Below are positions 1 through 64,000 of a DNA stretch of 64,000 bases, in pieces; position 1 is the stretch's first letter; each line of letters starts with the position of its first letter. Where the stretch lies: IMG/VR virus record IMGVR_UViG_3300042991_000483, positions 7,299 through 71,298 of that record; one strand, written 5' to 3'. Under the pieces are notes generated by a model that made no database searches, had not been told where the DNA came from, and saw only the letters and a list, made by a program, of their open reading frames with translations. The position numbers and the translations under genes were made by a program. Source of the stretch: a virus.

Positions 1-1553
1 AGGGTGGCGGGGACATAGGGGCTGTAGATGTAGCCCGTGTTGCGGCTGTCCTGTCCCTTGTAACCCATGAGCAGAGTCCCCTTGGCGAGACGAGCATCCT
101 TGTAGAGCTTGTACTTGGAGGTCAGGGTGCCGACGGGGACGATGCCGACTTCAGTGTCGAGGTCGTTGAGGCTGGCAGACTTGAAGTCGGGCAGGGACTC
201 AACGATGGTGGAAACGTCAGGGCTGCAGACGGCGAAGTTTGCGGGGCCCCTGAGGATACGGGTGTGGATGCTGTTGGCGACGTCGTTCATGAGCATCGGC
301 AACGTCTCCCACCACTCCTTGAGGGAGCCACGGTAAGCAGGCATGGACGTGTTCGCGCCGGAGGTGGGGGTGGTGCCAGGGAACTTGTTCCATGTTGCGG
401 CGATGCCGGCCATGTTGAGGAGGTCCTTCAGAACGATGAAGTCGATCTCGTTCATCAGTTCCTGAGTGAGGAGGTTGCTCAGAACCTCTTCAAGGCTTTC
501 ACCCTGAAGGGCGTTGACGTCCTGAGCGGCTTCGAGTGACCACGTCGCCTGGAGCTTGTAGTCTTCGGCGACGATCGGGTGCGTTTCGAATTTCACGGAG
601 AGGCTTGCGGGTGACGCCTGCTCAAGACCGTTGGCCACGAGAACGGGGCATCCGGCTTTCAGGAACACACCGTCATTGAAAATGGCTGCGGCAGGAGCAT
701 CAGGGGCACCGGGCTTATCGTAGGTGACGATGGACGCAACGTCACCGGCGAAGCATGTGATGACGAAGACGAGGGCCGCCTGCGTGTAGGTGGCGGGGGC
801 GGAGCAAGCGAAGTGATCGCCAGCGCCTGGAGTTGCGCCGACGCCGTCGAAAACCACCGTGGGCCCGGAGATCTGAGTGAACTCGCCAGTCCAAGACGGG
901 AGAGACGCGCCATAGGGAGCGGAATTGGTGAGGGTGAGAACACCAACGGCATCCGTGGCGGAAGAGGCTACATTGATCTGAAGCTTCGCCGTGAATGAGG
1001 CTGCACCAGACCAGGTATCCCACGTCTGACCAGTGCCGGTGCTTCCATTACCGGGAAGGAGAAGAGCGTTTGCACCGAAAGTTGCGGTGACAGTGGCGGT
1101 GCCGTTGTTAGTGATGGCGCCGTGAGGAGCGGCACCACCGACGATGGAGTCGAGGTACGGCCCAGACTCAAACGAACGCATGTAGATCCTGCGACCATCC
1201 ACAGCGCCCTGAGGCTTGAGGATTTCTTGGCCGGATGCCTCATAGAAGTACTTGAGGAAGATTGCGAGGCCGGTGGGGCCCGTCATCGGCTGGATGCCCA
1301 CGAGTTCGGGGGCTACGAGGCGGGGGAAGACACGGCGGATTACAGGAAGGATGACCTTCTGGAATGCGCCTGCATCGCCGGAAAGAGTTGCCTCACGGAG
1401 GAGGGAACCTTTGTTGTAGTTGTTCTGGTTCTCAAGAAGGATGGCGAGGTTAGTGCGCTTCTCTTCGGTCTTGACGCCCTTGAGCCACTTCTCCCACTTC
1501 TTCGTGATCCCCGCTACATCTACACGGTTGTTGATGGGGACTGCTACTGGCAT
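1..1553 (-). CDS. Major capsid protein, T4 gp23-like (3' end runs off the window)
   Basis: Not in the ORF track because it has no stop in the window. Manual translation from ATG 1553 (SD GGAG): MPVAVPINN..KKWEKWLKG..LAILLENQ..SLREAT..ILPVIRRVFPRLVAPELVGIQPMTGPTGLAIFLK, ending near GYIYSPYVP; these are gp23 signatures. Confidence 0.95.
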   Translation of the reverse strand, partial: MPVAVPINNRVDVAGITKKWEKWLKGVKTEEKRTNLAILLENQNNYNKGSLLREATLSGDAGAFQKVILPVIRRVFPRLVAPELVGIQPMTGPTGLAIFLKYFYEASGQEILKPQGAVDGRRIYMRSFESGPYLDSIVGGAAPHGAITNNGTATVTATFGANALLLPGNGSTGTGQTWDTWSGAASFTAKLQINVASSATDAVGVLTLTNSAPYGASLPSWTGEFTQISGPTVVFDGVGATPGAGDHFACSAPATYTQAALVFVITCFAGDVASIVTYDKPGAPDAPAAAIFNDGVFLKAGCPVLVANGLEQASPASLSVKFETHPIVAEDYKLQATWSLEAAQDVNALQGESLEEVLSNLLTQELMNEIDFIVLKDLLNMAGIAATWNKFPGTTPTSGANTSMPAYRGSLKEWWETLPMLMNDVANSIHTRILRGPANFAVCSPDVSTIVESLPDFKSASLNDLDTEVGIVPVGTLTSKYKLYKDARLAKGTLLMGYKGQDSRNTGYIYSPYVPAT

Positions 1554-1579
1554 TTTTCACTCCATTGAGAGTTTTGTTC

Positions 1580-2530
1580 CTAGTCTTCCACTCCCGCTAA
1601 CTTTAACAGGGCAGGATCATTTATGTCCTGCTCCTGCGGGGTGGCTTGAGGCACGTTCGCCTCGTTAAGCGGCCTACGGAGTGCTTCAGGCTTCTGTGAT
1701 TTGGCCGTATCCACCACGGGATTCATGACCATATCGGAAGTCTTCACACGAGCCGATTCCCGCAACGCTGCCATATATATTCTCTTTATATCAGAAACGT
1801 TGTTCGCTTTCTCCATCTCTTTCAGGACTTTATCCTTGATAGAGTTTGGCAAGGATTTACATACCTGTTCCTTGTACAGTGACATCTTAGCCTTAGCGGC
1901 CTCAGCGGTTGCCTCGTTTAACCTTGCTTGTATCTCACCGAGTCTTTTCTCGGATTGGGCACGATTGAACTCTGCCTCCTGCTTACTGCGCTCCATTGCT
2001 TCCTGTAACCGCTGTAGTTTGGAAGTTATGTCTTTGTCTGAGAGGTAGGGGGATAAGAGTCTACCCATCTCCTGAAGCATAGACTCGCCAAGCACGGTGA
2101 AATCTTTGTCGAAGTTCTTTTTCGCAGCGGAAAAAGCAGAGAAAGCAACTTCATTAACGTGCTTCTCTAGCCGGTTCGTAACTGATTCCACGAACGCCTT
2201 CTTCTCCTTCTCGGCCGCTTCCCTGGCCGAGTTTATAGACGTTCGCGCTTTGGCGGTTACGGCTTTGGCTTCGTTAATGACTGCCTGCATCCTCTTCCTG
2301 CCTATCTCTTTCTCTAAAAGAGACCTTCTGATTTTTCCGATGGCATCGAGATGATCCCGCCTGAGAGCTTCAGTTTCTTGCCCCTTAGCGAGGACGGCTT
2401 GCTGAAGGCTGGCGTTCTCATTGAGAAGACGAGCATTCTCTTCTGCTTTTGCATTTAGTTGCTCTTTGATTGGAGCAACTTCTGCTTGTATCAGTTCTGG
2501 AAGATTGGGCTTCTTCGTCTCTCTCGCCAT
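1580..2530 (-). CDS. Prohead core/scaffolding protein (coiled-coil)
   Basis: Coiled-coil 316 aa between protease and capsid genes; C-terminal LLKLAGV is typical of scaffolds. Confidence 0.7.
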   Translation of the reverse strand: MARETKKPNLPELIQAEVAPIKEQLNAKAEENARLLNENASLQQAVLAKGQETEALRRDHLDAIGKIRRSLLEKEIGRKRMQAVINEAKAVTAKARTSINSAREAAEKEKKAFVESVTNRLEKHVNEVAFSAFSAAKKNFDKDFTVLGESMLQEMGRLLSPYLSDKDITSKLQRLQEAMERSKQEAEFNRAQSEKRLGEIQARLNEATAEAAKAKMSLYKEQVCKSLPNSIKDKVLKEMEKANNVSDIKRIYMAALRESARVKTSDMVMNPVVDTAKSQKPEALRRPLNEANVPQATPQEQDINDPALLKLAGVED

Positions 2531-2578
2531 ATGACCACCTCGCTAAAGGATTACTTTGTCTATATTCTTCTACGTGGG

Positions 2579-3277
2579 CTACGACATTTTATTGGGAAGG
2601 TTGAACTCCTTAGCCAGGACTTCCCTTATGACCTTTTGTACGTATTCGTGGTCATATTCCTGCCCTTCCCTAGCCGGAGCCACCTTCGCCGCTGTGTTCT
2701 CCGAAAGCTTTTGCTGAACCCGGTTCTGCGTTTCCTTCATCAAGGTCCATTCCTGCAGCGCCGTTGTCGCTTTCATCTTAGACTCCACAACCGAGGGGCC
2801 TACGACCATATCGAAAGTGATGATCTTCAAGCTCTCATCTACATATTGAAACCCATCCACCCCGTCTCTGACGTCTCCGAGGGCGCGGCTGCTGACACCG
2901 ATCTGAACTTTCTTCTTAATGAACTCTTGCAAAATCTGACCCACGGGAGTATTCAGAGCTTCGGCTCTGCCGTAGATGACGTCCCCCTCCGCCCACAGCT
3001 TCACGATGACGTGGGAAGAGTGTTGGGCGTGGATTATGGAAGCCTCATTGGGGTCTGGATAAAAGGGGTGATCCAACTCACCTACGAGCGCCCGTTCTTT
3101 CGTGAGAACAGAGAGCCTATCCACTTCCTTCAGTAGATACTCGGTTGGGTAAACCCTTCTATTTGCGTTGGGTTGGTTGCCCTTTTGGAAGATCCCCTCT
3201 ACGACGATAATGCCGTTTGGAGTTACTTTCGCTTCGGCCTTCTCTAAAACGAGAACTTCTTGGAGTACTTTGAACAT
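2579..3277 (-). CDS. Prohead protease, T4 gp21-like
   Basis: EGIFQKGNQPNANRRVYP, ALVGELDHP, TPVGQI, IGVSSRALG and TFDMVVGPS motifs. Confidence 0.95.
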   Translation of the reverse strand: MFKVLQEVLVLEKAEAKVTPNGIIVVEGIFQKGNQPNANRRVYPTEYLLKEVDRLSVLTKERALVGELDHPFYPDPNEASIIHAQHSSHVIVKLWAEGDVIYGRAEALNTPVGQILQEFIKKKVQIGVSSRALGDVRDGVDGFQYVDESLKIITFDMVVGPSVVESKMKATTALQEWTLMKETQNRVQQKLSENTAAKVAPAREGQEYDHEYVQKVIREVLAKEFNLPNKMS

Positions 3278-6200
3278 TAGGACATCCCCTCGGGAAGAGT
3301 CCCGAGATTTGGCAGCGCCTCACCTTTCAGTTCTGGCTCTGTTTCTGTTGCCATCTCCGGAGACGTGATGTCGTAGAAAGATTTTAGCTCGTCCTCAGGG
3401 ACGAAAAACTCAAGGAACTTCTTCACTTGCTGTTTCGTGAACTCGTCAGGGCTATCTTTGAGTTTGTTCGTGAGTGCATTCAGGAGTTCTTTGTACTCCT
3501 TAACTTCTGTCGAAGTCTGGTAGGTGTCTGAGGCTTTAACCCCATCTACCCCTTCCTGCGTATCCAACTGTGTCATGGTCTCGGAGACCTGGTTCAGTTT
3601 ATTGAACAGGAACATTGCCTCTGGGTCTGACGACATTTCCGGATTCAGGTCCTGGAATCCGCGACCGGAGGACAGCGCAGTCCCTGTGGCGAAGTCTGGA
3701 TCTTCCTCTCCTACTACGTGCTCAACATCCGAAAGGTCTTCCAACCCCGGCTCGCCCTCTGGCGTCATCCCAGGTACGTCTCCGGGTTGATCTGGCTCTC
3801 CGAATATTGCCGTACCTAGATCCTCAGGGGCGACAGTTTCAAAATCTGGAGCTAAGGCTTCAGTAGGCTCTATGCTTCCTGAGAGGGAATCGCCGATGGC
3901 CGCGGCGCCAGAAGCTGCGCCCTCACTGCCTTCTTCGCCTTCACCCCCACCGCCGCCACCACCGCCAGCGTCTCCAAGCCCGTCCATCCCACCTTCTTCA
4001 CCACCATCACCCTCGAAGTCAGGAGCGTCTTCTCCATCTAAAGAGACGCCCTCTTCCCCTGCTTCTGGAACCTCTAAGTCGTTACCGTCTTCATCCACAC
4101 CGCCTAGGTCAAGAGGGGTGAGTTCGTCTAGTAAATCAGACTCGGAGGGGTCTGGAACTTCATCGTCGGAAATAGCTGGAGACCCTGATGTCTTAGAGGC
4201 AGGAGTGATAGGGGAGTCTGCTGGGGGATCTAGAGCAAAATCATCCCCAAAGCCGGGGCCAGAGGGAACAGAAGCATCCATATCTCCAGACTCAAATGGT
4301 GTCTTAGGAAGGCTGCCGGTATCCTTTTGGGAATTGCTCTCAAACGGAGTAGGCGGCGGCTCCCGCTTCTCCATCAAGTGCTTACTTTCTGTCGATACTT
4401 CGGGCTCGTCGTCAAACTCCACCCTGTCGTCGCCGTCTGCGGCTTCAGGCTCTTGCCCGTCCACGTCAACCCTTACGAAGGATTCTAGGCTTTGTAAGGA
4501 GATGATGTACTGCTCTTCGGAACCGTCACCGCTCTCATCCACCTTCGTCACAGTAACGGTATCCTCACCCGTATCATCCACGAAGTAGTAGCCAGGAGGT
4601 AGTACCTTCTTCCCCCCCACGCAAGTGACTTCGTCGCCGCCCTCGTCTTCAGACAAGAGTTCTAGAGCGTCACCGCTACGGACATCCTCTTTTATCGGTG
4701 AGTAATCCTCTTCGAAGGAGGATAATACAGAGAGGTCGACGAAGAACTTGTTGCCGTCGTCGTCCATCATGACGGCAGCAGACTTCTCGTCGTCTATATC
4801 CATGATTGTGTACGAACCTGGGAACAGGAGCATCCCCGTTTCCACGTCCGAGACCTGATCGTCCTCCTCAAACATATACTCATTTCCTACCAAGATAGAA
4901 GACTCCTCCCTATCAAAGGAGCCCGGAAATTCCTCATGAGCATGGTCCTCTATTTCTTCGTCCTCAACTTTCTCTTCTTCACTACCTGGGACAAGCAAGT
5001 CTTCTTCAGATTCAAACCCCTCATCGGGATCCTCCTCCGGAGGGGCGGGAGCACCGAATCCATCCACCTCAGCATCCTCAAACTCCTCCACTTCAACTGT
5101 CTCTTCGTTTTCGTCGTCTTCAGGCTCCTCATCCTCTTCTCCCTCTGCTGTTTCAGCTTCGGAGTAGTCTTCGGGAGCCTCTTCCGCCACTTCTTCATCG
5201 ACACCTTCAAGATATTCCAAGTCCTTCTCCAGAGCCTCCTTCTGTTCCTCATCCATGCCGTCAGCGTGTGAGAGCAAGTCCTCTAGAGAATCTTTTACTT
5301 GTGATAGAGTCCAATCGACATCGTTGACCTCTTCGGTCTTCTCTTTTGCGTCTTCGTCCTCTTCCAACTCGGCTAATTCTTTCTCGTCCTCTGCGTCTTC
5401 TTCAGCCTCCAGCAAACGAGATTCCATGGCGATTTTAGTGGGGCTGCCGGTTGGGACACTTGTTCCCGGTGCTGTTCCCTGCGGAGCCTTTTTTATCTGA
5501 GTGGATATCCCACCTTTGAAATGTACCGTGCCTGTTGCATCATCCACCTTCTCAACTTCATACTCTGTATCTGGATTGAGGGGCTTCGGGGAGCCGCCGA
5601 CATCGCCAACTACACTCACCGTGCCGTTTTGGATTTCGTCGGGAGTAAACTTGACCGCGTTCCCTGGCTTCACGTCCTGCGAAGTCATGAATTGGTTTTT
5701 GATGTCTTCAGGCTTTGCTGGCGTTGATATTTGTATCTCACCTAGAAGGTGACGAGCGACTGTCTCCATCATCAAATGACTTAACTCACGAGCTTTTGGT
5801 TCACCTAAGTATGCAGCAGTGGCACGGTGAAGGTTCTTGAAATCAAAACGCTCCAGCTTAAACTGCTGCCCCAAGCCGATATTGAGGAGGTTATGGGTGA
5901 GGAGCTTAGACTGTTCGTAGGTGAGACCTATCTGGTCTCTAAAGAACTTGATCAGTTTCTCGCGGGACCGTAGCCCAATGAACGGGAGAGATTCGACCAG
6001 TAACATTCTCCCGTTTTTCATCGCCTTACCCAACTCAGTCAAGTACTCCACGAAGAGTTCATTCTCCATGAGAGAGTTAAAGACTTTCTTTCGGTCGCTC
6101 TCAGCGAGGGGGAATACGCCCTGCATGGGCATCTTCATGAGCAACACCCTCTCCGAGATAAGAGAAGAGTACTCATCGAGCGCCACGTCCAACCCCTCAC

Positions 6201-6471
6201 CCGTAACAGCAGCTCCCGCCAACCTCTCACAAACAAGCCGAGTCTTTTGCTTCAACCCCTCCTGAGAGAAATCCACACGGGTGATGGTAGCTTCCGGCTC
6301 TGTGTACTCGTAGAGAGCGCCTGTTTTGAAGCTAAGGAACAAGGCTCTATCCTCGCTGAAGGACTCTACGTAGTAGTTATCTCCGTAAACCTTAGCGTTC
6401 TTCCGGATAGCATCGTCCAATCGAGCCGAGAAAGAATCGAAAAGACGATCCAGTATGTTGGGATTCCTCAT
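3277..6471 (-). CDS. Very acidic 1064-aa head-module protein, function unknown
   Basis: Long ORF between portal and protease; D/E/P/G-rich low-complexity C-terminal two-thirds. Confidence 0.75.
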   Translation of the reverse strand: MRNPNILDRLFDSFSARLDDAIRKNAKVYGDNYYVESFSEDRALFLSFKTGALYEYTEPEATITRVDFSQEGLKQKTRLVCERLAGAAVTGEGLDVALDEYSSLISERVLLMKMPMQGVFPLAESDRKKVFNSLMENELFVEYLTELGKAMKNGRMLLVESLPFIGLRSREKLIKFFRDQIGLTYEQSKLLTHNLLNIGLGQQFKLERFDFKNLHRATAAYLGEPKARELSHLMMETVARHLLGEIQISTPAKPEDIKNQFMTSQDVKPGNAVKFTPDEIQNGTVSVVGDVGGSPKPLNPDTEYEVEKVDDATGTVHFKGGISTQIKKAPQGTAPGTSVPTGSPTKIAMESRLLEAEEDAEDEKELAELEEDEDAKEKTEEVNDVDWTLSQVKDSLEDLLSHADGMDEEQKEALEKDLEYLEGVDEEVAEEAPEDYSEAETAEGEEDEEPEDDENEETVEVEEFEDAEVDGFGAPAPPEEDPDEGFESEEDLLVPGSEEEKVEDEEIEDHAHEEFPGSFDREESSILVGNEYMFEEDDQVSDVETGMLLFPGSYTIMDIDDEKSAAVMMDDDGNKFFVDLSVLSSFEEDYSPIKEDVRSGDALELLSEDEGGDEVTCVGGKKVLPPGYYFVDDTGEDTVTVTKVDESGDGSEEQYIISLQSLESFVRVDVDGQEPEAADGDDRVEFDDEPEVSTESKHLMEKREPPPTPFESNSQKDTGSLPKTPFESGDMDASVPSGPGFGDDFALDPPADSPITPASKTSGSPAISDDEVPDPSESDLLDELTPLDLGGVDEDGNDLEVPEAGEEGVSLDGEDAPDFEGDGGEEGGMDGLGDAGGGGGGGGEGEEGSEGAASGAAAIGDSLSGSIEPTEALAPDFETVAPEDLGTAIFGEPDQPGDVPGMTPEGEPGLEDLSDVEHVVGEEDPDFATGTALSSGRGFQDLNPEMSSDPEAMFLFNKLNQVSETMTQLDTQEGVDGVKASDTYQTSTEVKEYKELLNALTNKLKDSPDEFTKQQVKKFLEFFVPEDELKSFYDITSPEMATETEPELKGEALPNLGTLPEGMS

Positions 6472-6504
6472 GCGCCTGCTCCTGTGAGGGCAAAAAGAAA
6501 CGGC

Positions 6505-8700
6505 TTAGTCGGCCGGTTCCTCTGGAGGATTTGGGATTTCATCCTCTGGATCTCCGCCCTGGGCTCTTCCGTAGTTATATTCTTTATTGGACAACTCTAA
6601 CGCGAGTTTGAGGCTGGAGACCACAGTCCGTATCAATTGCTCTCGTAGTGGCCCGATCTTCGTTGTAGGCTCGTAGAGGATGGTATGATCCTTGAGGATT
6701 TTCTTCGTCTTGCCCTCGCATTGTGCCTCTACAAAAGACATGAACTTCAACACGTCCGGCGAAGACATAGAATGTCCAGGGACGCCAATAGGAGACATAG
6801 ACGTTCTGACTCTGGACTTTTCCATTAAAAGGTTGCCCTTAGAACGCCTACTCTCGTTCGCAGGGGCTGGAGGTTCAGTGCCCCCACCAGCAGGCTCCTC
6901 CATAGACGGCTCTTCTACGCCTCCGGGCCCTCCTTGGCTCCCGCCAATGGCATTCCCTAGCTCGTCACCAATGGCGTCAAGCCCCCCAGACTGGTCTTCT
7001 CCGGAAGGAAGTTCACCGAAGGAAGGTGCGTTCTTGCCTGCTGCCGTTTGACCCTCCTCCCCAGTAAGAAGAAGCTCTTCCTCTTCTGGAGTGAGTTGGA
7101 ATATCTTCTGTGCAATGTACTTCTTCGCGGACTCCCCGAAGGTGTTCTTGATAGTATCCGCGGCTTCAGCGCGAAGCTTCATCCCCTCGAACCTTGCGTT
7201 CTCTTCAATGAAGGAGGCGGCAGTCCAACGCAAGGAGATGCTATACTTGTCAAGAAAATCCTTCACCTTCTGTATGTTTTCGGGGTCGTTGCTCATGCCC
7301 GTGAAATGAGCGTAGAGTTGCATGATAGCGAGCTTCTCCAGCCCCTCGGATAGAGACTCTTGGAAACGGGTGACGAGACGAGCGAAGCGAACGTCTTGCT
7401 GTGAGAGGGTAGCGCGATTGATGTCCTCTTCCTGAGCGAGATACGCCTTCGGAACGCGGAGGCCTGCGTACATCTTCGTCTTGAAGTACGAGAGGTCTTC
7501 TATGTCACCGAGATTTGTTGCACCGGGGAGCGTGTCGATCTTAGTGGCTTCGCCGCCAGCGGGAACAGGGATCCAATAGTCCTCATCTATCCCGACAAAG
7601 CGGAATCTCTTGTCCATATCCTCGATGCTATTGAAATCTTCCGTCCCGCTCCCGCTCGGGCTCCCCCACATGAAGCTGTTGATGGGCTTCCTCTTGAGGG
7701 AATTCTTGACTTTGTTGACAATATCTATTGCTCGACTGGGCGGGTTCTTACCTGTGGCGATGTAGAAAACTTTTCTTTCGGGGGCACGAACCATACGGTA
7801 TATCATAACCGCATCCTCCATCCTCTTCAATATCTCCCAAGTATTCCGGATAGAATCTAGATGTGAGGTTCCGTACGGTTGATAGATGGGTTTGCCAGAG
7901 AGTCGGAAGTGGATGATTTCTCCGTCGTAGTAGATGATAGCCTTACCAGTTTGTATGTTGCTCGCGTACTGCTGCACGACCGCTGGTTGCCATATCAGCG
8001 AAGACGGGTAATCCCTTGCCATCCCCATCGACGCCTGAGTGGCTTCGTCGGACTCCCGGTTGTAGATGTAATAAGAGAAGCCGTTAGGAAGTTCTATCTT
8101 GATGATGTTGTAGAAGTCGAAGAAGGGCTTTACGTCTATGACACCGCGGTTGCCGATGATAGGTTCTATGAACCAGTCGCCGTACTTTACCATGTTCCTC
8201 GCCCAGTCCCAAGAACGCTTAGAGACGTCCAAAGTCTTGAAGAGGAAAGTCTCAAGAACGGTTTTGATTCCGGATATCTCTACGGACTCTTCATCCGTGG
8301 GCTGAGTGTTGTCTGACTTCTCTATGACGATGTCGAAGATTTGGTTATTGAGCCCTCTAATACATATCTCGTCGGCGATAGTATCCAAAACGACGCTGAC
8401 TTCGGGATGCCATTCCTCGATGAGATCGTAGACGTGGTAACGGATTCTACGTCCGAGATTGATGACGTTGAACGCGTATTTAGTGTAAGTGCTATTGTCT
8501 ATCTGACGGACTTCGTCTTCCATAAAGTCCACTGCGGGAAGGGTCTGCATCGCCCCCTTCTCTTTGTAATCCTGCAAGAACCTTCGCGAGAACTTAGGGG
8601 ACAACAGCGCCTCACCGACAGAGATTCTGCTATAAGAACTCAGCCAGCGAGAGAGAAGAGGGAGTCTATACACCTTTTTGTCTTCAGCCATACCGTTCAC
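6505..8700 (-). CDS. Portal protein, T4 gp20-like
   Basis: HPEVSVVLDTIADE, YGTSHLD, EDAVMIYRMVRAPERKVFYI, EDYWIP, IDTLPGATNLGDIEDLSYF, LRVPKAYL and DVRFAR motifs. Confidence 0.95.
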   Translation of the reverse strand: MNGMAEDKKVYRLPLLSRWLSSYSRISVGEALLSPKFSRRFLQDYKEKGAMQTLPAVDFMEDEVRQIDNSTYTKYAFNVINLGRRIRYHVYDLIEEWHPEVSVVLDTIADEICIRGLNNQIFDIVIEKSDNTQPTDEESVEISGIKTVLETFLFKTLDVSKRSWDWARNMVKYGDWFIEPIIGNRGVIDVKPFFDFYNIIKIELPNGFSYYIYNRESDEATQASMGMARDYPSSLIWQPAVVQQYASNIQTGKAIIYYDGEIIHFRLSGKPIYQPYGTSHLDSIRNTWEILKRMEDAVMIYRMVRAPERKVFYIATGKNPPSRAIDIVNKVKNSLKRKPINSFMWGSPSGSGTEDFNSIEDMDKRFRFVGIDEDYWIPVPAGGEATKIDTLPGATNLGDIEDLSYFKTKMYAGLRVPKAYLAQEEDINRATLSQQDVRFARLVTRFQESLSEGLEKLAIMQLYAHFTGMSNDPENIQKVKDFLDKYSISLRWTAASFIEENARFEGMKLRAEAADTIKNTFGESAKKYIAQKIFQLTPEEEELLLTGEEGQTAAGKNAPSFGELPSGEDQSGGLDAIGDELGNAIGGSQGGPGGVEEPSMEEPAGGGTEPPAPANESRRSKGNLLMEKSRVRTSMSPIGVPGHSMSSPDVLKFMSFVEAQCEGKTKKILKDHTILYEPTTKIGPLREQLIRTVVSSLKLALELSNKEYNYGRAQGGDPEDEIPNPPEEPAD

Positions 8701-8715
8701 CTCTAAGCTATGTCG

Positions 8716-11523
8716 TTACTTTTCAAACCTAACGACCATCCCGTGATCCTGCCTCTTCAACGTCTTCCGGTCGGCGTGCTCTATGCCGAAGGCGTTCCAC
8801 ACAGACTCCTGAGCCAGAACGGCGGGGTTATCGTCGTAGTTCACCCCGGTATAGACATCTTCCAGAACAGAGAAAATGTCTCCGTCTTGCATTCTCTTAT
8901 CTTCTTGTGGAACGGTTGGGTCTTGTTGCATGAGCATATTCTCTGCCACTGCGCCCAAGGCTTCTGGGGATAAGATGCCAAAGACCTTATTCGATTGGTC
9001 CCAGGTGGTCAATACCGTAGCCAGGATAGCTAATGACATTACCAAGTCGTCGTTCTCTCCAGCCGTAGCCTCTGCCTTCTGCTTCCTACCGTAGCCGGTG
9101 TTGTGCTCTGCCCAAACGAACACTTCCATTTCATGTAAGAGTCTGCCATCGTTTATAACGGGGGCATCCTTGAACACGGGGTTCTGTATAAAGCCTATGA
9201 GACGAGAAACGAAAAAGTTTCGTGAGCCACCGGAAGCATTCGTGCCGCCACCAGTGGTGAGGAAGCCCGTCTTCCCATCTAACCCTTCCAATACCCTACC
9301 GTAGCCTAGATCAGACTCCAAACGGAGTATGACATCGTTTCCGTATGAGTTCCTTTCTATCGCCAGCCCCGCTTCATTGTAAAACATCCCTACGATGTAG
9401 AGGATGATCGAGAACACCTTAGTATCCACTTTCCCCTTGAACCCACAGACCTGATACCCTTTCTGGTCCATCCCCACGAAAGCGGAGTAGTCGCTGCCAC
9501 CCCCAGAAGCGACGTCTGCGGCGATGACGATCTCATCTTTGGGTAGGGGCACTTTATAGATGGTGAGCATACTCTCCATACACCGCCGAAGAGACAAGCG
9601 ATAGCTTTCTTGGTCATTCTCATCCCCTACGTCGTACATATTCAGGATATGTGGGAGATGCCGATCTAAAATCTCATCCATCCTATCGGTGTGGCCGGCG
9701 ATGATGGGGACTCGCCTCGGATCTTCTTTTGCTCGTTTCAGAAACTCAGGCATGATAACTTTTTGCCCTGAGTAGGCGAAAGAACAATCCAACTCCTGAC
9801 TGATCTTACGCAAGTCGAAGTTGAAGGTCTTACACATGTTATCGTACCACGCCTGATCCCTTTCGGGGTGGACGTGCCACGGCAAAGTCACCATGTGAAA
9901 GTTAGTACCCTCTTGTTCTTTGGTGAGTAATATCCCAGATTGCTTAAGCCTCTGCGCTTCTTCCGCGAGCATGCACGTCTGATAGAACCAACCCTGAGCA
10001 CCGTTAGGCGTGGAGAGAGCTATTGCTTTACCGCCGGTGGAGATGGTAGGTGCGCATGCCGTCCACAAGTCCGACATTTGAGAAATGAACGCAGAGTTTC
10101 CGCTAACAGTACTATTTGTCTGATAAAGAGCGCCATCTGCTACGCCCAAGAGATCGTACAGGAATGACTCATTTTCTTGCTCTCGTCTTACCACGTCCTC
10201 TATTTCTGTGCCGCCTGCCAGCATCGTTCCTTTATCTAACTGGGTAGTCTCTACTTTTCTACCGTCGCCTAAAAGATGTTTGTGGTGTTTGGAGCATGAG
10301 AGAATGACTTTTCCGGCACTAACTACATCGTACACCACTTGATGCGTTGTGCGCTGGACCCCCTTGAACTCCCTCCATCCCGAGGGAGTCAACACTTCCC
10401 ATTCCCCTATCTCCTTAACCTCTCTCTGATGCGGATCTAATTGAAGGCTGACGGCTGGAGGCGCGAACTTGCTAACGAAAGCAACAATGGCTTTACCCAC
10501 GTCTCTATTAGATGCGGTTTCTGGCATAGAAAGCGCAGTTCGAAAATACTCTTCTCCAATAATCTGGTATCTCCTCCCCAGAGCTTTACAGTGTAGATGA
10601 AGAGCGGCAACTTTTGCCTTGAACTTTCCAGTTTCAGATTGTGAAGCCGGTTTTACTTCAGTTATGATTCCGGTATTTGGATTGTAAAAATCGGTGAGGT
10701 AAGTATGAATCTCTCCTGCAAACAAGTAAGGAATTCTTACGGCCTCATACTGCTCGTCCCGATTCAAAAGCCAAAAACAAGCATCCCACGTGCTACGGAA
10801 CTTACGCACCACCCCGTCCACTTCAATTAACGCCGTCCAATGCGTCCAAGTATTCGTTATCTCTGGCGTAAATGATCCCGAAAGGATATTCTGCTTCATC
10901 GTCTCAGACTGCTTCTTTCTGGCTTTTTCCGTGTTCATCTTTGCCTTATATTGTGGGTCCCGATGAAGGGCTTTCGAAATGAGAGACTGCCGTCTTCGCC
11001 AAGACTCGGAATGACGATGTTTTCCTTTGTTACTTTCAGATATCCGTGATCTGGTGGCTGAGGATAGAGAAAACCCCTTTCGATAAGGGGTACCTCGCCC
11101 TCTCCTCGTTCTAGTACTCTGACCTTTCTTTTCGGGGTGGGCTAAGTAGAAGCGTCTAATGGCTTCTCCTCTTTGTCGCTTTGCTTTTTCGCTCTGTGGT
11201 CGTTCTTTCGCCATCCTGCTACGAAAAACACTGGTACATTGAGCGTCACCGCAAAGAGTTCTTAGGACTGGACTTCCAGACTCCACTCCAACCGCTTTCC
11301 CACAGACCTTGCATCCTACTGGCTCAGTAAGTCCAAGCCTCAGGTACCAGAGTCTATCACGCAAAGTGAAGTCAGTAGGAAGGAAAGACGTCTCCGATAA
11401 GATACTCGCTAAAAGAAGACGCCTCTCTGTACGTGCATACCAACGTTCTTGGCAGCACCAATGATTAAGATGGCCGTCTTTCCACAGGGCCTCTATTATT
11501 TCTTCCCTACTTATACTCAGCAT
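8716..11523 (-). CDS. Endonuclease fused to C-intein and terminase large subunit C-terminal part
   Basis: About 350 aa of Zn/NUMOD-like and TnsA-like nuclease (FRSTWD, YLTDF, EVKP), then a Hint C-part (WEVLTPSGW..CSKHH..LYDLL..VSGN/S), then TerL STPNG, QELDCSF, IAADVASG, IERNSYG and NDDLVMSLA; own SD GAGGGG before the ATG. Confidence 0.9.
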   Translation of the reverse strand: MLSISREEIIEALWKDGHLNHWCCQERWYARTERRLLLASILSETSFLPTDFTLRDRLWYLRLGLTEPVGCKVCGKAVGVESGSPVLRTLCGDAQCTSVFRSRMAKERPQSEKAKRQRGEAIRRFYLAHPEKKGQSTRTRRGRGTPYRKGFSLSSATRSRISESNKGKHRHSESWRRRQSLISKALHRDPQYKAKMNTEKARKKQSETMKQNILSGSFTPEITNTWTHWTALIEVDGVVRKFRSTWDACFWLLNRDEQYEAVRIPYLFAGEIHTYLTDFYNPNTGIITEVKPASQSETGKFKAKVAALHLHCKALGRRYQIIGEEYFRTALSMPETASNRDVGKAIVAFVSKFAPPAVSLQLDPHQREVKEIGEWEVLTPSGWREFKGVQRTTHQVVYDVVSAGKVILSCSKHHKHLLGDGRKVETTQLDKGTMLAGGTEIEDVVRREQENESFLYDLLGVADGALYQTNSTVSGNSAFISQMSDLWTACAPTISTGGKAIALSTPNGAQGWFYQTCMLAEEAQRLKQSGILLTKEQEGTNFHMVTLPWHVHPERDQAWYDNMCKTFNFDLRKISQELDCSFAYSGQKVIMPEFLKRAKEDPRRVPIIAGHTDRMDEILDRHLPHILNMYDVGDENDQESYRLSLRRCMESMLTIYKVPLPKDEIVIAADVASGGGSDYSAFVGMDQKGYQVCGFKGKVDTKVFSIILYIVGMFYNEAGLAIERNSYGNDVILRLESDLGYGRVLEGLDGKTGFLTTGGGTNASGGSRNFFVSRLIGFIQNPVFKDAPVINDGRLLHEMEVFVWAEHNTGYGRKQKAEATAGENDDLVMSLAILATVLTTWDQSNKVFGILSPEALGAVAENMLMQQDPTVPQEDKRMQDGDIFSVLEDVYTGVNYDDNPAVLAQESVWNAFGIEHADRKTLKRQDHGMVVRFEK

Positions 11524-11605
11524 CGAACAGCCCCTCTATTGGAATTTTTCTTACCTCCCCAGTAAACCTATTTCTTACCGTCACTTCGGTGCCTCCGGTA
11601 ACACA
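10096..11605 (-). mobile_element. Naturally split intein with homing endonuclease in TerL
   Basis: 32-aa IntN (CVTGGTEV..DAEYK*) follows Walker B LLIVDE; IntC ends GN before Ser of SAFI. Confidence 0.85.
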
Positions 11606-12163
11606 TTCATCCACGATGAGCAATGAAATAGCGAATGAACGGCCAGCGTCAGTAGTCGTAGTAGAGACGTTAACGGAAGAGCCATTGTCTAAGACTAGAC
11701 TCATCTTGTTCCATTCTCTAACTGGTTTCTTCATCCACCTCGGAGTGTACTGGTAGATGAGCTTAACTTTGTCGAGAAACCCCTTCGCAGTGGTGGCTTT
11801 AGTGGCAATGACGAGGATGGACTTATCGGGGTAGAAAATGGCGTACCAGGCCGCCAAACCTGCGGTGATAGTGGAGATGCCCAACTGTCTAGATTTGAGT
11901 ACAATAGTATTCTTGTTTTCGGCGACTGTTTTCAGCAAATCCTCTTGAAAGGGGTAGAGATCGAAACGGATCTTTCCACGCTTAGGGTGCTGAATGCAGC
12001 CGTAGGTGCGTAAAAAGTAGGCAGGGTCTTTCTTACACTTGAAGAACTCGTCTGTTCGTCTCTGCTTATCCCAAGACTGAGTCTTCTCCATCCAAGGAAG
12101 AGGCGCTGGATTGTAAAGTAATTCTGTCTTCGACAGCTTCTTGGGTCCGAAGCTAACTTTCAT
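11507..12163 (-). CDS. Terminase large subunit N-terminal ATPase plus 32-aa N-intein
   Basis: KCKKDPAYF, FDLYPFQ, LKSRQLGIST and GRSFAISLLIVDE motifs; ATG 12163 has SD GGAG (the ORF track starts at 12226). Confidence 0.93.
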   Translation of the reverse strand: MKVSFGPKKLSKTELLYNPAPLPWMEKTQSWDKQRRTDEFFKCKKDPAYFLRTYGCIQHPKRGKIRFDLYPFQEDLLKTVAENKNTIVLKSRQLGISTITAGLAAWYAIFYPDKSILVIATKATTAKGFLDKVKLIYQYTPRWMKKPVREWNKMSLVLDNGSSVNVSTTTTDAGRSFAISLLIVDECVTGGTEVTVRNRFTGEVRKIPIEGLFDAEYK

Positions 12164-12698
12164 CCGGGTTCTCCAGAGGATCTCTTTCGGTGGAGTACTC
12201 AGCGTACCCAGATCCTTCTTCGTCAAGCTTCACCCGCATATCCACGGCAGTCCATTGAATAGACAAGTCAGCTATCATCTTGACGACCCTAACGATTTCC
12301 TTAGAAGACCCGCCTGCGTTTTCCACAAACTTGGCGAGGGCGGCGAGAGTGAACGGATCCAGTGAGTAGTTTCCACCCTTGAGTATTCTATTTGATATCT
12401 CATAGGAGTTTTGCTTATCCTGCTCAAGAGACTCTATCGTGGAAGAGAGAAGATCCAAAAGACCTTCCCTGTTCCCACTACGAGACAGTTCCCTGATACT
12501 GGCAATATCTACTCGTCTATTTCTGAGGGTGAAATCGACTTTGTCTTGCTCTTTACCGCTAGAAAGAGTCATACGAGTGGGAAGAACTTCTACTTCTCCA
12601 GGAGGGAGCCTCTGTATCGCACTGTCTGCGGCATCCTCCAGAGCCCTTAACCCCTTCCTGATCTCATCCATAGTATCGTTTCTGCTGTCCTCAGACAT
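12153..12698 (-). CDS. Hypothetical protein, candidate terminase small subunit
   Basis: Helical 181-aa ORF directly upstream of and overlapping TerL; function assigned by position only. Confidence 0.5.
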   Translation of the reverse strand: MSEDSRNDTMDEIRKGLRALEDAADSAIQRLPPGEVEVLPTRMTLSSGKEQDKVDFTLRNRRVDIASIRELSRSGNREGLLDLLSSTIESLEQDKQNSYEISNRILKGGNYSLDPFTLAALAKFVENAGGSSKEIVRVVKMIADLSIQWTAVDMRVKLDEEGSGYAEYSTERDPLENPDES

Positions 12699-13476
12699 CT
12701 GCTTCCTCCGGAATTCCGTTCGTTGCCCTGTAATCTATTTTCAACGCTCGGAGGTATTGCTTGCATTCTTGTGTACTGAAGTCTTTCGATTTTAAGTGGC
12801 ACATGAGGCTTCTGAGCGTATACACGCTCTTTTCCGGCATTTCTGAGGACAGCGAGTGGTCGCCGCTGATGAAGTTCACTATCTCCTGCCCGATGGCGCT
12901 GCCCGTCAGTAGGTTCATTTTGATAGAAGTATCCTCGTCCTCCAACAAGTTTAGCCACGCCTTCGGATCAACCTTCATGGAGTCGTTGGGCATTCTCTCC
13001 ACCGGATCTTGCGCGGGACGATCTGATGCGGCATCCGCCCCATTAGAACTTGAAGATGATTGCGGGAAAGAGATGAAGATTGTGCGGTGCTTTCTGACTT
13101 TGAAAACGTAAGTGAGAAGCCAGTGCGTGATGATGGTGGTCAAGTAGATGAAGGCGCTGGCGTCCTTTTTCTTTTTCTTATTGGGATCGAACTTTTCGAA
13201 GTCCTTCAACACCTTAAAGGCGGCCTCTTGCATGAGTTCCGCCTCAGGCGCCAAGCTTGAGAGCTTGAGCATTCTTATTCGTGCTTTTGCGATGAGTTGT
13301 GACGCCACTACTATCTCAGAGCGAATGATCTCTTTCTCTGGGTCTCCAAGGGGCAGAGAAAAATACTCTGTCCATCGGCGAGTGTAGTATGCGTCATCGA
13401 AATAGTGGCGGGGGTTTACCGCGTCCCCTGCTGGTTTACGGCCCTTCTGGCGTGGACTCTGGCTCTTCTGCTCCAT
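12691..13476 (-). CDS. Late sigma factor, T4 gp55-like
   Basis: HYFD..ELMQEA..FEKFDPNK..SAFIYLTTII resembles gp55/sigma region 2. Confidence 0.75.
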   Translation of the reverse strand: MEQKSQSPRQKGRKPAGDAVNPRHYFDDAYYTRRWTEYFSLPLGDPEKEIIRSEIVVASQLIAKARIRMLKLSSLAPEAELMQEAAFKVLKDFEKFDPNKKKKKDASAFIYLTTIITHWLLTYVFKVRKHRTIFISFPQSSSSSNGADAASDRPAQDPVERMPNDSMKVDPKAWLNLLEDEDTSIKMNLLTGSAIGQEIVNFISGDHSLSSEMPEKSVYTLRSLMCHLKSKDFSTQECKQYLRALKIDYRATNGIPEEADV

Positions 13477-14626
13477 TCTCTTCCTCCTGGGAAGAGACGT
13501 CAGGTTTCAACAAGAGCCCACTGATTTCATGTGCATACTTTTCTACGTCAGCACGGAACGAGACATCGTCTACATACTCTGGCTCGAATCCTATGCCCTG
13601 TAGAATCCCCGCTGTCTTGATACCTGCCTTACTCTTTCTAAACCACTTACTGCCCTTCATCGACTCCATAATTGCCGACATCTGGTCAAATTTCCCAGAA
13701 AGATACATGAGGCTAAGTACCGTTCTCTGCCACGGAGGAGCGGTCTTGCACTTCACTGTTTCAAATCGTACTGATTGCCCGACGACTTCTTCACCTGATT
13801 TGATTTTACCTACGGTCTTGACTTTGATTCGGTAAGAAGCGTAAAACTTCATTGCTTTTCCGCCAGTGCTCTCGTATGGATCTGCTCCCCACATCACAGG
13901 GCCGGACTGCATTTTCGTCCTCACCTGATTTACGAAAACGAGGGCGATCCGAAGAGCCCCTAGCGTTCTAGGAATCTGTCTGAACTGTACGCTGTTGTAA
14001 CGCGCCCGAGCCATAGCCTGCATGTTGGAGAAGTCTTTTCCGGTGACGGCTGCGGCGATCTCGTCAGTAGTGGAGACCCCGGCGATGGTATCCACTATCA
14101 TAAGGCAAGGAACAGCGTCCTCACCTTTAGACTCTTGTGTCTGCATGACCCTGTACACAGTGTTCCATACTTGCTCAAGCGTGTCAGCTTCGGCCACAAT
14201 GATAGACTCATTGTCTCCACCGAGGTCGAGGAAACGGTCATGATCCCATGAGTGTTCAGTATCTACTGCCACCACATAGCCACCGGCCCTCTGGACTGCC
14301 ACTGCTAGGTGATATCCTAGCGTAGATTTTCCGCTGCCTTCTTCGCCAAATATCTCACCTATCTTCCCTACAGGAAGACCGCCGCCGAGCATCTTATCCA
14401 GGGGCAAACCCGTGGGGATATACTCTTTGACAGGAGCATCCGGTTCGTTGTAGTGAATGTAATTCGGATTAAGAGATCCCTGTTTCAAAAGGCTATCGGT
14501 CAGATTCTTAGCGGACAAAATAGCAGACCCTTTTTCCAAATCCTTACGATTTGTGATTTTCATTTCAGACTTTTTTACCATCTGTCTCATTCTCCTATTT
14601 TCTCGTAGTTCAGACAAAGAAAACAA
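13436..14626 (-). CDS. recA: RecA/UvsX recombinase
   Basis: PTGLPLDKMLGGGLPVGKIGEIFGEEGSGKST, DTEH, FVNQVR and TGGKAMKFYASYRI motifs. Confidence 0.95.
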   Translation of the reverse strand: MFSLSELRENRRMRQMVKKSEMKITNRKDLEKGSAILSAKNLTDSLLKQGSLNPNYIHYNEPDAPVKEYIPTGLPLDKMLGGGLPVGKIGEIFGEEGSGKSTLGYHLAVAVQRAGGYVVAVDTEHSWDHDRFLDLGGDNESIIVAEADTLEQVWNTVYRVMQTQESKGEDAVPCLMIVDTIAGVSTTDEIAAAVTGKDFSNMQAMARARYNSVQFRQIPRTLGALRIALVFVNQVRTKMQSGPVMWGADPYESTGGKAMKFYASYRIKVKTVGKIKSGEEVVGQSVRFETVKCKTAPPWQRTVLSLMYLSGKFDQMSAIMESMKGSKWFRKSKAGIKTAGILQGIGFEPEYVDDVSFRADVEKYAHEISGLLLKPDVSSQEEENGAEEPESTPEGP

Positions 14627-14658
14627 CCCGTACTGAATATAGCGTGGAGAACGAACAG

Positions 14659-14685
14659 AAAAGGGGCGCTTACTGGCGCCCCCTT
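14659..14685 (-). terminator. Intrinsic terminator after HU
   Basis: aaggggcgc-ttactg-gcgcccctt hairpin with a U-run on the minus strand. Confidence 0.75.
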
Positions 14686-14714
14686 CTGCTTCTGCTTGTT
14701 TTGTCTGTGATGTC

Positions 14715-14993
14715 TTAGTCTACTTGCTTCGCTTTGAGAAAGCGGAACTTTCGGACCACCTTCGCCGGAACATCAATAGCCTCATTGGTCACGGGGTTTC
14801 GCGCTTTGCGCGCATTGCGTTGTTTGACTTCGAAGACGCCGAAGCCCGACACACGAACCTTGTCACCTGGGTCGATGAGGTTACCAAGGATCACACCATT
14901 CTCTCCGAACACGGCGTCGAAGATACGCGCGGCTCGGGCCCTCGGCTCGGCAAGTTCTTCAGCCAGAGCTTTGATCAGATCGCCTTTGTTCAT
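14715..14993 (-). CDS. HU/IHF-family DNA-binding protein
   Basis: MNKGDLIKALA..VSGFGVFEVKQRNARKARNPVTNEAIDVPAK; SD GGAGG. Confidence 0.95.
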   Translation of the reverse strand: MNKGDLIKALAEELAEPRARAARIFDAVFGENGVILGNLIDPGDKVRVSGFGVFEVKQRNARKARNPVTNEAIDVPAKVVRKFRFLKAKQVD

Positions 14994-15122
14994 TGTACTA
15001 CCTCCTCTTTGATTCACCAGCCACGACCGCTGACAGAGTTCAAACCACCCAGAGACGGGGGATTCCTACGGTCCTCTACTATTAGATAGCGTAAAACGAC
15101 CGTTATTTTCCCTGAACACAGA

Positions 15123-15815
15123 TTAGGAGGTCAGGACCGCCCCATAGATTTTCACGATGGTTCTTGTGAACCGTATAGATTTATCTACTTTGATGGGGAA
15201 TACTGGCGTGGACTCGCTGTGTCCAACTGCGTCTGCCCATGAACCGACGAAAGGCGTGTCCCCAACGTCATAGCCAGAATAATGTGTCCAAGCATCAACC
15301 TCTGACTGCGTTTTGGGGGCGAAATTCTTATCAATGTAGGTAAAGGGAAAGAGGAAGTAGCCGTTGACGATGATGGACATGTTCACGTTAGCAGGCTCTA
15401 CGGGGAGGTCCGAATATCCTCCCCCGGTGCTGCTGTACTTGTACGCCAAAGGATCTGGAGCATACCCGAAAGTTACCTTCACAGGATAGTCGGACATAAT
15501 GTAGAGGAAATTAGGCTGAACATCGTTGATACTTCCCGACCTCCCGTCTATGGTTTGGAAGACTCCATTTACGTCCTTCGTCAGTTGTGAGGTGGTGGGG
15601 ACGGGGAAGACAAAACTCGGGGCGGTTGTAGAGAGGGTCTTCTGTACAAGCCAATCCTTCTCGTTTAGGAGCTTCTTCTGAATCTCCAGAGGTATCTGTC
15701 TGATTATCTCCTTGCATGCGCTCATCTGCTGCAGGCGCCCGAGGAGGGTCAACTGTTTGTAATTCGGATTGGGGTTGCATCCGCTGTATCCGGTTGGCTG
15801 TCCTACTATACCCAT
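15123..15815 (-). CDS. Hypothetical protein (possibly virion)
   Basis: 230-aa ORF with SD; co-transcribed with 15827-16318. Confidence 0.65.
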   Translation of the reverse strand: MGIVGQPTGYSGCNPNPNYKQLTLLGRLQQMSACKEIIRQIPLEIQKKLLNEKDWLVQKTLSTTAPSFVFPVPTTSQLTKDVNGVFQTIDGRSGSINDVQPNFLYIMSDYPVKVTFGYAPDPLAYKYSSTGGGYSDLPVEPANVNMSIIVNGYFLFPFTYIDKNFAPKTQSEVDAWTHYSGYDVGDTPFVGSWADAVGHSESTPVFPIKVDKSIRFTRTIVKIYGAVLTS

Positions 15816-15826
15816 TGGGATCTCCT

Positions 15827-16318
15827 TTATACGGTCGAAAACTTCGCGAAGTATACCTCCGCGCTCGTAGACGCCAAACCAATGGGGAGGTAGAGTTTCA
15901 AAGGAAGCACTCTACGGTAAAAGCCGTCTTCCAACGAGACGTCGTACGGACAATTCCCTTTCCACAAGAAGACGTCGTTAATGGGAGGAAGTACAGTAGG
16001 AGAATATCCTACCACTCCGTATCCTAAAACCACTCCCAGAGGACCGTCGGGGACTATGACCACGAGGTCTATGTCCTGCTGCGGGCTGTCTCCACTAAAT
16101 CCCACTAGGCTCTCGTCAAAGACGTACGTGGGATTGTTCGTATCCAAGGAGACCTTGAAGTAGAACTCACCGTTATCAGCAATCGCCCCAAAATCAGAAA
16201 CGGCAAACCTGTTTACGACGTTTCCCAACCTGTCAGACACCTCGATGCGGCTGTCCATGATAAGGATCTGACTGCCTTGAAGGTAGGTGCTGTTGGTCGG
16301 AGATAGGGGGTTAGTCAT
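15827..16318 (-). CDS. Hypothetical protein (possibly virion)
   Basis: 163-aa ORF with SD GGAGG and an AGAATATA motif upstream. Confidence 0.65.
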   Translation of the reverse strand: MTNPLSPTNSTYLQGSQILIMDSRIEVSDRLGNVVNRFAVSDFGAIADNGEFYFKVSLDTNNPTYVFDESLVGFSGDSPQQDIDLVVIVPDGPLGVVLGYGVVGYSPTVLPPINDVFLWKGNCPYDVSLEDGFYRRVLPLKLYLPIGLASTSAEVYFAKFSTV

Positions 16319-16368
16319 AATAGTTCCTCCATAAGGGTCTACTTGGTATATTCTACCCTGTCAAAGCA

Positions 16369-16397
16369 AAACAAAAGGGGGCCGACTGGCCCCCTTT
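16369..16397 (-). terminator. Intrinsic terminator
   Basis: aaaggggg-ccgactgg-cccccttt GC-rich hairpin with a U-tract on the minus strand. Confidence 0.75.
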
Positions 16398-16421
16398 ATG
16401 CTCTGTCTGGAGTGGGTAAAG

Positions 16422-17051
16422 TTAGAAAATATCGTCGTTTGTGCATTCCAGCCAAAAAAAGTTGGGTCTGGCCCTCTTCTCCAGCTTCAGATCATCGGGG
16501 ACGATAACGATCTTCTGCTGCCAGTTCGTTTCGCCGTCATGTGAGTGCTTCTCAGCATGAAGTTCTCCATGATGCTTAAAGTTGACGGAGAGAACCTTTG
16601 GAATTGAGGAGTAGATACCTAGCGCCTTAGCCGTATAGCTCGTATTTGGGTCGAAGAAGACGTCAGCCATCAAGAAGAATGGAGTCGACTTCGTACCCTT
16701 CTCTTGAGAATGCACAAACTTAAGCAAGAACTTATCCAGCTTGTACGTCTCCCCAGAGGCATAGGCGGTCTTAGATGAAGAATTTGGGTACTTGGAAGAG
16801 ACGTTATCGTCTCGTCTGGACTCTTTCTGCTGCACGAACCAGTACACGGACTTCAGCGAGAACTTATTTTCTGTGGTGAATTTCCTGTTCGCCCCGAACA
16901 TATCTGTGGGGATCGTGGACAGGAAAATATCCGAAGTCACTAAAGACTTCGGCAAATAGACGGTGAGCCCTACAGGAGTAGACAATTCTACGTCAGACTC
17001 TACTGGAGCATACCCACTCTCTTCCTCTTTTTTACTTCCGAAAAATGCCAT
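16422..17051 (-). CDS. Hypothetical protein
   Basis: ATG 17051 with SD GGAGG, in frame with track ORF 16422-17126. Confidence 0.7.
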   Translation of the reverse strand: MAFFGSKKEEESGYAPVESDVELSTPVGLTVYLPKSLVTSDIFLSTIPTDMFGANRKFTTENKFSLKSVYWFVQQKESRRDDNVSSKYPNSSSKTAYASGETYKLDKFLLKFVHSQEKGTKSTPFFLMADVFFDPNTSYTAKALGIYSSIPKVLSVNFKHHGELHAEKHSHDGETNWQQKIVIVPDDLKLEKRARPNFFWLECTNDDIF

Positions 17052-17173
17052 TACAGCCTCCTGATCATCTCTATTCCGGTTTTTTGCACAAGCGTAAGAG
17101 GCTTGCACACCCAAGAAGACACGCACACATTCTAATTAGCGAAAACAAACACCATTATTTGCGAAGGCTAAGA

Positions 17174-19624
17174 TTAGCACTTACTATCTCCGCAAGATAC
17201 GCAACGATCACAGCCATTTTCTTTGATGACGGCAAGATTTTTGCATCTAGGACAGAGGGAGTACTCGTACGCTCCCTCAGCCAAAAGCGTCTTAGGCTTA
17301 CTTGCCTCAGTAACACCTTCACTACTTTCGACGCTAGCAAGAAAAAACTTCAGAGCGAAGGCAGCTGCTTGCGAGAGACCGCTGATGAAAGCGTGTTTTC
17401 CGGTGGTGATATCTTCGGAAAAAGCGCCGGGGAGAGCAATGATATCCATGAGTTCATCTATGACCCAATGCGAACTCACTCCATGTGCAGCGTCCCTGCG
17501 CAGAAGCGCAGTCAAGAGAATGCTTAGTTGTTTCGCCTGAGGCTCATCCTCCGGCTTCTTTGTGACGATGGATATTTCCACCGGCTCTCCAGTAATCGGG
17601 TCTCCGGCGATGCTGATTCTGGCTTTGTGAGTGGGGCAGTACTTGATCGCGTACACCCTGCCATTGAGCACGGCCGGGCGAGGGGTGATCATATCCTTGG
17701 AGTGCTTGAAGAGCTTCCGAATCAGAGAACGACTCTCTTCTTTTCCGGTCTTTAGAACTCCCTCGCGGCTTCCCTCTCGGTAAACCGTAATGCCCTTGAG
17801 ACCCGCTTTCCAGGCCTGCAGGTAGATTTTGGAAACGTCGTCTATAGTCGCGGTGCTGGGAAGATTGATGGTGCTGGAGACGGCGGCGTCTATGTAGCTT
17901 TGGACGATGCTCTGCATCTCCACCCTTAGTTCAGGGCTGAGGTCATGGGCAGTAATTAGATACTCGGGGTAGTTAGTGGAGCCGGTAGCCCTCATGTAGT
18001 CCTTGATTACGGAGACGTACTCGGTGAACTCTCTGTCGCCGTCACTGAACTTGACCCGCCTCGTAAACGAAGGAGCGAAAATGGGTTCGATGCCGGAAGA
18101 AACTCCTCCTAGTATCTCAGAGCCTGTCCCGACTGGTGCGACGGTTAAAAGGGTGACGTTGCGGACTCCATACTTCTTCAGGTTCTTCTCGAAGTCCTTG
18201 TCTCCGAACTTACTGACTTCGTCCAATAGGCGCTGCATGTACCCGGACTTAGTAAACTCATCGAACTTGAACTGCGGGAAGGGGCCGAGTTCCTTTGACA
18301 TCTCCATAGATGCAGTGTATGCTGAATGAGCCAGAGTGAACATGATCTCTTTGACAATCTTTTTCGATTGCTTGCTGCCGTAAGCGACCCCAAGCTTAAA
18401 GAGCATGTCGCCGAGACCGGTGATTCCCACCCCTATTCTACGGTCTCTAAGTGTCGCCTCATCCTGTCCCTTAACCGCTTGCTTGCCAACGTTATAGTCC
18501 ACTACTAAATCCAAGAACTTCACCGTGTCCCTCACAAGCTCTCTCAGCCTTTCGTAGTTCAGAGCGGCTTTGGGAGTGAAAGGGTCTGAAACAAGAGCGG
18601 AGAGGTTGACGTGTGCGAGGTTACAGTTACCATGTACGGGTAGAGGTTCTTCTGCACAAGGGTTTGTACTAGAGAGGGGAGCGTAGTATTCACCATTATG
18701 CTCAGACACCATCTTATCCCAAAACAAGAGCCCCGGCTCTGCCGTAGACCAAGCGTTCTTGATGATGTTCTCCCACAACGCCTTCGCCTTGATTGTCCTA
18801 GTCACCATCTTTTGTTCACCGTGAATCTCGCCGGACCACTTCAATTCGAAGTCTGAATCCTTCTCCACGGCTTTCATGAATTTATCAGTTAACCGAACAG
18901 AGAGGTTGGCGTGATTGACGGAAAAGGTAGGGGAGATGGCGTCCTTCAGGTCTTGAAAAGAGTTCTCGCCTCGCACATATTTTGCGATAGAGTCATCTAT
19001 AGAGCACCTATCATACTGTTTGAGATTGATGAAGTCGAAGATGTCTGGATGATCGACCCCCATAGTCACCATCAACGCCCCTCTACGGTTGTGTTGCCCG
19101 ATGGTGCCGGTGGCTTTAGAGAAGATGTCTATGAAAGAGGCAGCACCAGTGCTACTCCTGGCGGCGTTGTTAACTTGCGCACCCTTGGGCCTAAGCTTAG
19201 AGACATCGAAGCCGAAGCCACCGCCGTGGCTGAACGTCAACACCATCTCCAATAATGTGTTGAAAATACCCTCGAGGGTGTCGTCGGGTGGAGTTCCTAC
19301 GTAGCAGTTAAACGCAGTGACACGCCCGTCTCCACCTATGGCAGAAGTGATCCTTCCCCCGGGCACTACCTCGCCGTTGTTCAACATCGTGAAGATCTTG
19401 TTCTGTACCTCTACTTCCTGGGTCAGGTTCAAGGCTAGTCTACGCCAAACCTCTTCCTTGGTTGTTTCTAGGAGTTCGTCGTCAACCCCAGTCTTGCAAT
19501 ACTTCGCAAGAAAAATAGCCGCCGACTTTCTGCTGTTCCGCATCTCCTGCATGATCTTAGCTAGTTCGGGAGGGATAGTGGCGTCTTCAGAGTAGAGAAT
19601 GGACAGAGCATCCTTCAGTTTCAT
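17174..19624 (-). CDS. nrdJ: Ribonucleotide reductase class II (B12-dependent)
   Basis: PGGRI, FNCY, GGGFG, RRGALM, TNPCAEEPL, CNL, VAPVGT, SSGIEP, SSTINLP and KGITVYR motifs; C-terminal Cys-rich tail. Confidence 0.93.
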   Translation of the reverse strand: MKLKDALSILYSEDATIPPELAKIMQEMRNSRKSAAIFLAKYCKTGVDDELLETTKEEVWRRLALNLTQEVEVQNKIFTMLNNGEVVPGGRITSAIGGDGRVTAFNCYVGTPPDDTLEGIFNTLLEMVLTFSHGGGFGFDVSKLRPKGAQVNNAARSSTGAASFIDIFSKATGTIGQHNRRGALMVTMGVDHPDIFDFINLKQYDRCSIDDSIAKYVRGENSFQDLKDAISPTFSVNHANLSVRLTDKFMKAVEKDSDFELKWSGEIHGEQKMVTRTIKAKALWENIIKNAWSTAEPGLLFWDKMVSEHNGEYYAPLSSTNPCAEEPLPVHGNCNLAHVNLSALVSDPFTPKAALNYERLRELVRDTVKFLDLVVDYNVGKQAVKGQDEATLRDRRIGVGITGLGDMLFKLGVAYGSKQSKKIVKEIMFTLAHSAYTASMEMSKELGPFPQFKFDEFTKSGYMQRLLDEVSKFGDKDFEKNLKKYGVRNVTLLTVAPVGTGSEILGGVSSGIEPIFAPSFTRRVKFSDGDREFTEYVSVIKDYMRATGSTNYPEYLITAHDLSPELRVEMQSIVQSYIDAAVSSTINLPSTATIDDVSKIYLQAWKAGLKGITVYREGSREGVLKTGKEESRSLIRKLFKHSKDMITPRPAVLNGRVYAIKYCPTHKARISIAGDPITGEPVEISIVTKKPEDEPQAKQLSILLTALLRRDAAHGVSSHWVIDELMDIIALPGAFSEDITTGKHAFISGLSQAAAFALKFFLASVESSEGVTEASKPKTLLAEGAYEYSLCPRCKNLAVIKENGCDRCVSCGDSKC

Positions 19625-19728
19625 TTGTTTTCCTTATAAATGCGGATGGCGAAGTCTCCAACGAGTAGGGAAAGCATATATTCCTCAACGAGGCACGACA
19701 TTGATAGTAGCGTGAAATGAGGATACAA

Positions 19729-19756
19729 AGAGAGGACCACCGAAGTGGTCCTCTCA
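19729..19756 (-). terminator. Intrinsic terminator
   Basis: gagaggaccac-cgaa-gtggtcctctc hairpin (UUCG loop on the minus strand). Confidence 0.75.
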
Positions 19757-19812
19757 TTTGCTAGGATCCCGATAGGGAGCCCGTAACTGTTTCCACACTT
19801 GGTGGATCAGAT

Positions 19813-20826
19813 TTACTTATTCATGTGCTCAGCAAGGTATTTAGCGAGACGAGCCTTGCGGTTGACATAGGCCTGAGACTCTTTGAGGGCGGGCTTCACC
19901 GCCTTCTTCGACTCTTTGATGCCGGTAGCGGACTGGTTCTGCTCACCGGATTTTAGGTCAGTGGGCTTCTTCTCTTTCTGAGGTTCGCCGACTGCGGGAA
20001 ACTCCTTGGCATTCTCCAAGCTATCCTTGGGGTCTGCGAGATCCTCACCAGGGACGGGATTCTTCTCAACGGTGTCTTCGAGAGTATCCACCGCGTCCTC
20101 GGCACTCTCTTTCAAAGCAGCAGCACGACGAGCGCGAGACTCAGCAAGGTGCTTACGGATCAGTTGCAGACGAGCTTCACGGAGCTTCTTGGAATCAGTA
20201 ACGGGCTTCTCACCCTTACCGGGGCTCATGTCAGCAGGCTTGCGACCCTTGAGGAGTTGCTTTGGCTTTTCGGCGCCAAGGGGACCACCGCATTCCCTGC
20301 AAAGCCCCTCTGCCATCGCCCGGCGGCGCTCGGCAAAACGCTGACGACGAGATTCCATCATCCGCTCCTGCTGTCTACGCTCTAGCCACTGCTCGCGGGA
20401 CTCACGCACGGGTCCACGAGACTCACGCATCTCAGCGAGACGTGCGGCTCTGGCTTCACGGAGACGATCCCTACGAGCTTCCTCGCGAAGCTGCTTTGCC
20501 TTGGCTTCGTAGATCCTGGCTTTCCTCTCACTCAAGGAAGCGCGCCTACGACCCTCGTGGTAGGGAATGGGTCCGTCTTTCTTCCCCCTGACTGCGTCCT
20601 CCATCTTGCCTCCGGCGTTGCCATCGCCCTTGTAAGACATGGAATCGGCGGCGCCGTAGCCACGAGCCTTGGCGTTAAAGGGATCCTTCTCTTCCTTGCG
20701 AAGCTTCTTTTTACTGGCTTCTGCTAGGAGGTGACGACGACGCGCTTCGAGGAGGCGCTGACGACGGGCCTTGCTCTCTCTCAGCATCTCCGGATTCATA
20801 CGAATAAGTTTCATGTTGTTCTCCAT
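19813..20826 (-). CDS. R/E/K/A-rich protein, candidate internal head protein
   Basis: Many [LIMV]xE-[SA] motifs; AGAATATA motif upstream. Confidence 0.65.
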   Translation of the reverse strand: MENNMKLIRMNPEMLRESKARRQRLLEARRRHLLAEASKKKLRKEEKDPFNAKARGYGAADSMSYKGDGNAGGKMEDAVRGKKDGPIPYHEGRRRASLSERKARIYEAKAKQLREEARRDRLREARAARLAEMRESRGPVRESREQWLERRQQERMMESRRQRFAERRRAMAEGLCRECGGPLGAEKPKQLLKGRKPADMSPGKGEKPVTDSKKLREARLQLIRKHLAESRARRAAALKESAEDAVDTLEDTVEKNPVPGEDLADPKDSLENAKEFPAVGEPQKEKKPTDLKSGEQNQSATGIKESKKAVKPALKESQAYVNRKARLAKYLAEHMNK

Positions 20827-20903
20827 TAGAGTCTGTTACTGTCTCGTCATCCCAGAGACTCTTCTCCGGGCTGCCTACTTGCCTACCATCGTATATTCTT
20901 TTT

Positions 20904-21131
20904 TCATCCTCCATCAGGTTTTGGCGGTGGAACGGGATCGGACGAAGACGGCGCATAGTCCGTCTTGTAGAAGCCTGCCCCGTTGAATTTAAGGGACGGG
21001 ACGGAGAAAACCTTATTCACGTTTCCCCCACACTTAGGGCACTCTCCAACAGGAGGAGAGGAAAGGGTTTGCAACTTTTCGAACTTGTTATTGCAGTCTA
21101 CACAAAGATACTCGTAGATGGGCATGTGCAT
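20904..21131 (-). CDS. FmdB-family zinc ribbon protein
   Basis: MPIYEYLCVDC..CPKCGG..FNGAGFYKTDY. Confidence 0.9.
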   Translation of the reverse strand: MHMPIYEYLCVDCNNKFEKLQTLSSPPVGECPKCGGNVNKVFSVPSLKFNGAGFYKTDYAPSSSDPVPPPKPDGG

Positions 21132-21141
21132 CTCCTCTTCA

Positions 21142-22194
21142 CTACATCGGCAAACTATCCACAAAGGCGCTATAATCCTCTGCGTTTTTGAACGCCATTT
21201 TCCAAGCCGCTTCTAACCTATCCTTCGGGACTAGGGTCACATAGAACATGTAGTCGAAGATGACAGGCTTGATTAAGTTGGCGTTGTCGAACTTGTGGAT
21301 TTCTATATGCTCTGTTCTCTTTATCATCCTCAGATGTTTTCCCAAGGACTTGATCACCTTTTTAGTATCCAGAGAGTCCGAGTAGACGAGATTTCCGAAT
21401 TTATTGAACACGGACTCTATATAGTCCTCACCCTCTAACTCGGCGTCCCCCTCTGCCTCAGTAAGGAACATCCTGTTCTCGGACAAGTACTCATGCGGAT
21501 CTGCGGGACGGGTGGTTATCTCTTGTGAGGGATGTTCGACGTCGTAGAATTCTTGAGAGATGGCGAGAGGGAAGGCGTAGATGGCGAAGCCGTGTATCTG
21601 CTCCAGGTCGTCTACCTTACGCGTGTCTATTTCTATGGACGCCCCCACGGAATTGTAGTCATCGGGGTCAGGCTCTGATACGAACTCTTCTGGAAGATAG
21701 TGGTACACCTGAGCCACGAATTGTTCTATGGACTTAGTAGGATCCTTAGTCAATATAACCTTACCCGCGTTCGGGATCGTCTCCTCCTCAGGAACGGTAA
21801 CTACCTCCAGGTTGATGTCCTTCACGAAGTAGTCTCCAGGAACTCCTCTAGAAGCAAACCCAAAAGTGCCTACGAAGAAGGCAGCGTGTTCAAATTTCCC
21901 GTTGACGAACTCCACGAGAACGACGGAGGGGTCTCTAGACATATCGGAGCCTAGAGCATGCAAGAACGTGGTCGTGTCCTCTCTCCCGATCTCCAAGAAA
22001 TAGTCCCAGTCGTTTCGTAGGCCCAGCCCCGAAGAGCCGAAGACATTCATAACGACCTTCGCCATATCCATTGAGGAGTGGGAGAGGTTGGAACGGAAGT
22101 AAGCGGAAACGGCTTCTCCCGTGGCCCTAATCGCCCCCACGACTTTATTATTGACGTCTGGACGGAGCGGCTGTAGTTGGCGAACGATAGGCAT
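21142..22194 (-). CDS. Hypothetical protein
   Basis: 350-aa ORF translationally coupled to its neighbours. Confidence 0.7.
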   Translation of the reverse strand: MPIVRQLQPLRPDVNNKVVGAIRATGEAVSAYFRSNLSHSSMDMAKVVMNVFGSSGLGLRNDWDYFLEIGREDTTTFLHALGSDMSRDPSVVLVEFVNGKFEHAAFFVGTFGFASRGVPGDYFVKDINLEVVTVPEEETIPNAGKVILTKDPTKSIEQFVAQVYHYLPEEFVSEPDPDDYNSVGASIEIDTRKVDDLEQIHGFAIYAFPLAISQEFYDVEHPSQEITTRPADPHEYLSENRMFLTEAEGDAELEGEDYIESVFNKFGNLVYSDSLDTKKVIKSLGKHLRMIKRTEHIEIHKFDNANLIKPVIFDYMFYVTLVPKDRLEAAWKMAFKNAEDYSAFVDSLPM

Positions 22195-24896
22195 TACGCT
22201 TCTCCCTTTTCATCAGAGATACTCTTCTCAGGTCGCCCCCAGGTCTTTGAGAGTTTGCCCATGAAATACTTGAAGACGTTCTTCAGCACTTCAGAGAATT
22301 CTACGTCGTCAGACTCTAAGTTGGGGAGGGTAACTTCGGGGTCGAGTAGCTGTTTTGTGTTGAGGACGTTACCGGCTTGCTTCGCCGGAGTTTGGATGTA
22401 CCCGCCTTCTTTGAATTTCTGATACAATGCGGGTTTATGCTCCTTCACAACGTCGTTGAACAGAGTCTCTACGATGAGAGAGTAGATTTCATCGGTGGAA
22501 TACTCTCGCCCACTAGCAGGAATGAACTCAGTAAAGACGTAGTCAGCGGCTTTACTTATGCGAGTCTCAGTCACGTAAGACTGTATCACCCACTTGAAAT
22601 AGGATCCGATATTAGACCCGCGATCAACGTCTCGTCTGCTCTTCAGTGTTTCAGTGAACTCCGGGTCTACTAGCTTGGTGAAGATGACCTCACCGTCAGG
22701 ACTTTGGGAATAGTGCTTGAGAACGATTCCTTCTACGTTCTCGCCCAGCATCGGCTTGACGGCGGGGTTGAGCATACCCAGTATGTATTCGGTGAATGAG
22801 CCAGTCCCAAATAGCTTCTCTCGCCTTTCTTCTACCGGAGTAGAGAGGAAAGAGAGAATGGATGCCTTCTGCTCATCTGAGAGCCTGCCGCGGAAGATGA
22901 GGCTGATGGGCTCTGACTCTAGTAAAGTCGCTACTTCATTGATGGTGTCAAGGTCTTGATAGGCGCCACTGAACCTGACGTCGAAGACAACGAAGTTTCC
23001 CTTTGGAATACGTTTGTATAATATCTGGTTTTGTGTGGTGGATATCAACATCTCGCCGATGACCTGCGAATCATTAGGAAGAAAGTCGAAGTTGTTCGTA
23101 TTCTCTCGTATCGCTTCTAGTCTGGAAACGAGAATGTCCCAAGACCCGGAGAGCATCATCGGCTTTGTGAGGAAAAAGTTCTTGGTACGATACCGAACCA
23201 CCCCTCCCTCGTCTTTGATGATGCCGAACTGCTGCCCATCTACTTTTTCAGATACCCATACCTCTTCATTGAGGAGGACATCTAAGGCTTCTTTGCCTGA
23301 TTTTGTTTCCAGCATGTCCGAAGCATGTTCGATACTAAAGTACTTCTGGGTTGAATCTGATATTCGTCCGACGATATCGCCCTCTAGCGCCCGCGGGTCA
23401 TCAAGCTTCGCACTCACGCCTGAGACCTTACTCCCTATTACTTTCTGGATGTATTTTGCGAGTTCTCTTGTTCTTTCAGGACTAAAACTATCCTTGGGCT
23501 TAGAAATTTCTGCAAGGGTATCATCGGAGTAATCGGTTTCGAATATCGCACTCAACACCGCCGCCGAATCCTCCAAGTACGAGAGGACGTCCATGTCGCG
23601 CTCATTCAAACACACGCGCCGCAAAGACTGTGAGAAGGCGGAGTAGGGAATAGTTCTCTCTTGCAAACAGGCTACTATTGCGGATAAAAGCTTTTGTGGA
23701 GATTCCAATGCCTCGCCGTCATCGGGCAAAGACAATATAGTCATCGTCTCGTCCAGGCTCTCAGTGAGAGATTGGGAGCTTACCCGCTCCCCCTCACCAT
23801 CGTACCAGACCTCACAAAGCCCCTGAGATTGGGAGTAGCCGAGGGAGATGACGGCTCTATTGCCGAAGTCGTCGCAGACCTCGTCTAAAACGCAAGCCCC
23901 CGCCACCGCATCTAGAAGCCTGGAGGATACTAGACTCCCCGAAACCGGGACCCCACCCTCCGTCAATAAGTCTGCATAGTCTGTTCCCATTATGGCAGCG
24001 AACCGCTCCTTGGTCTTGTCACAGTCAAGTGGTGAAGGACCGGAAGGTCTCCCAGCAGATATGCACTCTCGCTCAAGGTGATCTATAAAGACTTCAACGA
24101 AGGTCGGCACCTCTGACTCTGAAAGAGATTTTACATATTCGGCAATAAGGCCCAAGACCTCATCTGGGCCAGCCACGCTCGACAGATTGATATCCCTACG
24201 GAGCACGGTTGATAGCACTGACAGCGGATTTCGGTTCACTAGCTCTTTGCCGCGCGGACGCCAAACCGGATTTCCAGTTCGAGTGATGCCAAACTCTTCT
24301 TTTTTCTTATAGACGCCACGAGCAGGGCGATAAGATAGCCTCTCACGGTTCTTGTCTTCAGACCTTAGCATTATAGAGCCGAGAAAACACCGCAAAAGCA
24401 AGTTCCTCTGTGAAGATGCTTTCTCCCAGTCCTCATTAGGCGGGATATGACCGTAGAAGAAGTCAAACCCTACCTCCTTCGGAGCGATAAAGAGATCGAC
24501 CTGCACTCTCTTCTTCGTCTTCCTACCCTCAGAATTGTAAATAGGAACTTGCATACTCACAAACCCTAGAGCAGTGGAAGCTCTGGTTTTGTACACTCCC
24601 TTTTCGTGCTTGAGCGACTCCGCAAATTCTTTGATTCTGTCACTGATGTCTTCGTCGAAGTCTTCTTCTGTTAAGTCAGGAAACAGTATCTCGGGAGGCA
24701 CGAGGAGGTCCAGGTCCCCCGAATCAGGCTTCTTCCCCGCACTTCCGAGCAGAGTCAGGTCTTGTTCAGATATCCCATAGTTGGCTAAGACATTAGACAA
24801 AAGAGCTATGAGCGTCGGATGAATACAGTCCTTTGGGATACGAGACGATCCCTCAAACTGGTGTCCACCTTCTGTCAAAACCAAGTCTACAGTCAC
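22194..24896 (-). CDS. Pol-beta-type nucleotidyltransferase fused to ATP-dependent (RNA) ligase domain
   Basis: N-terminal LGSAGKKPDSGDLDLLV..VQVDLF; C-terminal ligase motifs EKVDG, IGEM, FVVFDV, VEGIVLK and FTKL. Confidence 0.75.
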   Translation of the reverse strand: MTVDLVLTEGGHQFEGSSRIPKDCIHPTLIALLSNVLANYGISEQDLTLLGSAGKKPDSGDLDLLVPPEILFPDLTEEDFDEDISDRIKEFAESLKHEKGVYKTRASTALGFVSMQVPIYNSEGRKTKKRVQVDLFIAPKEVGFDFFYGHIPPNEDWEKASSQRNLLLRCFLGSIMLRSEDKNRERLSYRPARGVYKKKEEFGITRTGNPVWRPRGKELVNRNPLSVLSTVLRRDINLSSVAGPDEVLGLIAEYVKSLSESEVPTFVEVFIDHLERECISAGRPSGPSPLDCDKTKERFAAIMGTDYADLLTEGGVPVSGSLVSSRLLDAVAGACVLDEVCDDFGNRAVISLGYSQSQGLCEVWYDGEGERVSSQSLTESLDETMTILSLPDDGEALESPQKLLSAIVACLQERTIPYSAFSQSLRRVCLNERDMDVLSYLEDSAAVLSAIFETDYSDDTLAEISKPKDSFSPERTRELAKYIQKVIGSKVSGVSAKLDDPRALEGDIVGRISDSTQKYFSIEHASDMLETKSGKEALDVLLNEEVWVSEKVDGQQFGIIKDEGGVVRYRTKNFFLTKPMMLSGSWDILVSRLEAIRENTNNFDFLPNDSQVIGEMLISTTQNQILYKRIPKGNFVVFDVRFSGAYQDLDTINEVATLLESEPISLIFRGRLSDEQKASILSFLSTPVEERREKLFGTGSFTEYILGMLNPAVKPMLGENVEGIVLKHYSQSPDGEVIFTKLVDPEFTETLKSRRDVDRGSNIGSYFKWVIQSYVTETRISKAADYVFTEFIPASGREYSTDEIYSLIVETLFNDVVKEHKPALYQKFKEGGYIQTPAKQAGNVLNTKQLLDPEVTLPNLESDDVEFSEVLKNVFKYFMGKLSKTWGRPEKSISDEKGEA

Positions 24897-24906
24897 TCTC
24901 TGCCCC

Positions 24907-25260
24907 TTAAGACGGCTGTTCGCACGAAATGTCTATCCCCCCCAAGAGGGTTTCAAAGTCGGCGCCCCCCGATCCCGGCTTGACTCGAAATATCGGTGGT
25001 GCCATCTTCAAGGCTTCGTTAATAGCGTCAACTGCTGATACGACTGGAGTACCGAACACTCTCCCGTACTTGGACTTTAGGTGTCTGATACCAGCTTCAG
25101 TGAGGGAGACTCTCTTTGTATTAGCGTCAAACACGAGCATGCCCTCATTAAGGGCTCGCCTGATGACGTCCCTAGCTTCTACTATGCTATTGCTATTGCT
25201 ATTGTTTTTGCTGGAGTCTACAGATTGACGGACGCTGCCGCCCTCATCGTGCTTCATCAT
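24907..25260 (-). CDS. Hypothetical protein
   Basis: 117 aa; SD GGAG and AGAATATA motif upstream. Confidence 0.6.
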   Translation of the reverse strand: MMKHDEGGSVRQSVDSSKNNSNSNSIVEARDVIRRALNEGMLVFDANTKRVSLTEAGIRHLKSKYGRVFGTPVVSAVDAINEALKMAPPIFRVKPGSGGADFETLLGGIDISCEQPS

Positions 25261-25350
25261 CTTTCTCTCCTAAAGGATAATTTCTTCTTGCTCGTGTATA
25301 TTCTTGAAGACGGAGAGACGGGGTCATTCCCCTCCTGATCTCACCCAGGG

Positions 25351-25434
25351 TCCCTGGGTCCTGATCCCTGGGTCCTGATCCCTGGGTCCTGATCCCTGGG
25401 TCCTGATCCCTGGGTCCTGATCCCTGGGTCCTGA
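25351..25434. repeat. Perfect tandem repeat (TCCCTGGGTCCTGA) x6
   Basis: Six identical 14-mers in the divergent intergenic gap, preceded by an inverted partial copy ACCCAGGG. Confidence 0.95.
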
Positions 25435-25646
25435 TCTGATCATTATATTCCAGGACTGGTGACTCGAAACGATATAATACCCGTTATAGCGAAAAATGCC
25501 TCGCGTTTTTTCCTCAATGAAAATAAGTGATTTTGAAAACTGCATTCTTTTACCAGGCAGATATGCTGCCCCTGTTTTTGACAGAAATATTCGAAATCAC
25601 AGGCTTCTCCGCTATAATCTTCTCAAGGTCTAATAAGGAGACTTGA

Positions 25647-26711
25647 ATGCAGCCCTTCAAAAAGTGGAATCTCACCCCAGGATCTAAAAGTTCCGGTAGA
25701 CCCAGGAAACCAAAAGAGCATAATTTCAACAGGTCCGACCTTTTCCCACCTGACGCAAAAGTAACTCTAGTCATAGACGGCTCCAACCATTTTGTTCGTA
25801 ACTGCTCTATTCCCAATCTCTCCCTCCTCACTAATCCAGCAGGACAAAAAACTGGAGGTATCTATGGGACCCTCAAATCTATTGTCTCTGAGATCAGGTT
25901 GTGGCGTCCCTCAACCATATATTTCGTGTTGGACAAGAGTGGTAGCCATCGTAAGAAAGGGATCCTCCCTGAGTACAAAGCGGGAAGAGGCGGAGGATTA
26001 CAGACCCAACTCACAGACAACTTAGACGACGCCGGAGACGCTATCCAAGCCGAGATCATGGAGCAGCGACAAGAAGCTGAAGCCAGGCAACGTCAACTAG
26101 ATGTTCTAGAAAAGCTACTTCCCAATATCGGTATCAGGTTTGTATCTGTCTCAGGCGTCGAAGCTGACGATCTCATCGGCGCGATAGCCTCCATACATCC
26201 TCACAGCGTCGTCTCCTCCACGGACACTGACTTCATTCAACTCCACGACGGTGTGAGTTGTGTGGTTTATAATCCAGCCACTGGCCGTATCCGTACCGTC
26301 GAAGATTTTGGTGTCATCGGTCGTTCCTACGCAATATTGAAGTCCGTCATCGGAGACCCCACAGATAACATCAGAGGCTTAGAACGGGTGGGCTGGAAGA
26401 CAATCATCAAGTGGTGTGACGGTTCATATCCCAACTCTCTAGAGGAGTTAAAACAGCAGGCCCAATCTAAGCCGGATAAGCTCGGACAAAAGATCCTAGA
26501 CAACTGGGAGATGGTAGAAAGGAATTTTTCCTTAATCAGCCTCCACCCAGACGTGACGATGGTGTACCCTCACCTGCTTCTCAAAATTAAAGCCTGGACC
26601 CAGAATCGCCCTCGCTTCTCGCTAAAAGATGCACTAACGATTCTGAAGCCTGAGAACATCGGCATGCAGATACTAACTGAAGCAATGGCTGTACTCACTA
26701 ACTTGAAATAG
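25647..26711 (+). CDS. 5'-3' exonuclease / flap endonuclease (Pol I N-terminal, T4 RNase H-like)
   Basis: IDGSN, YKAGR, VEADDLIG, STDTDFIQL and GDPTDNIRGLERVG motifs. Confidence 0.93.
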   Translation: MQPFKKWNLTPGSKSSGRPRKPKEHNFNRSDLFPPDAKVTLVIDGSNHFVRNCSIPNLSLLTNPAGQKTGGIYGTLKSIVSEIRLWRPSTIYFVLDKSGSHRKKGILPEYKAGRGGGLQTQLTDNLDDAGDAIQAEIMEQRQEAEARQRQLDVLEKLLPNIGIRFVSVSGVEADDLIGAIASIHPHSVVSSTDTDFIQLHDGVSCVVYNPATGRIRTVEDFGVIGRSYAILKSVIGDPTDNIRGLERVGWKTIIKWCDGSYPNSLEELKQQAQSKPDKLGQKILDNWEMVERNFSLISLHPDVTMVYPHLLLKIKAWTQNRPRFSLKDALTILKPENIGMQILTEAMAVLTNLK

Positions 26712-26721
26712 GAGGTCGCCT

Positions 26722-27303
26722 TTGAGCGATGACTTCGTCCTTCCCAGCCTACGTTTATCTAGTTTTCTTCCAATCATAGCCTCAGACGAGATTAGGAATA
26801 TGACCGTCGAAGCCTTCAAGCAATCTCCGGATTACTTCTGGACTCTCCCTTGTTCAGTTTCTGGTAAGTATCACGGAGGTGAGTCATTAGTAGACCACGT
26901 TGCGACGTGCTGCCTCGTCCTTACGAAGTCTGTCTGGCAGCAAGTCGGAAATTTATGGAATCCCACCACCAAAGACCTTACCCTGTCAGCGATGCTGCTC
27001 CATGATTGTTGGCGTTGCGGCTACCCTGGCAAGGAGCGTCGGTACAACGGTAACATTGGTACTGACTCAAAGCACCCGGAAATTGGCGCCGAGATGCTCC
27101 GTGGGATATGGGGACCAGGTGAGCATGCAGATCGAATCGCTGAGATGGTGGAGTGGCATTACGGACCCTGGGGTATCCATAAAACCGAGTTCCTTTCTGA
27201 TCAGCGCCCCTTGCCGTGGTGGGATCCTCGGATCATGATACACACTATCGACGCACACAACGCCTGGAATTCGCAATACATCAAAGCCAACTCCGCTAAC
27301 TAA
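26722..27303 (+). CDS. HD-domain phosphohydrolase
   Basis: PCSVSGKYH, LVDHV, LLHD, HPEIGA and HYGPW motifs. Confidence 0.85.
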   Translation: MSDDFVLPSLRLSSFLPIIASDEIRNMTVEAFKQSPDYFWTLPCSVSGKYHGGESLVDHVATCCLVLTKSVWQQVGNLWNPTTKDLTLSAMLLHDCWRCGYPGKERRYNGNIGTDSKHPEIGAEMLRGIWGPGEHADRIAEMVEWHYGPWGIHKTEFLSDQRPLPWWDPRIMIHTIDAHNAWNSQYIKANSAN

Positions 27304-27341
27304 GGTAGTCGTTCTATCTCACTTGCGTCTAAGGAGAGTTC

Positions 27342-28463
27342 GTGAGGATATTGTATTTCACGGATATGCACGGAAACGTCAAAGCCTTTAACCACATGCT
27401 TCCTCGTGGCGTCCCCGCTAGACACGAAGAGTTTGTCAATACCTTCACCTGGTTGAAACAGATGAAGGAGAAGCACAACTGCTCTAGGTGTGTTTTCGGC
27501 GGCGACCTCTTTGACAGCGTCTGTGATCTGAAGATGCCATACTTCAACATGATGCACCGGGGGATGTGGAGTCTGGATTGCTCTATGGACCTGATAGACG
27601 GGAACCATGACAAGTACGACGCCATCTACAAAGCCATAGATCCGTTCAAACCATTCGCAAGAGTCCACTCCGTCCCTGAAGCCTACTACGATCCCAGCAT
27701 GGGCCATAAACTTGTTTTCCTCCCCTTCCAAAGAGATCCTGAAGTGGCAACGAGTTGGGTGAATGAGTTGACTAAGGAAGAAGTCCCGACGCTGGTCTTC
27801 ATTCATCAAGGCATTCAAGGTTACGTTATAGACGATTGCGCCATCAACAAATCCGTGTTTGCGAAGCCACATATCAAGAAAGTTTTTGGTGGGCATTACC
27901 ACTTTCGCATAGAGACCGGCATAGTCTCTGGGCCTAAGAAGATCATCTACCCAGGGTCCGTGGTGTCCTTGCATTTTGACGACAGTTTCACTGGAAAGTA
28001 CTGCGTTATCTACGACACAGATACGGACGAGTTGATATGGGAGGAGAATCCCTCCACGAGCTTCTTCATACAGATGCCGCAAAAACAGGTCCTAGAATCT
28101 ATGGAACAACTGGAAGGCTTGACCTCTGTAAGCTTCATCCGAATCCTCAAAACGAAAGATGAAGAACTGTCCGTGCCTATGTCTTTCCTCTTGAAGTTCA
28201 GAGGCTACGACATCGGTGAGGAAAAGATCGACCCAGACGCTAAATTTAAGAATGAGCAACAGGAGCAGAGCGAGTTCGACTACGCCTCACACCTGAAGGA
28301 GATGTCTAAGACCGCCAGCGGAGACCTCTCCTACGATCTCACCCACGAACAGTATAAGACCCTCGTACTGAACGGGAACGAAGACGGAACGTTAGTGGAA
28401 CGAGCCACCCAGGAAAAGCTAGACGAAGTCCTGCAAAGCACGTACTTACTGGGAAAAACCTGA
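27342..28463 (+). CDS. SbcD/Mre11/gp47-like nuclease
   Basis: TDMH, GGDLFD, GNHD, GHYH and YPGS metallophosphoesterase motifs. Confidence 0.92.
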   Translation: MRILYFTDMHGNVKAFNHMLPRGVPARHEEFVNTFTWLKQMKEKHNCSRCVFGGDLFDSVCDLKMPYFNMMHRGMWSLDCSMDLIDGNHDKYDAIYKAIDPFKPFARVHSVPEAYYDPSMGHKLVFLPFQRDPEVATSWVNELTKEEVPTLVFIHQGIQGYVIDDCAINKSVFAKPHIKKVFGGHYHFRIETGIVSGPKKIIYPGSVVSLHFDDSFTGKYCVIYDTDTDELIWEENPSTSFFIQMPQKQVLESMEQLEGLTSVSFIRILKTKDEELSVPMSFLLKFRGYDIGEEKIDPDAKFKNEQQEQSEFDYASHLKEMSKTASGDLSYDLTHEQYKTLVLNGNEDGTLVERATQEKLDEVLQSTYLLGKT

Positions 28464-28475
28464 TAGGGGTGTGTC

Positions 28476-30326
28476 TTGTATACAGTGCAGAGCCTCAAAG
28501 CGAAGAATCTTTTCTCATATCACGACATAGATCTGGACTTCTCCGGAAAAGCAGTGATACTCATTGAGGCCGAAGCGTCCAGCATTATGACCACCACGCA
28601 GAAGTCTAATGGGTTTGGAAAATCAACCATAGTAGAGGCGATCAGCTACGCCCTCTATGGGAAATTCCTCCGAAGCCTAGGCGTCCGAATTGCCCCGATA
28701 GACATCATCACAGACGGGGAAAAGAAGATGGAGGTCGAAGTCTGCCTCGTGAAAGAGGAAGACCAAAACGTCTCCATTCGCATCCACAGGAGCCTTGATC
28801 AGAGCGGGGCTAAGGAAGTTTCCATGACGGTCAATGGCGTAGAGAGAAAGTTTGACAAGAAGAAAGACATGGATAAAGCCATCGAAGAATGGCTAGGCAT
28901 AGACTTTGACATGATCCTCCGTAGGTTCTTGACTCCAGAGAACACTTCCTTTATCTCGTTGTCGCCCTCGTCTCGGTTCAAGAGCATAGACTCCCTCATG
29001 TCTTTCAATTGGGATAGGGTCTACGTTGACGCAGCAAACAATATCAAGACGATCAAGGGAGTCCTAGATGGGGCCAAGAAAGAGATGCAATCTCTTGAGG
29101 TAGAGAAGGCTCGTCTAGAGGGGGAGAAGAACATGCTCTCCTACCAGGAGAACGTGCGACAACAGAAATTAACAGACATAGAGAAAAAGATAACCGAACT
29201 GGCGGTGAAGTGCAACGACCTCAAAGCCATTTTGGACCCTCTCGTTGCCTCCTGCGAGGAAGTGGAAAAGACTTTGGAAGCGGTGCGTAAGAAATATGAT
29301 ACGCATCGGGTGCTGAAGGATAGGGTCCAGCAGAAGGTAAGGGATCTGCAAAATGCAGATCCAGAGAAAGATATTCGCAAGCGATTCAACGCTGTCGGCA
29401 ATATCAACTGTCCCCACTGTAAGAAAGATATCGGCACAGAAGACTTGGTACAGCATATGGCCGCAGACAAGAAAAAGGAAATTGCCGATCTCCTCTTCGC
29501 CCTTTCAGAGGAAGTGAAAACCGTCTGCGACGCATTCGATGCTTCTGAGATGCTGCTGAGAAAGAGTCAGACCCTCCTCAAAGAAGAAGAGGGAAAGAAG
29601 TCTAAGGCCCAGAACGATTTCAATATTCGCAAGGCTGAACTTGGAATCCTCATCAAGGAAAAGAACGCCATCGCCAAAGAGATCGCCAACGCCCAAGCCG
29701 ATGCTCGAAAGCTGGAAGAGACTACGGCGCGGTTAGCGGATATGGGAGAAAGACGTGATACCCTCAAGGTAGAAGTCACAAACTACGAGAAGAGCCACGC
29801 CGCTTACCAAGTCGTTAGGAACGCCTCGCAAGCGTCTTCTCCGGCCAGACTCAACTCGGTGGCTCTCCTCTTGCCTGTCCTTTCTTACGGCGTCACCACT
29901 CTCATTTCGCACTTGTTCTCCCGCTCAATTCCTGTTGCTTTTGAAATTCAGAATGACCAGCTTTGGGTAGAGGCCCCTGCTCTCCACATTCCGACCATGT
30001 CCACCGGCGAGAAACGAAGCTTCGACATCGCCGTCTCCCTCACTATACAAAATCTTGCGCTGCAATCTAGCCGAAATCAAATCGGCTTCTTCATCGGGGA
30101 CGAACTCTTCGATGGTTTAGACGCAGACAGAATAAATCTCTCCATCGATCTAATCAAAGCGCAGAAGATACCTCAGATCATCCTCATCACCCACAACGAC
30201 AAGGCGAGGGACGTCATAGAAATGATACCCGAAGTTCACGTCCTGCGGGTGACTAACGACAATGGAATATCCAGCGCGAGGTTCGCAGAAGTAAGAGAGG
30301 AAGCGGATGACCAACGCCCCCAGTAG
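28476..30326 (+). CDS. SbcC/Rad50/gp46-like ATPase
   Basis: NGFGKST, coiled coil with CPHC zinc hook, MSTGE, DELFDGLD and LITH motifs. Confidence 0.93.
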   Translation: MYTVQSLKAKNLFSYHDIDLDFSGKAVILIEAEASSIMTTTQKSNGFGKSTIVEAISYALYGKFLRSLGVRIAPIDIITDGEKKMEVEVCLVKEEDQNVSIRIHRSLDQSGAKEVSMTVNGVERKFDKKKDMDKAIEEWLGIDFDMILRRFLTPENTSFISLSPSSRFKSIDSLMSFNWDRVYVDAANNIKTIKGVLDGAKKEMQSLEVEKARLEGEKNMLSYQENVRQQKLTDIEKKITELAVKCNDLKAILDPLVASCEEVEKTLEAVRKKYDTHRVLKDRVQQKVRDLQNADPEKDIRKRFNAVGNINCPHCKKDIGTEDLVQHMAADKKKEIADLLFALSEEVKTVCDAFDASEMLLRKSQTLLKEEEGKKSKAQNDFNIRKAELGILIKEKNAIAKEIANAQADARKLEETTARLADMGERRDTLKVEVTNYEKSHAAYQVVRNASQASSPARLNSVALLLPVLSYGVTTLISHLFSRSIPVAFEIQNDQLWVEAPALHIPTMSTGEKRSFDIAVSLTIQNLALQSSRNQIGFFIGDELFDGLDADRINLSIDLIKAQKIPQIILITHNDKARDVIEMIPEVHVLRVTNDNGISSARFAEVREEADDQRPQ

Positions 30327-31524
30327 TACCTGGCCCTATGGGATGCCCTTGTTTCAAGTCGTTTTGTGCGGCGAAGAACTAGCGGGAAAAAGCCACGCCG
30401 TCTCCCACCTAGAAAAAGTCTTTGTAGGAGAGGGATTCCGAGTCTTTAAGGTGAAGGAGGGTGCCTCCGATTTTATCTTGGACAGTGAAACCGATTCTTA
30501 CGATGCCTTTGCAAAAAAGTCTCCATTGGAGCGCAGGGACGCCCAGTTTAAGGCTCTACAGCATAGGATAGAAGAAGAGGGCATCGTTCTCAAAGAGGCG
30601 TTAGAGCAAACGATGACCGGGAACAAAGCCGTTATGATCGTCGACCGCCCCTGGTGGGATCCGTATTACTACATGCTGAAGAGGACTGCCAATGATAAAG
30701 GCGTAGTAAAGGAGTATTCTTGGGACTCTATTTTTGCCGATATTATGCTAAGAGGGAGAATGGTCTTCTACCCTTATGGGGTAGTTCCACTTTACGTACA
30801 CCTCGCCCCCTTAGACCACTCCATCACCAAAGGCGCAGACGACTCAAATCTTCGTCCATCAAAAGCACTAGGTAATACCCCGTCTACATTGCGATATCGC
30901 CTGCAATCCTATGTGGACTATCACCTCTTTTTCTTCTTCGTGAAGTCTATGATCGTTCACCACAAAGCCGTGATGACCACCGCCGTAGAGAACGAGAGGG
31001 AGACGATAGTGATCCCACCCAACTATCGGGATAGAGTACTGGGGGTCGCCAAAGAACTTTCCGCTACAGTGGATTGGTCCGGTCTCCCTGTAGTGGAAAG
31101 ATTGGCTCGGGAAGAGGTGATCAAGACATTCAACGAAGCCTCAGTCTATGCCATGTTAGAATCAGATCCAGAGGTACAAAAAGGCGGGGCGAATGTCTTT
31201 GATGTGGCCGCGACAAAAGAATGGGCGTTGATGGACTCTTCCATGACCCTTTCCGTGTTAAAACAAGTACTGGACGTAACCAACTTAGGCTGGCTTCCCA
31301 AGAAAGAATCTGACACACTCATACGGGATCTCACGAGCCAGATCTTTGTAAAAGACGTCCAGAAACGGGATAAGTTTTTGGATGGGTGTGTGGGAAGCAT
31401 CATTAGACAGTATGCACACATCCTCTCGCAAATGGAAGAGAGTGAGAAAGAAGAGAAGCTGCTATCTGTACTAAAAAACAATTACGGTGTCCCAGGCAGT
31501 AAGGGCCCATTCTTCGTCAACTAG
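30307..31524 (+). CDS. P-loop NTPase/kinase (AAA_28 or NMP kinase-like)
   Basis: VVLCGEELAGKS, KVKEGA and MIVDR motifs. Confidence 0.65.
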   Translation: MTNAPSSTWPYGMPLFQVVLCGEELAGKSHAVSHLEKVFVGEGFRVFKVKEGASDFILDSETDSYDAFAKKSPLERRDAQFKALQHRIEEEGIVLKEALEQTMTGNKAVMIVDRPWWDPYYYMLKRTANDKGVVKEYSWDSIFADIMLRGRMVFYPYGVVPLYVHLAPLDHSITKGADDSNLRPSKALGNTPSTLRYRLQSYVDYHLFFFFVKSMIVHHKAVMTTAVENERETIVIPPNYRDRVLGVAKELSATVDWSGLPVVERLAREEVIKTFNEASVYAMLESDPEVQKGGANVFDVAATKEWALMDSSMTLSVLKQVLDVTNLGWLPKKESDTLIRDLTSQIFVKDVQKRDKFLDGCVGSIIRQYAHILSQMEESEKEEKLLSVLKNNYGVPGSKGPFFVN

Positions 31525-31545
31525 CCGAAAATGTCCGGTGTTTCA

Positions 31546-31591
31546 CGCTATATAAATCTGGGGACGATAAATATCCCCTTGCTCTTTGAAA
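31546..31591 (+). promoter_or_regulatory. CGCTATATAAAT promoter-like motif followed by boxA-like TGCTCTTTGAAA
   Basis: Recurrent intergenic motifs immediately before the Y-RNA-like array. Confidence 0.6.
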
Positions 31592-31595
31592 CTTA

Positions 31596-31749
31596 GATGC
31601 CCGATGGTGATAGATGGGAAGTTCATCGCCTATCAAGCGGGGAGTGTGGGTTCGATTCCCACCTTCGATTACCTGGTTCGTCCAGGCTCGGAGTAGTGTA
31701 ACGGCAGCACACCTAAAACAATTTCCTGTCGCGTGTTCCTCGGTCATCT
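31596..31749 (+). ncRNA. YrlA-like Y RNA (circularly permuted tRNA-like domain)
   Basis: Closing stem agatg..ccga/tcgg..catct; order T-arm (gtggg-ttcgatt-cccac), closed acceptor stem (cttcga/tcggag), D-arm (tagtgtaacggcagcac); upstream of TROVE. Confidence 0.85.
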
Positions 31750-31763
31750 TAGTCTATCTGTTT

Positions 31764-31874
31764 CCGGTGGTGATTAGGTATGGGGTACTTCGCTAATGGA
31801 TAGCAGCCCTCTAATCAAGGACAATCGTGGGTTCAATTCCCACAAGTAACACACCCCTCCTTCCAGTTCCCCGG
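31764..31874 (+). ncRNA. Y-RNA-like unit 2 containing an unpermuted tRNA cloverleaf
   Basis: ccgg-TGGTGAT..TACTTC..GTTCC-ccgg frame enclosing a D-arm, a cct-ctaatca-agg arm and a gtggg-ttcaatt-cccac T-arm. Confidence 0.75.
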
Positions 31875-31993
31875 TAACTCTTAAAATCGCCCCCATGGGG
31901 GCATTTTCATTTTGGGGGCATTTCAAAGTCTTTCCGGTTGGGCGTTTCAGAAGACCCCCGGAATTTGTTCCGGTTTCACGCTATATAAATAGA

Positions 31994-32055
31994 ACCGATG
32001 GTGATCGGACGGATACTTCTTGAAAAAGTGCTCCCGTCCAACAATGTTCCTCGGT
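31994..32055 (+). ncRNA. Y-RNA-like unit 3 (minimal)
   Basis: accga-TGGTGAT-cggacgga-TACTTC..ccgtcc..GTTCC-tcggt; own CGCTATATAAAT at 31979. Confidence 0.7.
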
Positions 32056-32064
32056 CAAAAAGCA

Positions 32065-32140
32065 GGCGTGGTGATAGAGTCAGATACTTCACCCTCCCTT
32101 AATCGGAAGATCAAAAAGAGCTGACTCGCTAGTTCCCGCC
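32065..32140 (+). ncRNA. Y-RNA-like unit 4
   Basis: ggcg-TGGTGAT-agagtcaga-TACTTC..ctgactc..GTTCC-cgcc. Confidence 0.7.
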
Positions 32141-32223
32141 AACTATGCTTTCCCTGACCAGAGGGCCATAACGGCTCCCTGGTTTTCCGTTTTACTGGCC
32201 CAACTTTGAATAGGAGGTGGCCA

Positions 32224-32730
32224 ATGTCGAAGACGAATGGTACTAAGCCCAAGACCGGAATGAAGACGACCGCGTGGCCGCAGGTTGCGAACCCGATGAC
32301 TTATGGCGGAACGCCCTCGCCCAAGGCACCCAACGCAGAGTTCATGCTGCGTAGGTCTCTACTGTCCACCCTGCTTTGGGAGGGACAATTCTACGAGGAC
32401 GGCGAGTCCATCGCGGAGCGCATTCGCAGGAACGTGGCGAATGTGGATCCGAACAAGGTCGCTTCTCTTGTGGAAGAGGCTCGCTCAAAGTACAAGCTCA
32501 GGCATGCCCCACTTCTGGTCGTGCGCGAGATGTCTCGTCTGCCGAAGCACAAGGCGTTTGTTGCTGACGCACTGGAGAAGGTCATCCAGCGTCCCGACGA
32601 GATGGCAGAATTTCTCGCCATCTACTGGTCCGAAGGAAAATGCCCCCTTTCTTCTCAGGTTAAGAAGGGTCTTTCTCGCGCGTTTAACAAGTTCAGTGAT
32701 TACCAGTTGGCGAAATACAAAAACGGCTAA
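32224..32730 (+). CDS. Ro60/TROVE protein, N-terminal fragment
   Basis: LLWEGQFYEDG, LRHAPL, IQRPDEMAEFLAIY, KKGL..FNKFSDYQLAKY; SD AGGAGG. Confidence 0.9.
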   Translation: MSKTNGTKPKTGMKTTAWPQVANPMTYGGTPSPKAPNAEFMLRRSLLSTLLWEGQFYEDGESIAERIRRNVANVDPNKVASLVEEARSKYKLRHAPLLVVREMSRLPKHKAFVADALEKVIQRPDEMAEFLAIYWSEGKCPLSSQVKKGLSRAFNKFSDYQLAKYKNG

Positions 32731-32748
32731 CCGGAGAATATATGTTTG

Positions 32749-33366
32749 ATGGCTAATCGACGAGTTTCCTTAGACAAAGAAAGAGTGATTCGTTTATACT
32801 TCGATGAGGGATTAAGTTTTGCCCAAATCGGAGAAATCCTTGGAACGAACCACGGAACCATCGCAAACAGGTTTAGGGAATGGGGTCTCATTCCGAGAAA
32901 GCCGTCAGACAGTAACAAGGGAAAACCTCTCACAGAGGAACACAGGCGTAGGATAGGAAATGCCAATAGAGGAAAGCACCTTTCAGAAGACACGAAGAAA
33001 AAACTATCCGAAGCAAGGGAGGGCAAGCCTTCACCTTTCAAAGGATTACGAAAGTCAACTAACCCGGACATAGTAACCTGGGGAGTATCCGGTGAAGCGC
33101 ATTGGGCATGGAAAGGCGGAATAAGCAAGATTGCAAATCGTCTTCGGCAAACCTCAGAATACAAGGCATGGAGAGATGCCGTTTTCGCTAGAGACGATTT
33201 TACTTGTCAATTTTGCGGAGAACGAGAAAAGAACCTGAGAGCGCACCATCTGATTCTTTTCTCTGTAGTATTGGATTTAGAGGAGAAGGACGATCTCCTC
33301 TTCGCAGTAGAAAATGGGTTGACACTTTGCGCTGCGTGTCACAACGACTTACACTTTGGAGGTTAA
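32749..33366 (+). CDS. NUMOD3-repeat HNH homing endonuclease
   Basis: KPLTEEHRRRIG and HLSEDTKKKLS repeats; WRDAVFARDDFTCQFC, AHH, NGLTLCAACH. Confidence 0.9.
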   Translation: MANRRVSLDKERVIRLYFDEGLSFAQIGEILGTNHGTIANRFREWGLIPRKPSDSNKGKPLTEEHRRRIGNANRGKHLSEDTKKKLSEAREGKPSPFKGLRKSTNPDIVTWGVSGEAHWAWKGGISKIANRLRQTSEYKAWRDAVFARDDFTCQFCGEREKNLRAHHLILFSVVLDLEEKDDLLFAVENGLTLCAACHNDLHFGG

Positions 33367-33367
33367 A

Positions 33368-34393
33368 ATGCAGAACCAGGCAAGAAACACGACCGAAATG
33401 AACACCACAAGAATCTCTCTCCGGGACATCCTCTTCCTCACTCACGCCAAGCCCCAGGACCTTACGGCTACGGGCGCGAAGAAGAAGTTCACCAAGGACG
33501 AGCGCCAGAAGGGCATCCGTAGGAAGCTGACGGCGCAGGAGAAGCTGTGGAAGTCCCTCGTCGAAGGTACTCTCGAAGTCCCCGACACCTGGGAAACGCA
33601 ACTCTCGGCTGGTGCAGACAAGAAGGAGACCTTCACTCGTCTCCTGAAGGAGAACAAGCTCGGTGCCCTTGCTCTCATCCGTAACCTCCGTAACATGACG
33701 AAGTCCGGTGTGGACAAGGATATCATCAAGTCCGGCATCAAGACGATGAAGGTTGAGCGTGTACTCCCGTTCCGCTTCATCACTGCGGCCAAGTACGCAC
33801 CGCAGTTTGAGAAGGAACTAGAAGATGCCATGTTCCGTTGCCTCGATGGCGTTGAGAAGCTGCAGGGAAAGACGGTCCTCATGATCGACGTCTCTGGCTC
33901 TATGAACGGCGGCATTGGGGGAAAGTCCGAACTCAGCCGGATCGACGCAGCTGCTGCCCTCGCAATCCTCGCCCGCGAAATGTGTGAGGATGTGGTCATC
34001 TACTGCACCGCCGGTAACGACGGTTGTAAGGTCCACGCTACTGAAGTCATCCCGAGCCGTAGGGGATTCGCTCTGGCAGAAGCGGTTCGTAACTCCGCTA
34101 ATCGTCTCGGTGGCGGGGGCATCTTCCTCCAGCAGTGTCTAGACTATGCTTACGAGCATGAGAAGAGGGCTGACCGCATCATCGTCTTCACCGACGAGCA
34201 AGACTGCTCCGGATACGATGCCAAGCTGGCTCCGGACAAGGCCAAAGCTTTTGGAGACACAGGGAACTACATCGTGAACGTCTCCTCCTCCGCGAACGGG
34301 ATCGGCTACAAGAAGTTCACACACGTAAACGGTTTTTCAGAAGCCACTCTCCAATTCATCTCCGCACTAGAGAGCGAGTCTAGCCAGCAATAA
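33368..34393 (+). CDS. Ro60/TROVE protein, C-terminal fragment with vWA domain
   Basis: LRDILFLTHAKP, PDTWETQLS, ALIRNLRNM, LPFRF, DVSGSM, FTDEQ and NGFSE motifs; own SD GGAGGT. Confidence 0.92.
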   Translation: MQNQARNTTEMNTTRISLRDILFLTHAKPQDLTATGAKKKFTKDERQKGIRRKLTAQEKLWKSLVEGTLEVPDTWETQLSAGADKKETFTRLLKENKLGALALIRNLRNMTKSGVDKDIIKSGIKTMKVERVLPFRFITAAKYAPQFEKELEDAMFRCLDGVEKLQGKTVLMIDVSGSMNGGIGGKSELSRIDAAAALAILAREMCEDVVIYCTAGNDGCKVHATEVIPSRRGFALAEAVRNSANRLGGGGIFLQQCLDYAYEHEKRADRIIVFTDEQDCSGYDAKLAPDKAKAFGDTGNYIVNVSSSANGIGYKKFTHVNGFSEATLQFISALESESSQQ

Positions 34394-34414
34394 CCGTCAC
34401 CAGCCTACGCTATA

Positions 34415-34444
34415 AAGGGAGGGGGAACCCTCCCTTTTTCTTTT
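34415..34444 (+). terminator. Intrinsic terminator
   Basis: aagggaggg-ggaa-ccctccctt followed by a T-run. Confidence 0.8.
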
Positions 34445-34474
34445 CTTAGAATATACTCGTAGAGGAGAACGAGA

Positions 34475-35119
34475 ATGCCGACGAAGAAAGCCCTTAAAGA
34501 GAAAGCCAAACAGGTTCAGAGAGAGTCTGTGAGTATGTCCAGGGTCTGCGACTTCCTCGGGAAGAAATGTAGCGGCCCCGTTCAATTCTATCTTAGGGAG
34601 AACAACACCACCGGCATTCGCGTCTTACTAGAAGCCGACGGGACAGCGCCACCACCACAGTCTTCTTCAGATCCAGAGTTCAGCGTTGTCAAAGAGAAGG
34701 ACATTGCCTACTCTCTCCTCCCTCCCAGTAAACTCAAGATCCTGACGAAGATAGACTTGGATATCTCGCAATTAGAGATAGTCTCCTCCTCCGGTACGAC
34801 TGAGACCTTCCCCATCCAGAAACAATCCTCAGATTCCACCATGTACTACAAGAACTACCAGACAAAAGGAAACGAAGTATCTCCGAGGTGGATATACACG
34901 GTGGACATGTCCAAGAGCGAAGAAGGTAACGCACCTGCCAATGCCAACGACGAGAATCTGATAGAAGCCTTGGTAAACGCCTTCGTCCTCGCTATATTAA
35001 GTGACAGGAAAGAGAACCCTGATGTGAGCGCAGACCCCGCTACGGGTGGAGCCTCTCAGGGTAACGGCGTAGAAGGCAATGCAGGCGCAGATGTATTGGG
35101 ACCATTAGGCCAAACCTAA
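34475..35119 (+). CDS. Hypothetical protein
   Basis: 214 aa; SD GAGGAG; AGAATATA motif upstream. Confidence 0.7.
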   Translation: MPTKKALKEKAKQVQRESVSMSRVCDFLGKKCSGPVQFYLRENNTTGIRVLLEADGTAPPPQSSSDPEFSVVKEKDIAYSLLPPSKLKILTKIDLDISQLEIVSSSGTTETFPIQKQSSDSTMYYKNYQTKGNEVSPRWIYTVDMSKSEEGNAPANANDENLIEALVNAFVLAILSDRKENPDVSADPATGGASQGNGVEGNAGADVLGPLGQT

Positions 35120-35206
35120 TCCCACCACTCGCCTCAGGTGATACGGGACCTACCCCGAAGCCTTCGAGTTGCCGTCCCTCCTCCTCCATAGTCTTGGGGT
35201 GATCTG

Positions 35207-36775
35207 TTGAACGAAGAAGAGATTAGAAAAAAACTGCATAATCTAGAACCCACTACAGACTGGACCGCTGCTTCTGTACAGGAAGTATCGACTGCTCCGT
35301 ACGGATTAGACGACCGCGGTGGGGGTTGGGTTGTTCGGTGGCCAAAAGACGAATCTAATTTAGACGACTTTCTTATCAACCTCGCCAAAACGAGTTGGTC
35401 TCTGTGTATCCCGCCAGTGTCAGAGTTACCCGCCATTCTTGAGCGAGCTAGGACCGAGAAGGTATCTTTCGATATAGAGACAAACAGCCTCAACCCGTAT
35501 CGTCCTGGGACGGAAGTTATCTGTTTTTCGTTGGGGTTCGACGACAAAGCCTATTCCATTCCGACGAAGCCCCCATTCACGGACCCCGACACGGCGAAGA
35601 TCTACGAAAACTTCATGATCGAGATTGTAAAATCGGCCGCATATCTCATCATGCACTTCGGCGTGTTTGATGTGAGTTTCGTCTGCCATAAGTATCCAGA
35701 AGAACTTGACTTTGAAAAAATCGCTTATAAATTTGATACAATGACTGGTGCCCACGTTCTCACTGGGGCCGGATTGCGCGAATACAATCTCCAGTACGTG
35801 TCCAACTACTTCTGCAAGGCACCGATATGGAAAGGTGGGCCTTCTGACTGGTTGGCCCAAAACTACCGGCTTAAGCAGGACCGTACCTACGACAAAGTCC
35901 CCCCTTATATCTTGCTTCCATACGCGAAGACGGACGCATGGTGGACTAGAAAAGATGCGTCCGTAATAACTGAAGGATTGGAGAAGCAAAATCTTACTCA
36001 GACCTACAGGAACGTCCACGACAGGATCGGATACCTGTGTCTGCTCATGCACATCACCGGACTCTACACAGATAAGTTCATGATAGATTATCTTGAGAGC
36101 ATATACTCCGAGAAGAAAGTTCACACCAAGGGCGTATTCAAGGATATCGTCAGAGATAGGGCATCCCTCTTCTTCGTTACTGAAGACTTTGAGAAAGAGA
36201 TGACACAGGAGATGCAGGAAGCGGTTGATGAGTTCGTTCACGAGATTAACTTAGATAGCCCCAAGCAGATGTCTAAGTTCTTGTTTGAAGTACTGGGGTT
36301 GCCCATCCTAGAAAGGACGAAGCTGACACAGGAGCCGAAGACGGGGGTAAAGATTCTGACTAGGGTGGCTTCGTTCGATCCAGAAATATTTGCGGCACTG
36401 TTCACGTATAAGAAGTGGAGCAAGTACATCGGCTACCTCAAAAACTACGTCACTTACTCTAGCCAAGTCGCCGGCCTCAATACCTCTCCCAAGCGAATCT
36501 GCGCCCACTCTACTTTCAGCCCCATCGGGACGAAGACGGGGAGGCTCTCCTCCGTGAAGCCAAATGCTCAAAACATCAACTTAGGCTCGGGGTTGAAAGC
36601 GGTGTTCTGCTGTCCAGATCGTGCGGAGATGGTGAACGATATCTACGACGAGCTCCGAAAGCGCGGTATGTCTACCGGCATCTGCGAAGCTCACTTCGTA
36701 GACGTCCCCTTATACGAAGATCTTCCGGATGAAGAAGTCGACGACGAAGAAGAGGACGAGGAGATAGTAGAATGA
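35207..36775 (+). CDS. Family A DNA polymerase, N-terminal half (3'-5' exonuclease plus thumb)
   Basis: SFDIET, FDV, DTM, YAKTD, NLDSPKQM..LF and TKTGRLSSVKPNAQNI; lacks motifs A, B and C; acidic tail. Confidence 0.9.
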   Translation: MNEEEIRKKLHNLEPTTDWTAASVQEVSTAPYGLDDRGGGWVVRWPKDESNLDDFLINLAKTSWSLCIPPVSELPAILERARTEKVSFDIETNSLNPYRPGTEVICFSLGFDDKAYSIPTKPPFTDPDTAKIYENFMIEIVKSAAYLIMHFGVFDVSFVCHKYPEELDFEKIAYKFDTMTGAHVLTGAGLREYNLQYVSNYFCKAPIWKGGPSDWLAQNYRLKQDRTYDKVPPYILLPYAKTDAWWTRKDASVITEGLEKQNLTQTYRNVHDRIGYLCLLMHITGLYTDKFMIDYLESIYSEKKVHTKGVFKDIVRDRASLFFVTEDFEKEMTQEMQEAVDEFVHEINLDSPKQMSKFLFEVLGLPILERTKLTQEPKTGVKILTRVASFDPEIFAALFTYKKWSKYIGYLKNYVTYSSQVAGLNTSPKRICAHSTFSPIGTKTGRLSSVKPNAQNINLGSGLKAVFCCPDRAEMVNDIYDELRKRGMSTGICEAHFVDVPLYEDLPDEEVDDEEEDEEIVE

Positions 36776-36975
36776 GTCCAGCCAAAAGCGGTTTCCAAAT
36801 CAATATGCTCCGACAACTCGTGGAGTACTTCGAGAAGAACCCGAGTAAGACCGCTTTAGACTACTCCAAGTCTAGGCACATCCAACTGGAACTCGTAGAG
36901 GGGATGTGCAAGGAGTTGATCCAGCAGGGGGTGTTGTCCAAATCGGTTCTAGGAGAAAAAGATGAAGAAAAGTAA
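36772..36975 (+). CDS. Small winged-helix-like hypothetical protein
   Basis: 67 aa, overlapping both neighbours. Confidence 0.55.
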   Translation: MSPAKSGFQINMLRQLVEYFEKNPSKTALDYSKSRHIQLELVEGMCKELIQQGVLSKSVLGEKDEEK

Positions 36976-37699
36976 GGATTTTCGTCATGTCACAGACGAT
37001 CTTCAGTTGAGTGTTGTCAGCCTCGTAGACAACGCCGAACCCGAGAGTAGGATCAAGCCGGAGAATGTAGTGCAGAAGCTGGAGCCGAGGCGAGGAGCCA
37101 TAGCTACTTGTTCCATAGGGAGTCTCGGACTCATCCTCAGGGAGGCTCCGGAAGATATTACTTACCCAGACGGGAACAAGGGCAAGGCGTGGACAGGAAT
37201 CTACCTCGCGGACCGCACCGTGCATTGGCACTTCGGCCCTAAGCAGGGACAGGACGAGTTCATCACCGCGGGTTCGCCTTGGTCTAGTAGTAAGCCTAAT
37301 GTCATCTGCTATGTCGAGGACCTTCTTCTCTTCGCCAAACACTCGCAAGTCTTTCACGCTCTCGTGGCAGACCTCAATATCAACTCGGATATGGACCTGT
37401 CTTATTTCAAACACAAACTCTACCGAGGCTATACAGTTCCCGCTAATGTAATAAAAGAGAGAGCGGAAAAGATGAACCGCACCGTAGACCTTTTGACTAA
37501 ACTGTGTCATGAGATCGAGATCCTCTGTGAAGGGGAAAGTTGCAACGAGCCCGCTTGCTACTTCGAAGCGGTGCAAAACGTAGAAGAAAGAACTGGAAAA
37601 GCCTTCGTTACCAATTGGGGTAAGACGAGGGAGGAGTTAGCCACTTACGAAGAGGAGATACAAAATGCGAAGACGAACACTGTCGGAGAGATTCGCTAA
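36962..37699 (+). CDS. Hypothetical protein
   Basis: 245 aa with SD AGGAG. Confidence 0.7.
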   Translation: MKKSKDFRHVTDDLQLSVVSLVDNAEPESRIKPENVVQKLEPRRGAIATCSIGSLGLILREAPEDITYPDGNKGKAWTGIYLADRTVHWHFGPKQGQDEFITAGSPWSSSKPNVICYVEDLLLFAKHSQVFHALVADLNINSDMDLSYFKHKLYRGYTVPANVIKERAEKMNRTVDLLTKLCHEIEILCEGESCNEPACYFEAVQNVEERTGKAFVTNWGKTREELATYEEEIQNAKTNTVGEIR

Positions 37700-37709
37700 C
37701 CATCCTTTG

Positions 37710-38033
37710 ATGGGAAGACGAGTGAAGAACGCAGTATTTGAGAACTGCAAACCGGAGGAAGAAAACAAGATCTCTGTCCTTCTCGATGTCCGTCAGATGC
37801 TGGACACCATCGAAGATCAGTTGGCATACCTTATAGAAGACGACCCCGAAGAAGAAGCGTGGGAAGCGGACGCCGAAGAAGCCGAAAGTGGAGATGACGA
37901 CGTAACTACGGAGATTGGTGACCGTTTGACAAAACTAGAAGCCATCGTCATCGCCCAAGACAAACGTCTGGCTAGGCTGGTAGAGGAATTTCGTCGTCAC
38001 ACGCAGCATCCTCCGTATAAAGTCGGAGAATAG
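37710..38033 (+). CDS. Hypothetical coiled-coil protein
   Basis: In-frame ATG after the upstream stop. Confidence 0.6.
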   Translation: MGRRVKNAVFENCKPEEENKISVLLDVRQMLDTIEDQLAYLIEDDPEEEAWEADAEEAESGDDDVTTEIGDRLTKLEAIVIAQDKRLARLVEEFRRHTQHPPYKVGE

Positions 38034-38200
38034 TTTTGGCTCCACGCTATATAAAGTAGTGAACATGTCGATTGGCAAACTCGTCGTTGAAGAGAACATA
38101 TTCGACAGACTCAGGTTTGCCATAAGCCGCAACGCCCACCACCATTGGGGTGACAAGAGGGCAAACAGGCAAAGGCAAGTTGAGCATAGGAGGTAGTACA

Positions 38201-39037
38201 ATGGCCAAAGCTACGCAGTCTACTCAGTCCCAAAAACCAAAAGCCTATCAATCAGGTCTCACAAAGATCCTCGCCCTCAAGAAAGAAGTGGACGAGAAGT
38301 CGGCCCGCCGCAGCGGGGGAGATAACAAGTACCTTCCCTGGTTCAAGGCAAAGCCAGGTGACAACATCCGCGTTAGGATCCTTCCTCTTCCTTTCTTGGA
38401 TGTCCCCTTCATCACCGTAGCCGAGCATGGCAAGCTTCACCCCAATCAGCCCTACCGTTCCGAATGCTGCCCCAAGTCGGTGGGTGAGGGCGAATGCCCC
38501 ATCTGCGATTACGCTTTCACTCAATACAAGGACGCAAAGGACCGGGACGATCAGAACGCAATGTCGTTCCTAAAAGGTCTCATGCCTAAGCAGAGAGCTT
38601 ATGCCATCCTCTACAACCGCGCCACCAACCGTCTCGAGAAGTACGGCATGAGTTTGCAGATGCTCGGTCAGATCCTTTCCGAGATCGAATCCGCAGACGT
38701 TGACCCCACCGATGTCCATAACGGACGAGATGGCCGAATCAAGGTCATCCTCGGTCAGAACAATCTTCCGAATTTCAGCTTCTCCCTCTCTGAACTCTCC
38801 ACCCCTCTCCTTGAAGACGAGGATGAGATCGAGAAAGTCATGACTACGGTGGAAGATCACAAGGATGAGATCCTCCGTATCCGCACCTCTCGTAACCACG
38901 CCGAACTCAAGGCTCTTCTTAACTTCGAAGAGAAAGAGGACGACGACTCGGACGAAGGTCCTGATATCACCCCGTCCGACGAAGACGCCGACGCAGAAGC
39001 CACTCGTCTCATTGCCGAGGCTACTGGCAAGAAATAA
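38201..39037 (+). CDS. ssDNA-binding protein, T4 gp32-like
   Basis: IRVRILP, H..CCP..ECPIC Zn site, DPTDVHNGRD and an acidic tail; SD AGGAGG. Confidence 0.85.
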   Translation: MAKATQSTQSQKPKAYQSGLTKILALKKEVDEKSARRSGGDNKYLPWFKAKPGDNIRVRILPLPFLDVPFITVAEHGKLHPNQPYRSECCPKSVGEGECPICDYAFTQYKDAKDRDDQNAMSFLKGLMPKQRAYAILYNRATNRLEKYGMSLQMLGQILSEIESADVDPTDVHNGRDGRIKVILGQNNLPNFSFSLSELSTPLLEDEDEIEKVMTTVEDHKDEILRIRTSRNHAELKALLNFEEKEDDDSDEGPDITPSDEDADAEATRLIAEATGKK

Positions 39038-39065
39038 TCCCACGGAATCATCACTCCACGCTATA

Positions 39066-39095
39066 AAGGGAGGGAGCAATCCCTCCCTTCTTTTT
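39066..39095 (+). terminator. Intrinsic terminator
   Basis: aagggaggga-gcaa-tccctccctt followed by a T-run. Confidence 0.8.
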
Positions 39096-39106
39096 TGGAG
39101 AGACCC

Positions 39107-39748
39107 ATGCCTAACATAGCCCCTCATCCAGCTAAGTACTCCAATATCTTATTGCCGATATTCAGGGAGATATTAGCCCCTTATGCGAGGGTTCTCGACC
39201 CGTTTGCCGGTACAGGCAAGCTGAAGTGGGTGAGGCCTGACGCCTATCTCCTGGAGATCGAGAGGGAGTGGGCGGCAATCGGTGGGGCAGTCATTGGAGA
39301 CGCAACGTGCATGCCGTGGAAGGACGGCGCCTTCGACGCCATCTGTACGTCACCGTCCTATGGAAATAGGATGGCTGACAATTTTGTAGACCACCAAACA
39401 GATAAGAACTACAAGCGCAACACCTATCGCCATTATCTCGGACGTGAGATGAATCCCAACAATAGCGGCGGCATGAACTGGGGAAAGAAGTATAGGTCAC
39501 TCCACGAAAAGGCGTGGGGAGAGTGTTTCCGCGTCCTCCGTCCGAAGGGGGTACTCGTTCTGAACATCAGCGACCACATCCGCAAAGGGAAAATAGTTCC
39601 CGTGAGCGCATGGCACCTGGCGACTCTCATGAGACTCGGCTTCGTTCTAATAGATAGAAAACAGGTTACTACGCGGCGAAATAAGATGGGACGGAACGGG
39701 CAGATCCGGGTAGATTACGAGCAAGTATTCACTTTCATGAGAGAGTGA
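39107..39748 (+). CDS. DNA amino-methyltransferase (N4-C/N6-A)
   Basis: HPAKY, VLDPFAGTG, TSPSY and RVLRPKG motifs. Confidence 0.88.
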   Translation: MPNIAPHPAKYSNILLPIFREILAPYARVLDPFAGTGKLKWVRPDAYLLEIEREWAAIGGAVIGDATCMPWKDGAFDAICTSPSYGNRMADNFVDHQTDKNYKRNTYRHYLGREMNPNNSGGMNWGKKYRSLHEKAWGECFRVLRPKGVLVLNISDHIRKGKIVPVSAWHLATLMRLGFVLIDRKQVTTRRNKMGRNGQIRVDYEQVFTFMRE

Positions 39749-39785
39749 GCAGAACGAATGCTACACATAGAAAGCGAGGAAAAGA

Positions 39786-40295
39786 ATGGGTGGAACCAGT
39801 AGTAGTAGAAAGGGGAAGAAGGGAGAACGAGGGTTAGCGGAAACCCTCACCGAAGTCATTGGCGTCCAATTTCGACGCGTTCCCCATAGTGGGTCCCTTC
39901 GCGTGCACCTAGACGCTAAGTTCTCCGACTTCACCAAGAGGGCGCTCTCCGGTGATATCATGATTGACTCCGAGCACCAAGCCCGATTCCCATTCAGTGT
40001 TGAGTGCAAGAATTTGAAGAAACTGAATTACTTGAGGATGATGTTAGATGACTCACGGGAGTTGAAGGCATTTTGGCAACAAGTCCTTGACGAGCGCCCG
40101 AACGAAGACACGATCCCACTGCTCTGCATTCACACCGACCGCCAACCTTGGATAGCCTTCACCACTTTTGACGGCGCTGGCCACGAGTGGCATACTGTTA
40201 GGATCAAAATAAACGGAGAATATACCTATGCAGGTTCTCTACTGGCGGTGGCAGAAGCAATAAAGAAAGCCTTTTTCGATGACCTTAACCGGTAG
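39786..40295 (+). CDS. Holliday junction resolvase (Hjc-type PD-(D/E)xK)
   Basis: KGKKGER, RRVPHSG, GDI and VECKN motifs. Confidence 0.85.
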   Translation: MGGTSSSRKGKKGERGLAETLTEVIGVQFRRVPHSGSLRVHLDAKFSDFTKRALSGDIMIDSEHQARFPFSVECKNLKKLNYLRMMLDDSRELKAFWQQVLDERPNEDTIPLLCIHTDRQPWIAFTTFDGAGHEWHTVRIKINGEYTYAGSLLAVAEAIKKAFFDDLNR

Positions 40296-40304
40296 GAGAA
40301 ATAA

Positions 40305-41621
40305 ATGGTTAGACCCAAAGAAGTGGCGACCCACGAAGCTACAGTAGAAGACCGCTCCAGTAGATATAAAGTAGCCTATCTCGGTGCCACGGACTTCGAA
40401 GACGCAGACAACCTGCAGGTCGGTACGGACTTTCGCTGGGGGATCTCAGATGCGCAGCACCCAGACGCCGGGGCTTTCATCTATAGTATCAGGGTCATGA
40501 CGCATTATATCTCGCACCTTGCTCGTATCGCGTATGAAGATAACATGATCGGGCGCGGGGAGGAAACTGCCATTGCCGCCGGTAATGGTATTATCTTCGC
40601 CAAGGATAAGGCGGGGTTGAAGCATTGGTATGACACCCTTAAATCAGCCACAAGGATAGAAGTAGACTTAGACATCAAGTGGCAGTTTGACTCCGACCAA
40701 GCCGATCTGGAGGAGGGATTTCCAGAGAGGGTAGGCGTCATCTTCTCCAACGAGATATCTACTAGCTCAGGAAAAGAGAAGAAGGATCACCCTTACGAAG
40801 TCTATACAATCAGCGAGGAAAAGTTCGTTAAGGACTTCTTTCTCGTCGCCCCCACCCTTGTTAAGAAGGATTTCGGGGCCAAGGGCATGCAGAAGTTCGG
40901 AATCAATGCTACTGCCCTCGTCCAGTCCGTATCCGAATCTGAGTTGAAGGTCGCCTTCGACCACATCAATAGAGTCTTGGTCAAAAGAAAAGCAGCGATA
41001 GCGTCTATCTCATCCCCTACAAAAGGATCCATGGAGGACGAGATAGATGACTACGAGAGCCAAGACGGAGCGGGAGAAAGAGATCCCACAGCCACCGAAC
41101 TCGCATCCCTAGAAAAAGGGGATCTGGAGGAGTGCAAAGCCAACATCCTCCTAGATGAGGACGGAGTCCCTGCTGCTACTAAAAAGTGGATACAGGATTT
41201 CCGTACCAAGAAAGAAAAGGAAGAAGCAGTGAAGATGGCCGGACTCAGCCAGAGCAAACCCATCCCTCCCGCTGAAGGGGTAAAGCCTACGAAATCGGCT
41301 AATAAACTTGGAGTCTCTGATCGTTGGGATTTCTCAGTAGAAAGAGAATCTCGCCAGTCTCTATCCGAATCCTACACCTACATGGATATCCTCATGTTTA
41401 GGGAAGGTAACTGGACCGTCACAATCAACCCCGTAGGTACCTCCGGTTGGATAGTCAGGGAGAACATCATGCAGAATCCCTCCTTCCCTTGGCGTTTGGT
41501 TGGAAACTATTTACAGATAGCGACTCCCGAAGACATGAAGGATAAGGAATTGGACTCTGCAATAAAGAAGCTAGCTGAGGCATTGCAAAAGGGCGGAGAC
41601 ATTACCGTCCTAGAGGATTAG
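40305..41621 (+). CDS. Hypothetical protein
   Basis: 438 aa with SD AGGAG. Confidence 0.7.
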   Translation: MVRPKEVATHEATVEDRSSRYKVAYLGATDFEDADNLQVGTDFRWGISDAQHPDAGAFIYSIRVMTHYISHLARIAYEDNMIGRGEETAIAAGNGIIFAKDKAGLKHWYDTLKSATRIEVDLDIKWQFDSDQADLEEGFPERVGVIFSNEISTSSGKEKKDHPYEVYTISEEKFVKDFFLVAPTLVKKDFGAKGMQKFGINATALVQSVSESELKVAFDHINRVLVKRKAAIASISSPTKGSMEDEIDDYESQDGAGERDPTATELASLEKGDLEECKANILLDEDGVPAATKKWIQDFRTKKEKEEAVKMAGLSQSKPIPPAEGVKPTKSANKLGVSDRWDFSVERESRQSLSESYTYMDILMFREGNWTVTINPVGTSGWIVRENIMQNPSFPWRLVGNYLQIATPEDMKDKELDSAIKKLAEALQKGGDITVLED

Positions 41622-43081
41622 AGAGAGGATAAGAGGTCAAATAGATCTTTTTGCCCCTTGATCTCAAATCCCTCTTCCTCGTATATCTTTTTTCGGTTCT
41701 TTCCGTGCTTGGAGAATAGCACATCCCAAATGTCTATGACGAAAGCGTGAACCTTCCCCTCTTTCTTTCGCGTCGACCTTCCTATACTTTGGATCAGTTT
41801 TATCTCTGCGTACCCCACGTCGCAGAGTAGGACGACGTTCAAGCCCTTCAAGTCTACTCCCTCTCCCCCCACCGTCCCGCAGAGGATGACGTTCTCCTCC
41901 TCCTCCACTAAGGCGTAGGCATCGTCTCTTTCGGCGCTGGCTGTGTGCCCAGTTAGGAAATGGATGTGGCTAGTGATCTGGTCCTCCGCAAGTACTTGTT
42001 GCAGGGCGTCTATTTGCTCCGTCCAAGCCAATACGATGAAGACGTGAAGTCCTTTGATCCTGCATAGTTCTGCTAGTTTGAGGATGAGTCGGTTTCTTTC
42101 TTTGTTTTGGACTAGGCCCAACCTCTTCTGAGTGATGAAATCTTTCTTCTTGATGGCGACAAGGAGGTCATGAATCTCTCGACTTCCTATGTTTTTAGCT
42201 TCATATGGTACCAAATACACTTCGGGTTTGAAGACTTTCTTCTCCACTCTTTCGTCACCTTTACTATTAAATACCACGTCCCCAAAGTTTGCGATCAGTC
42301 TGACTTTCTCATACTCTTGCCAAGTCTTTGCCCAAGGCGTAGCAGAGAAGCCGGCCCTATACTCGGCCTTACATCGTCCTAGTAAGGCATACATCTTCTT
42401 CTTCGCGTGGTGGACCTCGTCCACTATCACAGACCGTACGCGTTTGTCCAAGGCTGTAAGCTCCGGAGACCTGGGGGTCGTCTTCTTCGCCCCCCTCTCG
42501 TCTTCGTCGTCTTCACCTTGCGCCTTTCTCTTTCTTCCAGAATAGGACGCATTGATCATGATGATGATGTCCCCGCTAGTATCCTTGTGCCCGTCTCCAT
42601 AGACGGAGCACTTGAGACCATGAGCCGTACACTCTCTGTACATTTGAGACATAAGGCTTCGGCTCGGCACAAGCACTAGACAAGGTTTAGGGAACCTCTT
42701 CATCAACGCCATCTCTATTTTGGTTTTTCCTGATCCGGTGACAGAGGAAATTATTCCACGTCCCTTCGAGAGTACAGCATTTACTGCGTCAACCTGGTAG
42801 TCCCACAAAGACATATCTGATATCTCAGCCTCAGTCAGAGGGGGCAACGCCAACGATTTCTCTAGTTCAAACTCCACATCCTGCATGACACTGTTCAAGT
42901 AGTCAAGGAGACCTAATTTGAAACCGGTGCTTCCGTACATCCGCACCTTATAAGTAGCCCTATACTCTTTTCGGAAGAACGTCAGAGAGCGTTTGACCCT
43001 ATACTCTAGTATAGGGTCAGATATCGGCTCTGCTTGCCATCCCTTATTCTTTAGTATGATCGGTCTTTTTTTCATTTCCAC
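41618..43081 (-). CDS. SF2 helicase, UvsW-like
   Basis: WDYQ, TGSGKT, DEVHH, SATP, EGVDL and QSIGR motifs. Confidence 0.92.
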   Translation of the reverse strand: MEMKKRPIILKNKGWQAEPISDPILEYRVKRSLTFFRKEYRATYKVRMYGSTGFKLGLLDYLNSVMQDVEFELEKSLALPPLTEAEISDMSLWDYQVDAVNAVLSKGRGIISSVTGSGKTKIEMALMKRFPKPCLVLVPSRSLMSQMYRECTAHGLKCSVYGDGHKDTSGDIIIMINASYSGRKRKAQGEDDEDERGAKKTTPRSPELTALDKRVRSVIVDEVHHAKKKMYALLGRCKAEYRAGFSATPWAKTWQEYEKVRLIANFGDVVFNSKGDERVEKKVFKPEVYLVPYEAKNIGSREIHDLLVAIKKKDFITQKRLGLVQNKERNRLILKLAELCRIKGLHVFIVLAWTEQIDALQQVLAEDQITSHIHFLTGHTASAERDDAYALVEEEENVILCGTVGGEGVDLKGLNVVLLCDVGYAEIKLIQSIGRSTRKKEGKVHAFVIDIWDVLFSKHGKNRKKIYEEEGFEIKGQKDLFDLLSSL

Positions 43082-43694
43082 TCTTAGAAGGTTGCCTGCA
43101 CCAGGCTTCGAAGTTAGTGAATTTGGACATGTCGTCCGGGTCCCTCGGCAATACTCCTCGCTTCATCCATAGCGTCACTCTCTTTTCCGGCCTTGCGAAG
43201 GTAGAGGCGAGGGGTTCTATGACGTCTTTGAAATCTTCGTAGTCTAACTTGAATCCACGAATCAAGTACGAAAGAGCCTCTGGAGAAAGACTTCCATTTA
43301 ATAGCCCATCTACCACACTGACCTTGGCTAGACTGATGTTGTTTACCTCTCGTTTGATCCTATCGAATATAGGTGTCGGCGAAGTCGCGTACCCGTACCA
43401 AGTAGGGTCTAAGGCTTTGTCTACAAACACTTTTTGGTAAGACACGGCGTTGAAGTAACGAAACCCCACCCGCCTGATCTCATCTTTCTTGCATGTGAAA
43501 CAGGTGAAGACGTATTTGAACCGATCTAGCTCGTACTTGTCACAAGTCTCGCCGACTTTTCTGGCTGAGGTGATGTGACCCTTAGAGAAGAAATACTCCT
43601 CCAAGAATGCAGCCATGTATAGCTCTTGGAAGTACAGGAGGATCTCCCGGAACGGACCCTGTTCAGCCCTCCACTCAATATACGTGCTTCTCAT
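43044..43694 (-). CDS. Hypothetical protein
   Basis: ATG 43694 with SD GGAGG and a CGCTATA motif upstream; this start avoids overlap with the divergent gene. Confidence 0.7.
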   Translation of the reverse strand: MRSTYIEWRAEQGPFREILLYFQELYMAAFLEEYFFSKGHITSARKVGETCDKYELDRFKYVFTCFTCKKDEIRRVGFRYFNAVSYQKVFVDKALDPTWYGYATSPTPIFDRIKREVNNISLAKVSVVDGLLNGSLSPEALSYLIRGFKLDYEDFKDVIEPLASTFARPEKRVTLWMKRGVLPRDPDDMSKFTNFEAWCRQPSKSGNEKKTDHTKE

Positions 43695-43794
43695 TTGTCC
43701 TCCTATAGATATAGCGAAAACTTGCAAGGGCTTCGGCAGAATATACATCCTGATCCCGCTATAATCAGATAGCGTCACCCACCAAGGAGATAGT

Positions 43795-44142
43795 ATGCGA
43801 GAACGCAAGTTAGATAGACTCATTTTCTGTGAAGAAAAAGGTGCAAAGCCCAAAGACGCCAGAGACTGCCGCCCCCCAAGCTGTAGGTGCCTAACCTCCG
43901 ACATCACCGCAGAACCCTCAGGTGTTCGTGGTATCGGCGGCGACATGCACGAGCCTCAGATCCGTTTCTTCGACGACGATATCCCCGGTGTAGAAGTCAT
44001 AGTTCGTGGGCTGAAAAATGGAGAAGAGGCGATAGAGAATCTGCTCTCTCTCCTGAACAAGTTCGGACATGATAGTTTCACGAGCAAGATCAACGAACTT
44101 ATCTCCGGCTATGATGAGTGCATTGAGTCTATAAAGGAATAA
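43795..44142 (+). CDS. Hypothetical protein
   Basis: SD AGGAG; CGCTATAAT at 43757. Confidence 0.65.
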   Translation: MRERKLDRLIFCEEKGAKPKDARDCRPPSCRCLTSDITAEPSGVRGIGGDMHEPQIRFFDDDIPGVEVIVRGLKNGEEAIENLLSLLNKFGHDSFTSKINELISGYDECIESIKE

Positions 44143-44143
44143 C

Positions 44144-44524
44144 GTGACGGCTTTGCTTTTTGTGCTGTCTTACATTATCGTTGGTGTTACTGGGTTCGGT
44201 GGGGCTCTTTTTGTTGTTGAGTCCCCGTACTTGAAACCACTACTCTCCTATATAGAGAAGAGACGAGAACAAGCCGAGAACGAAAAGGTAAAGTCCGTTC
44301 TCGCTATGTTAGTGAAGGGCATGGGCTGCATGACGTGCTCTGGCTTCTGGGCGAGTCTCTTGTGTGGGTTCGTGTTCCTAGTTCCGTTAACCGTTTACCT
44401 GCAATCGACCCTGACGATATGGGCGTGGTTGCTGTCATGCGCCTTATTTGGTTCCGGCGTCAGTACAGCCGGAAGCTACCTCATGAACCTCTACTTCGAC
44501 TGGCGCAAGCTGAAAGGTCTGTAA
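44144..44524 (+). CDS. Membrane protein (DUF1360-like CxxCxGFW)
   Basis: Three hydrophobic segments and CMTCSGFW. Confidence 0.65.
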   Translation: MTALLFVLSYIIVGVTGFGGALFVVESPYLKPLLSYIEKRREQAENEKVKSVLAMLVKGMGCMTCSGFWASLLCGFVFLVPLTVYLQSTLTIWAWLLSCALFGSGVSTAGSYLMNLYFDWRKLKGL

Positions 44525-45528
44525 TGGATCAGAGAACTTACGACGAAAACCTGTTCAAGGCTCTCCATTACTCTAGCTATAGCAGGATGGGCACTTTTTT
44601 CGACTGCTCGCAGTACTTCCTCTGGTACTACGTCTACGGCGTAAAACCCGAGTTCGAATCTCCAGCCCTCACCAAGGGAGACACCCTTCACAAATACTAC
44701 CAGGTCTTAAACGACGTGAACGCCACCCCAGAAGCAAGGAAAGAAGTTGTGGAGAAGTTCACTAAACAGTTTCCTCTTGAGTTTATGAAGTACTCAACGA
44801 AGTGGAAGTCACACGTCAAGAAGTTACCACAAGGGCCAAACGTAGTCTTAGAAAAAGAAATGCAGATGTCGATTCCCATCTCCTCGCCTTTGCTTAACCC
44901 CTCGGGGAAGCCGTTCAACTCAATCATTTTCAAGGGCTACATAGACTACCTCAACTTCAACCAGCCGAAGACGGCTTACGTCATCGACTACAAGTCCGGT
45001 AGGGCGGCAACAGCCCCGAAGTACGCCGACCAACTCGCCATATACGCCGCCATGGTATTCTCCGCCTTCCCAATGGTGGATACCGTTCGCGCCTACACCT
45101 ACGACATCTCAGACAACATGAACTCAGAAGTAAGTGAGCAAAACTCTTTCGAGTTCGACCGCGGCAAGGACTCTCAGAACCTCATTGATACCTTGGCGAA
45201 GATGATGGAGACCATGATATCGGCAGCGTCTAAGAAAGAGTTTTCTCCTACTCCTTGCATCCGTTGCTCGTACTGCCCAGATTACAGTTGCCGCTTCAAT
45301 AGGGTTCCTCCTTCTAAGCGGGGAGTCACTGCGCAACCCGACCTCTCCCCTCCAACGCCCACTCCTCCTCCAGCCCCAATACAGCAGGAGTATGATACCT
45401 ATGGGTCTCCTATCCCCCCCGCTCCAACTCCCGCCCCCACTGAGATACCGATAGAAACCGTGACTCAGATTGGGGAGAAAGAGAAAGCGATTTTGCTAGA
45501 AATGAAGAAGAAGCTGGATAGAAAGTAG
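44524..45528 (+). CDS. PD-(D/E)xK exonuclease (RecB/Cas4-like)
   Basis: SYS..C, GDTLH, LEK, GYID, IDYKSG, QLAIYA and C..C..C motifs. Confidence 0.88.
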   Translation: MDQRTYDENLFKALHYSSYSRMGTFFDCSQYFLWYYVYGVKPEFESPALTKGDTLHKYYQVLNDVNATPEARKEVVEKFTKQFPLEFMKYSTKWKSHVKKLPQGPNVVLEKEMQMSIPISSPLLNPSGKPFNSIIFKGYIDYLNFNQPKTAYVIDYKSGRAATAPKYADQLAIYAAMVFSAFPMVDTVRAYTYDISDNMNSEVSEQNSFEFDRGKDSQNLIDTLAKMMETMISAASKKEFSPTPCIRCSYCPDYSCRFNRVPPSKRGVTAQPDLSPPTPTPPPAPIQQEYDTYGSPIPPAPTPAPTEIPIETVTQIGEKEKAILLEMKKKLDRK

Positions 45529-45556
45529 TATCGCTATATTGAAAGAGGAGGTTGCG

Positions 45557-46858
45557 ATGCCGGTATTCACCCCGTCTCAGGGTCTGACCATGCTTTCGCC
45601 TTGGGAGCCCAATCAAAGGGCTTTCTTTCTCAAGACATACAAGAGGGATAAGAACTTTCGCAAATTCGTGAATGATAAAGTAGACGCTTACATCGAAGAC
45701 CCCTTCGTCATGGTCTGCGCAGACGCCTCTCAAGCAGAAGTCCGCATCGCCGCAGAACTTGCCCACGAGCAGAAGCTGATAGACCTCTATAAGACCAAAC
45801 AAGCCTTTGACGAATCTGGAGATACGAGTGACCACCCAGAGCTCGATGTCCACATGCTCACCGCCTCCGGAATCTTTGGTGTCCCCATCAACAAAGTCAC
45901 TAGTGACCAGCGAAAAGCGGCGAAGAGCATCACCTTCGCCGTCATGTACGGAGCCACCGAATTCAGGATTGCATTCGAAACCGGACGAAGTGTTAAGGAA
46001 GCGAAGAAGTTGCTCGACAACTTCTGGAAGTCTTACCCGGCCATCCGCACCTGGGTGAACAAGATCATAGCAGAAGCAGTTGCCACAGGCTACGTCTCCA
46101 CCCCCACGGGGCGCAGAGAAGCCATGCCCTTCCTCAAGGGAAGGCGCGAAGTCTTGCAGTGCGTGATCAAGGGTGACAGCCTCTACGATAAGCAAGACAA
46201 GATAGGAAAGTCCCTCATCTCTAAGCTGATGAAAGAGATCGGGCAAGCCCGTAACTTCCCCGTGCAGAGTTTTACTTCAGACCTCATGACCACCGGCGCC
46301 TTCTACTCAGTTAACCAAGCCAAAGAAGAAGGCATAGAGATATACCTGCACACTATCGTCCACGACTCCGTGGTCATCTCCGTACGGTATTCCAACCTCA
46401 AGCGGTTGCTGGAGATCCTCAAGTATAATTTCGAGCATAGGCTCGTGGAAGACTTCAATCTCATCTGCCCGATGCAGATAGAATACGAGGTCGGCCTGAA
46501 TTACGACGCCCAGGTGAAGAAGCTCCCTTACCTCATTGACGCACTGGACTTCGCCTCCCTCCCGCAGAAGATGTATGATCGCTGGCGGCAACTCAAGGCG
46601 AAGACCGTTATCACCTCCGTCCGCTCAGACCCCACCTACCTCTTCCAGCCGGAGCACGGAAAGTGTGCGATACTTACCTCTAAAGAGCAGAAGATAGCGG
46701 AGATATCTCAGCGCGACTTCGAAAACTCTTACGCGTGGTATCGGAAACGATGGAAGATTACGGACGGTAGCCTTCAACTGCGAAAACCCACGATCGAAGT
46801 CGCAGCGTCTAGTTCCAAGACCAAAGTCGAGGAGGAGTACATTGGAAGACTTCAGTAA
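45557..46858 (+). CDS. Family A DNA polymerase, C-terminal half (palm and fingers)
   Basis: Motif A ADASQAEVR, DVH, motif B RKAAKSITFAVMYG, TPTGRR, NFPVQS and motif C VHDS; own CGCTATA motif and SD GGAGG. Confidence 0.92.
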   Translation: MPVFTPSQGLTMLSPWEPNQRAFFLKTYKRDKNFRKFVNDKVDAYIEDPFVMVCADASQAEVRIAAELAHEQKLIDLYKTKQAFDESGDTSDHPELDVHMLTASGIFGVPINKVTSDQRKAAKSITFAVMYGATEFRIAFETGRSVKEAKKLLDNFWKSYPAIRTWVNKIIAEAVATGYVSTPTGRREAMPFLKGRREVLQCVIKGDSLYDKQDKIGKSLISKLMKEIGQARNFPVQSFTSDLMTTGAFYSVNQAKEEGIEIYLHTIVHDSVVISVRYSNLKRLLEILKYNFEHRLVEDFNLICPMQIEYEVGLNYDAQVKKLPYLIDALDFASLPQKMYDRWRQLKAKTVITSVRSDPTYLFQPEHGKCAILTSKEQKIAEISQRDFENSYAWYRKRWKITDGSLQLRKPTIEVAASSSKTKVEEEYIGRLQ

Positions 46859-47228
46859 TATCCTTCCCACCGATATTCTTAATGGCACTCTCACCGGAGT
46901 CAAGTGCGTTAACCCGGACGAGTTGATGTTGTTCGAGTTCAGAGAGGATGAACTTCTAGGCTCCGGCATCGTCCTCATGAGCGTATCTACAAAGACCTAC
47001 GACCAAGTCGGGATCCTCCCAAAGTTCCGGGTCCTTGCCGTCGGAGATAATGTCGAACGAGAAACGGGGATAAAGCCGGGTGATTTGATTGTCATCCCAA
47101 AACTCTGCGGAAGGTTGAGGATGCTAGATGAAATCGAGGTTAGGTACATCAATCACAGGGACGTCTTTGCTAAGGTAGTGTCGGAAGCTTCTGACTATGA
47201 AGAATACCTCAAGAAGTTTTTCAAGTAG
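46842..47228 (+). CDS. GroES-like co-chaperonin
   Basis: SGIVL..VLAVG..IKPGDLIV..DVFAKV. Confidence 0.75.
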   Translation: MEDFSNILPTDILNGTLTGVKCVNPDELMLFEFREDELLGSGIVLMSVSTKTYDQVGILPKFRVLAVGDNVERETGIKPGDLIVIPKLCGRLRMLDEIEVRYINHRDVFAKVVSEASDYEEYLKKFFK

Positions 47229-47236
47229 GAGACTAC

Positions 47237-47788
47237 ATGCCGGAACAGACCTCCCCCATCACAGATTTCTTCGTAGACGCCTCTGTCTACCCTCTCACCG
47301 TTCCCTACTTCCTCAGTAAGACTCTCGAAGTAGATAACGCCGGTTTCGATCTCAGGGCTTGCGACATGACGAACCTAGACACCGGCATGGAATGCAAGCC
47401 CGTGCGCGGGCTTAATTGGGGCATGCGCACCCTCTTTGAATCGGAGGAGTTGGGAAGCGAGCACTTGCATATGGAACCTCTAACTCCTTACATTATCAAC
47501 ACCGGCATCAAAGCCTCCATCCCAAAAGGCTACTACGGAGACGTCTGTCTTCGTTCTTCATCCAAAAAGAGAGTGGCAATGCCAGATCACGGTACGATAG
47601 ACTGCAACTACCGCGGTCATATCAAACTCGTCATCTTCTCCTACTTCCCCCTCTACATACAAAAGTACGCTAGGGTGGGTCAGATGAAGATAGTTCCGTA
47701 TCTGAAGTCTTATGGGTTTGTAGACGATCCGCTGTCTCTACTGGAGACGAGCCGAGGCGCTTCCGGGTTTGGGGAATATACTGCCTGA
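47237..47788 (+). CDS. dut: Trimeric dUTPase
   Basis: AGFDL, TGI, RSS, GTIDCNYRG, Q and RGASGFG motifs. Confidence 0.92.
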   Translation: MPEQTSPITDFFVDASVYPLTVPYFLSKTLEVDNAGFDLRACDMTNLDTGMECKPVRGLNWGMRTLFESEELGSEHLHMEPLTPYIINTGIKASIPKGYYGDVCLRSSSKKRVAMPDHGTIDCNYRGHIKLVIFSYFPLYIQKYARVGQMKIVPYLKSYGFVDDPLSLLETSRGASGFGEYTA

Positions 47789-47800
47789 CCGGAGGAAGGC

Positions 47801-48322
47801 ATGGATATCTCAGACACAGTTCTCTTAGAAATAGGCGCACCCCCGAAAGAGCTAGAGTCCATTATCGCTCCCGCAGTAGCGAATCCGAAGAAGGACATGA
47901 TCGTCGTAGATAACGAAGACTTCGAAGTCCGCTTCGACCTCTGGGGAGATACCTACCGCTTCAACTGGATCATCAATAGAACTGCCAAGTACCGCGGGGC
48001 AGATATCTTCCACGCTCTCATCACGGCAGTGGAGATGGCGTACGGCGCTAAACCTATCACCACTTCCGCCGAGAAAGGCTACGACGAACAAGCGAAAAAA
48101 GACTTGAACGGCTACTACACGATGCTGAGATGGGGGTTCATCCCCGACAAAGGCGTGAAGATGTTCAACGCCCTCCTCGGAGAAACCTACCCCACAATGG
48201 AGGCGGCGTTCAAAGACTCCTCGTTCTGGAAGAATTGGCGGGACTACGGTTCTAGCTATACCGGAGTCTTCGATATGACTCCTGGGTCTCTGTCTTGGGA
48301 CTTGCTAGAGAAGAAAATTTGA
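47801..48322 (+). CDS. Hypothetical protein
   Basis: 173 aa with SD GGAGG. Confidence 0.7.
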   Translation: MDISDTVLLEIGAPPKELESIIAPAVANPKKDMIVVDNEDFEVRFDLWGDTYRFNWIINRTAKYRGADIFHALITAVEMAYGAKPITTSAEKGYDEQAKKDLNGYYTMLRWGFIPDKGVKMFNALLGETYPTMEAAFKDSSFWKNWRDYGSSYTGVFDMTPGSLSWDLLEKKI

Positions 48323-48362
48323 CCCTATCTCTGGAACGTGTGTTAGACTCGGAGTCCTGGAG

Positions 48363-49064
48363 GTGTTGATGCCGATATACTTGGTGAATAAAACCCACTA
48401 CGATTCCAAGCTATTGAAGGACGTTTTCACTTTCGCCGCTAGGAAGATGAAGGTTAAGGGAGTGGTGGCAGTCTGCGTCACTGAGACCAAGTACAATTCC
48501 TGCTACGGCACCGCCTACAAAGGCTCTCCTCCGAGGCAATGGAAGCGTAGAGGCAAGCCTCTTCCGAGGGCTTATGTTCGGTTTCGGATCCCGAAACCGG
48601 AGATGTTCCCAAAATATCACAACCTCACTGAGGAAGATCTGATAAAGGTCCGAAAGCCTTTTAACCTCCTTCACGTAGCCTTGCATGAGATGAGCCACAT
48701 CTTCGACGATAGGAAGCCTTTCTCTTTCCTACCAAGGAGATGCGAGGTAGATAACAACATCGTCAGCTACTTCGGCAGACCGATGGACGAATCCGGAAGC
48801 CCTCACCGTCATAGGAAGCGCATTGCCCACGACAAGCGCCCGTGTGAGGTTATGGCTGAGAACAGGGTCTACGACGTCTGCCAAAACAGTTCAAACAGGA
48901 AACGGATACTAGAACTCAACAACGTCGTACTTGAAGAAGCGGAGGGGTTGAGAAAATGCCGAGCTACCAAATCTACGAAGCCCACTACAAATTCACCAAA
49001 GCGCAAAAGAAAATGCGAATCACGCCGGACATCGTCTCAGAAGCAAAGGCGAGGTTCGGCTTAA
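48363..49064 (+). CDS. Hypothetical protein with zincin HExxH motif
   Basis: ALHEMSH..PCE; follows a TATCTC-N9-TGTTAGACT promoter-like motif. Confidence 0.6.
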   Translation: MLMPIYLVNKTHYDSKLLKDVFTFAARKMKVKGVVAVCVTETKYNSCYGTAYKGSPPRQWKRRGKPLPRAYVRFRIPKPEMFPKYHNLTEEDLIKVRKPFNLLHVALHEMSHIFDDRKPFSFLPRRCEVDNNIVSYFGRPMDESGSPHRHRKRIAHDKRPCEVMAENRVYDVCQNSSNRKRILELNNVVLEEAEGLRKCRATKSTKPTTNSPKRKRKCESRRTSSQKQRRGSA

Positions 49065-49243
49065 TCGTCGCCTCGCAGCTTGAACGAGATATGCAGACTC
49101 AGTTCTCATTATGGGATTCGGCATCCATGATTGAGCAGGGTTGGGATTACTTTCAAGCCTATGAGTTTGTGCCTCCAGTCTGCGAATGGGCGAAATGGAC
49201 GTTTAAGAGGCTCGGGTATGTTGAAGACGTGGGTCAGGCGTAG
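48956..49243 (+). CDS. Hypothetical protein
   Basis: 95 aa with SD GGAGG. Confidence 0.55.
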   Translation: MPSYQIYEAHYKFTKAQKKMRITPDIVSEAKARFGLIVASQLERDMQTQFSLWDSASMIEQGWDYFQAYEFVPPVCEWAKWTFKRLGYVEDVGQA

Positions 49244-49550
49244 CGTCTGGGATTTTCGTTGCGGTAGGCACAGCAACATCCCCAGCTGCTGCATGATCTG
49301 GTTTATTCTGGTCTGGCCCTTCGTTTTTAGGTTTGGGTCTGCGAACTCGTATTGGGAGAGGATAAATAGGCTCCGAGGCGGTGGCGTAGACTACGTCGTC
49401 TGCCCCTTGTGTCTGGCTCTTGGTAGGGTTGTGGACGTTAGGGACTGCGAGAAATCTTACTGCGAGTGTTCCCGACGACAAGTAGTAGAATATACCCAAC
49501 AGGAGAATAGCGGATGTGGAAAACGGAGATGGTTCCCAGGGAAGTCGTGA
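49218..49550 (+). CDS. Cys-rich hypothetical protein
   Basis: GRHSNIPSCC..YVVCPLC; SD GAGG. Confidence 0.5.
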   Translation: MLKTWVRRSVWDFRCGRHSNIPSCCMIWFILVWPFVFRFGSANSYWERINRLRGGGVDYVVCPLCLALGRVVDVRDCEKSYCECSRRQVVEYTQQENSGCGKRRWFPGKS

Positions 49551-49747
49551 TTGATGTTATCTGCGACCGATGCCAAAAGAGTACTACTTACGAAGAAGAA
49601 TGCGGTCCCGATTACGCTACTTTAGATGCACACTGGGGTTTTGGTTCTTCACGGGACGGAGACAAAGTCGAATTACATCTTTGCGATACCTGCTGTGGGG
49701 TCGTAGAGGCATTCATAAGAAAAGGTGGTCATGCCAATGAAACCTAA
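49514..49747 (+). CDS. Small zinc-finger protein
   Basis: CDRC..WGFGSSRDG..LCDTC. Confidence 0.7.
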   Translation: MWKTEMVPREVVIDVICDRCQKSTTYEEECGPDYATLDAHWGFGSSRDGDKVELHLCDTCCGVVEAFIRKGGHANET

Positions 49748-50477
49748 GATTCCGAAAGACGTGAAGGGCGCCCTCCTGGACCTTTACTACAATGGCAACG
49801 ACAGGGACACGCAGATACTTGCTGGTATCGTCTTGGAACTCTTCAAGAAGATGCAAGGCGGAGTCATGAAGGAGTCTCACATAACCAGAGGAGCAGACGG
49901 GTCCGAACATTCTCTTCCAGGTCGATCTCAGACTCCCCATCGAGTAGTGACGACTGTCACCACAGGTCCTGTCGGTCCGGAAGATGAGGACGAGCCGGAT
50001 CAGTTTATCAACCACTACCGATGCCCATACGACGGTACGGAATGGGATGACGCTTCTCCATACACGAACAACGACCGTTGTCCGGAGTGCAATAAAGAGA
50101 TCGAGCCCTATGACTCCGAAGGCATAACCGATATCTCTGAGACCACATTTACTCCTGGCGGCAAGAAACTAACGGAGAACACCATCAGAGGCAAGGGGGC
50201 TTCTGGTGAGGGCGAGTGGGTAGAAGGTACTTTTGACTCAGAGGGGCGTACCTACTTCTTCCAGGCGAAGGTCTACGGCGAGAGAAGTGAGCAGTATGGA
50301 GTACTAAAGTCTGCTGTTTCCAAACTCGTGGTCTGTGATGGCTCCCGCTGGGACTCTCGTACTATCCTCTACGATTACGACAGAGGCGTCATCATGGACT
50401 CGCTGGACGACGACCTCCTTCGTGATATTATCACGTACATCGAAACTGAGTCTGGCGTTCTACTCGGGGAGGAATAA
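49725..50477 (+). CDS. Multi-domain hypothetical protein
   Basis: Zn ribbon CPYD..CPEC and a C-terminal AKVY..SKL..YDRG domain. Confidence 0.7.
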   Translation: MVMPMKPKIPKDVKGALLDLYYNGNDRDTQILAGIVLELFKKMQGGVMKESHITRGADGSEHSLPGRSQTPHRVVTTVTTGPVGPEDEDEPDQFINHYRCPYDGTEWDDASPYTNNDRCPECNKEIEPYDSEGITDISETTFTPGGKKLTENTIRGKGASGEGEWVEGTFDSEGRTYFFQAKVYGERSEQYGVLKSAVSKLVVCDGSRWDSRTILYDYDRGVIMDSLDDDLLRDIITYIETESGVLLGEE

Positions 50478-50480
50478 GCT

Positions 50481-51227
50481 ATGGAATTCAATGCAGAAGA
50501 ACTCGCAGGGTTAGAGCCTAGAGAAGCCGGTGCTTATGTCAAGCAGTTCGTAACAGAAGCGACAAAGTATTGGAGCTTCTACGAACCCTACGACGACTTG
50601 GACATGAGTGACGCCGGATTGAAGGAGAGGTCTCACGCCCTTCTAGAGTCCAGGCTCTCTGAGATGACCGACTTCTTCGTGGACAACTACTTTGGCGCAG
50701 ACGACGACGCCCGAACCTTTGAGGAGCACACCGGCGTTCCCTTCGAGGAACTGAGTGACGACGGTGGGGACAACACCTACAACTGGTCCTGGCTTTACCC
50801 TTCGGATTTGAACTTCAAGAACTACTCCACTCCTGATGGACAGAAGATCCTAGAAATTAGGATCCACCTCGGCGGCGATGTCAGAGGCAACTACGGCGGC
50901 GGTTACTACAAAATCTTCGCTGGGGACGAAGAAGATGAGTCTATGCAGTACATCTACGACCTTACCCAAGGCTCCATGTCCGTCAATATGAAATTCAGCG
51001 ACGGCTCTTCCATCAGCTTCAGCGGCGAACAGGCATCGGATATAGAATCCTACGAAGTCGCGAACGTCGCCGGATACGATACCAAGCAGCCCGGACTTTT
51101 CAATCCTGATGAGGGTAACGCTGAGGGTGGGATCGCGTATGCTGTAGAAGAAGCCTTCTCCGGTTTCCGAAAAGGCGGCCGAGGCTATGAAGGTGACGAG
51201 TTCGTGAACGAGATCGTGGAGGACTAA
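50481..51227 (+). CDS. Acidic hypothetical protein
   Basis: 248 aa; IHLGGDVRGNY motif. Confidence 0.7.
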   Translation: MEFNAEELAGLEPREAGAYVKQFVTEATKYWSFYEPYDDLDMSDAGLKERSHALLESRLSEMTDFFVDNYFGADDDARTFEEHTGVPFEELSDDGGDNTYNWSWLYPSDLNFKNYSTPDGQKILEIRIHLGGDVRGNYGGGYYKIFAGDEEDESMQYIYDLTQGSMSVNMKFSDGSSISFSGEQASDIESYEVANVAGYDTKQPGLFNPDEGNAEGGIAYAVEEAFSGFRKGGRGYEGDEFVNEIVED

Positions 51228-51392
51228 CGCGAGATGAAGGCTCCAATCTAATAGTCCGAAACCAAAACAAATAACGGCAAAGACGACCCTTCAGGAGGTG
51301 AGTACGGGTCTGTCTAGGTCGCTTCGCTATATAAAGAAGTGCGGAACAGCGGAGTTTGCTCAACTAAACCCTTTTAATGGAGGTAACACACG

Positions 51393-51983
51393 ATGAAGAA
51401 GATTCTAATCGCAATCGTCACCGCCCTCATGCTCGCCACCGGCGTCCTCGCCTCTGGCACGGCCCCCGTCAATCCCATGTCCGTCGCCGTAGGCCCCACC
51501 TACTTCACCGTCCAGAACTTCGTAGCTGAAGCCGGATATGACGTCAATCTCCAGTCCAGTACTGGTGTCGCCGTCAACTTCAGCTACCCCCTTAGCACTC
51601 ACTTCAGCGCGTACCCGAGTGTGAATGTCGCCTGGAACAAGATCTCCAACCCCCTCGCTAACAAGGCAGACGCCACTTTCACCACTGTTGATTTCGATAT
51701 CAAGTACACTTTCAACCCCGGACAGACGACCGAGTTCTACCTCGTAGGTGGTCCGACTTGGTTCAACAGCCACTACAGTAATGACCTTGCTGGATACTCC
51801 GGCAACAACCTCACCTTTAATGTTGGTGGCGGCGTCCAGTTCCCGTTCTTCTACCCCAAGCTGAAACTCCTGACCGAGGCGAAGTACTACTACGTCCCAC
51901 AGACGGCGTTTCCTCTCGCTCTTCAAGGTACTACAGGGTACAATGCCTGGAATGTAAGCGCACTTCTTTCTTGGAAGTTCTAA
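51393..51983 (+). CDS. Outer-membrane beta-barrel protein (OmpW/Ail/Lom-like)
   Basis: Signal peptide MKKILIAIV..VLA, amphipathic strands and C-terminal LSWKF. Confidence 0.85.
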   Translation: MKKILIAIVTALMLATGVLASGTAPVNPMSVAVGPTYFTVQNFVAEAGYDVNLQSSTGVAVNFSYPLSTHFSAYPSVNVAWNKISNPLANKADATFTTVDFDIKYTFNPGQTTEFYLVGGPTWFNSHYSNDLAGYSGNNLTFNVGGGVQFPFFYPKLKLLTEAKYYYVPQTAFPLALQGTTGYNAWNVSALLSWKF

Positions 51984-52012
51984 CCCAAGACTCCGCTAGT
52001 TTCCCACCCTCG

Positions 52013-52044
52013 ACTGGGCGTCCTCATTGGGCGCCCAGTTTTTT
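52013..52044 (+). terminator. Intrinsic terminator
   Basis: actgggcgtcc-tcatt-gggcgcccagt followed by T6. Confidence 0.8.
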
Positions 52045-52075
52045 GTCGCTATCTCCGAGACGGTATGGTATACTC

Positions 52076-52260
52076 TCGCCGTGGTGGAGATGAACCCAAA
52101 CGCTGAAAAAGGCCGAGGCAACTTCTCCTCCACTGGGCCCGACCACGCCATAAACGTGGAAGGGGGTGAACCGAAGACCTCGTTAAGTCCGAGCGGTAGA
52201 GGTCAAGCGAAGCCGAGGGGTGGGTCGCAGACAGCGACCTAATTCCTCCCCCTGGAGGAT
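52076..52260 (+). ncRNA. Unclassified multi-hairpin RNA candidate
   Basis: Follows a TGGTATACT promoter; stems gtgg..ag/ctccac, ccacg/cgtgg, gacctc/gaggtc, ggtcgc/gcgacc and tcctcc/ggagga. Confidence 0.4.
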
Positions 52261-52330
52261 ACGATAAGGATTTCGTCGAGAATATACGCTATATAAATAG
52301 GTGGTACTGGACCACCGAGGAGAACAGAAG

Positions 52331-52405
52331 ATGAAGACCATGTCCTACGCAGCTATTTATTGGTTTAATGCGAATGCCAATGCCCTTTGGAGGCTGCTGG
52401 TCTAA
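52331..52405 (+). CDS. Leader peptide 1, MKTMSYAAIYWFNANANALWRLLV
   Basis: SD GAGGAG 8 nt upstream; 24 codons; overlaps the antiterminator arm. Confidence 0.8.
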   Translation: MKTMSYAAIYWFNANANALWRLLV

Positions 52406-52464
52406 GTCCATCTCTACCCCAGACCAACACAACCTCCGAGGGCGACTTCGGAGGTTTTCGTTTT
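52389..52464 (+). promoter_or_regulatory. Attenuator 1 (antiterminator/terminator)
   Basis: ggagg..tggtct pairs with agacca..cctcc and is mutually exclusive with terminator aacctccgag/ttcggaggtt plus T-run. Confidence 0.8.
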
Positions 52465-52471
52465 GGAGGAG

Positions 52472-52696
52472 ATGATGCCAGTGTCAGAGAAGGTGTTTAG
52501 GCTACAGACGAAGTTGATGCAGTGCGAACATATCCTACAAGCACTGGCGGAAATGCACCATGACTTAGTAGAGGAAGCGGAGACTTTGATAGCAGTCTTG
52601 GAAAGGGAAGGGTTAGGAAGTTTCAGTACCAGCGTCGCCTACAGATCGGAGATGCTGAAGCGAATGCTAGAAGAGCATAAGGAGAAGATGAGTTAA
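52472..52696 (+). CDS. Small helical hypothetical protein, first gene after attenuator 1
   Basis: SD GGAGGAG. Confidence 0.6.
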   Translation: MMPVSEKVFRLQTKLMQCEHILQALAEMHHDLVEEAETLIAVLEREGLGSFSTSVAYRSEMLKRMLEEHKEKMS

Positions 52697-52703
52697 GACA
52701 TGC

Positions 52704-52786
52704 TGTGAGGACCCCGTTGGGTGGGGCTGAGGCTGTTAACCTCACGCTGAAAAGCAGATAGGGTTCGATTCCCTACCTCACAGCCA
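52704..52786 (+). tRNA. tRNA with GTT anticodon (Asn) and long variable arm
   Basis: tgtgagg/cctcaca-G-CCA; tgagg-ctGTTaa-cctca; gct-gaaa-agc arm; TTCGATT loop. Confidence 0.75.
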
Positions 52787-52789
52787 AAC

Positions 52790-52864
52790 GGAGCGTTAGT
52801 TCAATGGTAGAACGCGGGGTCTGTTAAACCCACGACGAAGGTCCGATTCCTTCACGCTTCGCCA
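52790..52864 (+). tRNA. tRNA-Asn(GTT)
   Basis: ggagcgt/acgcttc-G-CCA; gggt-ctGTTaa-accc. Confidence 0.85.
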
Positions 52865-52978
52865 ATTTTTTAATAAGGTCACCGGGGCAACCAAGTAGAT
52901 GACGCCACATCGTGTGGCTAAGGATAAGGTCAGTGTTCGATATGTGGGAGGTGACGTTACAGAACAAACAGTACTAAT

Positions 52979-53074
52979 GCCATCATTTCCCCTCAACCGG
53001 CTGTAACCCGGTTGCCCGTTACCAATAAGAGGGGTCGGCTGGGCGTCCGGTTCGAATCCGCGATGGTGGCACCA
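52979..53074 (+). tRNA. tRNA-Tyr(GTA), D-arm-less rewired type
   Basis: gccatca/tggtggc-A-CCA; aaccgg-ctGTAac-ccggtt; cccctc pairs with gagggg in the variable arm. Confidence 0.8.
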
Positions 53075-53076
53075 TT

Positions 53077-53152
53077 CTCTGTCTGGTGTAAGTGGTCTGC
53101 ACTGTAGCTCGAAACACTACGGGACTCCGTTCGATTCGGAGGGCAGAGGCCA
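53077..53152 (+). tRNA. tRNA with CGA anticodon (Ser-like), 9-nt loop and short variable region
   Basis: ctctgtc/ggcagag-G-CCA; gtag-ctCGAaaca-ctac. Confidence 0.65.
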
Positions 53153-53161
53153 AAGTTCTGT

Positions 53162-53235
53162 AGCCCTTTAGTTCAACATTAGAACAATGCTCTGATAAAG
53201 CATAGACTTCCGTGAGACTCGGAGAAGGGCTACCA
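53162..53235 (+). tRNA. tRNA-Ile(GAT)
   Basis: agccctt/aagggct-A-CCA; atgct-ctGATaa-agcat. Confidence 0.88.
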
Positions 53236-53244
53236 AACAATCAG

Positions 53245-53319
53245 GCTTCCTTCGTCTAGCTAGGAGGACTCCCGGCCGATTACCGGGGAACGCTGGGGCA
53301 GAGCCAGCAGGAAGTTCCA
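53245..53319 (+). tRNA. Atypical tRNA with GAT anticodon (Ile?)
   Basis: gcttcct/aggaagt-T-CCA; cccgg-ccGATta-ccggg; T-loop GGCAGAG. Confidence 0.65.
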
Positions 53320-53327
53320 AAATATGT

Positions 53328-53401
53328 GGGGTCGTCGTTCAACGGGAGGACACTACAATGGCATTGTAGGGATCGGGGTTCGATTCCCCGTGACTCCACC
53401 A
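53328..53401 (+). tRNA. tRNA-Ala(GGC)
   Basis: G3:U70; ctaca-atGGCat-tgtag; ACCA. Confidence 0.92.
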
Positions 53402-53408
53402 ACATAGT

Positions 53409-53484
53409 GGGGGCGCATGTACCAAGGGGGCGATGATGCCTCGCAAGCATCGTGCGGAGAGTTCGATTCTCTTCGTCTCCACCA
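53409..53484 (+). tRNA. tRNA-Ala(CGC)
   Basis: G3:U70; gatgc-ctCGCaa-gcatc; ACCA. Confidence 0.9.
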
Positions 53485-53494
53485 AAAGTTTTAT

Positions 53495-53568
53495 AGGTCC
53501 GTCGGTTAACAGAAGGCTCCTGGTCTCCAAAACCAGCAATCTCCGTGCAAATCGGAGCGGACCTGCCA
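53495..53568 (+). tRNA. tRNA-Trp(CCA)
   Basis: aggtccg/cggacct-G-CCA; ctggt-ctCCAaa-accag. Confidence 0.9.
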
Positions 53569-53574
53569 ATTTAT

Positions 53575-53650
53575 CCCAGGGTCGTCTAACACTTAGGACA
53601 CGCGCCTCCAAAGCGCGAAGGTGTGGGTGAAAATCCTACCTCTGGGGCCA
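53575..53650 (+). tRNA. tRNA-Trp(CCA), second copy
   Basis: cccaggg/ctctggg-G-CCA; cgcgc-ctCCAaa-gcgcg. Confidence 0.88.
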
Positions 53651-53865
53651 ACTCTTAGGAGGTTGCCTATGTCATCGCCAAACGCAAGTCCGAGTACTAC
53701 CACATACTCCTGACTAGGTTCAGTTCCGATATAGACAGGGACACGGCACTGGCGGAATGCAGGAGTAGGTGCTACACAAAACCCAATGTAGTAGAGGGTC
53801 TTGGCAACAAACTTCTGACACTTTCTGGTAAAGTCTTTCGCTCACCTGAGTCTTGCTTCGAGGCG

Positions 53866-54126
53866 ATGGACGGTATGGGAGTTGGCCTGGACCTGATCCG
53901 GTGCGAGGACTACATCACTCTCGGTCGCTACCTCTACGGGAAGCGGATGCTCAACGTCACCGTGACTCAGTGGATCGAGGACATGAACATCTACATCTTC
54001 TGGCCAGAACTCTTCCGCGAGTACCCGCGTTGGTTCTTAGAAACCTACCTCTCCCGGATTTGGACGGCGGAGATTGGGATGTGGTATGGCGCTTTCACTT
54101 CTGATCTCGCTATAAATAAGGAGTAG
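53866..54126 (+). CDS. Hypothetical protein (frame open back to 53659)
   Basis: Track ORF; the upstream extension has no in-frame ATG. Confidence 0.45.
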   Translation: MDGMGVGLDLIRCEDYITLGRYLYGKRMLNVTVTQWIEDMNIYIFWPELFREYPRWFLETYLSRIWTAEIGMWYGAFTSDLAINKE

Positions 54127-54253
54127 AGACGGAGCAGCATCTGCTGCGGGAAAGTTGGAGGAAGAGTTGGTAGCCCTTCCTTGGCATCTGCCAAAACGAA
54201 GAACGCCCGATGTCCTGCGCCAACAGCCGAAGGGACACGCCGTCTCTACCTCC
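54120..54253 (+). ncRNA. Unclassified rod-shaped RNA with possible pseudoknot
   Basis: gtagagacgg/ccgtctctac closing stem, nested ttggagg/cct..ccaa and ttggtag/ctgccaa; CGCTATAAATA just upstream. Confidence 0.55.
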
Positions 54254-54256
54254 ATA

Positions 54257-54388
54257 GGAACCTGGGCTGGTGTACGAGACGATCAGAAATGGCATTCCCT
54301 GCTAGTAGCCCCTCCTGTTACGAGGGAGCCCGGTATAGGGGGTAGGGAGGAGTGGGTGGCGAATCGAGACTCCCACGCCCGCGTTCCA
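54257..54388 (+). ncRNA. Enlarged tRNA-like RNA (GTT loop, CCA end)
   Basis: gaac..gggc/gccc..gttc ends; ccctc-ctGTTac-gaggg; tccctgc/gtaggga; gtggg/cccac arm. Confidence 0.5.
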
Positions 54389-54610
54389 AATTCTTTCGCT
54401 ATCTCTGAGGGAGTGTGGTAGAATGTATCTGACCGGATCCATGCCGCAGGGCAGTGGGTTAATGAGAGAGGGTTCTCCGGGCGCTTCACCTAACGTAAAC
54501 GAACCCTCGTCACGGAGATTGTGAAAGGGACGCAATCCCGTTCCCACAAGGTACTTAATCGGCAACGCCGGTAGCCTTCCCTCACCGGCACTTCTTCTAC
54601 GGAGGCAAGT

Positions 54611-55027
54611 ATGAAGTTCACCAAGCTCAATTACGTCAAGAGGGGAGAGGTTACGAAGGCTATCCGTCAATCTTGTCCCACCGCCTCTTTTCCAAAAGAC
54701 CAAAACAAAGCCACCGTGACGGTTTGGTTGCAGGATGAGGACCTTCCAGCATTAGATGCTGTCGCTAACTCCTTCGGTCTCCCCAAGCCTTTTCATCCCC
54801 ACTGTAGTGAGACATATAGTAGGGTTAGGGATGTCTGGCTCTTCAAAGATGATGCTAATCTTGCTGCATACGAAGAAGAGTGGGCACAAGTTCGGGCCAA
54901 GGAGAACGCTAGGCTGAGGAAAGAGCGGGACGAGGAGAGGGCATGGTACAAGTCTCAGGGTCGGGAAATACCATCATACCTGATGTGGGCGATTAGCCCA
55001 GCGGAGGCATATTGTTTAGGCGCATAG
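54611..55027 (+). CDS. Hypothetical protein
   Basis: 138 aa with SD GGAGG. Confidence 0.7.
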   Translation: MKFTKLNYVKRGEVTKAIRQSCPTASFPKDQNKATVTVWLQDEDLPALDAVANSFGLPKPFHPHCSETYSRVRDVWLFKDDANLAAYEEEWAQVRAKENARLRKERDEERAWYKSQGREIPSYLMWAISPAEAYCLGA

Positions 55028-55455
55028 AATTGATCACGGTCACCGACTACCGAGAGATCGCCAAGGAGATGAAAGCCAACGGCTGGACCCCCTCTGACTT
55101 CATCGCCGAACTGGCTCAATCCGGCGAGAGGGAGTGGTTAAAATCAGGACTCTGCTTCAACGGATGCGACATGGCCGTCTTTGACTCCTGGGTAGACAGA
55201 CTCGAAGAAGGCATCACGAATAAGCATAGGGGCGTCCCGAATAAGAACGGGAGGTTCTACTTCACAGAAGAGGGCTGGAACAGGGTTGGACGGTATGCTG
55301 TTGCAGCTTGTATTAAGACCGGGACACAGTACCGTGTGCTGAAGGTCAAAGAGAAGGAGATGGATGTTATATTTCGCGGTGCCTACGAGGTCATGCTGAG
55401 ACCGAAGAAGAAGCGTAGGGATCGCAAAGAAGATCAGCGACTGAGTCAAGATTAG
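55012..55455 (+). CDS. Hypothetical protein
   Basis: 147 aa; RFYFTEEGW; SD GGAGG. Confidence 0.7.
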   Translation: MFRRIELITVTDYREIAKEMKANGWTPSDFIAELAQSGEREWLKSGLCFNGCDMAVFDSWVDRLEEGITNKHRGVPNKNGRFYFTEEGWNRVGRYAVAACIKTGTQYRVLKVKEKEMDVIFRGAYEVMLRPKKKRRDRKEDQRLSQD

Positions 55456-55526
55456 GGCCTATGGCGTAATTAGGAACGCATCGCCCCTGCAAGGCGAAGT
55501 CCCCGGGGCGGAGCCGGGTAGGTCCA
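55455..55526 (+). tRNA. tRNA-Ala(TGC), CCA not encoded
   Basis: gggccta/taggtcc-A with G3:U70; tcgcc-ccTGCaa-ggcga; T-loop GGCGGAG. Confidence 0.8.
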
Positions 55527-55530
55527 CAGG

Positions 55531-55590
55531 GGTTCGTTTCCTGTTGGGTTCACCAAAAGAATATACATAGGAACCCAACAGGAGATGAAC
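55531..55590 (+). promoter_or_regulatory. RBS-sequestering hairpin with promoter motif in its loop
   Basis: gttcgtttcctgttgggttc/gaacccaacaggagatgaac; loop contains AGAATATA; 3' arm contains SD AGGAG. Confidence 0.75.
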
Positions 55591-55591
55591 T

Positions 55592-56584
55592 ATGTCAGAC
55601 GTTTATAAATGCGAACAATGCGGAAAAACAGTCGAATCCTCTAAACGTTTTTGCGGAAGACCATGTTCTAACCGTTGGATAGCCACTCACAGAAAGACCC
55701 ATCCGAGAGAAGCTAAATTAGAATGCGCGTGTAAACACTGTGGAAGCATGTTCAAGAAAAAGCATAATCTCGGGTTTCGCCTCTGTACGAGGTGCAGAAA
55801 TAAACAAGACTACATCAGGGATAGAAATAAAACAGCGCAGCCAGGAAGAGAAAGGCTTTGTAAGTACTGTGAAAAACCCAACTTAGGAGAATACGGGGCT
55901 GGAATATTCTGCTCTCAACTCTGTTCGAAACGATACGCCAGTGCATACACGCAGACGCCGATTCTAGTCGTTTGTATGGACTGCGAAAAAGAGTTCTCTA
56001 CGTTTGAAAGAAACAAGTCCCAAACAAAGCGATGTCCGGCCTGTAGAAAAAGGGCTAGACGTAAACGACAAGGGCTACATGGGATATCAAAAAAGGAAAA
56101 GTGTTCGAAATGTCAGAAGAACATAGGTCCTACAAAGCACGGAATGTGCAAAGTATGCCTTTATAAGGACCCTGAATTTAGACTGAAAGTGAAAGCACTA
56201 TCTGCGGGCTGGCACTTTCGACCAAGGAAAATGAGGTCGTTTCCAGAACTTTTCTTTGAGCGGGTCATAAAGAATAACAGAAGACGGTTTAAGGGAGAGG
56301 GGTATTTACCGGATTACCCAGTGAAAAAGAAATCTCTGGGTCTCATCAATAATGGCTCCTATTTCCTTGATTTCTATTTCCCAAATTGGAAGTTAGACCT
56401 GGAAATAGATGGGAGCCAGCATTGGCAATATGAGGAGCGGATACAGAGCGATATTACGAGAGACATTGCTCTGAAAGCTAATGGTATAAAGGTATATAGG
56501 ATCCCGTGGCCGGGGGTAGAGAAGAAAGAGGTTTTGTCTATGGAGATCGAGAAATTTTTATCTTACGTGGATGAGCTTTCATGA
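55592..56584 (+). CDS. Zn-finger-repeat DUF559/Vsr-like homing endonuclease
   Basis: Multiple CxxC; SFPE, YFLDF, LEIDGSQH, RDIAL..GIKVYRI; AT-rich. Confidence 0.88.
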   Translation: MSDVYKCEQCGKTVESSKRFCGRPCSNRWIATHRKTHPREAKLECACKHCGSMFKKKHNLGFRLCTRCRNKQDYIRDRNKTAQPGRERLCKYCEKPNLGEYGAGIFCSQLCSKRYASAYTQTPILVVCMDCEKEFSTFERNKSQTKRCPACRKRARRKRQGLHGISKKEKCSKCQKNIGPTKHGMCKVCLYKDPEFRLKVKALSAGWHFRPRKMRSFPELFFERVIKNNRRRFKGEGYLPDYPVKKKSLGLINNGSYFLDFYFPNWKLDLEIDGSQHWQYEERIQSDITRDIALKANGIKVYRIPWPGVEKKEVLSMEIEKFLSYVDELS

Positions 56585-56677
56585 TTCTCTCCAGGTCCAC
56601 CATTGACAGCGCGAGGGCTTCGGCTCTCGCTTTCTGCTGCCAGACGAGAATATAGTGATATAACGAAGGAGAACGCC

Positions 56678-56935
56678 ATGCCCATGTACGAAGTCTTTCT
56701 CAGCGGAACCCTCTATCTCAACGCCCGCGTGGAAGTGGAAGCCAATAGCCCAGAAGAAGCTGAATCTGTTGCGATGCACAGAGCTGCATCAGATGACGAG
56801 TCTATCGAATGGATAAACTTGGACAGTAGCCTGGAAATGCCTCCTGGGGTATTTCCTTCGGATGCTGTCTACGTGGACGATGTCTCAGAGATGGACGAGG
56901 ACGATGGTATCGGCTCTGATTTCATCGAGACCTAA
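56678..56935 (+). CDS. Small acidic hypothetical protein
   Basis: SD AGGAG; VEVEANSPEEA motif. Confidence 0.7.
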   Translation: MPMYEVFLSGTLYLNARVEVEANSPEEAESVAMHRAASDDESIEWINLDSSLEMPPGVFPSDAVYVDDVSEMDEDDGIGSDFIET

Positions 56936-56936
56936 G

Positions 56937-57242
56937 ATGTCGCAATACGGATACAAACCCGAACCCAGTGAAGCCGGGGTGGTTTCCCGTATCGTCATAG
57001 AACCGAACTATTCCAGTAACGAAGAGTTTCCTGGAAAGCTATCGGTGATGATGTTGGACGCAGAGGACAGGCTAGTGGACGTCTGGAGTGCCAACGACAT
57101 CAATGAAGCCGCTGCGCTATTGATCCGATACGGTGGCGAAGCCGGATACGAAATCAACAAAGTCGAGTCTCCCCAGATCCCGAACGAAGGCGACGCCCCC
57201 GAGCCACCTTGGCCTGTAGGCGGAGACGTCGGCGGCGTCTAA
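56937..57242 (+). CDS. Hypothetical protein
   Basis: ATG immediately after the upstream stop. Confidence 0.6.
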   Translation: MSQYGYKPEPSEAGVVSRIVIEPNYSSNEEFPGKLSVMMLDAEDRLVDVWSANDINEAAALLIRYGGEAGYEINKVESPQIPNEGDAPEPPWPVGGDVGGV

Positions 57243-57264
57243 TCCCCCACTTCCTAACTCAATA

Positions 57265-57292
57265 AAAGAGCCTGCTATTTGCAGGCTTTTTT
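57265..57292 (+). terminator. Intrinsic terminator
   Basis: agcctgc-tattt-gcaggct followed by T-run. Confidence 0.75.
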
Positions 57293-57403
57293 GTTGCCCT
57301 GTTTAGATACTCACCGCCGGATGTAGAGTTAATGAACAGAAACTCCTTATTCTATAAAGAGAATATATGAGTAGTGACTCGCTAATATAAGAGGAGGTTC
57401 GCC

Positions 57404-57589
57404 ATGACCGCAGTCCTTGTGATACTCACCATCCTCGTTCTCGTTCTCGTTGCCGCAGACGCTACCAGACTCTCTCTTGTTCGTAGGAGAATGATAAAGG
57501 TAGGAGCCGTATTTGAACCTGGGCTTGGTTTCTGCATGGGCGACGGGCTTCGGAAAGATGACGCTGATCCGGAGAATATACAGGCTTAG
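57404..57589 (+). CDS. Small membrane-anchored protein
   Basis: Hydrophobic N-terminus; SD GGAGG. Confidence 0.6.
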   Translation: MTAVLVILTILVLVLVAADATRLSLVRRRMIKVGAVFEPGLGFCMGDGLRKDDADPENIQA

Positions 57590-57654
57590 CCGGGGAAGTT
57601 TTCAAAATTCTCCGCTATTATATTCAAGGTGTGATATACTCAACCCCTTGGAGG

Positions 57655-57759
57655 ATGAAGACGATGTTTAAGAGATCTAGGCAACCCAAACCAGTACAGA
57701 CAGGGACTACGGGACATATGCGCCCGTGCGTCGGCGTCAAGGGAGGTCAGACCTCGTAA
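57655..57759 (+). CDS. Leader peptide 2, MKTMFKRSRQPKPVQTGTTGHMRPCVGVKGGQTS
   Basis: TGATATACT -10 at 57632-57640; SD GGAGG is best spaced to the second Met (57664); overlaps the antiterminator arm. Confidence 0.8.
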   Translation: MKTMFKRSRQPKPVQTGTTGHMRPCVGVKGGQTS

Positions 57760-57822
57760 AATCATCGGCATTATTAGGTGAAACGAGGCGACCTCCAAGA
57801 AAATTGGGGGTCGTTTTAGTTT
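57742..57822 (+). promoter_or_regulatory. Attenuator 2 (antiterminator/terminator)
   Basis: ggaggtc..cctcgt pairs with acgagg.gacctcc and is exclusive with terminator gcgacctccaa-gaaa-ttgggggtcgt plus T-run. Confidence 0.8.
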
Positions 57823-57918
57823 TGGGGTCAGGGTAAGGTTTCGGATGTAGCTTATGCTGTCACCGGAGAAACCAGCACAGTGGCGAGGGCGGGGCCGACT
57901 GGGCGAAGTGGAGTTGAG

Positions 57919-58128
57919 ATGAGAGAAGAATGCTTGCATGGTAGGACGTACAGGGTGGTTGTAGGAGCGGAGGCTAGAAGGACTACGGTCACGGAATTTG
58001 GAGACGAGATTCAGTATTGCGTGGAACGGATCATTTTCAGGTGTTCAGATTGCAACAGAGAAGTATCAGAACTAGGTAGACGCAGGGCTTACTTCCCCAC
58101 GACTACTGAATTAGAAACGACGAAGTAA
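57919..58128 (+). CDS. Small Cys/His hypothetical protein, first gene after attenuator 2
   Basis: CLH..CSDC; SD GGAG. Confidence 0.55.
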   Translation: MREECLHGRTYRVVVGAEARRTTVTEFGDEIQYCVERIIFRCSDCNREVSELGRRRAYFPTTTELETTK

Positions 58129-58131
58129 GTC

Positions 58132-58143
58132 GCTCTTTGAAAA
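58132..58143 (+). promoter_or_regulatory. boxA-like antitermination element
   Basis: GCTCTTTGAAAA before tRNA array 2. Confidence 0.6.
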
Positions 58144-58246
58144 TCAGTCGGAAGAACGGACCGCAGAACCCCTCACGTTCTGCGTGGCATGATTCTGCGG
58201 TCTCGAACTTTAGATTTGGAACGCGCTCGTGCGCGTTCCCACCTCC

Positions 58247-58318
58247 GCGCCTTTAATGTAACGGTAGCATGCGGTCAGGCTTGATCCCCCGCAGAGCGGT
58301 TCGATTCCGCAAGGCGCT
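58247..58318 (+). ncRNA. tRNA-like RNA (Gly-type body) with aberrant 14-nt anticodon loop
   Basis: gcgcctt/aaggcgc-T, D-arm and gcgg-ttcgatt-ccgc. Confidence 0.65.
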
Positions 58319-58331
58319 TCTTATTACTTAT

Positions 58332-58429
58332 GGGGTCTGTTAGTGTAAAAGGATAGCACACTCCGTCCTACGCGGGTACCGGCGAGACGGGTCAAAGTAG
58401 ACGCGGTTCGATTCCGCACGGGCCCCCCA
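58332..58429 (+). ncRNA. tRNA-like RNA (His-type G-1:C73 end) with extended anticodon arm
   Basis: ggggtctgt/acgggcccc-CCA, D-arm, ccgtc/gacgg extension and gcgg-ttcgatt-ccgc. Confidence 0.7.
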
Positions 58430-58443
58430 ATTCTTATCTATGA

Positions 58444-58521
58444 CTGAGAGTGGACTAATGGCTAAGTCTCCTGCTTTGGAAGCAGGACATCGTGAGAGTT
58501 CGAGTCTCTCCTCTCAGACCA
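58444..58521 (+). tRNA. tRNA-Pro(TGG)
   Basis: ctgagag/ctctcag-A-CCA; cctgc-ttTGGaa-gcagg. Confidence 0.93.
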
Positions 58522-58529
58522 AAACATGA

Positions 58530-58604
58530 TGGCGTTTGGTGGACCAGCGGACACATCGGGCCTTGAACCCGAAGAACAGGGGCCGGCACCCTGAACGCCT
58601 GCCA
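58530..58604 (+). tRNA. tRNA-Gln(TTG)
   Basis: tcggg-ccTTGaa-cccga; G-CCA; T-loop GCCGGCA. Confidence 0.8.
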
Positions 58605-58615
58605 AAAACGATTAC

Positions 58616-58689
58616 TGGCGCTTCGTTCAATAGTAGGATTCTGCTCTCTGAAAGCAGAGACGATGGGGCGGTACCATCAGTGCCAGCCA
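58616..58689 (+). tRNA. tRNA-Gln(CTG)
   Basis: tggcgct/agtgcca-G-CCA; ctgct-ctCTGaa-agcag. Confidence 0.88.
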
Positions 58690-58711
58690 ATATCTCCGAG
58701 TATCTTAACGT

Positions 58712-58799
58712 CAGGGTGTAGTCCCGTAAATAGCAGCGGTCCGGCCTCGGACGCCGGTGGGGCAACCCCTTGGTGGTGCAAGTCCACTCGCCCTGACCA
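58712..58799 (+). tRNA. tRNA-Pro(CGG) with long variable arm
   Basis: cagggtg/cgccctg-A-CCA; ccggc-ctCGGac-gccgg; ggg-gcaa-ccc arm. Confidence 0.8.
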
Positions 58800-58816
58800 A
58801 TTCTTCTTTGTACAAT

Positions 58817-58860
58817 CCCCTCCATCGAGGAAACGTTGGTTCAACTCCAGCACCGGGCAC
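58817..58860 (+). pseudogene. 3'-half tRNA remnant
   Basis: T-arm gttgg-ttcaact-ccagc and accgggc-A with no matching 5' strand. Confidence 0.5.
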
Positions 58861-58917
58861 TTTCACTTTCCATCTGGAAACTATAATGTCCAAATGGACA
58901 CTCAAATGACCAAGTAA

Positions 58918-58993
58918 GCGGGAATGGTGTAAAGGAAGCATCGAACGTTGCCAACGTTCAGGTCCGGGTTCGCCTTGCCCGGTTTCCGCTCCA
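58918..58993 (+). tRNA. tRNA-Gly(GCC)
   Basis: gcgggaa/tttccgc-T-CCA; gaacg-ttGCCaa-cgttc; 9-nt T-loop. Confidence 0.88.
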
Positions 58994-59002
58994 AAAACAA
59001 AT

Positions 59003-59093
59003 AGTCGGCATTCCCTATGCTGGTCTGCAAAACCAGTGGGCCCAACCAAGTAGGGCGGATGCCTGTGAGGTTCGACTCCTCTGCTGACTTCCA
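59003..59093 (+). tRNA. tRNA-Cys(GCA), D-arm-less rewired type
   Basis: agtcggca/tgctgact-T-CCA (U73); ctggt-ctGCAaa-accag; cccta pairs with taggg in the variable arm. Confidence 0.8.
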
Positions 59094-59150
59094 ATTTCTT
59101 TCTATATCTCCAGAGACTGTGGTAGAATATACCTTTGTCATGGAGATAGC

Positions 59151-61052
59151 ATGAGAGAGAGTGCAGTCGGTACTTGCCAGATCTGCGAAAGACTCGTCAA
59201 GTCTAACCGCGGCACTATCGCCCACCACGGATACACCAGACCTGGGGCAGGGTGGCAAACAGAATCGTGCATGGGATCCATGTACAAACCCTACGAAGTC
59301 AGTAGGGACAGGATCCCGGACGCCATAGCCTCCGTGGAAGCCTACATCAAAACAGCAAAGGCTAGGTTGAAGCAGTTGAAGTCCGGGGGCGTGGTGCTCA
59401 GCAAGAGAGTTCAGAAAGAGTTTAATCGTCAGACTTGGAAATACGAATACGAAGATGTTGAAGTCAGACCTGGAGACGAAGACTACGACCAACTCCTTCA
59501 CTCTGCTGTCGCTAAGACTGAATCCAATATCTCTGGCTCTCAAACCACGCTCAACAGATTCAAGCAGAGGTACGAGGAATGGGAGCCAAAGGACTTGCGT
59601 AGGGTCGCGGAGCCCACTACAGCTGCTGAGAGGATACAGAAGCGGAAGGAAGAGGGACCACAAGAAGATTTCAAATTTGAAGTAGGGGATTGGGTCTACC
59701 GAGTCCTCGGTGGCAGGGTGCAGAAGGGCGTCAAGCTTGAGTTTTGGGGCGAAAGCAAAGCCGTCCCGAGCCGTATCAAATACCCCATGGGACAGATCCT
59801 TCGGAGAAACTTTAGACCTCGTGCGGCTGAGTATAAGCGTCACGAGTACGAGATCATCTTTTTCGAAGACTACCTGGGTTGGGTCAACGACGCCGACAAG
59901 GACTGGAAACGAGACAGCGAGAGGGTGACGACTTCGCAGGAGATGCTAGTGGCTTCTCCAGAACAAGTCCCTGAACTCGGTACAGGAGTCGAGTTCGCCA
60001 GTAAGCGAAATGCAGAGTTAGCACTACTGCCGAAGGAGGCAGTGAGAAAAAGTTCAGATGACGCCCCCTTCAAATTCGAAGTCGGAGATACCGTGTATAG
60101 ACTCGGGAACGACGGGATGCCTATAACCGACATAGGCACGGACAAATACCACGACGTCGGTGAACCACCTCTCCATATAACCTATCCCGTAGGTAAGATA
60201 AAGAAACGCATATACAAAGCGAAACTTGCCAAAGAAAATCTTCGAATCCGTTACATCGTGGAATGGGTCACGGACTGGTTCAAACCCGATACCCACGAAG
60301 GTCCTACCATGACTTATCGCTATGAGAGAGAAACCAGAAGCACGGAAGAGATGGAAACCAGCCTCGTCCCTGCAGCAAGTGCTGTGCCGCCAATACCAAA
60401 AGAAACAGCAACGAGAAAGAATGCTCTCTATTCGGAGACTACAGTGATAACCGAAGACAAAGCAGAACAGATTAAGATCGCCGGTAGAACGATGACCACT
60501 CGCGCTGGTGGCGGCGCCTCTAAACCAATTCGCTGGCTCATCAACAACTCCTGCATCCTCGGTCATGTCCTCTACCACGGCAGGGGCAAAGATATCGCCG
60601 GTGAGAGTATGCTAGCCTCTGACGTGGGTGTCTCTAGTGTGTCCGCTTACGATCCTAATATCAGCGGTATAGATGATGCCAGCACCCTCAATGGGGATTA
60701 TGATACTGTTGTCACCGTCTTCGTTCTCAATGTCCTCCCCCCAGATATCCGCGCCGAAGTCTTAGACGACCTCCGTACCGCAACAGGAGATGGCGTGTGC
60801 TTCGCCGCTGTCAGAGGCAAGGGAGAAAGAGGGTATCAAGACGCGACCAGAGAAGGCGCGAACTGGATCCCCGAGGAAGACGGCTACCGATACCAGGGAG
60901 CAAGGAACACTTTCCAGAAATGGTATGACCCCAGTGAACTCGTGTCAGAACTCAAGTCCGTATTCTCTCATGTCGAGATCGTGAACACTGATAGGGAAGC
61001 CCCTATCGCGATGGCCTGGAATCAGGGCAACCACTCCTGTCCGAATAAATAA
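59151..61052 (+). CDS. Multidomain protein with C-terminal SAM-methyltransferase-like domain
   Basis: GTCQIC..HHGY N-domain, duplicated FKFEVGDxVYR module, and VLYHGRGKD..YDP..YDTVVTVFVLNVL. Confidence 0.7.
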   Translation: MRESAVGTCQICERLVKSNRGTIAHHGYTRPGAGWQTESCMGSMYKPYEVSRDRIPDAIASVEAYIKTAKARLKQLKSGGVVLSKRVQKEFNRQTWKYEYEDVEVRPGDEDYDQLLHSAVAKTESNISGSQTTLNRFKQRYEEWEPKDLRRVAEPTTAAERIQKRKEEGPQEDFKFEVGDWVYRVLGGRVQKGVKLEFWGESKAVPSRIKYPMGQILRRNFRPRAAEYKRHEYEIIFFEDYLGWVNDADKDWKRDSERVTTSQEMLVASPEQVPELGTGVEFASKRNAELALLPKEAVRKSSDDAPFKFEVGDTVYRLGNDGMPITDIGTDKYHDVGEPPLHITYPVGKIKKRIYKAKLAKENLRIRYIVEWVTDWFKPDTHEGPTMTYRYERETRSTEEMETSLVPAASAVPPIPKETATRKNALYSETTVITEDKAEQIKIAGRTMTTRAGGGASKPIRWLINNSCILGHVLYHGRGKDIAGESMLASDVGVSSVSAYDPNISGIDDASTLNGDYDTVVTVFVLNVLPPDIRAEVLDDLRTATGDGVCFAAVRGKGERGYQDATREGANWIPEEDGYRYQGARNTFQKWYDPSELVSELKSVFSHVEIVNTDREAPIAMAWNQGNHSCPNK

Positions 61053-61062
61053 GGAGAAGACG

Positions 61063-61332
61063 ATGCGCAGATACCTTATCTTCGCCGGAAGCGAATTTTA
61101 TCCTAGTGGTGGGTGGGCAGACCTCGTAGATATGGCTGACGAACTAGGCAAAGTCTACTACATCATAGATGGTTGGCGAGAGTTTGACGACTGGGATGCA
61201 GAGGCTTTGCGAGATGATAGCCCAAGCTCCTACAAATACGATTGGGTACAGGTTGTGGACACACAGGCATCGACCCCCTTCAAGTTCGAGGGGACGGTAG
61301 AAGAAGTTCTTTACGGACTCAGACGCCCGTAA
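61063..61332 (+). CDS. Hypothetical phage protein
   Basis: RYLIFAG.FYPSGGWAD..DWVQVVD; SD AGGAG. Confidence 0.75.
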   Translation: MRRYLIFAGSEFYPSGGWADLVDMADELGKVYYIIDGWREFDDWDAEALRDDSPSSYKYDWVQVVDTQASTPFKFEGTVEEVLYGLRRP

Positions 61333-61396
61333 GATCCTCCCTTATCTTCCGGAGTTATGGTATACTGTCTCCGTGGAGATAGTAGCTTCCGCGATG

Positions 61397-61407
61397 GTTC
61401 TTTGAAA
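61397..61407 (+). promoter_or_regulatory. boxA-like element after TGGTATACT promoter
   Basis: GTTCTTTGAAA; promoter at 61343-61366. Confidence 0.6.
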
Positions 61408-61410
61408 CTG

Positions 61411-61694
61411 CTTTCGGTGGTAGGCTTAGAAGTAGCCAGTACGGCTCACACCCGTACCTGCCTTAATGAGCAGAAGCATAGCCTATAGTGAGTGGTGCGT
61501 GGGTTGGGGACTTATACGCGCACCGGCGGGGGAAAGTTGCCCCGAAATATCCTACCTGCCCGACCTGAATCCCAAGCGTGAGAAGGGAATCCTCCCTATG
61601 AAGTACCTTCTCATAACGTGATGGTTAAGGCTGAGGCTGACAACTTGCTTTAGGTGGAGGTCTAGCTTCTCTTGGTGTAACAACACGCCGAAAG
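61411..61694 (+). ncRNA. Structured RNA resembling the 23S rRNA L11-binding domain (H43/H44)
   Basis: GGCTTAGAAGTAGCCA and GGTGTAACAACAC framed by a ctttcggtg/cgccgaaag stem. Confidence 0.7.
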
Positions 61695-61702
61695 AACATA
61701 TG

Positions 61703-61808
61703 ACGGGTTTGGTGTAACGTTAGCACTCTCTGGGGAGGACGGGTTCTCGCCTTCGGGCTACGACCAAATTCTTCGGGGAAGAGCGGTTAGACTCCGCAAC
61801 TCGTACCA
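61703..61808 (+). ncRNA. tRNA-like RNA with long branched anticodon arm
   Basis: acgggtt/aactcgt-A-CCA, D-arm and gcgg-ttagact-ccgc; no 7-nt anticodon loop. Confidence 0.7.
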
Positions 61809-61836
61809 AAATAATCTAATATGATGGAGGAGTCCG

Positions 61837-62313
61837 ATGAAGAAAGTGGACAAGCACATCGTCACCGCCGCTCACAAAGCCTACCACAATCGCAGTAAGA
61901 CCTGGAGACGTTCTCGTCTCAAGTACCGTTCGGAATACTTTGACTACTCCTGTAGGCATCACGGCTCTTGTCCTTACTGCCACCTCAGGCGCCTGCATAA
62001 CACCATCCGCAGAGAACTCAATGCCAGAGAAGAGATGGCAGAGTTCATCAAAGACCCAAATGGCTGGGACGCTCGGACTGAGGCAGAGTTGTGGGGCATG
62101 GACGAAGACGATCCTACAACGCCTCAGGAATATCTCGACCCCGCTTTTCTTGCCGCCTGGGAGACGTACCAAGATCGAATGGGCGGGGAGATGACGGATG
62201 AACAAGACCAGTGGGAGATTGATAACCACTTCGACGGAGACCGAGAGGCTTGGGAAAAAGCCGAAGTCGAAAGCTATTTAGAAGCTACAGAATCTATAGG
62301 ACGAGATGACTGA
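61837..62313 (+). CDS. Hypothetical protein (basic N-terminus with C-H-C-C motif, acidic C-terminus)
   Basis: FDYSCRHHGSCPYC; SD GGAGGAG. Confidence 0.7.
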   Translation: MKKVDKHIVTAAHKAYHNRSKTWRRSRLKYRSEYFDYSCRHHGSCPYCHLRRLHNTIRRELNAREEMAEFIKDPNGWDARTEAELWGMDEDDPTTPQEYLDPAFLAAWETYQDRMGGEMTDEQDQWEIDNHFDGDREAWEKAEVESYLEATESIGRDD

Positions 62314-62351
62314 TGGGTGCATGCACCTAGCATCAGCCTCGTCCCACTCAT

Positions 62352-62426
62352 GGCGTAGTTAGTCCAATGGTAGGACGCAGGACTGTGAATCCTGTTATAA
62401 GAGTTCGATTCTCTTACTTCGCCCCA
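62352..62426 (+). tRNA. tRNA-His(GTG)
   Basis: G-1 and C73; cagga-ctGTGaa-tcctg; CCA. Confidence 0.92.
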
Positions 62427-62458
62427 ATCCAAATAAAAGCGAGGATCTCGCTGAAGAT

Positions 62459-62533
62459 GTGTCGTTGGCAGAGCGACCATGCGCTGGGATGTGACCCCAG
62501 ATCAGGCCGGTTTAACTCCGGCACGACACCCCA
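62459..62533 (+). tRNA. tRNA-His(GTG), second copy without encoded G-1
   Basis: gtgtcgt/acgacac-C-CCA; ctggg-atGTGac-cccag. Confidence 0.82.
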
Positions 62534-62620
62534 ATATGAGACAGCTTGCCCCAGGCTAAGGCAGAAGATGAAGCGGAGCGAGGATGCCGAGTCTCCGATT
62601 AAACTGCCACTCTCTTTACT

Positions 62621-62694
62621 GCGGATATGGTGTAAAATCAGCATCTTGCATTCCCAATGCAAGGGACTCGGAGAGTTACCGAGTATCCGCTCCA
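62621..62694 (+). tRNA. tRNA-Gly(CCC)
   Basis: gcggata/tatccgc-T-CCA; ttgca-ttCCCaa-tgcaa. Confidence 0.88.
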
Positions 62695-62696
62695 AT

Positions 62697-62776
62697 GCTC
62701 CTGTATCGGACAGGTTTCCTAAACCTGACCACCGTAACGGATGAAAATGCGGGTTCAAGTCCCGCCGGGAGCCCCA
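62697..62776 (+). tRNA. tRNA-Arg(CCT), D-arm-less type
   Basis: gctcctg/cgggagc-C-CCA; caggt-ttCCTaa-acctg; 7-nt D region and 21-nt variable region. Confidence 0.75.
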
Positions 62777-63286
62777 CTATTCTATTCCTGCGTGTCTTTC
62801 TCTGTGGCAGTTAGCGCAGAGAAGAACGCATTTGTCCAACTCTGCCCTCATGCAGTCATTGAAGGACACACTCTTTTTCTTTGAGATAATGAAGTCTTTC
62901 TTGCTTGGGTCAGTGTGATGAAAATCCAAGGCACCAGTGAATTTGTCATACCCACACTTTTCACATTTTCCACCTTTGTAGTCTACAAACTGTTGCTTCT
63001 GCCTTTGTCCTCGGTCCCTGCACTCATCACTTGTACACTGCTTACAATACGACGAGGTATCTTTTCGATCCTCTCTCCTTACCATATAGAAGGCAGATAG
63101 TGGTCTTGTCTCTTTACATCTAGGACATCGTTTCACTCCAAGATTCTTTGGATATTGACTAGTGTTATGCTTTCCGAAGGGACTACAGGCTAGGCAGAAA
63201 CGCCGTTTACTAAAGTTTCGTTTCTTACCCTCTATCTCTACGAATATCGCGAACGCATCACCACACTTCTCACACGTTTTAGGCAT
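62777..63286 (-). CDS. HNH homing endonuclease
   Basis: KCEKCGY..ALDFHHTDP..ELDKCVLLCANCHRERH. Confidence 0.92.
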   Translation of the reverse strand: MPKTCEKCGDAFAIFVEIEGKKRNFSKRRFCLACSPFGKHNTSQYPKNLGVKRCPRCKETRPLSAFYMVRREDRKDTSSYCKQCTSDECRDRGQRQKQQFVDYKGGKCEKCGYDKFTGALDFHHTDPSKKDFIISKKKSVSFNDCMRAELDKCVLLCANCHRERHAGIE

Positions 63287-63342
63287 TTAGACCTCCTTGT
63301 CTAATTGTATATTCTCGTGGAGGTGTGTAGTTGAACTATTAT

Positions 63343-63424
63343 GCACCCGTAGCCGAGCGAGGCCCCGAACCTCGTATCCGTAATGTAGCTGCGAATGGAG
63401 GTTAAAGTCCTCTCGGGTGCTCCA
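63343..63424 (+). tRNA. tRNA-Arg(CCG), D-arm-less type
   Basis: gcacccg/cgggtgc-T-CCA; cgagg-ccCCGaa-cctcg. Confidence 0.65.
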
Positions 63425-63426
63425 AC

Positions 63427-63501
63427 GCTGTGGTCTTCTAAGACGCAGGATGCTTCTCTCACTAAGAAGCGATGGGGGTGCGAATCCTCCCCGCAGCACC
63501 A
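63427..63501 (+). tRNA. tRNA-Val(CAC)
   Basis: gctgtgg/ccgcagc-A-CCA; cttct-ctCACta-agaag. Confidence 0.85.
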
Positions 63502-63546
63502 TCACGCTATCTTTATCCGGGCTTAACTCAGCGGAATAGCTTTCAC

Positions 63547-63621
63547 CTGCCCGTAATTCAGTGGTAGAATCCAATTCTTACAAAATTGGGGTCGGTGGTT
63601 CGAGTCCACCCGGGCAGACCA
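63547..63621 (+). tRNA. tRNA-Val(TAC)
   Basis: ctgcccg/cgggcag-A-CCA; caatt-ctTACaa-aattg. Confidence 0.92.
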
Positions 63622-63683
63622 TAAAATACAACGTTCAATTCGTTCTCTCTGCACCAAAAAGAATATACGGATAGAGGTGTCAA

Positions 63684-63875
63684 ATGCCCTGTCCTGTTTG
63701 TGATCGTCCCACTAAAAAGGACGAAAGTTCTGTTCTAAGTCTTGCAGCAATAAGTGGATTGCCCAACATAGAGTCGTTCGCCGCCGTCTGACCATCTGCT
63801 CAGTTTGCTCTGACCCAGTTGAGGCGTTTCCAAACGTCCATATTGTTTATTGCCCTTCATGCAAACAAAAGAGGG
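63684..63875 (+). pseudogene. Frameshifted, truncated Zn-finger endonuclease (paralog of 55592)
   Basis: MPCPVCDRPTK, then a frame change in an A5 run to GRKFCSKSCSNKWIAQHR, matching KRFCGRPCSNRWIATHR of the 55592 ORF. Confidence 0.7.
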
Positions 63876-64000
63876 GGCATCGCCCAGAGCTTCTCCTTCG
63901 TCGCCCAGCCCCAGGGCAACGGCATCGCCGAACGCTTCATCAAGACGCTCAAGCAGCAGAGCATCTACGGCCACGTCTTCCGAAACGCCCAGGAGGTCTA
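63875..64000 (+). mobile_element. Internal fragment of an IS3/IS481-type DDE transposase
   Basis: GIAQSFSFVAQPQGNGIAERFIKTLKQQSIYGHVFRNAQEV; abrupt rise in GC. Confidence 0.75.

What the first reader, a model, noticed from the sequence alone, without database searches (positions are those of the whole stretch)
52279..63621. Candidate new system: two tRNA operons gated by leader-peptide attenuators whose codons match their own tRNA cargo
Seen: the same cassette occurs twice (promoter, SD, MKTM leader, GGAGG-containing antiterminator, terminator, one small ORF, tRNA array). After MKTM, leader 1 is built mainly from S/Y/A/I/W/N (plus F, L and a terminal R, V) and has no G/P/Q/H/C; its array encodes Asn, Tyr, Ser, Ile, Ala and Trp. 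Leader 2 is built mainly from R/Q/P/V/T/G/H/C/K and has no A/Y/W/N/I/L; downstream tRNAs are Pro, Gln, Gly, Cys and, further on, His, Gly, Arg and Val. Established: ribosome stalling in leader peptides drives attenuation (trp, his, thr, pheST), and hosts deplete tRNAs with anticodon nucleases (PrrC, PARIS, some retron effectors). Inference: the phage polls many tRNA species at once and transcribes a replacement bank only when a matching codon stalls. I know of no description of attenuators controlling phage tRNA arrays, but could not search. Asp and Glu appear in neither leader, which predicts a third cassette outside the window.
Basis: partly seen in the sequence, partly recalled or inferred. 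Interest (0 to 1): 0.96.

Follow-up and report, generated by a model that had tools for sequence, protein, structure and literature searches.

The report
Codon-matched attenuators before phage tRNA arrays
Two blocks of tRNA genes in an uncultured phage each sit behind a tiny test gene, spelled largely in the amino acids those tRNAs carry and wired to a switchable transcription stop, so the phage probably makes these tRNAs mainly when ribosomes read those codons slowly.

Summary
Each cassette has a promoter, an SD, a short ORF starting MKTM, and an intrinsic terminator. A competing hairpin uses the last leader codons plus the stop codon. A small ORF and a tRNA array follow.

- **Switch:** both antiterminators are far more stable than shuffles (z -3.9 and -3.4). 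Three gene-end terminators used as controls show nothing.
- **Leader 1:** 13 of its 14 sensor residues are amino acids carried by tRNAs of its own transcription unit. It is the only one of 922 short ORFs in the contig to reach this.
- **Leader 2:** the match is weaker, 16 of 24 residues. K, T, S, F and M have no tRNA gene in the contig, and array 3 has its own promoters.
- **Pairing:** the two leaders split the 13 tRNA amino acids as the two units do, the best of 1716 partitions.

No relatives of this phage could be fetched and no RNA data exist. As an independent check I found the same design in cultured Caulobacter phages (phiCbK group). There it is conserved as an ORF across five phages, with compensatory changes in the terminator and antiterminator.

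Ten literature searches found no published account. This scan has noted the same design before on other DNA. Function remains untested.

The parts
52045..52074 (+). Upstream sigma-70-like promoter (CGCTATCTCCGAG ... TGGTATACT), just after the terminator of the preceding gene. It could also feed cassette 1.
   Evidence: (repeat family D19).
52286..52297 (+). Phage-specific promoter-like motif ACGCTATATAAA directly before leader 1.
   Evidence: 5 matches in the window against 0.28 expected.
52317..52322 (+). Shine-Dalgarno GAGGAG, 8 nt before the leader 1 ATG.
   Evidence: read directly.
52331..52405 (+). Leader ORF 1 (24 codons), MKTMSYAAIYWFNANANALWRLLV*. Sensor codons are 52343-52384.
   Evidence: 13 of 14 sensor residues fall in the tRNA set of unit 1.
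52382..52443 (+). Antiterminator 1. GCCCUU-GGAGG-..-UGGUCU (last leader codons plus stop) pairs with AGACCA..CCUCCGAGGGC, which is the 5' arm and loop of the terminator.
   Evidence: z -3.9 against 500 shuffles and -3.7 against 300.
52431..52464 (+). Intrinsic terminator 1: 11-bp stem with a 4-nt loop, then TTTTCGTTTT.
   Evidence: -18.4 kcal/mol.
52469..52696 (+). Small ORF of 75 aa with no family match. First gene behind attenuator 1.
52704..53650 (+). tRNA array 1: Asn(GTT) twice (one Sec-like, 83 nt), an odd tRNA-like RNA, Tyr(GTA)-like, Phe(GAA)/Ser(CGA) ambiguous, Ile(GAT), Ile(GAT)-like, Ala(GGC), Ala(CGC), Trp(CCA) twice.
55455..55527 (+). tRNA-Ala(TGC). It lies in the same terminator-bounded unit as array 1 but behind an internal promoter-like site at 54416.
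   Evidence: (44.9 bits).
57632..57640 (+). Extended -10 promoter element TGATATACT of cassette 2, with the CGCTAT upstream element.
57655..57759 (+). Leader ORF 2 (34 codons; the start may be M4 at 57664). Sensor codons are 57667-57738.
   Evidence: 16 of 24 sensor residues fall in the tRNA set of unit 2.
57742..57796 (+). Antiterminator 2. GGAGGUC..CCUCGU (last leader codons plus stop) pairs with ACGAGG.GACCUCC.
   Evidence: z -3.4 and -3.5.
57787..57823 (+). Intrinsic terminator 2: stem 57787-57798 with 57804-57815, then TTTTAGTTTT.
   Evidence: -18.5 kcal/mol.
57910..58128 (+). Small ORF of 72 aa with no family match and no likeness to the 75-aa ORF.
58246..59094 (+). tRNA array 2: two odd tRNA-like RNAs, then Pro(TGG), Gln(TTG), Gln(CTG), Pro(CGG), Gly(GCC), Cys(GCA)-like.
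62353..63621 (+). tRNA array 3: His(GTG) twice, Gly(CCC), Arg(CCT)-like, Arg, Val(CAC), Val(TAC). No strong terminator separates it from array 2, but it has promoter-like sites of its own upstream.

Best explanation
Each cassette is a ribosome-mediated (leader-peptide) transcription attenuator placed in front of tRNA genes.

Proposed sequence of events:
1. Transcription starts at the cassette promoter, and a ribosome translates the short leader.
2. If the leader codons are decoded quickly, the ribosome reaches the stop codon. There it covers the last leader codons, which form the 5' strand of the antiterminator. The terminator hairpin then forms and RNA polymerase stops before the small ORF and the tRNA array.
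3. If the ribosome stalls earlier, at one of the sensor codons, the antiterminator forms first. It sequesters the 5' arm of the terminator, and polymerase reads into the tRNA genes.

The sensor codons are those read by the tRNAs encoded downstream (Asn, Ala, Tyr, Trp, Ile and Phe in cassette 1; Pro, Gln, Gly, Cys, and also His, Arg and Val in cassette 2). The circuit is therefore a multivalent feedback: shortage of any of these charged tRNAs raises synthesis of the phage's own copies, and abundance shuts it off.

Shown here: the sequence anatomy, the alternative folds, the statistics of the match, and a conserved analogue in cultured phages. Inferred: translation of the leaders, regulated read-through, and the cause of shortage (host tRNA loss during infection or host tRNA-cleaving defence).
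For: 1. Terminators. Both are strong, with T-tracts.

2. Alternative fold.
- A transcript cut before the terminator's 3' arm folds into an antiterminator that pairs 10 of 11 (c1) and 11 of 13 (c2) bases of the 5' arm with the end of the leader ORF.
- Energies are z -3.9 and -3.4 against 500 dinucleotide shuffles. 0 of 500 shuffles reach both the energy and the arm pairing.
- Three other strong + strand terminators give z +0.6, -1.3 and +0.3, with 0, 0 and 6 arm bases paired.
- Masking a ribosome footprint at the stop codon leaves only the terminator.

3. No independent promoter. No promoter-like site lies between either terminator and its first tRNA.

4. Leader 1 match.
- 13 of 14 sensor residues fall in {N,Y,F,I,A,W}; binomial P = 1.3e-7.
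- With only Rfam-supported isotypes {N,I,A,W} the count is 10 of 14, P = 9e-6.
- Among 922 short ORFs of the contig it is the only one with 13 or more of 14; the next best has 10.
- The structural tail LWRLLV has 1 of 6.

5. Pairing of leaders with units.
- Leader 1 has 13 residues in set 1 and 0 in set 2. Leader 2 has 1 and 16. Fisher P = 1.2e-7.
- The real split is the single best of 1716 partitions, and the best of 126 with conservative sets.

6. Independent lineage, the Caulobacter phage phiCbK group.
- Annotated terminators stand directly before tRNA blocks.
- The short ORF before the Phe/Val/Ile/Gln block is kept open in 5 of 5 phages examined, from four genera.
- 9 of 18, 12 of 17, 14 of 18, 12 of 17 and 12 of 17 of its residues are in the isotypes of its own block.
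- The terminator is 100% paired, with 3 pairs changed on both sides. The antiterminator is 96.4% paired, with 3 such pairs.
- The correct leader-to-block pairing scores 38 against 27 for the next best of 6 permutations, and 2 of 6930 partitions reach it.
Against: - There are no RNA or ribosome data. No RNA run was listed for this DNA, so translation and read-through are untested.
- No relative of this phage could be fetched, so conservation of these two leaders is unknown.
- Leader 2 is a modest match. 24 of 922 short ORFs reach 16 of 24, and 61 of 922 reach the match to the immediate cargo {P,Q,G,C}. Complete coverage of its set is seen in 68 of 922.
- 8 of the 24 sensor residues of leader 2 (K, K, T, T, T, S, F, M) have no tRNA gene in the contig.
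- At codon level, AGA, GGA, CGC and GTC have no exact cognate anticodon here.
- Array 3 and tRNA-Ala(TGC) lie behind internal promoter-like sites.
- The Tyr, Cys, second Ile and Arg(CCT) genes are non-canonical, and I read their anticodons by hand.
- The (Asn-Ala)x3 run in leader 1 is a hexanucleotide repeat, so its residues are not independent. Collapsing it gives 9 of 10, by my hand estimate P about 2.5e-5.
- With no translation at all, the design would predict read-through unless an upstream pairing blocks the antiterminator. hints at such a pairing for c1, but I did not test it.
- The Caulobacter set has only 5 sequences, and 15 of 500 shuffles reach the antiterminator covariation score.
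Confidence: 0.7

Rival explanations
1. The cassettes are ribosome-dependent attenuators that report general translation capacity (any slowdown of ribosomes). They are not codon-specific sensors, and the amino-acid match adds nothing functionally.
For: - The same fold logic serves antibiotic-sensing leaders. The search listings show vmlR and whiB7 work; the mechanism details are recalled.
- Leader 2 contains many residues without a matching tRNA gene, and its match is reached by 24 of 922 short ORFs.
Against: - The 13 of 14 match of leader 1 is unique among 922 ORFs.
- The two leaders are almost disjoint, and they split the tRNA amino acids as the units do, the best of 1716 partitions.
- In Caulobacter phages the three leaders also sort with their own blocks.
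Confidence: 0.12
2. The short ORFs encode small functional peptides, or are simply the ends of short transcripts. The terminators are constitutive, partly leaky insulators that set a fixed low level of tRNA transcription, with no switching.
For: - Leaky terminators before tRNA genes would explain the anatomy without regulation.
- No expression data exist, and cassette 1 has two promoters upstream.
Against: - Constitutive terminators need no antiterminator, yet both cassettes have one. Each stands at z about -3.5 to -3.9, with its 5' strand over the stop codon. Three control terminators have none.
- The leader peptides share only MKTM, have no family, and are of low complexity.
- The Caulobacter analogue keeps the antiterminator pairing through compensatory changes.
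Confidence: 0.1
3. Chance: unrelated short ORFs happen to lie before terminators, and the composition match is a post hoc reading.
For:
- The statistics for leader 2 are modest.
- Several tRNA identities rest on hand reading.
Against: - Leader 1 is the 1 of 922 short ORFs that reaches the match, even with conservative tRNA sets.
- The shared 12-nt start is found only at these two sites.
- Antiterminator z-scores are significant and the controls are not.
- The same design recurs in an unrelated, cultured phage group and is conserved there.
Confidence: 0.03

Closest known systems
Multivalent leader-peptide attenuators of enterobacterial amino-acid operons (thr leader: Thr + Ile; ilvGMEDA leader: Ile/Leu/Val; also trpL, hisL, pheL). 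Recalled textbook knowledge; pheL appears in the search listing (PMC3082878).
   Same: A short translated leader holds runs of regulatory codons. An intrinsic terminator and a mutually exclusive antiterminator follow, and the position of the ribosome decides which forms. Several amino acids are sensed by one leader.
   Different: The regulated genes here are tRNA genes, not biosynthetic enzymes, so the output restores tRNA rather than amino acid. Up to 6-7 or more isotypes are polled by one leader. The system is in a phage. No sequence homology was tested or expected.
pheST and other translation-apparatus genes under leader-peptide attenuation, and T-box leaders of aminoacyl-tRNA synthetase genes (recalled).
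   Same: They couple the expression of decoding machinery to the state of a specific tRNA.
   Different: T-boxes bind uncharged tRNA directly and need no ribosome. No T-box or other cis-regulatory family was found at E <= 1 in 51000-64000. pheST senses one amino acid and controls a synthetase, not tRNA genes.
Stress-induced long tRNA array (trn operon) of Anabaena PCC 7120.
   Same: An extra bank of tRNA genes stays silent in normal growth and is switched on when translation is impaired. Homing endonuclease genes lie beside such arrays (PMC8421152, passages seen).
   Different: Control is by a protein repressor, TrcR (PMC10272220, abstract seen). The 2021 paper has 0 occurrences of 'attenuat', 'leader peptide' or 'terminator'. 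The array is cellular, not phage.
Short-ORF and terminator cassettes before tRNA blocks of Caulobacter phages of the phiCbK group. Found here; the records annotate only 'terminator' and one 'hypothetical protein'.
   Same: Promoter, short ORF spelled in the isotypes of the following block, antiterminator inside the ORF, terminator, then the tRNA block.
   Different: There is no sequence likeness to the window's cassettes. The leaders start MSKT or MMTY, the host is GC-rich, and the mRNAs appear to lack an SD. The genome paper (PMC3556154) has 0 occurrences of 'attenuat' or 'leader'.
Phage tRNA genes as a counter to host tRNA loss or tRNA-cleaving defences (PARIS, retron effectors, OLD, PrrC). 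Search listings; details recalled.
   Same: This supplies the likely biological reason for a phage to carry, and to regulate, spare tRNAs.
   Different: Those studies concern which tRNAs are carried and cleaved. None that I found describes how phage tRNA arrays are switched.

Membership tests
Leader-peptide (ribosome-mediated) transcription attenuator | A short ORF with a usable start and ribosome-binding site in the 5' leader of the regulated genes | tested here: met
   c1: GAGGAG lies 8 nt before the ATG of a 24-codon ORF. c2: GGAGG abuts ATG1 and lies 9 nt before ATG2 of a 34-codon ORF. Translation itself is not shown.
Leader-peptide (ribosome-mediated) transcription attenuator | An intrinsic terminator between the leader ORF and the regulated genes, with no promoter in between | tested here: met
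   Stems of -18.4 and -18.5 kcal/mol with T-tracts (for c1). No sigma-70-like, extended -10 or phage-motif site lies in 52457-52704 or 57826-58246. Other promoter types are not covered.
Leader-peptide (ribosome-mediated) transcription attenuator | A mutually exclusive antiterminator whose formation depends on where the ribosome sits on the leader | tested here: met
   Folds. z -3.9 and -3.4, with 0 of 500 shuffles matching. Three control terminators are negative. The stop codon lies inside the 5' strand of the antiterminator in both cassettes. In silico only.
Leader-peptide (ribosome-mediated) transcription attenuator | Regulatory codons in the leader that correspond to what the operon supplies | tested here: met
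   c1: 13 of 14, and 1 of 922 ORFs reach it. c2 is met only in part: 16 of 24, and 24 of 922 reach it. The split is the best of 1716 partitions.
Leader-peptide (ribosome-mediated) transcription attenuator | An upstream pairing (segment 1:2) that blocks the antiterminator when the leader is not translated, with a pause site | tested here: inconclusive
   In the full-length fold of c1, AGACCA and GCAGCU of the early leader pair with GGCUGC..UGGUCU. This was not tested against shuffles, and nothing comparable is clear in c2.
Leader-peptide (ribosome-mediated) transcription attenuator | Conservation of the leader frame and of both alternative helices in relatives | not testable with these tools
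   No relative of this phage was found in INPHARED, IMG/VR, JGI metagenomes or GTDB genomes. The feature is met in the analogous Caulobacter phage cassettes.
Leader-peptide (ribosome-mediated) transcription attenuator | Read-through rises when the cognate charged tRNA is limiting | not testable with these tools
   This needs Term-seq, Ribo-seq or reporter assays. No RNA run holds this DNA.
T-box riboswitch | A specifier loop and a conserved T-box sequence recognisable by the Rfam model | tested here: not met
   cmscan of 51000-64000 at E <= 1 lists only tRNA-clan and chance matches.

The most novel reading that the evidence does not exclude
Large phages of unrelated lineages use a hitherto undescribed class of multiplexed tRNA-pool sensors. 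The lineages seen here are this cave-metagenome phage and the cultured phiCbK group of Caulobacter phages; this scan's earlier notes add several giant phages. Each tRNA block sits behind a leader peptide that polls, codon by codon, the very isoacceptors the block encodes. The phage therefore makes replacement tRNAs on demand, for instance when the host degrades or cleaves its tRNAs as a defence, and stops when supply is restored.
Probability: 0.6. Interest if true: 0.9.

Novelty: new variant of a known kind. Interest (0 to 1): 0.85.

Why it matters
How phages regulate their tRNA genes is essentially unknown, although these genes are now seen as counter-measures to host tRNA loss and tRNA-cleaving immunity. 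A leader peptide that reads out the tRNA pool and gates tRNA transcription would have three consequences.

- It would be the first case of classical attenuation controlling tRNA genes themselves.
- It would explain why phage tRNA genes are sorted into isotype blocks.
- It would give a simple sequence signature: the leader composition predicts the cargo of the block.

The same design is present and conserved in cultured Caulobacter phages, which have a model host and a public infection time-course RNA-seq. The idea is therefore directly testable.

Tried and rejected
Relatives of this phage
- DNA search of 52000-59200 against isolated phages gave only single tRNA-Ala hits.
- Protein-based searches of IMG/VR, JGI metagenomes and isolated phages used the 633-aa, 75-aa, PolA-half and 1064-aa proteins. 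They gave no close relative.
- An alignment-based scan gave 19 loci that share only the N-terminal domain of the 633-aa protein. 18 of the 19 have no tRNA. The other, L015, has 5 tRNAs on the other strand, far from the match. I did not use them further.
- The phiCbK homologue of that domain is not near tRNAs.
- A composite DNA pattern for the cassette found 0 stretches in IMG/VR. It found 1 in GTDB genomes (L022), inside ordinary coding sequence and without tRNAs, which I take as a chance match.

Expression
- No RNA holder was listed for this DNA.
- Laying the one DNA run, which may be the source sample, gave no cover over either leader and so no variants there.

Third cassette
- No further ATGAARACNATG site, no tRNA and no further leader-plus-terminator was found in the rest of the contig.

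Small ORFs behind the terminators
- They have no Pfam or PHROG family. I ran no further search on them.

Considered and set aside
- T-box or another known cis-regulatory RNA: no Rfam match.
- Promoter duplication as the sole reason for the shared MKTM start: the two cassettes use different promoter types.
- All four Ala codons in leader 1 as evidence for isoacceptor sampling. By my hand calculation, 5 draws cover all 4 codons with probability about 0.23, so this is not evidence.

Literature
- Ten full-text searches found no account of leader-peptide attenuation of tRNA genes.
S3 Table of PMC10688885 (phiCbK expression profile) may bear on gp335 and was not seen.

Full report
Setting

The window is 64 kb of a single 71,298-base contig. 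The contig is a phage fragment. It encodes a large terminase, ribonucleotide reductase, an RNA ligase-like protein, an SbcC-like protein and a family A DNA polymerase in two halves. No close relative exists among isolated phages, IMG/VR contigs or JGI metagenome contigs. The only near homologue is a protein 79% identical to the 633-aa ORF.

The observation

Cassette 1:
- The phage motif ACGCTATATAAA at 52286. This motif has 5 matches in the window against 0.28 expected.
- A 5' hairpin, then GAGGAG 8 nt before the ATG.
- A 24-codon ORF, MKTMSYAAIYWFNANANALWRLLV.
- A terminator at 52431-52464.
- A 75-aa ORF, and tRNAs from 52704.

Cassette 2:
- An extended -10 element, TGATATACT. It belongs to a promoter family also seen at 52066, 54416, 59120 and 61358.
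- GGAGG abutting the first ATG.
- A 34-codon ORF, MKTMFKRSRQPKPVQTGTTGHMRPCVGVKGGQTS.
- A terminator at 57787-57823.
- A 72-aa ORF, and tRNA-like genes from 58246.

The 12-base start ATGAARACNATG occurs only at these two sites in the contig. The two small ORFs are unrelated to each other and have no family.

The tRNA cargo

ARAGORN and Rfam together give the following.
- Array 1: Asn twice, Ile, Ala(GGC), Ala(CGC) and Trp twice. One gene is read either as Phe(GAA) or, with a 2-nt insert, as Ser(CGA).
- At 55455: Ala(TGC).
- Array 2: Pro(TGG), Gln(TTG), Gln(CTG), Pro(CGG) and Gly(GCC).
- Array 3: His twice, Gly(CCC), Arg, Val(CAC) and Val(TAC).

Several further genes are non-canonical. I read these by hand and from folds: Tyr(GTA)-like, a second Ile(GAT)-like, Cys(GCA)-like and Arg(CCT)-like. 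For that reason I ran each test twice, once with all isotypes and once with only Rfam-supported ones.

The switch

In both cassettes the full-length leader folds with the terminator. A transcript ending before the terminator's 3' arm folds differently. It forms a long hairpin in which the last leader codons and the stop codon pair with the terminator's 5' arm.
- These hairpins are much more stable than 500 dinucleotide shuffles of the upstream part: -30.0 against -19.2 +/- 2.8, and -32.9 against -22.6 +/- 3.1.
- None of the 500 shuffles reaches both the energy and the arm pairing.
- Three other strong + strand terminators, treated the same way, give z +0.6, -1.3 and +0.3.
- Masking a ribosome footprint at the stop codon removes the antiterminator and leaves the terminator.
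- No promoter-like site lies between either terminator and its first tRNA.

This is the anatomy of a ribosome-mediated attenuator. A ribosome that reaches the stop favours termination, and a ribosome held further upstream favours read-through.

The match between leader and cargo

My terminator scan of the whole contig found ten + strand sites. None lies between 52455 and 57287, and none lies after 57814. There are therefore two units.
- Unit 1: array 1 plus Ala(TGC).
- Unit 2: arrays 2 and 3.

Leader 1:
- 13 of the 14 residues ahead of the antiterminator are amino acids of unit 1 (P = 1.3e-7 from the contig's own amino-acid frequencies).
- With the conservative set the count is 10 of 14 (P = 9e-6).
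- Against an empirical null of 922 short ORFs in all six frames, leader 1 is the only one to reach 13 of 14. The next best has 10.
- The six residues that form the antiterminator strand contain only one such amino acid.

Leader 2:
- 16 of 24 residues match unit 2.
- 24 of 922 short ORFs do as well, and 61 of 922 match the immediate cargo {P,Q,G,C} as well.
- Lys, Thr, Ser, Phe and Met in the leader have no tRNA gene in the contig. The contig ends 380 bases after the last tRNA.

The two leaders are nearly disjoint. Counting only residues that belong to either tRNA set gives 13:0 for leader 1 and 1:16 for leader 2 (Fisher P = 1.2e-7). The real assignment of the 13 amino acids to the two units is the single best of all 1716 possible splits, and the best of 126 with the conservative sets.

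At codon level most sensor codons of leader 1 have a cognate or wobble-reading anticodon in unit 1. TCC does not. In leader 2 AGA, GGA, CGC and GTC lack an exact cognate.

An independent test in cultured phages

Relatives of this phage were unobtainable, so I looked at a phage reached through a distant protein match, Caulobacter phage phiCbK.
- Its record annotates rho-independent terminators directly before three tRNA blocks.
- Before each terminator lies a short ORF:
  - MTHLLTRYEREATGLDTTTA before Glu and Asp.
  - A 45-aa Ser/Leu/Pro/Lys-rich 'hypothetical protein' before Pro, Lys, Leu and Ser.
  - MSKTYRQFVRQIQVVRNIRAGRSRMADEGFRD before Phe, Val, Ile and Gln.
- The correct pairing of leaders and blocks scores 38 against 27 for the next best of six permutations. 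Only 2 of 6930 partitions reach it.
- The third cassette is conserved at DNA level in 46 records of Caulobacter and Brevundimonas phages.
- I fetched five phages from four genera. In all five the ORF is open and its sensor part tracks the block's isotypes: 9 of 18, 12 of 17, 14 of 18, 12 of 17 and 12 of 17.
- Its Arg and Asn codons correspond to Arg and Asn tRNAs present in the relatives' blocks. phiCbK itself has lost Arg, as its genome paper notes (PMC3556154, passage seen).
- The terminator is paired in 100% of cells, with three pairs changed on both sides.
- The antiterminator is a CCGGGCGGGCC-type segment inside the ORF, pairing with the terminator's 5' arm. It is paired in 96.4% of cells, with three pairs changed on both sides.
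- With five sequences this is moderate support. 15 of 500 shuffles reach the antiterminator covariation score.

This shows that the design is not peculiar to the window and is maintained by selection in at least one other lineage.

What is known

Ten full-text searches found no description of leader-peptide attenuation of tRNA genes in phages or cells.
- The nearest published case is the silent tRNA array of Anabaena, which is induced by translational stress. It is controlled by the repressor TrcR (PMC10272220, abstract). The 2021 paper on it does not contain the words attenuat-, leader peptide or terminator (PMC8421152).
- The phiCbK genome paper and the phiCbK infection RNA-seq paper do not mention attenuation.
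- This scan has noted the same design on other DNA several times. Those are unchecked AI notes and I do not count them as evidence. One of them gave me the lead to the Anabaena papers.

Verdict

- The attenuator reading is well supported in silico for cassette 1.
- It is supported in architecture, but only partly in codon match, for cassette 2.
- It is untested in function for both.

The mechanism is classical attenuation, so I class it as a new variant of a known kind. The regulated genes (tRNAs), the many isotypes polled by one leader and the phage setting are new. The link to host tRNA-cleaving defences and the predicted third cassette remain inference.

Noticed in passing
window 52702-52784; about 52979-53076; 53247-53327; 58712-58799; 59002-59094; 62697-62776: Many tRNA genes of the arrays are non-canonical. 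One is an 83-nt Asn(GUU) gene that fits the tRNA-Sec model (9-bp acceptor, 35.9 bits). Others are tRNA-like genes without a D hairpin but with an enlarged variable region (Tyr, Ile, Cys, Arg). They often sit beside a canonical gene of the same isotype.
   Followed up: partly
window 53247-53327, 58530-58604, 63343-63424: Several anticodon loops appear to have C instead of the near-universal U at position 33 (CCGAUUA, CCUUGAA, CCCCGAA). This could bear on evasion of anticodon nucleases, which is a recalled idea that I did not test.
   Followed up: no
window 58246-58320 and 58333-58429: Two tRNA-shaped RNAs head array 2, and neither has a readable 7-nt anticodon loop. One has a 14-nt loop and no CCA end. 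The other is 97 nt long with an 18-nt loop.
   Followed up: no
window 52077-52285, 54425-54600, 61370-61700: GC-rich, structured, apparently non-coding stretches follow three copies of the same promoter type (CGCTATCTC..GAG..TGGTAnAnT). None has an Rfam match at E <= 1.
   Followed up: partly
window 55592-56584 (+) and 62777-63286 (-): Two zinc-finger-rich endonuclease-like genes lie inside the tRNA region, as homing endonucleases do in other tRNA arrays. The first has a DUF559/Vsr-like domain and a match to an HNH PHROG.
   Followed up: partly
window 63819-64000: The contig ends in a transposase or integrase-like frame. Its contig depth is about 140-310, against about 13 for the phage part. 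The assembly therefore probably broke at a repeat, and the tRNA region may continue.
   Followed up: no
window 25337-25462: Seven tandem copies of a 14-nt unit (TCCCTGGGTCCTGA) lie in an intergenic stretch between divergent gene blocks.
   Followed up: no
L027 2582-2667, 4041-4270, 5842-6003 (phiCbK NC_019405 48081-48166, 49540-49769, 51341-51502): A cultured Caulobacter phage has three short-ORF and terminator cassettes before its tRNA blocks. The leaders sort with the blocks, and the third is conserved in at least four genera.
   Followed up: yes
window 62123-62295: The same sequencing run holds a second, lower-depth variant with 11 differences in 150 bases. A related strain is therefore present in the sample.
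   Followed up: no

What the first reader, a model, noticed from the sequence alone, without database searches (positions are those of the whole stretch)
52317..52464. Attenuator 1: Ala/Asn/Tyr/Trp/Ile/Ser leader before tRNA array 1
The 24-codon ORF uses all four Ala codons (GCA, GCT, GCG, GCC), both Tyr codons, AAT x3, TGG x2, ATT and TCC. Three Ala isoacceptors (GGC, CGC, TGC), two Asn, two Trp, two Ile and Tyr follow. The last codons (ggagg..tggtct, 52389-52403) pair with agacca..cctcc (52421-52437) and sequester the terminator 5' arm, so a stall upstream should allow read-through while full translation should terminate. Phe and Leu codons have no matching tRNA in the window.
Basis: partly seen in the sequence, partly recalled or inferred. 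Interest (0 to 1): 0.88.

Follow-up and report, generated by a model that had tools for sequence, protein, structure and literature searches.

The report
Codon-matched attenuator before phage tRNAs
A tiny translated 'test' gene, written mostly in the codons read by the phage tRNA genes just downstream, is wired to a switchable transcription stop, so the phage probably makes those tRNAs only when ribosomes read those codons slowly, a trp-operon-style control that I could not find described for tRNA genes.

Summary
The sequence features are real. A Shine-Dalgarno site and a 24-codon ORF (52331-52405) are followed 28 nt later by an intrinsic terminator (52431-52456 plus T tract). The ORF's last codons form an alternative helix with the terminator's 5' arm (-27.0 against -18.7 kcal/mol).

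A sister cassette at 57655-57816 has the same geometry. Of 45 terminator-like hairpins in the window, these two have the strongest upstream alternative.

After MKTM, 12 of leader 1's 20 codons encode Asn, Phe, Ile, Ala or Trp, the isotypes of the tool-called tRNAs that follow. None of 4208 natural 20-codon windows reaches that. The two leaders match their own arrays and not each other's (label permutation p about 4e-4).

- A conserved 77-aa gene lies between the terminator and the tRNAs.
- ARAGORN calls a tRNA-Phe.
- The Tyr, second Ile and Ala-CGC tRNAs rest on eye or low thresholds.

No relative's DNA and no RNA data could be reached, so regulation is inferred. I read it as a leader-peptide attenuator gating a tRNA operon (confidence 0.6).

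This scan noted the same kind before on other phage DNA. I found a look-alike in the cultured Agrobacterium phage Atu_ph07.

The parts
52064..52075 (+). Promoter-like extended -10 (TGGTATACT type), upstream of an unexplained 180-nt stretch that runs into the cassette without a terminator
   Evidence: Read from the sequence. A near-identical promoter-like block lies at about 61350. No terminator-like hairpin lies between 52040 and 52431. Function inferred.
52278..52299 (+). Two promoter-like motifs: GAGAATATA (52278-52286) and TATAAATA (52292-52299)
   Evidence: GAGAATATA occurs 8 times in the window against 0.32 expected, always just upstream of gene starts, and also at 57572 before cassette 2. 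TATAAATA equals the T4 late-promoter consensus, which I recall from memory. Function inferred.
52317..52322 (+). Shine-Dalgarno GAGGAG, 8 nt before the leader ATG
   Evidence: Sequence.
52331..52405 (+). Leader ORF 1: 24 codons plus TAA, MKTMSYAAIYWFNANANALWRLLV
   Evidence: Under strict wobble, 11 of the 14 codons at positions 5-18 can be read by tool-called tRNAs of array 1.
52335..52354 (+). Region 1: AGACCA and GCAGCT, which pair with region 2 in naked RNA
   Evidence: Minimum-energy folds; the 1:2 structure is -20.1 kcal/mol.
52382..52403 (+). Region 2: 5' strand of the antiterminator. It covers the last seven-plus codons and the first base of the stop codon
   Evidence: -27.0 kcal/mol with region 3.
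52421..52443 (+). Region 3: 3' strand of the antiterminator, overlapping the terminator's 5' arm
52431..52466 (+). Intrinsic terminator: stem-loop 52431-52456 followed by a T tract
   Evidence: 11 pairs, 6 G-C, loop 4; -18.7 kcal/mol.
52463..52696 (+). First cargo: a conserved 77-aa protein of unknown function (likely ATG at 52472)
   Evidence: ORF. Two homologues at 71% and 65% identity with an invariant C-terminal half. No Pfam or PHROG family. The protein atlas search gave nothing usable.
52704..53650 (+). tRNA array 1: Asn, Asn, (Tyr-like), Phe or Ser, Ile, (Ile-like), Ala-GGC, Ala-CGC, Trp, Trp
   Evidence: Items in brackets are read by eye or by folding only.
55455..55527 (+). tRNA-Ala(TGC). 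No terminator-like hairpin separates it from array 1
   Evidence: Rfam 44.9 bits, ARAGORN at lowered threshold, clean cloverleaf. The next + strand terminator is at 56611.
57655..57759 (+). Sister cassette, leader ORF 2: 34 codons, MKTMFKRSRQPKPVQTGTTGHMRPCVGVKGGQTS. The SD GGAGG abuts the first ATG, so the real start may be the ATG at 57664
57742..57816 (+). Sister cassette switch: region 2 at 57742-57757, region 3 at 57783-57796, terminator at 57786-57816 plus T tract
   Evidence: 2:3 is -25.7, 3:4 is -18.5 kcal/mol; (z = -3.45, 2 of 1000 shuffles as good).
57919..59090 (+). Cargo of cassette 2: a 69-aa ORF, then two tRNA-like genes, Pro, Gln, Pro, Gly and a Cys-like gene. His, His, Gly, Arg, Arg, Val, Val follow at 62353-63621

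Best explanation
This is a ribosome-mediated (leader-peptide) transcription attenuator that gates a phage operon. The operon holds one small conserved protein gene and a tRNA array.

Proposed mechanism. Transcripts start at the promoter-like sites upstream and a ribosome loads on the 24-codon leader.
- If the ribosome is slowed at codons 5-14 (Ser, Tyr, Ala, Ala, Ile, Tyr, Trp, Phe, Asn, Ala), it covers region 1 and leaves region 2 free. Region 2 then pairs with region 3 before the terminator's 3' arm is made, and RNA polymerase reads through into the 77-aa gene and the Asn/Phe/Ile/Ala/Trp tRNA genes.
- If decoding is fast, the ribosome reaches the last codons and the stop. It covers region 2, the terminator forms, and transcription stops at about 52460.
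- With no ribosome, region 1 holds region 2 and the terminator also forms.

The sensed codons are those read by the operon's own tRNAs, so the circuit would act as a negative feedback on the supply of exactly those tRNAs in the infected cell. A second cassette does the same for a Pro/Gln/Gly/His/Arg/Val set.

Shown: the ORFs, the three alternative helices and their energies, the geometry, and the codon/tRNA match. Inferred: translation of the leader, promoter use, kinetic competition, and the response to tRNA supply.
For: (1) Anatomy. SD, 24-codon ORF and terminator are present.

(2) Three mutually exclusive helices: 1:2 at -20.1, 2:3 at -27.0, 3:4 at -18.7 kcal/mol. The sister cassette gives -26.7, -25.7 and -18.5.

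(3) Growing-transcript folds flip in the same way in both cassettes. The 1:2 helix holds until region 3 is out, 2:3 wins before the 3' arm is out, and 1:2 plus the terminator win at full length.

(4) With the RNA cut before the 3' arm and everything up to A site +14 covered, the antiterminator holds 10 of 11 arm bases for stalls at codons 2-14. It fades at codons 15-16 and is gone from codon 17. In cassette 2 it holds for codons 2-25.

(5) Natural control. Of 45 terminator-like hairpins in the window, the two cassette terminators have the most stable upstream alternative (-27.0 and -27.7). The other strong terminators score -8.8 to -18.8. Shuffles give z = -3.3 and -3.5, with 0 and 2 of 1000 as good.

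(6) Geometry is shared by two otherwise dissimilar cassettes. The first base of the stop codon is the last base of region 2, and the distance from stop to terminator stem is 28 and 29 nt. The other five strong + strand terminators that have an ORF of at least 100 aa ending in front of them follow ORFs of 126-345 aa.

(7) Codon match for leader 1. The core has 12 of 20 codons in {N,F,I,A,W}. This is reached by 0 of 4208 six-frame windows and 0 of 881 windows from long ORFs; binomial p = 2e-4. At codon level, 11 of the 14 codons at positions 5-18 are readable by its own array, against 1 of 6 for codons 19-24, which are tied up in region 2.

(8) Reciprocity. Leader 1 has 2 of 24 codons in the other array's amino acids and leader 2 has 1 of 34. 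Label permutation gives p = 3e-4 to 4e-4.

(9) The conserved 77-aa gene starts about 6 nt after the T tract with no promoter-like site there, so it depends on read-through.

(10) No Rfam riboswitch or T-box match.

(11) A look-alike exists in a cultured phage of my own choosing. In Atu_ph07 a 42-codon ORF, an antiterminator (-25.4) and a terminator (-17.3) lie about 120 nt before tRNAs Ala, Arg, Phe, Pro, Ile, Tyr, Trp, Met, Glu. There, 21 of 29 core codons fall in that set, reached by 0 of 1248 windows.
Against: - No relative's DNA could be fetched, so there is no covariation and no test of whether leaders track tRNA content over evolution. Homologues exist only on contigs I could not read.
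- No RNA data.
- In equilibrium folds of the full-length RNA the terminator stays the minimum-energy state for most stall positions. Only codons 6-9 of leader 1 flip it, and none in leader 2. With a single 30-nt footprint only a stall at codon 7, of the five stall positions tried, flipped it. The model therefore needs kinetic trapping and either trailing ribosomes or steric exclusion of pairing across a ribosome.
- Four matched codons (15-18: Asn, Ala, Asn, Ala) lie where a stalled ribosome already begins to cover region 2.
- Leader 2 is weaker. Under strict wobble 10-11 of 34 codons are readable, which I estimate, without having computed it, is not above chance. In six-frame windows 71 of 2336 reach its amino-acid score, though only 1 of 582 long-ORF windows do.
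- Leu, Lys, Thr, Met and Ser codons of the leaders have no clear tRNA in the window.
- Some tRNA identities rest on low thresholds or on reading by eye.
- The number of terminator-like sites in 49000-60000 (13) is not above shuffles (9.8, sd 3.7).
- The choice of 'core' and 'zone' codons was made after seeing the data.
Confidence: 0.6

Rival explanations
1. This is an ordinary small-peptide gene followed by a constitutive, partly leaky terminator that sets a fixed ratio of upstream to downstream RNA. The alternative helix and the codon/tRNA match would be coincidental or without regulatory effect.
For: The full-length equilibrium folds favour the terminator at most ribosome positions. No expression or comparative data exist. 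Leader 1 is hydrophobic enough to be a small membrane peptide. In KVP40-like phages the small ORF before the tRNA array has a partly conserved peptide core, which hints at a peptide-level role in that family.
Against: Two cassettes with unrelated peptides share the same switch geometry. Their upstream alternatives are the two strongest of 45 hairpins. The match of leader 1 to its own array is reached by 0 of 4208 and 0 of 881 natural windows, and the two leaders are reciprocally exclusive. The non-matching codons sit exactly where RNA pairing fixes the sequence.
Confidence: 0.2
2. This is a translation-coupled attenuator that reports general ribosome activity or stress rather than the supply of the particular tRNAs encoded downstream. 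An arrest peptide or a global slowing of elongation would be examples. The codon choice would be secondary.
For: The switch architecture alone would respond to any slowing within the sensing window. Leader 2's codon-level match is weak. The first cargo is a protein, not a tRNA.
Against: Leader 1's sensing window is built almost wholly from codons of its own array, and the two leaders avoid each other's isotypes. A generic sensor has no need for that.
Confidence: 0.12
3. The terminator is overcome by a phage or host antitermination protein, or by a bound RNA or ligand (a riboswitch or T-box-like element). The short ORF would be irrelevant.
For: Phages commonly use antitermination factors (general knowledge, recalled). 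The 180 nt upstream (52078-52260) are unexplained.
Against: No Rfam family other than tRNA reaches its gathering score in the window. No T-box or riboswitch match appears at E up to 5 in 51900-56000. The ORF, its SD and the placement of its stop codon are repeated in both cassettes.
Confidence: 0.05

Closest known systems
Multivalent leader-peptide attenuators of enterobacterial amino-acid operons (thr leader: Thr and Ile; ilvGMEDA leader: Ile, Leu, Val; also trpL, hisL, pheL, leuL). Recalled from textbook knowledge, not from a call
   Same: A short ORF with an SD, regulatory codons for more than one amino acid, 1:2 / 2:3 / 3:4 alternative helices, the stop codon placed so that a finishing ribosome covers region 2, and an intrinsic terminator before the cargo.
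   Different: The cargo is a tRNA array plus a small protein, not biosynthetic enzymes. Five or six isotypes are sampled 1-5 times each instead of in long runs. The antiterminator is more stable than the terminator. The element is phage-encoded and occurs as two isotype-sorted copies.
pheST (pheM leader) attenuation, in which a leader peptide controls an aminoacyl-tRNA synthetase. Recalled, not from a call
   Same: A leader-peptide attenuator whose cargo belongs to the decoding machinery for the sensed codons.
   Different: The cargo there is a synthetase with a single isotype. Here the tRNAs themselves are the cargo and several isotypes are sensed.
T-box riboswitches
   Same: Terminator/antiterminator switches that report the state of a tRNA species.
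   Different: They bind uncharged tRNA directly and need no translation. No T-box match was found here, and a translated ORF overlaps the switch.
Inducible tRNA array (trn operon) of Anabaena sp. PCC 7120 (PMC8421152, PMC10272220; I searched both main texts for terms and read the passages returned for the first, and saw only listing abstracts beyond that)
   Same: A supernumerary tRNA array that stays silent until translation is impaired.
   Different: Control there is at the promoter, through direct repeats over the -10 box and a repressor named TrcR in the second paper's title. 'Leader', 'attenuat' and 'terminator' occur 0 times in both texts.
Cassettes of the same kind noted earlier by this scan in other giant phages, and the Atu_ph07 cassette I found myself
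   Same: A small ORF enriched in the isotypes of the tRNA block that follows, with a terminator and an overlapping alternative helix.
   Different: There is no sequence similarity to this window's cassettes. In Atu_ph07 region 2 lies about 8 codons before the stop rather than at it. The earlier notes are unchecked AI notes on DNA I did not see.

Membership tests
Ribosome-mediated (leader-peptide) transcription attenuators | A short ORF with a ribosome-binding site in the 5' leader of the regulated genes | tested here: met
   GAGGAG lies 8 nt before ATG 52331, followed by 24 codons. Translation itself is not shown.
Ribosome-mediated (leader-peptide) transcription attenuators | An intrinsic terminator between the leader ORF and the cargo | tested here: met
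   52431-52456 plus T tract; -18.7 kcal/mol. The cargo's SD starts about 6 nt after the T tract.
Ribosome-mediated (leader-peptide) transcription attenuators | An antiterminator (2:3) mutually exclusive with the terminator, with region 2 covered by a ribosome at the end of the ORF | tested here: met
   52382-52403 pairs with 52421-52443 at -27.0 kcal/mol. It is lost when the A site is at codon 17 or later. It exceeds shuffles and all other terminators in the window.
Ribosome-mediated (leader-peptide) transcription attenuators | A 1:2 helix that holds region 2 when the leader is not translated | tested here: met
   52335-52354 pairs with 52392-52403 at -20.1 kcal/mol. It is part of the full-length minimum-energy fold.
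Ribosome-mediated (leader-peptide) transcription attenuators | Regulatory codons, cognate to the cargo's pathway, placed inside the sensing window | tested here: met
   11 of 14 codons at positions 5-18 are readable by tool-called tRNAs of the array. The core scores 12 of 20, reached by 0 of 4208 and 0 of 881 natural windows. Codons 15-18 lie at the edge of the window.
Ribosome-mediated (leader-peptide) transcription attenuators | Read-through responds to the supply of the cognate charged tRNA | not testable with these tools
   This needs coupled transcription-translation or reporter assays.
Ribosome-mediated (leader-peptide) transcription attenuators | Cargo is amino-acid biosynthesis, transport or synthetase genes (the classical members) | tested here: not met
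   The cargo is a 77-aa protein of unknown function plus tRNA genes. I therefore file it as a new variant, not as a member of a named leader family.
T-box riboswitch | A match to the T-box leader model (specifier loop, T-box sequence) | tested here: not met
   No T-box match at gathering score in the window, nor at E up to 5 in 51900-56000.

The most novel reading that the evidence does not exclude
The phage runs a tRNA-pool homeostat. Two isotype-sorted tRNA operons are each opened only when ribosomes stall on a leader written in the codons that the operon's own tRNAs read. Phage tRNA synthesis would then answer directly to depletion of particular host tRNAs, whether by host shut-off, codon-usage mismatch or host anticodon nucleases. 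The same device recurs in unrelated tRNA-rich phages, including the cultured Atu_ph07.
Probability: 0.45. Interest if true: 0.9.

Novelty: new variant of a known kind. Interest (0 to 1): 0.78.

Why it matters
Phage tRNA arrays are widely seen but their regulation is largely unknown. Why phages carry them is still debated: codon usage, replacement of degraded host tRNAs, or escape from anticodon nucleases (my recollection of the field).

A leader-peptide sensor written in the array's own codons would show that the phage measures decoding capacity isotype by isotype and makes tRNAs on demand. That reading favours the 'supply' explanations and gives them a direct test.

It would also extend classical attenuation, known for amino-acid and synthetase genes, to tRNA genes. 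It would offer compact, programmable codon-specific sensors for synthetic biology.

The Atu_ph07 look-alike means the idea can be tested in a cultured phage-host pair.

Tried and rejected
Relatives of this phage.
- blastn of both cassette regions against 50,697 phage records gave only tRNA-sized matches.
- I made seven scans of viral contigs. Five were with single proteins or a small alignment: the 77-aa protein, the 248-aa protein, alignment A2, the portal and the 633-aa protein. One was with a cassette DNA pattern. These six found no relative.
- The seventh scan, with alignment A4, found 17 contigs that share only the N-terminal domain of the 633-aa protein. 16 of the 17 have no tRNA and one has five on the other strand, so I dropped them.
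- The one metagenome scan returned L001. It is a 185-aa protein with a local 42% match and no tRNA, so I rejected it as a false lead.
- The genome-contig scan with A4 found nothing.
No comparative DNA for these cassettes was obtained.
- The leader ORFs are not in the protein collection by exact look-up: 0 of 5 versions.

Expression.
- No RNA holder was listed. The only run listed is the likely source sample.
- Laying its contigs at 80% likeness gave seven short tRNA-like pieces from other organisms and nothing on the cassettes.

Function of the cargo proteins.
- Pfam and PHROGs gave nothing for the 77-aa ORF, the 82-aa form of the ORF after cassette 2, or the 633-aa, 89-aa, 158-aa and 169-aa ORFs.
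- The protein atlas gave only sub-threshold rows.

Other cassettes.
- No third MKTM-type cassette exists in the 71-kb contig.
- The arrays at 62353 and 63343 have no leader of their own (by reading).

Other phages.
- From the 2562 portal hits I picked five cultured phages. Mel-JY01 has 1 tRNA match and the Flavobacterium phage immuto has 3. For immuto I looked only at the annotation and did no cassette analysis.
- Phosso has a 54-codon ORF plus terminator before its first block, but two promoter-like sites follow the terminator and the array covers most isotypes. I left it as possible only.
- KVP40-like phages: of 63 matching records I fetched 8, which with QD01 makes 9. All 9 keep a 37-38-codon ORF ending in TAG, a terminator and then the array. 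Gaps inside the ORF are multiples of three. The array covers nearly all isotypes, so a codon match cannot be tested. The alternative helix is weak (-11.9 to -19.4 against -9.9 to -12.7) and its core pairs are invariant, so there is no covariation.

Literature.
- Seven full-text searches found no paper that places tRNA genes behind a leader-peptide attenuator.
- Supplements were closed and were not seen. The library omits most subscription journals.
Full report
CONTEXT
The window is 64 kb of a 71,298-base virus record. Its portal is 28% identical to that of Microcystis phage Mel-JY01 and matches T4-type portals. Its polymerase fragment matches phage family A polymerases at about 25% identity. 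I read it as an uncultured, distant T4-like phage with about 50% G+C. No cultured phage shares DNA with the region except tRNA-sized pieces.

THE OBSERVATION
At 52317-52322 lies GAGGAG. Eight bases later an ATG (52331) opens a 24-codon frame that ends in TAA at 52403-52405: MKTMSYAAIYWFNANANALWRLLV.

A terminator-like hairpin follows at 52431-52456, with 11 pairs, 6 of them G-C, a loop of 4 and the tail TTCGTTTTGG. Its energy is -18.7 kcal/mol. The count of such sites in 49000-60000 (13) is not above shuffles (9.8, sd 3.7), so the hairpin alone proves little.

The claimed alternative pairing is real and longer than stated. 52382-52403 pairs with 52421-52443 at -27.0 kcal/mol.

In naked RNA, region 2 is instead held by 52335-52354 (AGACCA and GCAGCT) at -20.1 kcal/mol. 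The full-length minimum-energy fold is 1:2 plus the terminator (-48.1 kcal/mol, z = -2.79, 1 of 200 shuffles as good).

WHAT FOLLOWS THE TERMINATOR
- It is a real gene. Two homologues at 71% and 65% identity share an invariant C-terminal half.
- Its function is unknown.
- No promoter-like site lies between the terminator and this gene. The gene and the tRNAs behind it can therefore only be transcribed by reading through the terminator.

The array then runs from 52704 to 53650.
- ARAGORN at default settings gives Asn, Asn, Phe(GAA), Ile(GAT), Ala(GGC), Trp and Trp. Rfam supports five of these at gathering score and adds Ala(TGC) at 55455.
- ARAGORN at a lowered threshold adds Ala(CGC) at 53411.
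- The gene at 53077 reads as Ser(CGA) if a 2-nt intron is allowed. Its anticodon loop has nine bases by my reading.
- A cloverleaf-like fold with a GAU loop lies at 53241-53322.
- The 'Tyr' gene at about 52968-53066 is called by no tool and its minimum-energy fold is not a cloverleaf.
- No terminator-like hairpin lies between the array and 56611. The Ala(TGC) gene can therefore belong to the same transcript.

A SECOND CASSETTE
- After GGAGG, a frame ATGAAGACGATG... of 34 codons (57655-57759) encodes MKTMFKRSRQPKPVQTGTTGHMRPCVGVKGGQTS.
- Region 2 is 57742-57757, region 3 is 57783-57796, and the terminator is 57786-57816.
- The energies are -26.7 (leader self-structure), -25.7 (2:3) and -18.5 (3:4) kcal/mol.
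- The twelve-base start ATGAAGACNATG occurs exactly twice in the contig, at the two leaders.
- The tail GTTTTNGTTTTGG also occurs exactly only at the two terminators.
- In cassette 2 the SD abuts the first ATG, so the fourth codon (ATG 57664) is the likelier start.
- In both cassettes the first base of the stop codon is the last paired base of region 2.
- The stop lies 28 nt (cassette 1) and 29 nt (cassette 2) before the terminator stem.
- The other five strong + strand terminators with an ORF of at least 100 aa ending in front of them follow ORFs of 126-345 aa.

IS THE SWITCH MORE THAN CHANCE?
I listed 45 terminator-like hairpins on both strands of the window, overlapping calls included. For each I folded the 60 nt upstream together with the 5' arm and loop.
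- The two cassette terminators have the most stable upstream alternative, at -27.0 and -27.7 kcal/mol, with 10 of 11 and 11 of 13 arm bases captured.
- The next best are -21.3 and -21.0, on weak hairpins.
- The other hairpins of -15 kcal/mol or better have alternatives of -8.8 to -18.8.
- Dinucleotide shuffles of the upstream 60 nt give z = -3.3 (0 of 1000 as good) and z = -3.5 (2 of 1000).

Folding the growing transcript gives the same three-step flip in both cassettes:
1. 1:2 holds until region 3 is complete.
2. 2:3 wins once region 3 is out but the 3' arm is not.
3. 1:2 plus the terminator win at full length.

RIBOSOME POSITIONS
I cut the RNA before the 3' arm and made everything up to 14 nt past the first A-site base unavailable.
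- For leader 1 the antiterminator captures 10 of 11 arm bases with the A site at codons 2-14. It captures 7 and 4 at codons 15 and 16, and none at codons 17-18. At codon 19 and later, including the stop, a few arm bases (2-5) still pair upstream but only weakly (-3.3 kcal/mol or less).
- For leader 2 it holds for codons 2-25 and is gone by codon 27.

The results that go against the model must be told too.
- On the full-length RNA at equilibrium, the terminator remains the best fold for most stall positions. Only codons 6-9 of leader 1 flip it, and none in leader 2.
- With a single 30-nt footprint, region 1 re-pairs behind the ribosome. Of the stall positions tried (codons 7, 11, 13, 16 and 17) only codon 7 gave the antiterminator.

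The switch must therefore be kinetic: 2:3 forms before the 3' arm exists. Region 1 must also be kept away by trailing ribosomes or by the bulk of the stalled one. Both are standard assumptions for classical attenuators, but they are not shown here.

DO THE LEADER CODONS MATCH THE CARGO?
I used only tool-called tRNAs. Array 1 gives {N,F,I,A,W}. The arrays after cassette 2 give {P,G,H,V,Q,R}. I left out the shared MKTM.

Leader 1:
- It has 12 of 20 codons in its own set.
- None of 4208 non-overlapping 20-codon windows in all six frames reaches 12; the mean is 3.75.
- None of 881 windows from ORFs of 150 aa or more reaches 12; the maximum is 10. Binomial p = 2e-4.

Leader 2:
- It has 18 of 30 codons in its own set.
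- This is reached by 71 of 2336 six-frame windows, but by only 1 of 582 long-ORF windows. Binomial p = 4e-4.

Reciprocity:
- Cross matches are 2 of 24 and 1 of 34 over the full leaders.
- Permuting amino-acid labels over the two sets gives p = 3e-4 to 4e-4. With ARAGORN default calls only, p = 8e-4.

Codon level under strict wobble:
- In leader 1, 11 of 14 codons at positions 5-18 are readable by its own array (13 of 14 if the by-eye Tyr is counted).
- Only 1 of 6 codons at positions 19-24 is readable. Those six are the ones fixed by region 2.
- In leader 2, 10-11 of 34 codons are readable. I estimate, without having computed it, that this is not above chance.
- Leader 2's Thr, Lys, Met and Ser codons have no clear tRNA in the window. 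The contig ends 380 bases after the last tRNA, so more tRNA genes may lie beyond it.

The 'core' and 'zone' boundaries were chosen after seeing the data. The full-length figures are also given.

OTHER READINGS
- No Rfam family other than tRNA reaches its gathering score in the window. No T-box or riboswitch appears at E up to 5 in 51900-56000.
- The two leader peptides share nothing beyond MKTM, so a common peptide function is unlikely. One is hydrophobic and the other basic and Gly/Pro/Thr-rich.
- A constitutive leaky terminator cannot be excluded without experiments.

COMPARISON ELSEWHERE
Direct relatives could not be read. All other collections were empty of relatives.

As an independent look at the kind, I took five cultured phages from the portal hits. 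Three carry 30 or more tRNA matches.

Agrobacterium phage Atu_ph07:
- An annotated 42-aa hypothetical protein (339118-339246, minus strand) reads MTNPMQPTTEIIAIERNVFVRAEAAMFWYPISGSDSHTGDKR.
- Its codons for Ser-Gly-Ser-Asp pair with the 5' arm of a terminator (antiterminator -25.4, terminator -17.3 kcal/mol).
- About 120 nt later come tRNAs Ala, Arg, Phe, Pro, Ile, Tyr, Trp, Met and Glu.
- 21 of its 29 core codons fall in that set. This is reached by 0 of 1248 windows from 43 kb of the same phage; the maximum is 20.

Sinorhizobium phage Phosso has a 54-codon ORF plus terminator before its first block. Promoter-like sites follow the terminator, so I count it only as possible.

Vibrio phage QD01:
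- It has a 37-codon ORF using 19 amino-acid types, then a terminator, then a 28-tRNA array 90 nt later.
- In QD01 and in all 8 further KVP40-like phages fetched (of 63 matching records), the ORF keeps its length of 37-38 codons and its TAG stop. Gaps inside the ORF are multiples of three. That points to translation.
- A conserved peptide core there could also mean a peptide-level role. The alternative helix is weak and invariant.

The scan's earlier notes report the same kind in several other giant phages. These are unchecked AI notes and I do not count them as support.

KNOWN SYSTEMS
In its workings this is a multivalent leader-peptide attenuator of the thr/ilv type (recalled knowledge). It is not a member of any named leader family, because the cargo is tRNA genes.

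The nearest case in print of an inducible tRNA array is the Anabaena trn operon. It is controlled at its promoter by direct repeats and, going by the second paper's title, by a repressor, TrcR. The words leader, attenuat- and terminator are absent from both papers' main texts.

Seven full-text searches found no account of tRNA genes behind a leader-peptide attenuator. Supplements and most subscription journals were not searchable.

VERDICT
- The attenuator reading is the best-supported explanation (confidence 0.6), stronger for this cassette than for its sister.
- It is a new variant of a known kind. This scan has seen it before on other DNA, and it is now testable in a cultured phage.

Noticed in passing
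window 1776, 32734, 40216, 52278, 56646, 57359, 57572, 63308: The 9-mer GAGAATATA occurs 8 times (0.32 expected, 0 of 100 shuffles reach 8). It always lies a few to about 80 nt upstream of a gene start on the same strand. It is probably a phage-specific promoter element.
   Followed up: partly
window 52050-52300 and 61340-61400: Two near-identical promoter-like blocks (TATC..TATGGTATACT..CCGTGG) each head a non-coding-looking stretch. The one at 52078-52260 runs into cassette 1 without a terminator. It holds a 50-codon frame (52090-52242) of doubtful meaning, and its fold is not above shuffles (z = -1.57).
   Followed up: partly
window 52704-52786, 52968-53066, 53077-53152, 53241-53322, 58333-58429: Several odd tRNA-like genes sit beside canonical ones. 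They are an 83-nt Asn with an extra arm; a Tyr-like gene that no tool calls; a gene with a nine-base anticodon loop read as Phe(GAA) or Ser(CGA); a cloverleaf with a GAU loop but no T-loop motif; and a 97-nt gene read as anticodon CTA or as Gly with an intron.
   Followed up: partly
MF403008.1 (Agrobacterium phage Atu_ph07) about 339063-339246, minus strand; loci L008, L014: An annotated 42-aa hypothetical protein, an antiterminator/terminator pair, and about 120 nt later a tRNA block whose nine isotypes make up 21 of the ORF's 29 core codons. This is a look-alike of the window's cassette in a cultured phage.
   Followed up: partly
KVP40-like Vibrio phages, loci L011, L015-L022: A 37-38-codon ORF ending in TAG, followed by a hairpin, a terminator and the large tRNA array, is kept in 9 of 9 phages examined (63 records matched). 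Gaps inside the ORF are multiples of three and part of the peptide core is conserved. In KVP40 itself only an opposite-strand ORF is annotated there.
   Followed up: partly
window 51393-51983: The phage encodes a 196-aa outer-membrane beta-barrel protein with a signal-peptide-like start and a terminal Phe (Pfam OMP_b-brl, E = 1.3e-8). A strong terminator follows it at 52012-52040.
   Followed up: no
window 55592-56584: A 330-aa Cys-rich protein with a DUF559 / HNH-endonuclease-like C-terminus lies directly after tRNA-Ala(TGC). It is possibly a homing endonuclease in the tRNA region.
   Followed up: no
window 59151-61052; loci L023-L039: The 633-aa ORF between the tRNA arrays has one 79%-identical homologue. 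Its N-terminal Cys/His-rich domain of about 60-145 residues recurs in 17 otherwise unrelated viral contigs. No Pfam family matches.
   Followed up: partly

What the first reader, a model, noticed from the sequence alone, without database searches (positions are those of the whole stretch)
52979..63424. Family of topologically rewired tRNAs: no D-hairpin, D-strand pairs into an enlarged variable region
Tyr (52979) has cccctc/gagggg, Cys (59003) cccta/taggg, Arg-CCT (62697) tatc/gatg and Arg-CCG (63343) tagc/gctg, the last two differing by a compensatory pair. In Tyr, Cys and Arg-CCT a GG lies next to the pairing strand and could replace G18G19. Correct discriminators (Tyr A73, Cys U73), intact anticodon arms and CCA argue for function. 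Cys reads as 8/4 and Tyr as 8-9/3 acceptor/T stems. Standard scanners would probably miss these or call them pseudogenes.
Basis: partly seen in the sequence, partly recalled or inferred. Interest (0 to 1): 0.82.

Follow-up and report, generated by a model that had tools for sequence, protein, structure and literature searches.

The report
Phage tRNA genes lacking D hairpins
Four transfer-RNA genes in a large phage's tRNA cluster lack the usual D hairpin yet keep every other helix intact, and two of them, plus a relative in an unrelated metagenome contig, appear to rebuild that helix by pairing with an enlarged variable region, a fold not described for bacterial or phage tRNAs.

Summary
Tyr-GTA (52979-53074), Cys-GCA (59003-59093), Arg-CCT (62697-62776) and Arg-CCG (63343-63424) sit in a roughly 28-gene tRNA array of a T4-like phage fragment. 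Each has only 7-10 nt between acceptor and anticodon stems and 21-35 nt after the anticodon arm. ARAGORN of 4.

They are two architectures, not one family.

Type 1 (Tyr, Cys) has an 8-bp acceptor stem and a 4-bp T stem. A 6-nt pyrimidine strand runs straight into a 6-bp anticodon stem. The variable region is closed by its own 4-bp helix, and its loop carries the complementary 6-nt purine strand. One independent homolog, a Tyr-GTA in metagenome contig L015 (59 of 91 positions identical), keeps all five helices. Across the three sequences, 77 of 79 pair cells are standard pairs. Two of the 6 rewired-helix pairs and 2 of the 4 closing-helix pairs change on both sides.

Type 2 (both Arg) is 7/5. 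Its proposed 4-bp pairing is no better than shuffled sequence and depends on gap placement.

No expression or charging data exist. I rate this a new structural variant of tRNA, shown convincingly only for Tyr and Cys, on three sequences.

The parts
52979..53074 (+). tRNA-Tyr(GTA), type 1, no D hairpin. Acceptor 52979-52986 / 53063-53070, discriminator A 53071, CCA 53072-53074.
   Evidence: Segment check. Model R1 scores it 124.7 bits, which is a self-match. Not called by ARAGORN or Rfam.
52989..52994 (+). Tyr strand A (CCCCTC). It is continuous with the anticodon stem (52995-53000 / 53008-53013).
   Evidence: It pairs 6/6 with 53029-53034, the only 6/6 register. These are helix columns 11-16:51-56.
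53014..53044 (+). Tyr enlarged variable region. Closing helix GCCC 53014-53017 / GGGC 53041-53044; loop with ACCAA 53018-53028; strand A' GAGGGG 53029-53034; TCGGCT 53035-53040 holding the invariant GG.
59003..59093 (+). tRNA-Cys(GCA), type 1, 8/4. Acceptor 59003-59010 / 59082-59089, discriminator T 59090, CCA 59091-59093.
   Evidence: R1 31.1 bits, E 9e-6. tRNA-Sec model 29.7 bits, below its cut-off of 47.
59013..59018 (+). Cys strand A (CCCTAT).
   Evidence: It pairs 6/6 with GTAGGG 59050-59055, the only 6/6 register.
59038..59064 (+). Cys enlarged variable region. Closing helix GGGC 59038-59041 / GCCT 59061-59064; CCAACCAA 59042-59049; A' 59050-59055; CGGAT 59056-59060.
   Evidence: The 11-mer at 59043-59053 recurs at 52888-52898.
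62697..62776 (+). tRNA-Arg(CCT), type 2, 7/5. 7-nt connector TATCGGA 62704-62710; 21-nt variable region 62728-62748.
   Evidence: RF00005 36.5 bits, with 13 D-arm consensus positions replaced by 2 and an 18-nt insertion in the variable region.
63343..63424 (+). tRNA-Arg(CCG), type 2, 7/5. 8-nt connector 63350-63357; 22-nt variable region 63375-63396; C33 in loop 63363-63369; T-loop TTAAAGT 63402-63408.
   Evidence: RF00005 29.6 bits. R2 37.2 bits.
52704..63621 (+). The tRNA array that holds them: about 28 tRNA-like genes, nearly all with encoded CCA, with ORFs in between. Neighbours lie 2-9 nt from the four genes.

Best explanation
These are four genuine, structurally maintained tRNA genes of a large T4-like phage that work without a D hairpin. 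They come in two designs.

Type 1 (Tyr-GTA and Cys-GCA, plus the Tyr-GTA of metagenome contig L015):
- An 8-bp acceptor stem and a 4-bp T stem, followed by a 2-nt linker.
- A 6-nt pyrimidine strand that runs without a break into a 6-bp anticodon stem.
- A 29-33 nt variable region closed by its own 4-bp helix. Its loop carries a conserved ACCAA, a 6-nt purine strand complementary to the 5' strand, and an invariant GG.
- The 'D stem' therefore forms between the 5' connector and the variable-arm loop, which is a pseudoknot.
- This gives a 12-bp anticodon branch and a 12-bp acceptor branch. From recall, these are the dimensions of tRNA-Sec and allo-tRNAs.
- The GG probably takes the G18-G19 role towards the canonical T-loop. 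That is inference.

Type 2 (Arg-CCT, Arg-CCG):
- An ordinary 7/5 acceptor branch, a 7-8 nt connector, and a 21-22 nt variable region with a shared CCGTAA.
- How its core folds is not resolved.

Likely function (inferred, not shown): the genes are transcribed with the rest of the array. They are then cut out like their neighbours, charged by host synthetases through anticodon and discriminator, and used as elongator tRNAs. The unusual core may make them poor substrates for host enzymes that cleave or sense canonical tRNAs.
For: Anatomy:
- Acceptor, anticodon and T helices have no mismatch in Cys and in both Arg. CCA is encoded in all 4. Anticodon and discriminator fit Tyr (GTA, A73) and Cys (GCA, U73).
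- The four lie 2-9 nt from ordinary tRNA genes, the same spacing as the rest of the array.
- No second Tyr, Cys, Arg-CCT or Arg-CCG gene was found in the window.

Independent homolog:
- A pattern fixing only about 21 loop and linker bases gave 9 stretches in metagenome contigs. One of them, L015:296-386, is tRNA-like.
- It scores 65.9 bits (E 1.4e-15) on model R1 and is 59/91 identical to the window's Tyr.
- It lies among 6 ordinary tRNAs.
- Its acceptor, strand A, strand A', three of the four closing-helix pairs and the T stem were not fixed by the pattern, yet they pair.

Covariation on the 3-sequence alignment A7:
- 27 pairs; 77 of 79 cells are standard pairs (97.5%). The shuffle mean is 72%, with 0 of 500 shuffles as high. 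Sliding partners by 1-3 columns gives 41-58%.
- Helix A:A' (6 pairs): 3 invariant, 1 changed on one side, 2 changed on both sides (CG/UG/UA and UA/CG/AU).
- Closing helix, which was not part of the model (4 pairs): 2 changed on both sides.
- In each of the 3 sequences the proposed register is the only 6/6 match.
- Columns 17:35 also pair (AU, GU, GU), extending the anticodon stem.

The two Arg paralogs:
- They differ by 6 both-side and 2 one-side changes in 17 canonical pairs, and all pairs are kept. So they were maintained after losing the D hairpin.

Demand:
- AGG is the commonest Arg codon in 21 phage ORFs (144 of 612 Arg codons). CGG is 61 of 612.

Rarity elsewhere:
- 0 such genes were found among the 35 and 33 ARAGORN-called tRNAs of arrays L024 and L025.
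Against: - Only three type-1 sequences exist, and alignment A7 was fitted to a model that contains helix A:A'.
- Strand A is all pyrimidine and A' is nearly all purine, so with G.U allowed the variable pairs still score 8/9 when slid by +2 or +3.
- Single-sequence complementarity is marginal: p = 0.027, 0.12 and 0.13.
- RNAalifold's own nested consensus chooses the closing helix plus ACC:GGU and leaves the 5' strand unpaired.
- The proposed nested fold is 4-12 kcal/mol above the MFE.
- With 0-1 nt before and 2 nt after the closing helix, having both helices at once may be sterically strained. This is my reasoning and was not modelled.
- T stems are weak in both Tyr genes: C.C in the window, U.U in L015.
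- For the Arg pair the pairing is not above chance and depends on the alignment.
- Arg-CCG has C33 and A56.
- From recall, bacterial ArgRS uses A20 of the D-loop and E. coli CysRS reads the tertiary core. Both could be lost here.
- No relative was found in three viral contigs pattern scans, one pattern scan of 185,579 species genomes, or GenBank phages.
- There is no RNA evidence.
Confidence: 0.5

Rival explanations
1. D-armless tRNAs of the mitochondrial kind with an ordinary, if large, variable arm. The 5' strand is only a flexible unpaired connector, and the variable region folds on itself (4-bp closing helix plus inner pairs). The apparent A:A' complementarity is a by-product of a pyrimidine-rich connector facing a G-rich loop.
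For: RNAalifold's consensus on A7 predicts exactly this: the closing helix 36-39:63-66 plus 43-45:55-57, with columns 9-16 unpaired. The closing helix covaries (2 of 4 pairs on both sides) and was not in the model. Slid registers of the variable A:A' pairs still give 8/9. This reading also suits the two Arg genes, where no connector pairing stands out.
Against: Pairs 15:52 (UA, CG, AU) and 14:53 (CG, UG, UA) change in step. This includes an A in the pyrimidine strand matched by a U in the purine strand in Cys. The proposed register is the only 6/6 one in each of the 3 sequences. Strand A abuts the anticodon stem with no unpaired base.
Confidence: 0.22
2. tRNA-shaped RNAs that are not used for decoding. 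They could be decoys or sponges for host tRNA-cleaving defences, or clients of the phage's Ro60-like protein. They would be kept for shape rather than for charging.
For: The phage encodes a TROVE + Ro60-vWA protein at 33356-34393, and a protein with an RNA-ligase domain at 22194-24896. The L015 homolog lies just upstream of a Ro60-like vWA gene, whose family also follows the 33-tRNA array of plasmid L025. Mukai et al. report irregular polycistronic tRNAs that are charged but not used, or not charged (PMC5389517, passages read). The array duplicates several anticodons as one regular and one odd copy: Asn, His, Trp, Gln.
Against: The four carry anticodons found nowhere else in the window, with matching discriminators for Tyr and Cys. 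AGG is the phage's commonest Arg codon. Anticodon stems and loops are conserved, which a decoy for acceptor- or T-arm-binding proteins would not need.
Confidence: 0.15
3. Decaying pseudogenes. The D arm was deleted and the remaining similarity to tRNA is a remnant.
For: Phage and plasmid tRNA arrays often hold defective copies (recalled). Arg-CCG has C33 and A56 and scores only 29.6 bits. Both Tyr genes have a mismatch in the T stem. No relatives were found in the viral or species-genome collections.
Against: L015 and the window's Tyr differ at 32 of 91 positions yet keep every helix. The two Arg genes differ by 6 both-side changes in 17 pairs with none broken. Decay would break stems at random.
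Confidence: 0.1

Closest known systems
allo-tRNAs and other (8/4) and (9/3) tRNAs of bacteria and phages (Mukai et al. 2017, PMC5389517; abstract and passages read, figures and supplements not seen)
   Same: A 12-bp acceptor branch split 8/4 or 9/3. A longer anticodon stem and an enlarged variable region. Occurrence in phage tRNA clusters and in polycistrons of irregular tRNAs. A weak match to the tRNA-Sec model.
   Different: Those tRNAs keep a D stem-loop (a long stem with a tetraloop), and most carry serine identity. Here there is no D hairpin, the partner strand lies in the variable region, and the identity marks are Tyr and Cys. The two Arg genes are 7/5.
Mitochondrial D-armless tRNAs (mammalian mt-tRNA-Ser(AGY), nematode mt-tRNA-Ser; review PMC7609411, passages read)
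   Same: No D hairpin, a short connector between the acceptor and anticodon stems, and an extended anticodon stem.
   Different: Those are organellar, shortened molecules with reduced T-loop and D-loop contacts and dedicated partner proteins. Here the molecules are longer than normal (80-96 nt with CCA). Type 1 keeps a canonical T-loop and gains a large structured variable region.
tRNA-Sec (Rfam RF01852)
   Same: An 8-bp acceptor stem, a 6-bp anticodon stem, a 6-bp helix in the D position, and a long variable arm. It is the best Rfam match for Cys (29.7 bits) and for the L015 Tyr (23.3 bits).
   Different: Scores are far below the cut-off of 47. The anticodons are GTA and GCA, not UCA. The D helix is not a hairpin.
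tRNA array units of cyanobacterial and mycobacterial plasmids and of huge phages (e.g. PMC12803027, one passage read; L025 and L024 here)
   Same: Dozens of tandem tRNA genes on a mobile element. Array copies differ from chromosomal ones mainly in the 'anticodon domain' (D arm, anticodon arm, variable arm).
   Different: In the two arrays examined here (33 and 35 ARAGORN-called tRNAs), no gene lacks the D hairpin.
YrlA / bacterial Y RNAs with a tRNA-like module
   Same: tRNA mimicry linked to a Ro60 protein. A Ro60-like gene is present in this phage and next to the L015 array.
   Different: As I recall it, in YrlA the RNA ends form the Ro-binding stem and the acceptor-like stem is closed by a loop. 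The four genes here have free acceptor ends with CCA and real anticodon loops. There is no YrlA match on them.

Membership tests
canonical tRNA (cloverleaf; Rfam RF00005) | Acceptor stem closed by the 5' and 3' ends, discriminator, 3' CCA (encoded or added) | tested here: met
   Acceptor stems of 7-8 bp without mismatch in 4 of 4, with CCA encoded in 4 of 4.
canonical tRNA (cloverleaf; Rfam RF00005) | T arm with a 7-nt loop of the T-T-C-R-A type | tested here: met
   TTCGAAT, TTCGACT and TTCAAGT are present. Arg-CCG has TTAAAGT, with A at position 56. The Tyr T stem has a C.C mismatch.
canonical tRNA (cloverleaf; Rfam RF00005) | Anticodon arm: 5-bp stem, 7-nt loop, U33, purine 37 | tested here: met
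   Met in 3 of 4. Arg-CCG has C33, loop CCCCGAA.
canonical tRNA (cloverleaf; Rfam RF00005) | D hairpin between positions 9 and 26 | tested here: not met
   Only 7-10 nt lie between the stems in 4 of 4. The RF00005 alignment deletes the D arm in Arg-CCT.
canonical tRNA (cloverleaf; Rfam RF00005) | Score at or above the gathering cut-off (29 bits) | tested here: inconclusive
   Arg-CCT 36.5, Arg-CCG 29.6 (permissive filters only), Tyr and Cys no RF00005 match.
allo-tRNA / (8/4),(9/3) tRNAs | 12-bp acceptor branch split 8/4 or 9/3 | tested here: met
   Cys is 8/4. L015 Tyr is 8/4 with one U.U. The window's Tyr is 8 + bulge + 4 or 9/3. Both Arg are 7/5, so not met for them.
allo-tRNA / (8/4),(9/3) tRNAs | D stem-loop with a long stem and a tetraloop | tested here: not met
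   No hairpin is possible in the 9-nt connector. The feature is as described in PMC5389517.
allo-tRNA / (8/4),(9/3) tRNAs | Serine identity (long V-arm, G73 or U73) whatever the anticodon | not testable with these tools
   Anticodon and discriminator fit Tyr (A73) and Cys (U73). Charging was not tested.
mitochondrial D-armless tRNA | No D hairpin, short connector | tested here: met
mitochondrial D-armless tRNA | Organellar, shortened molecule with a short variable region | tested here: not met
   The record is a phage contig (portal, prohead protease and terminase hits). The genes are 80-96 nt with CCA, with variable regions of 21-35 nt.
tRNA-Sec (RF01852) | Score at or above 47 bits and a UCA anticodon | tested here: not met
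   29.7 bits (Cys) and 23.3 bits (L015 Tyr). The anticodons are GCA and GTA.
YrlA Y RNA | Match to RF02553, with the ends forming a Ro-binding stem | tested here: not met
   No YrlA match overlaps the four genes at E <= 10.

The most novel reading that the evidence does not exclude
A natural, translationally active class of phage and mobile-array tRNAs has a rewired core. The D stem forms between the 5' connector and the loop of an enlarged variable arm, as a pseudoknot. The class is kept across unrelated mobile tRNA arrays because it escapes host enzymes that recognise the canonical D-arm/elbow, such as tRNA-cleaving defences, while still fitting synthetases, EF-Tu and the ribosome.
Probability: 0.3. 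Interest if true: 0.88.

Novelty: new variant of a known kind. Interest (0 to 1): 0.72.

Why it matters
Outside animal mitochondria, tRNAs are taken to be uniformly cloverleaf. [quoted passage not shown]

A phage-borne tRNA that replaces the D hairpin with a long-range pairing would show that the bacterial translation apparatus tolerates a different core topology. It would also offer ready-made orthogonal scaffolds for genetic-code engineering. And it would give a concrete test of the idea that phage tRNAs diverge in order to escape tRNA-targeting immunity.

There is also a practical warning. ARAGORN and the default Rfam pipeline miss such genes, so phage tRNA complements are undercounted. Here Tyr, Cys and two Arg isoacceptors would have been scored as absent.

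Tried and rejected
Relatives of the phage:
- The 633-aa ORF beside the Cys gene and the portal, each used as a single query in viral contigs, gave no relative.
- A portal alignment (A1) found 4 IMG/VR fragments, L004-L007, with no tRNA match.
- Portal relatives in GenBank phages are all below 60% identity.
- The 633-aa ORF has one homolog, P0121 (79% identity), on a 13.8-kb Logan contig. The portal relative P0003 lies on a 405,869-bp contig. I could not read either contig, because the tool that fetches encoding contigs is closed.

Relatives of the tRNAs:
- blastn of the array, of Tyr and of Cys against GenBank phages gave only an ordinary tRNA-Ala and one T-arm fragment.
- blastn of the L015 Tyr against plasmids gave nothing.
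- The first Cys pattern in viral contigs gave 3 stretches, none tRNA-like.
- The Tyr/Cys pattern, the Arg pattern and an anticodon-free type-1 pattern in viral contigs each gave 0 stretches.
- The Tyr/Cys pattern in metagenome contigs gave 9 stretches. Eight are not tRNA-like and one is the L015 Tyr.
- The same pattern in genome contigs gave 7 stretches, none tRNA-like.

Covariance models:
- Model R1, searched over 195,245 bases of loci, gave 7 matches at E <= 10. Three are real.
- R1 over the whole 595-kb phage LR756511, a 1.2-Mb plasmid and 3 viral records gave one 21-nt match at E 0.74.
- Model R2 (Arg) found only its paralog. The other 25 matches are ordinary tRNAs threaded wrongly.

Ro60-like vWA family as a route to more arrays:
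- Three viral loci, L027-L029, were found. They hold few tRNAs, and the Tyr among them is canonical.

Sequencing runs:
- One holder was listed, probably the source sample. No RNA holder was listed.
- Laying its contigs at 80% likeness gave one piece covering 62343-63903 with no difference. That is not independent of the window. No variant fell inside the four genes, and large parts of the stretch had no cover.

Ideas rejected:
- An intron or a permuted gene. The ends pair and carry CCA, and removing either insert leaves no cloverleaf.
- An alternative reading of Arg-CCG with a GCC/GGC D arm and a GTA anticodon. It needs a 4-bp anticodon stem with a mismatch and 14 spare bases.
- Origin of type 1 from a class II tRNA-Tyr D arm.

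Literature:
- Searches listed no paper that describes a bacterial or phage tRNA without a D arm. This is a limited word search.
- The supplementary figures of PMC5389517 (irregular polycistronic tRNAs, 'E-loop' tRNAs) could not be seen and may bear on novelty.

Full report
**Context**

The window is bases 7299-71298 of a 71,298-bp IMG/VR virus record that CheckV rates about 33% complete. It encodes the following:
- a T4-type portal, ribonucleotide reductase, a protein with an RNA-ligase domain, an SbcC-like ATPase and a split family-A DNA polymerase;
- a prohead protease and part of a T4-type terminase;
- RecA, a 5'-3' exonuclease and a TROVE + Ro60-vWA protein.

From 52704 to 63621 on the + strand lies an array of about 28 tRNA-like genes, interspersed with small ORFs. 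Nearly all have an encoded CCA.

**The observation**

- The ordinary tRNAs of the array have 17-22 nt between the acceptor and anticodon stems. These four have 7-10 nt.
- Their variable regions are 21-35 nt instead of mostly 4-7 nt.
- Acceptor, anticodon and T helices are otherwise intact, and CCA is encoded.
- Tyr has A73 and Cys has U73.
- ARAGORN calls none of the four.
- Rfam at gathering thresholds reports only Arg-CCT, at 36.5 bits. Its alignment deletes the D arm and inserts 18 nt in the variable region.
- Arg-CCG reaches 29.6 bits only with permissive filters. Cys matches only tRNA-Sec at 29.7 bits, against a cut-off of 47. Tyr matches nothing.
- Each gene lies 2-9 nt from an ordinary tRNA gene.

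A structural scanner I wrote looks for a closed acceptor stem, an adjacent T arm, an anticodon arm within 4-12 nt of the acceptor stem, and a variable region of at least 12 nt.
- In the window it returned 11 rows. Six are readings of the four genes. Four are mis-readings of the Ile gene at 53162. One is a terminator-like site at 57211.
- It found no true case among the 35 ARAGORN-called tRNAs of L024.
- In a relaxed run over 89,265 further bases, including the 33-tRNA array of L025, it found only the L015 Tyr plus two spurious rows.

**Two architectures**

Tyr and Cys share a design, confirmed by one pattern that matches both. The order of elements is:
- an 8-bp acceptor stem;
- a 2-nt linker;
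- a 6-nt pyrimidine strand A;
- one base that pairs across, so the anticodon stem is 6 bp;
- the anticodon loop;
- T;
- a 4-nt strand Vs5';
- 8-11 nt containing ACCAA;
- a 6-nt purine strand A';
- 5-6 nt containing GG;
- Vs3';
- GT;
- a 4-bp T stem with a canonical T-loop.

Strand A pairs with A', and Vs5' pairs with Vs3'. The two helices cross, so together they form a pseudoknot.

The two Arg genes are different. They have a 7/5 acceptor branch, a 7-8 nt connector, a 21-22 nt variable region with a shared CCGTAA, and 5 nt before the T stem.

**Search for relatives**

Close relatives of this phage are rare.
- Single-protein scans found none.
- A portal alignment found four IMG/VR fragments without tRNAs.
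- GenBank phages hold nothing similar to the four genes.
- Three patterns in viral contigs found nothing.
- The Tyr/Cys pattern fixes about 21 bases, all in loops and linkers apart from two closing-helix bases. It gave 7 stretches in 185,579 species genomes, none tRNA-like.
- The same pattern gave 9 stretches in metagenome contigs, of which one is a true homolog.

That homolog, L015:296-386, is a Tyr-GTA gene on a 2,019-bp contig.
- It sits between six high-scoring ordinary tRNAs: Arg, Thr, Lys, Lys, Gln, Arg.
- It lies upstream of a gene of a very conserved Ro60-like vWA family.
- It scores 65.9 bits (E 1.4e-15) on model R1, which was built from the window's Tyr alone. The window's Cys scores 31.1 bits.
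- It is 59/91 identical to the window's Tyr.
- It has no encoded CCA.

**Covariation**

On the model-guided alignment of the three sequences (A7), I counted a structure that includes the pseudoknot helix.
- There are 27 pairs, and 77 of 79 cells are standard pairs (97.5%).
- The shuffle mean is 72%, and none of 500 shuffles is as high. Sliding partners by 1-3 columns gives 41-58%.
- Seventeen pairs have a change on both sides.
- Helix A:A' has three invariant C-G pairs, one pair changed on one side (CG, CG, UG), and two changed on both sides (CG/UG/UA and UA/CG/AU).
- The closing helix was not in the model. It has two pairs changed on both sides (CG to GC) and one changed on one side.
- In each sequence the proposed register is the only one with 6 of 6 pairs.
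- Columns 17:35 also pair (AU, GU, GU).

There are caveats.
- There are only three sequences, and the alignment was fitted to A:A'.
- One strand is pyrimidine and the other purine, so slid registers of the three variable pairs still give 8/9.
- Single-sequence duplex energies are only marginally better than shuffles: p = 0.027, 0.12 and 0.13.
- RNAalifold, which cannot draw pseudoknots, prefers the closing helix and leaves strand A unpaired.
- The nested fold with A:A' is 4-12 kcal/mol above the MFE. That is common for tRNAs but is not support.

**The Arg pair**

The proposed TATC/GATG and TAGC/GCTG pairings include U8.G.
- They are not better than shuffles: p = 0.26 and 0.65. For Arg-CCT, the best duplex is a different one.
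- A model built without that helix aligns the 2-nt length difference so that the 'compensatory' columns do not correspond.
- What is solid is that the two paralogs differ by 6 both-side and 2 one-side changes in their 17 canonical pairs, with none broken. So both have been kept as folded tRNAs since they lost the D hairpin.
- Arg-CCG has C33 and A56 and is the weakest candidate for function.

**What it most likely is**

Shown:
- Four tRNA-shaped genes without a D hairpin sit in register with ordinary tRNA genes.
- The type-1 design is conserved in an unrelated contig.
- Compensatory change occurs in all helices.

Inferred:
- The genes are co-transcribed and processed with the array, charged through anticodon and discriminator, and used in decoding.
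- The phage's codon use is consistent with demand. AGG is 144 of 612 Arg codons, the commonest. There are 374 Tyr and 124 Cys codons among 11,168 codons of 21 ORFs.
- In type 1, A:A' stacked on the 6-bp anticodon stem gives a 12-bp branch, and 8+4 gives a 12-bp acceptor branch. From recall, these are the dimensions of tRNA-Sec and allo-tRNAs. The description of allo-tRNAs comes from PMC5389517, passages read.
- The invariant GG after A' is a candidate partner for the canonical T-loop.
- The idea that the odd core serves to evade tRNA-targeting defences is a hypothesis. It is suggested by the RNA-ligase-domain protein and by published work on phage tRNAs and tRNA-cleaving defences. For that work I saw only the listing and abstract starts (PMC10264068 and the PARIS preprint).

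**Comparison with what is known**

- The nearest described class is the (8/4)/(9/3) allo-tRNA group, but those tRNAs keep a D stem-loop.
- Mitochondrial D-armless tRNAs share the missing hairpin, but they are shortened organellar molecules (PMC7609411, passages read).
- Five word searches listed no paper describing a bacterial or phage tRNA without a D arm.
- The supplements of PMC5389517, which show irregular polycistronic tRNAs, were not available.

**Verdict**

It is a new structural variant of tRNA. The case is reasonably supported for Tyr and Cys on three sequences and unresolved for the two Arg genes. Function is untested.

Noticed in passing
window 33356-34393 (+), 32746-33366 (+), 31540-32210 (+): The phage encodes a TROVE + Ro60-vWA protein, with an NUMOD3/HNH homing-endonuclease ORF just upstream of it. 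The 670 nt before these ORFs hold two T-arm-like hairpins, ARAGORN 'tRNAs' with anticodons ATC and AAT, four GGTGAT-containing repeats and a weak YrlA match (18.4 bits, E 0.72). This may be a phage Ro60 / Y-RNA-like module.
   Followed up: partly
L015 1604-2017; L025 12001-12405 with tRNAs at 7450-11466; L024 (LR756511.1 around 286.8 kb): A very conserved Ro60-like vWA protein family lies directly downstream of large tRNA arrays. It has 1226 hits at E <= 1e-10, about 64-82% identical among 11 aligned members carrying cyanobacterial, Armatimonadetes and Acidobacteria names. The arrays are on a metagenome contig, a cyanobacterial plasmid and a 595-kb phage.
   Followed up: partly
window 58333-58429 (+): A 97-nt tRNA that ARAGORN calls 'Pyl' with anticodon CTA. 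It can be read either as a class-II-like possible amber suppressor with C33, or as an ACG tRNA with about 11 extra bases in the anticodon loop. Rfam does not list it.
   Followed up: no
window 52704-52786 (+) and 58712-58799 (+): tRNAs with a 14-nt variable arm but anticodons of class I amino acids: Asn-GTT, next to a normal Asn-GTT, and CGG (Pro). The first scores 35.9 bits on the tRNA-Sec model.
   Followed up: no
window 53245-53319, 55455-55526, 58530-58606, 58616-58689, 62621-62694 (+): Several otherwise regular tRNAs have T-loops without the T-T-C motif: GGCAGAG, GGCGGAG, GCCGGCA, GGCGGTA and AGAGTTA. Several anticodons occur as one regular and one odd copy (Asn, His, Trp, Gln).
   Followed up: no
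window 52866-52975 (+): A tRNA-sized element just upstream of the Tyr gene has a 6-bp terminal stem and a TTCGATA loop, but no anticodon arm and no CCA. It shares the 11-mer CAACCAAGTAG with the Cys variable region. These are the only two copies in the window, against 0.02 expected. Its fold is no more stable than shuffles (z = -0.5).
   Followed up: partly
window 61380-61810 (+); also 54130-54600 and 57800-58240: Long GC-rich non-coding stretches lie inside the array. One ends in a 106-nt tRNA-like gene (61703-61808) with a 50-nt middle part. No Rfam family matches at E <= 10.
   Followed up: no
window 22194-24896 (-): A 900-aa protein with an RNA-ligase domain at residues 544-734. This may be tRNA repair against anticodon nucleases.
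   Followed up: no
L025 10534-11394 and L026 10400-11900: In the cyanobacterial plasmid arrays some tRNA genes look interrupted by inserts. A motif, AAGCTTACATACT, recurs next to the breaks.
   Followed up: no
window 63874-64000: Word depth in the source run jumps from about 14 to about 313, with many loose ends. The contig ends in a repeat, so the tRNA array may continue beyond the window.
   Followed up: no
window 35207-36775 and 45539-46858 (+): The family-A DNA polymerase is encoded in two separate ORFs about 9 kb apart: an exonuclease plus N-terminal polymerase part, and a C-terminal polymerase part.
   Followed up: no
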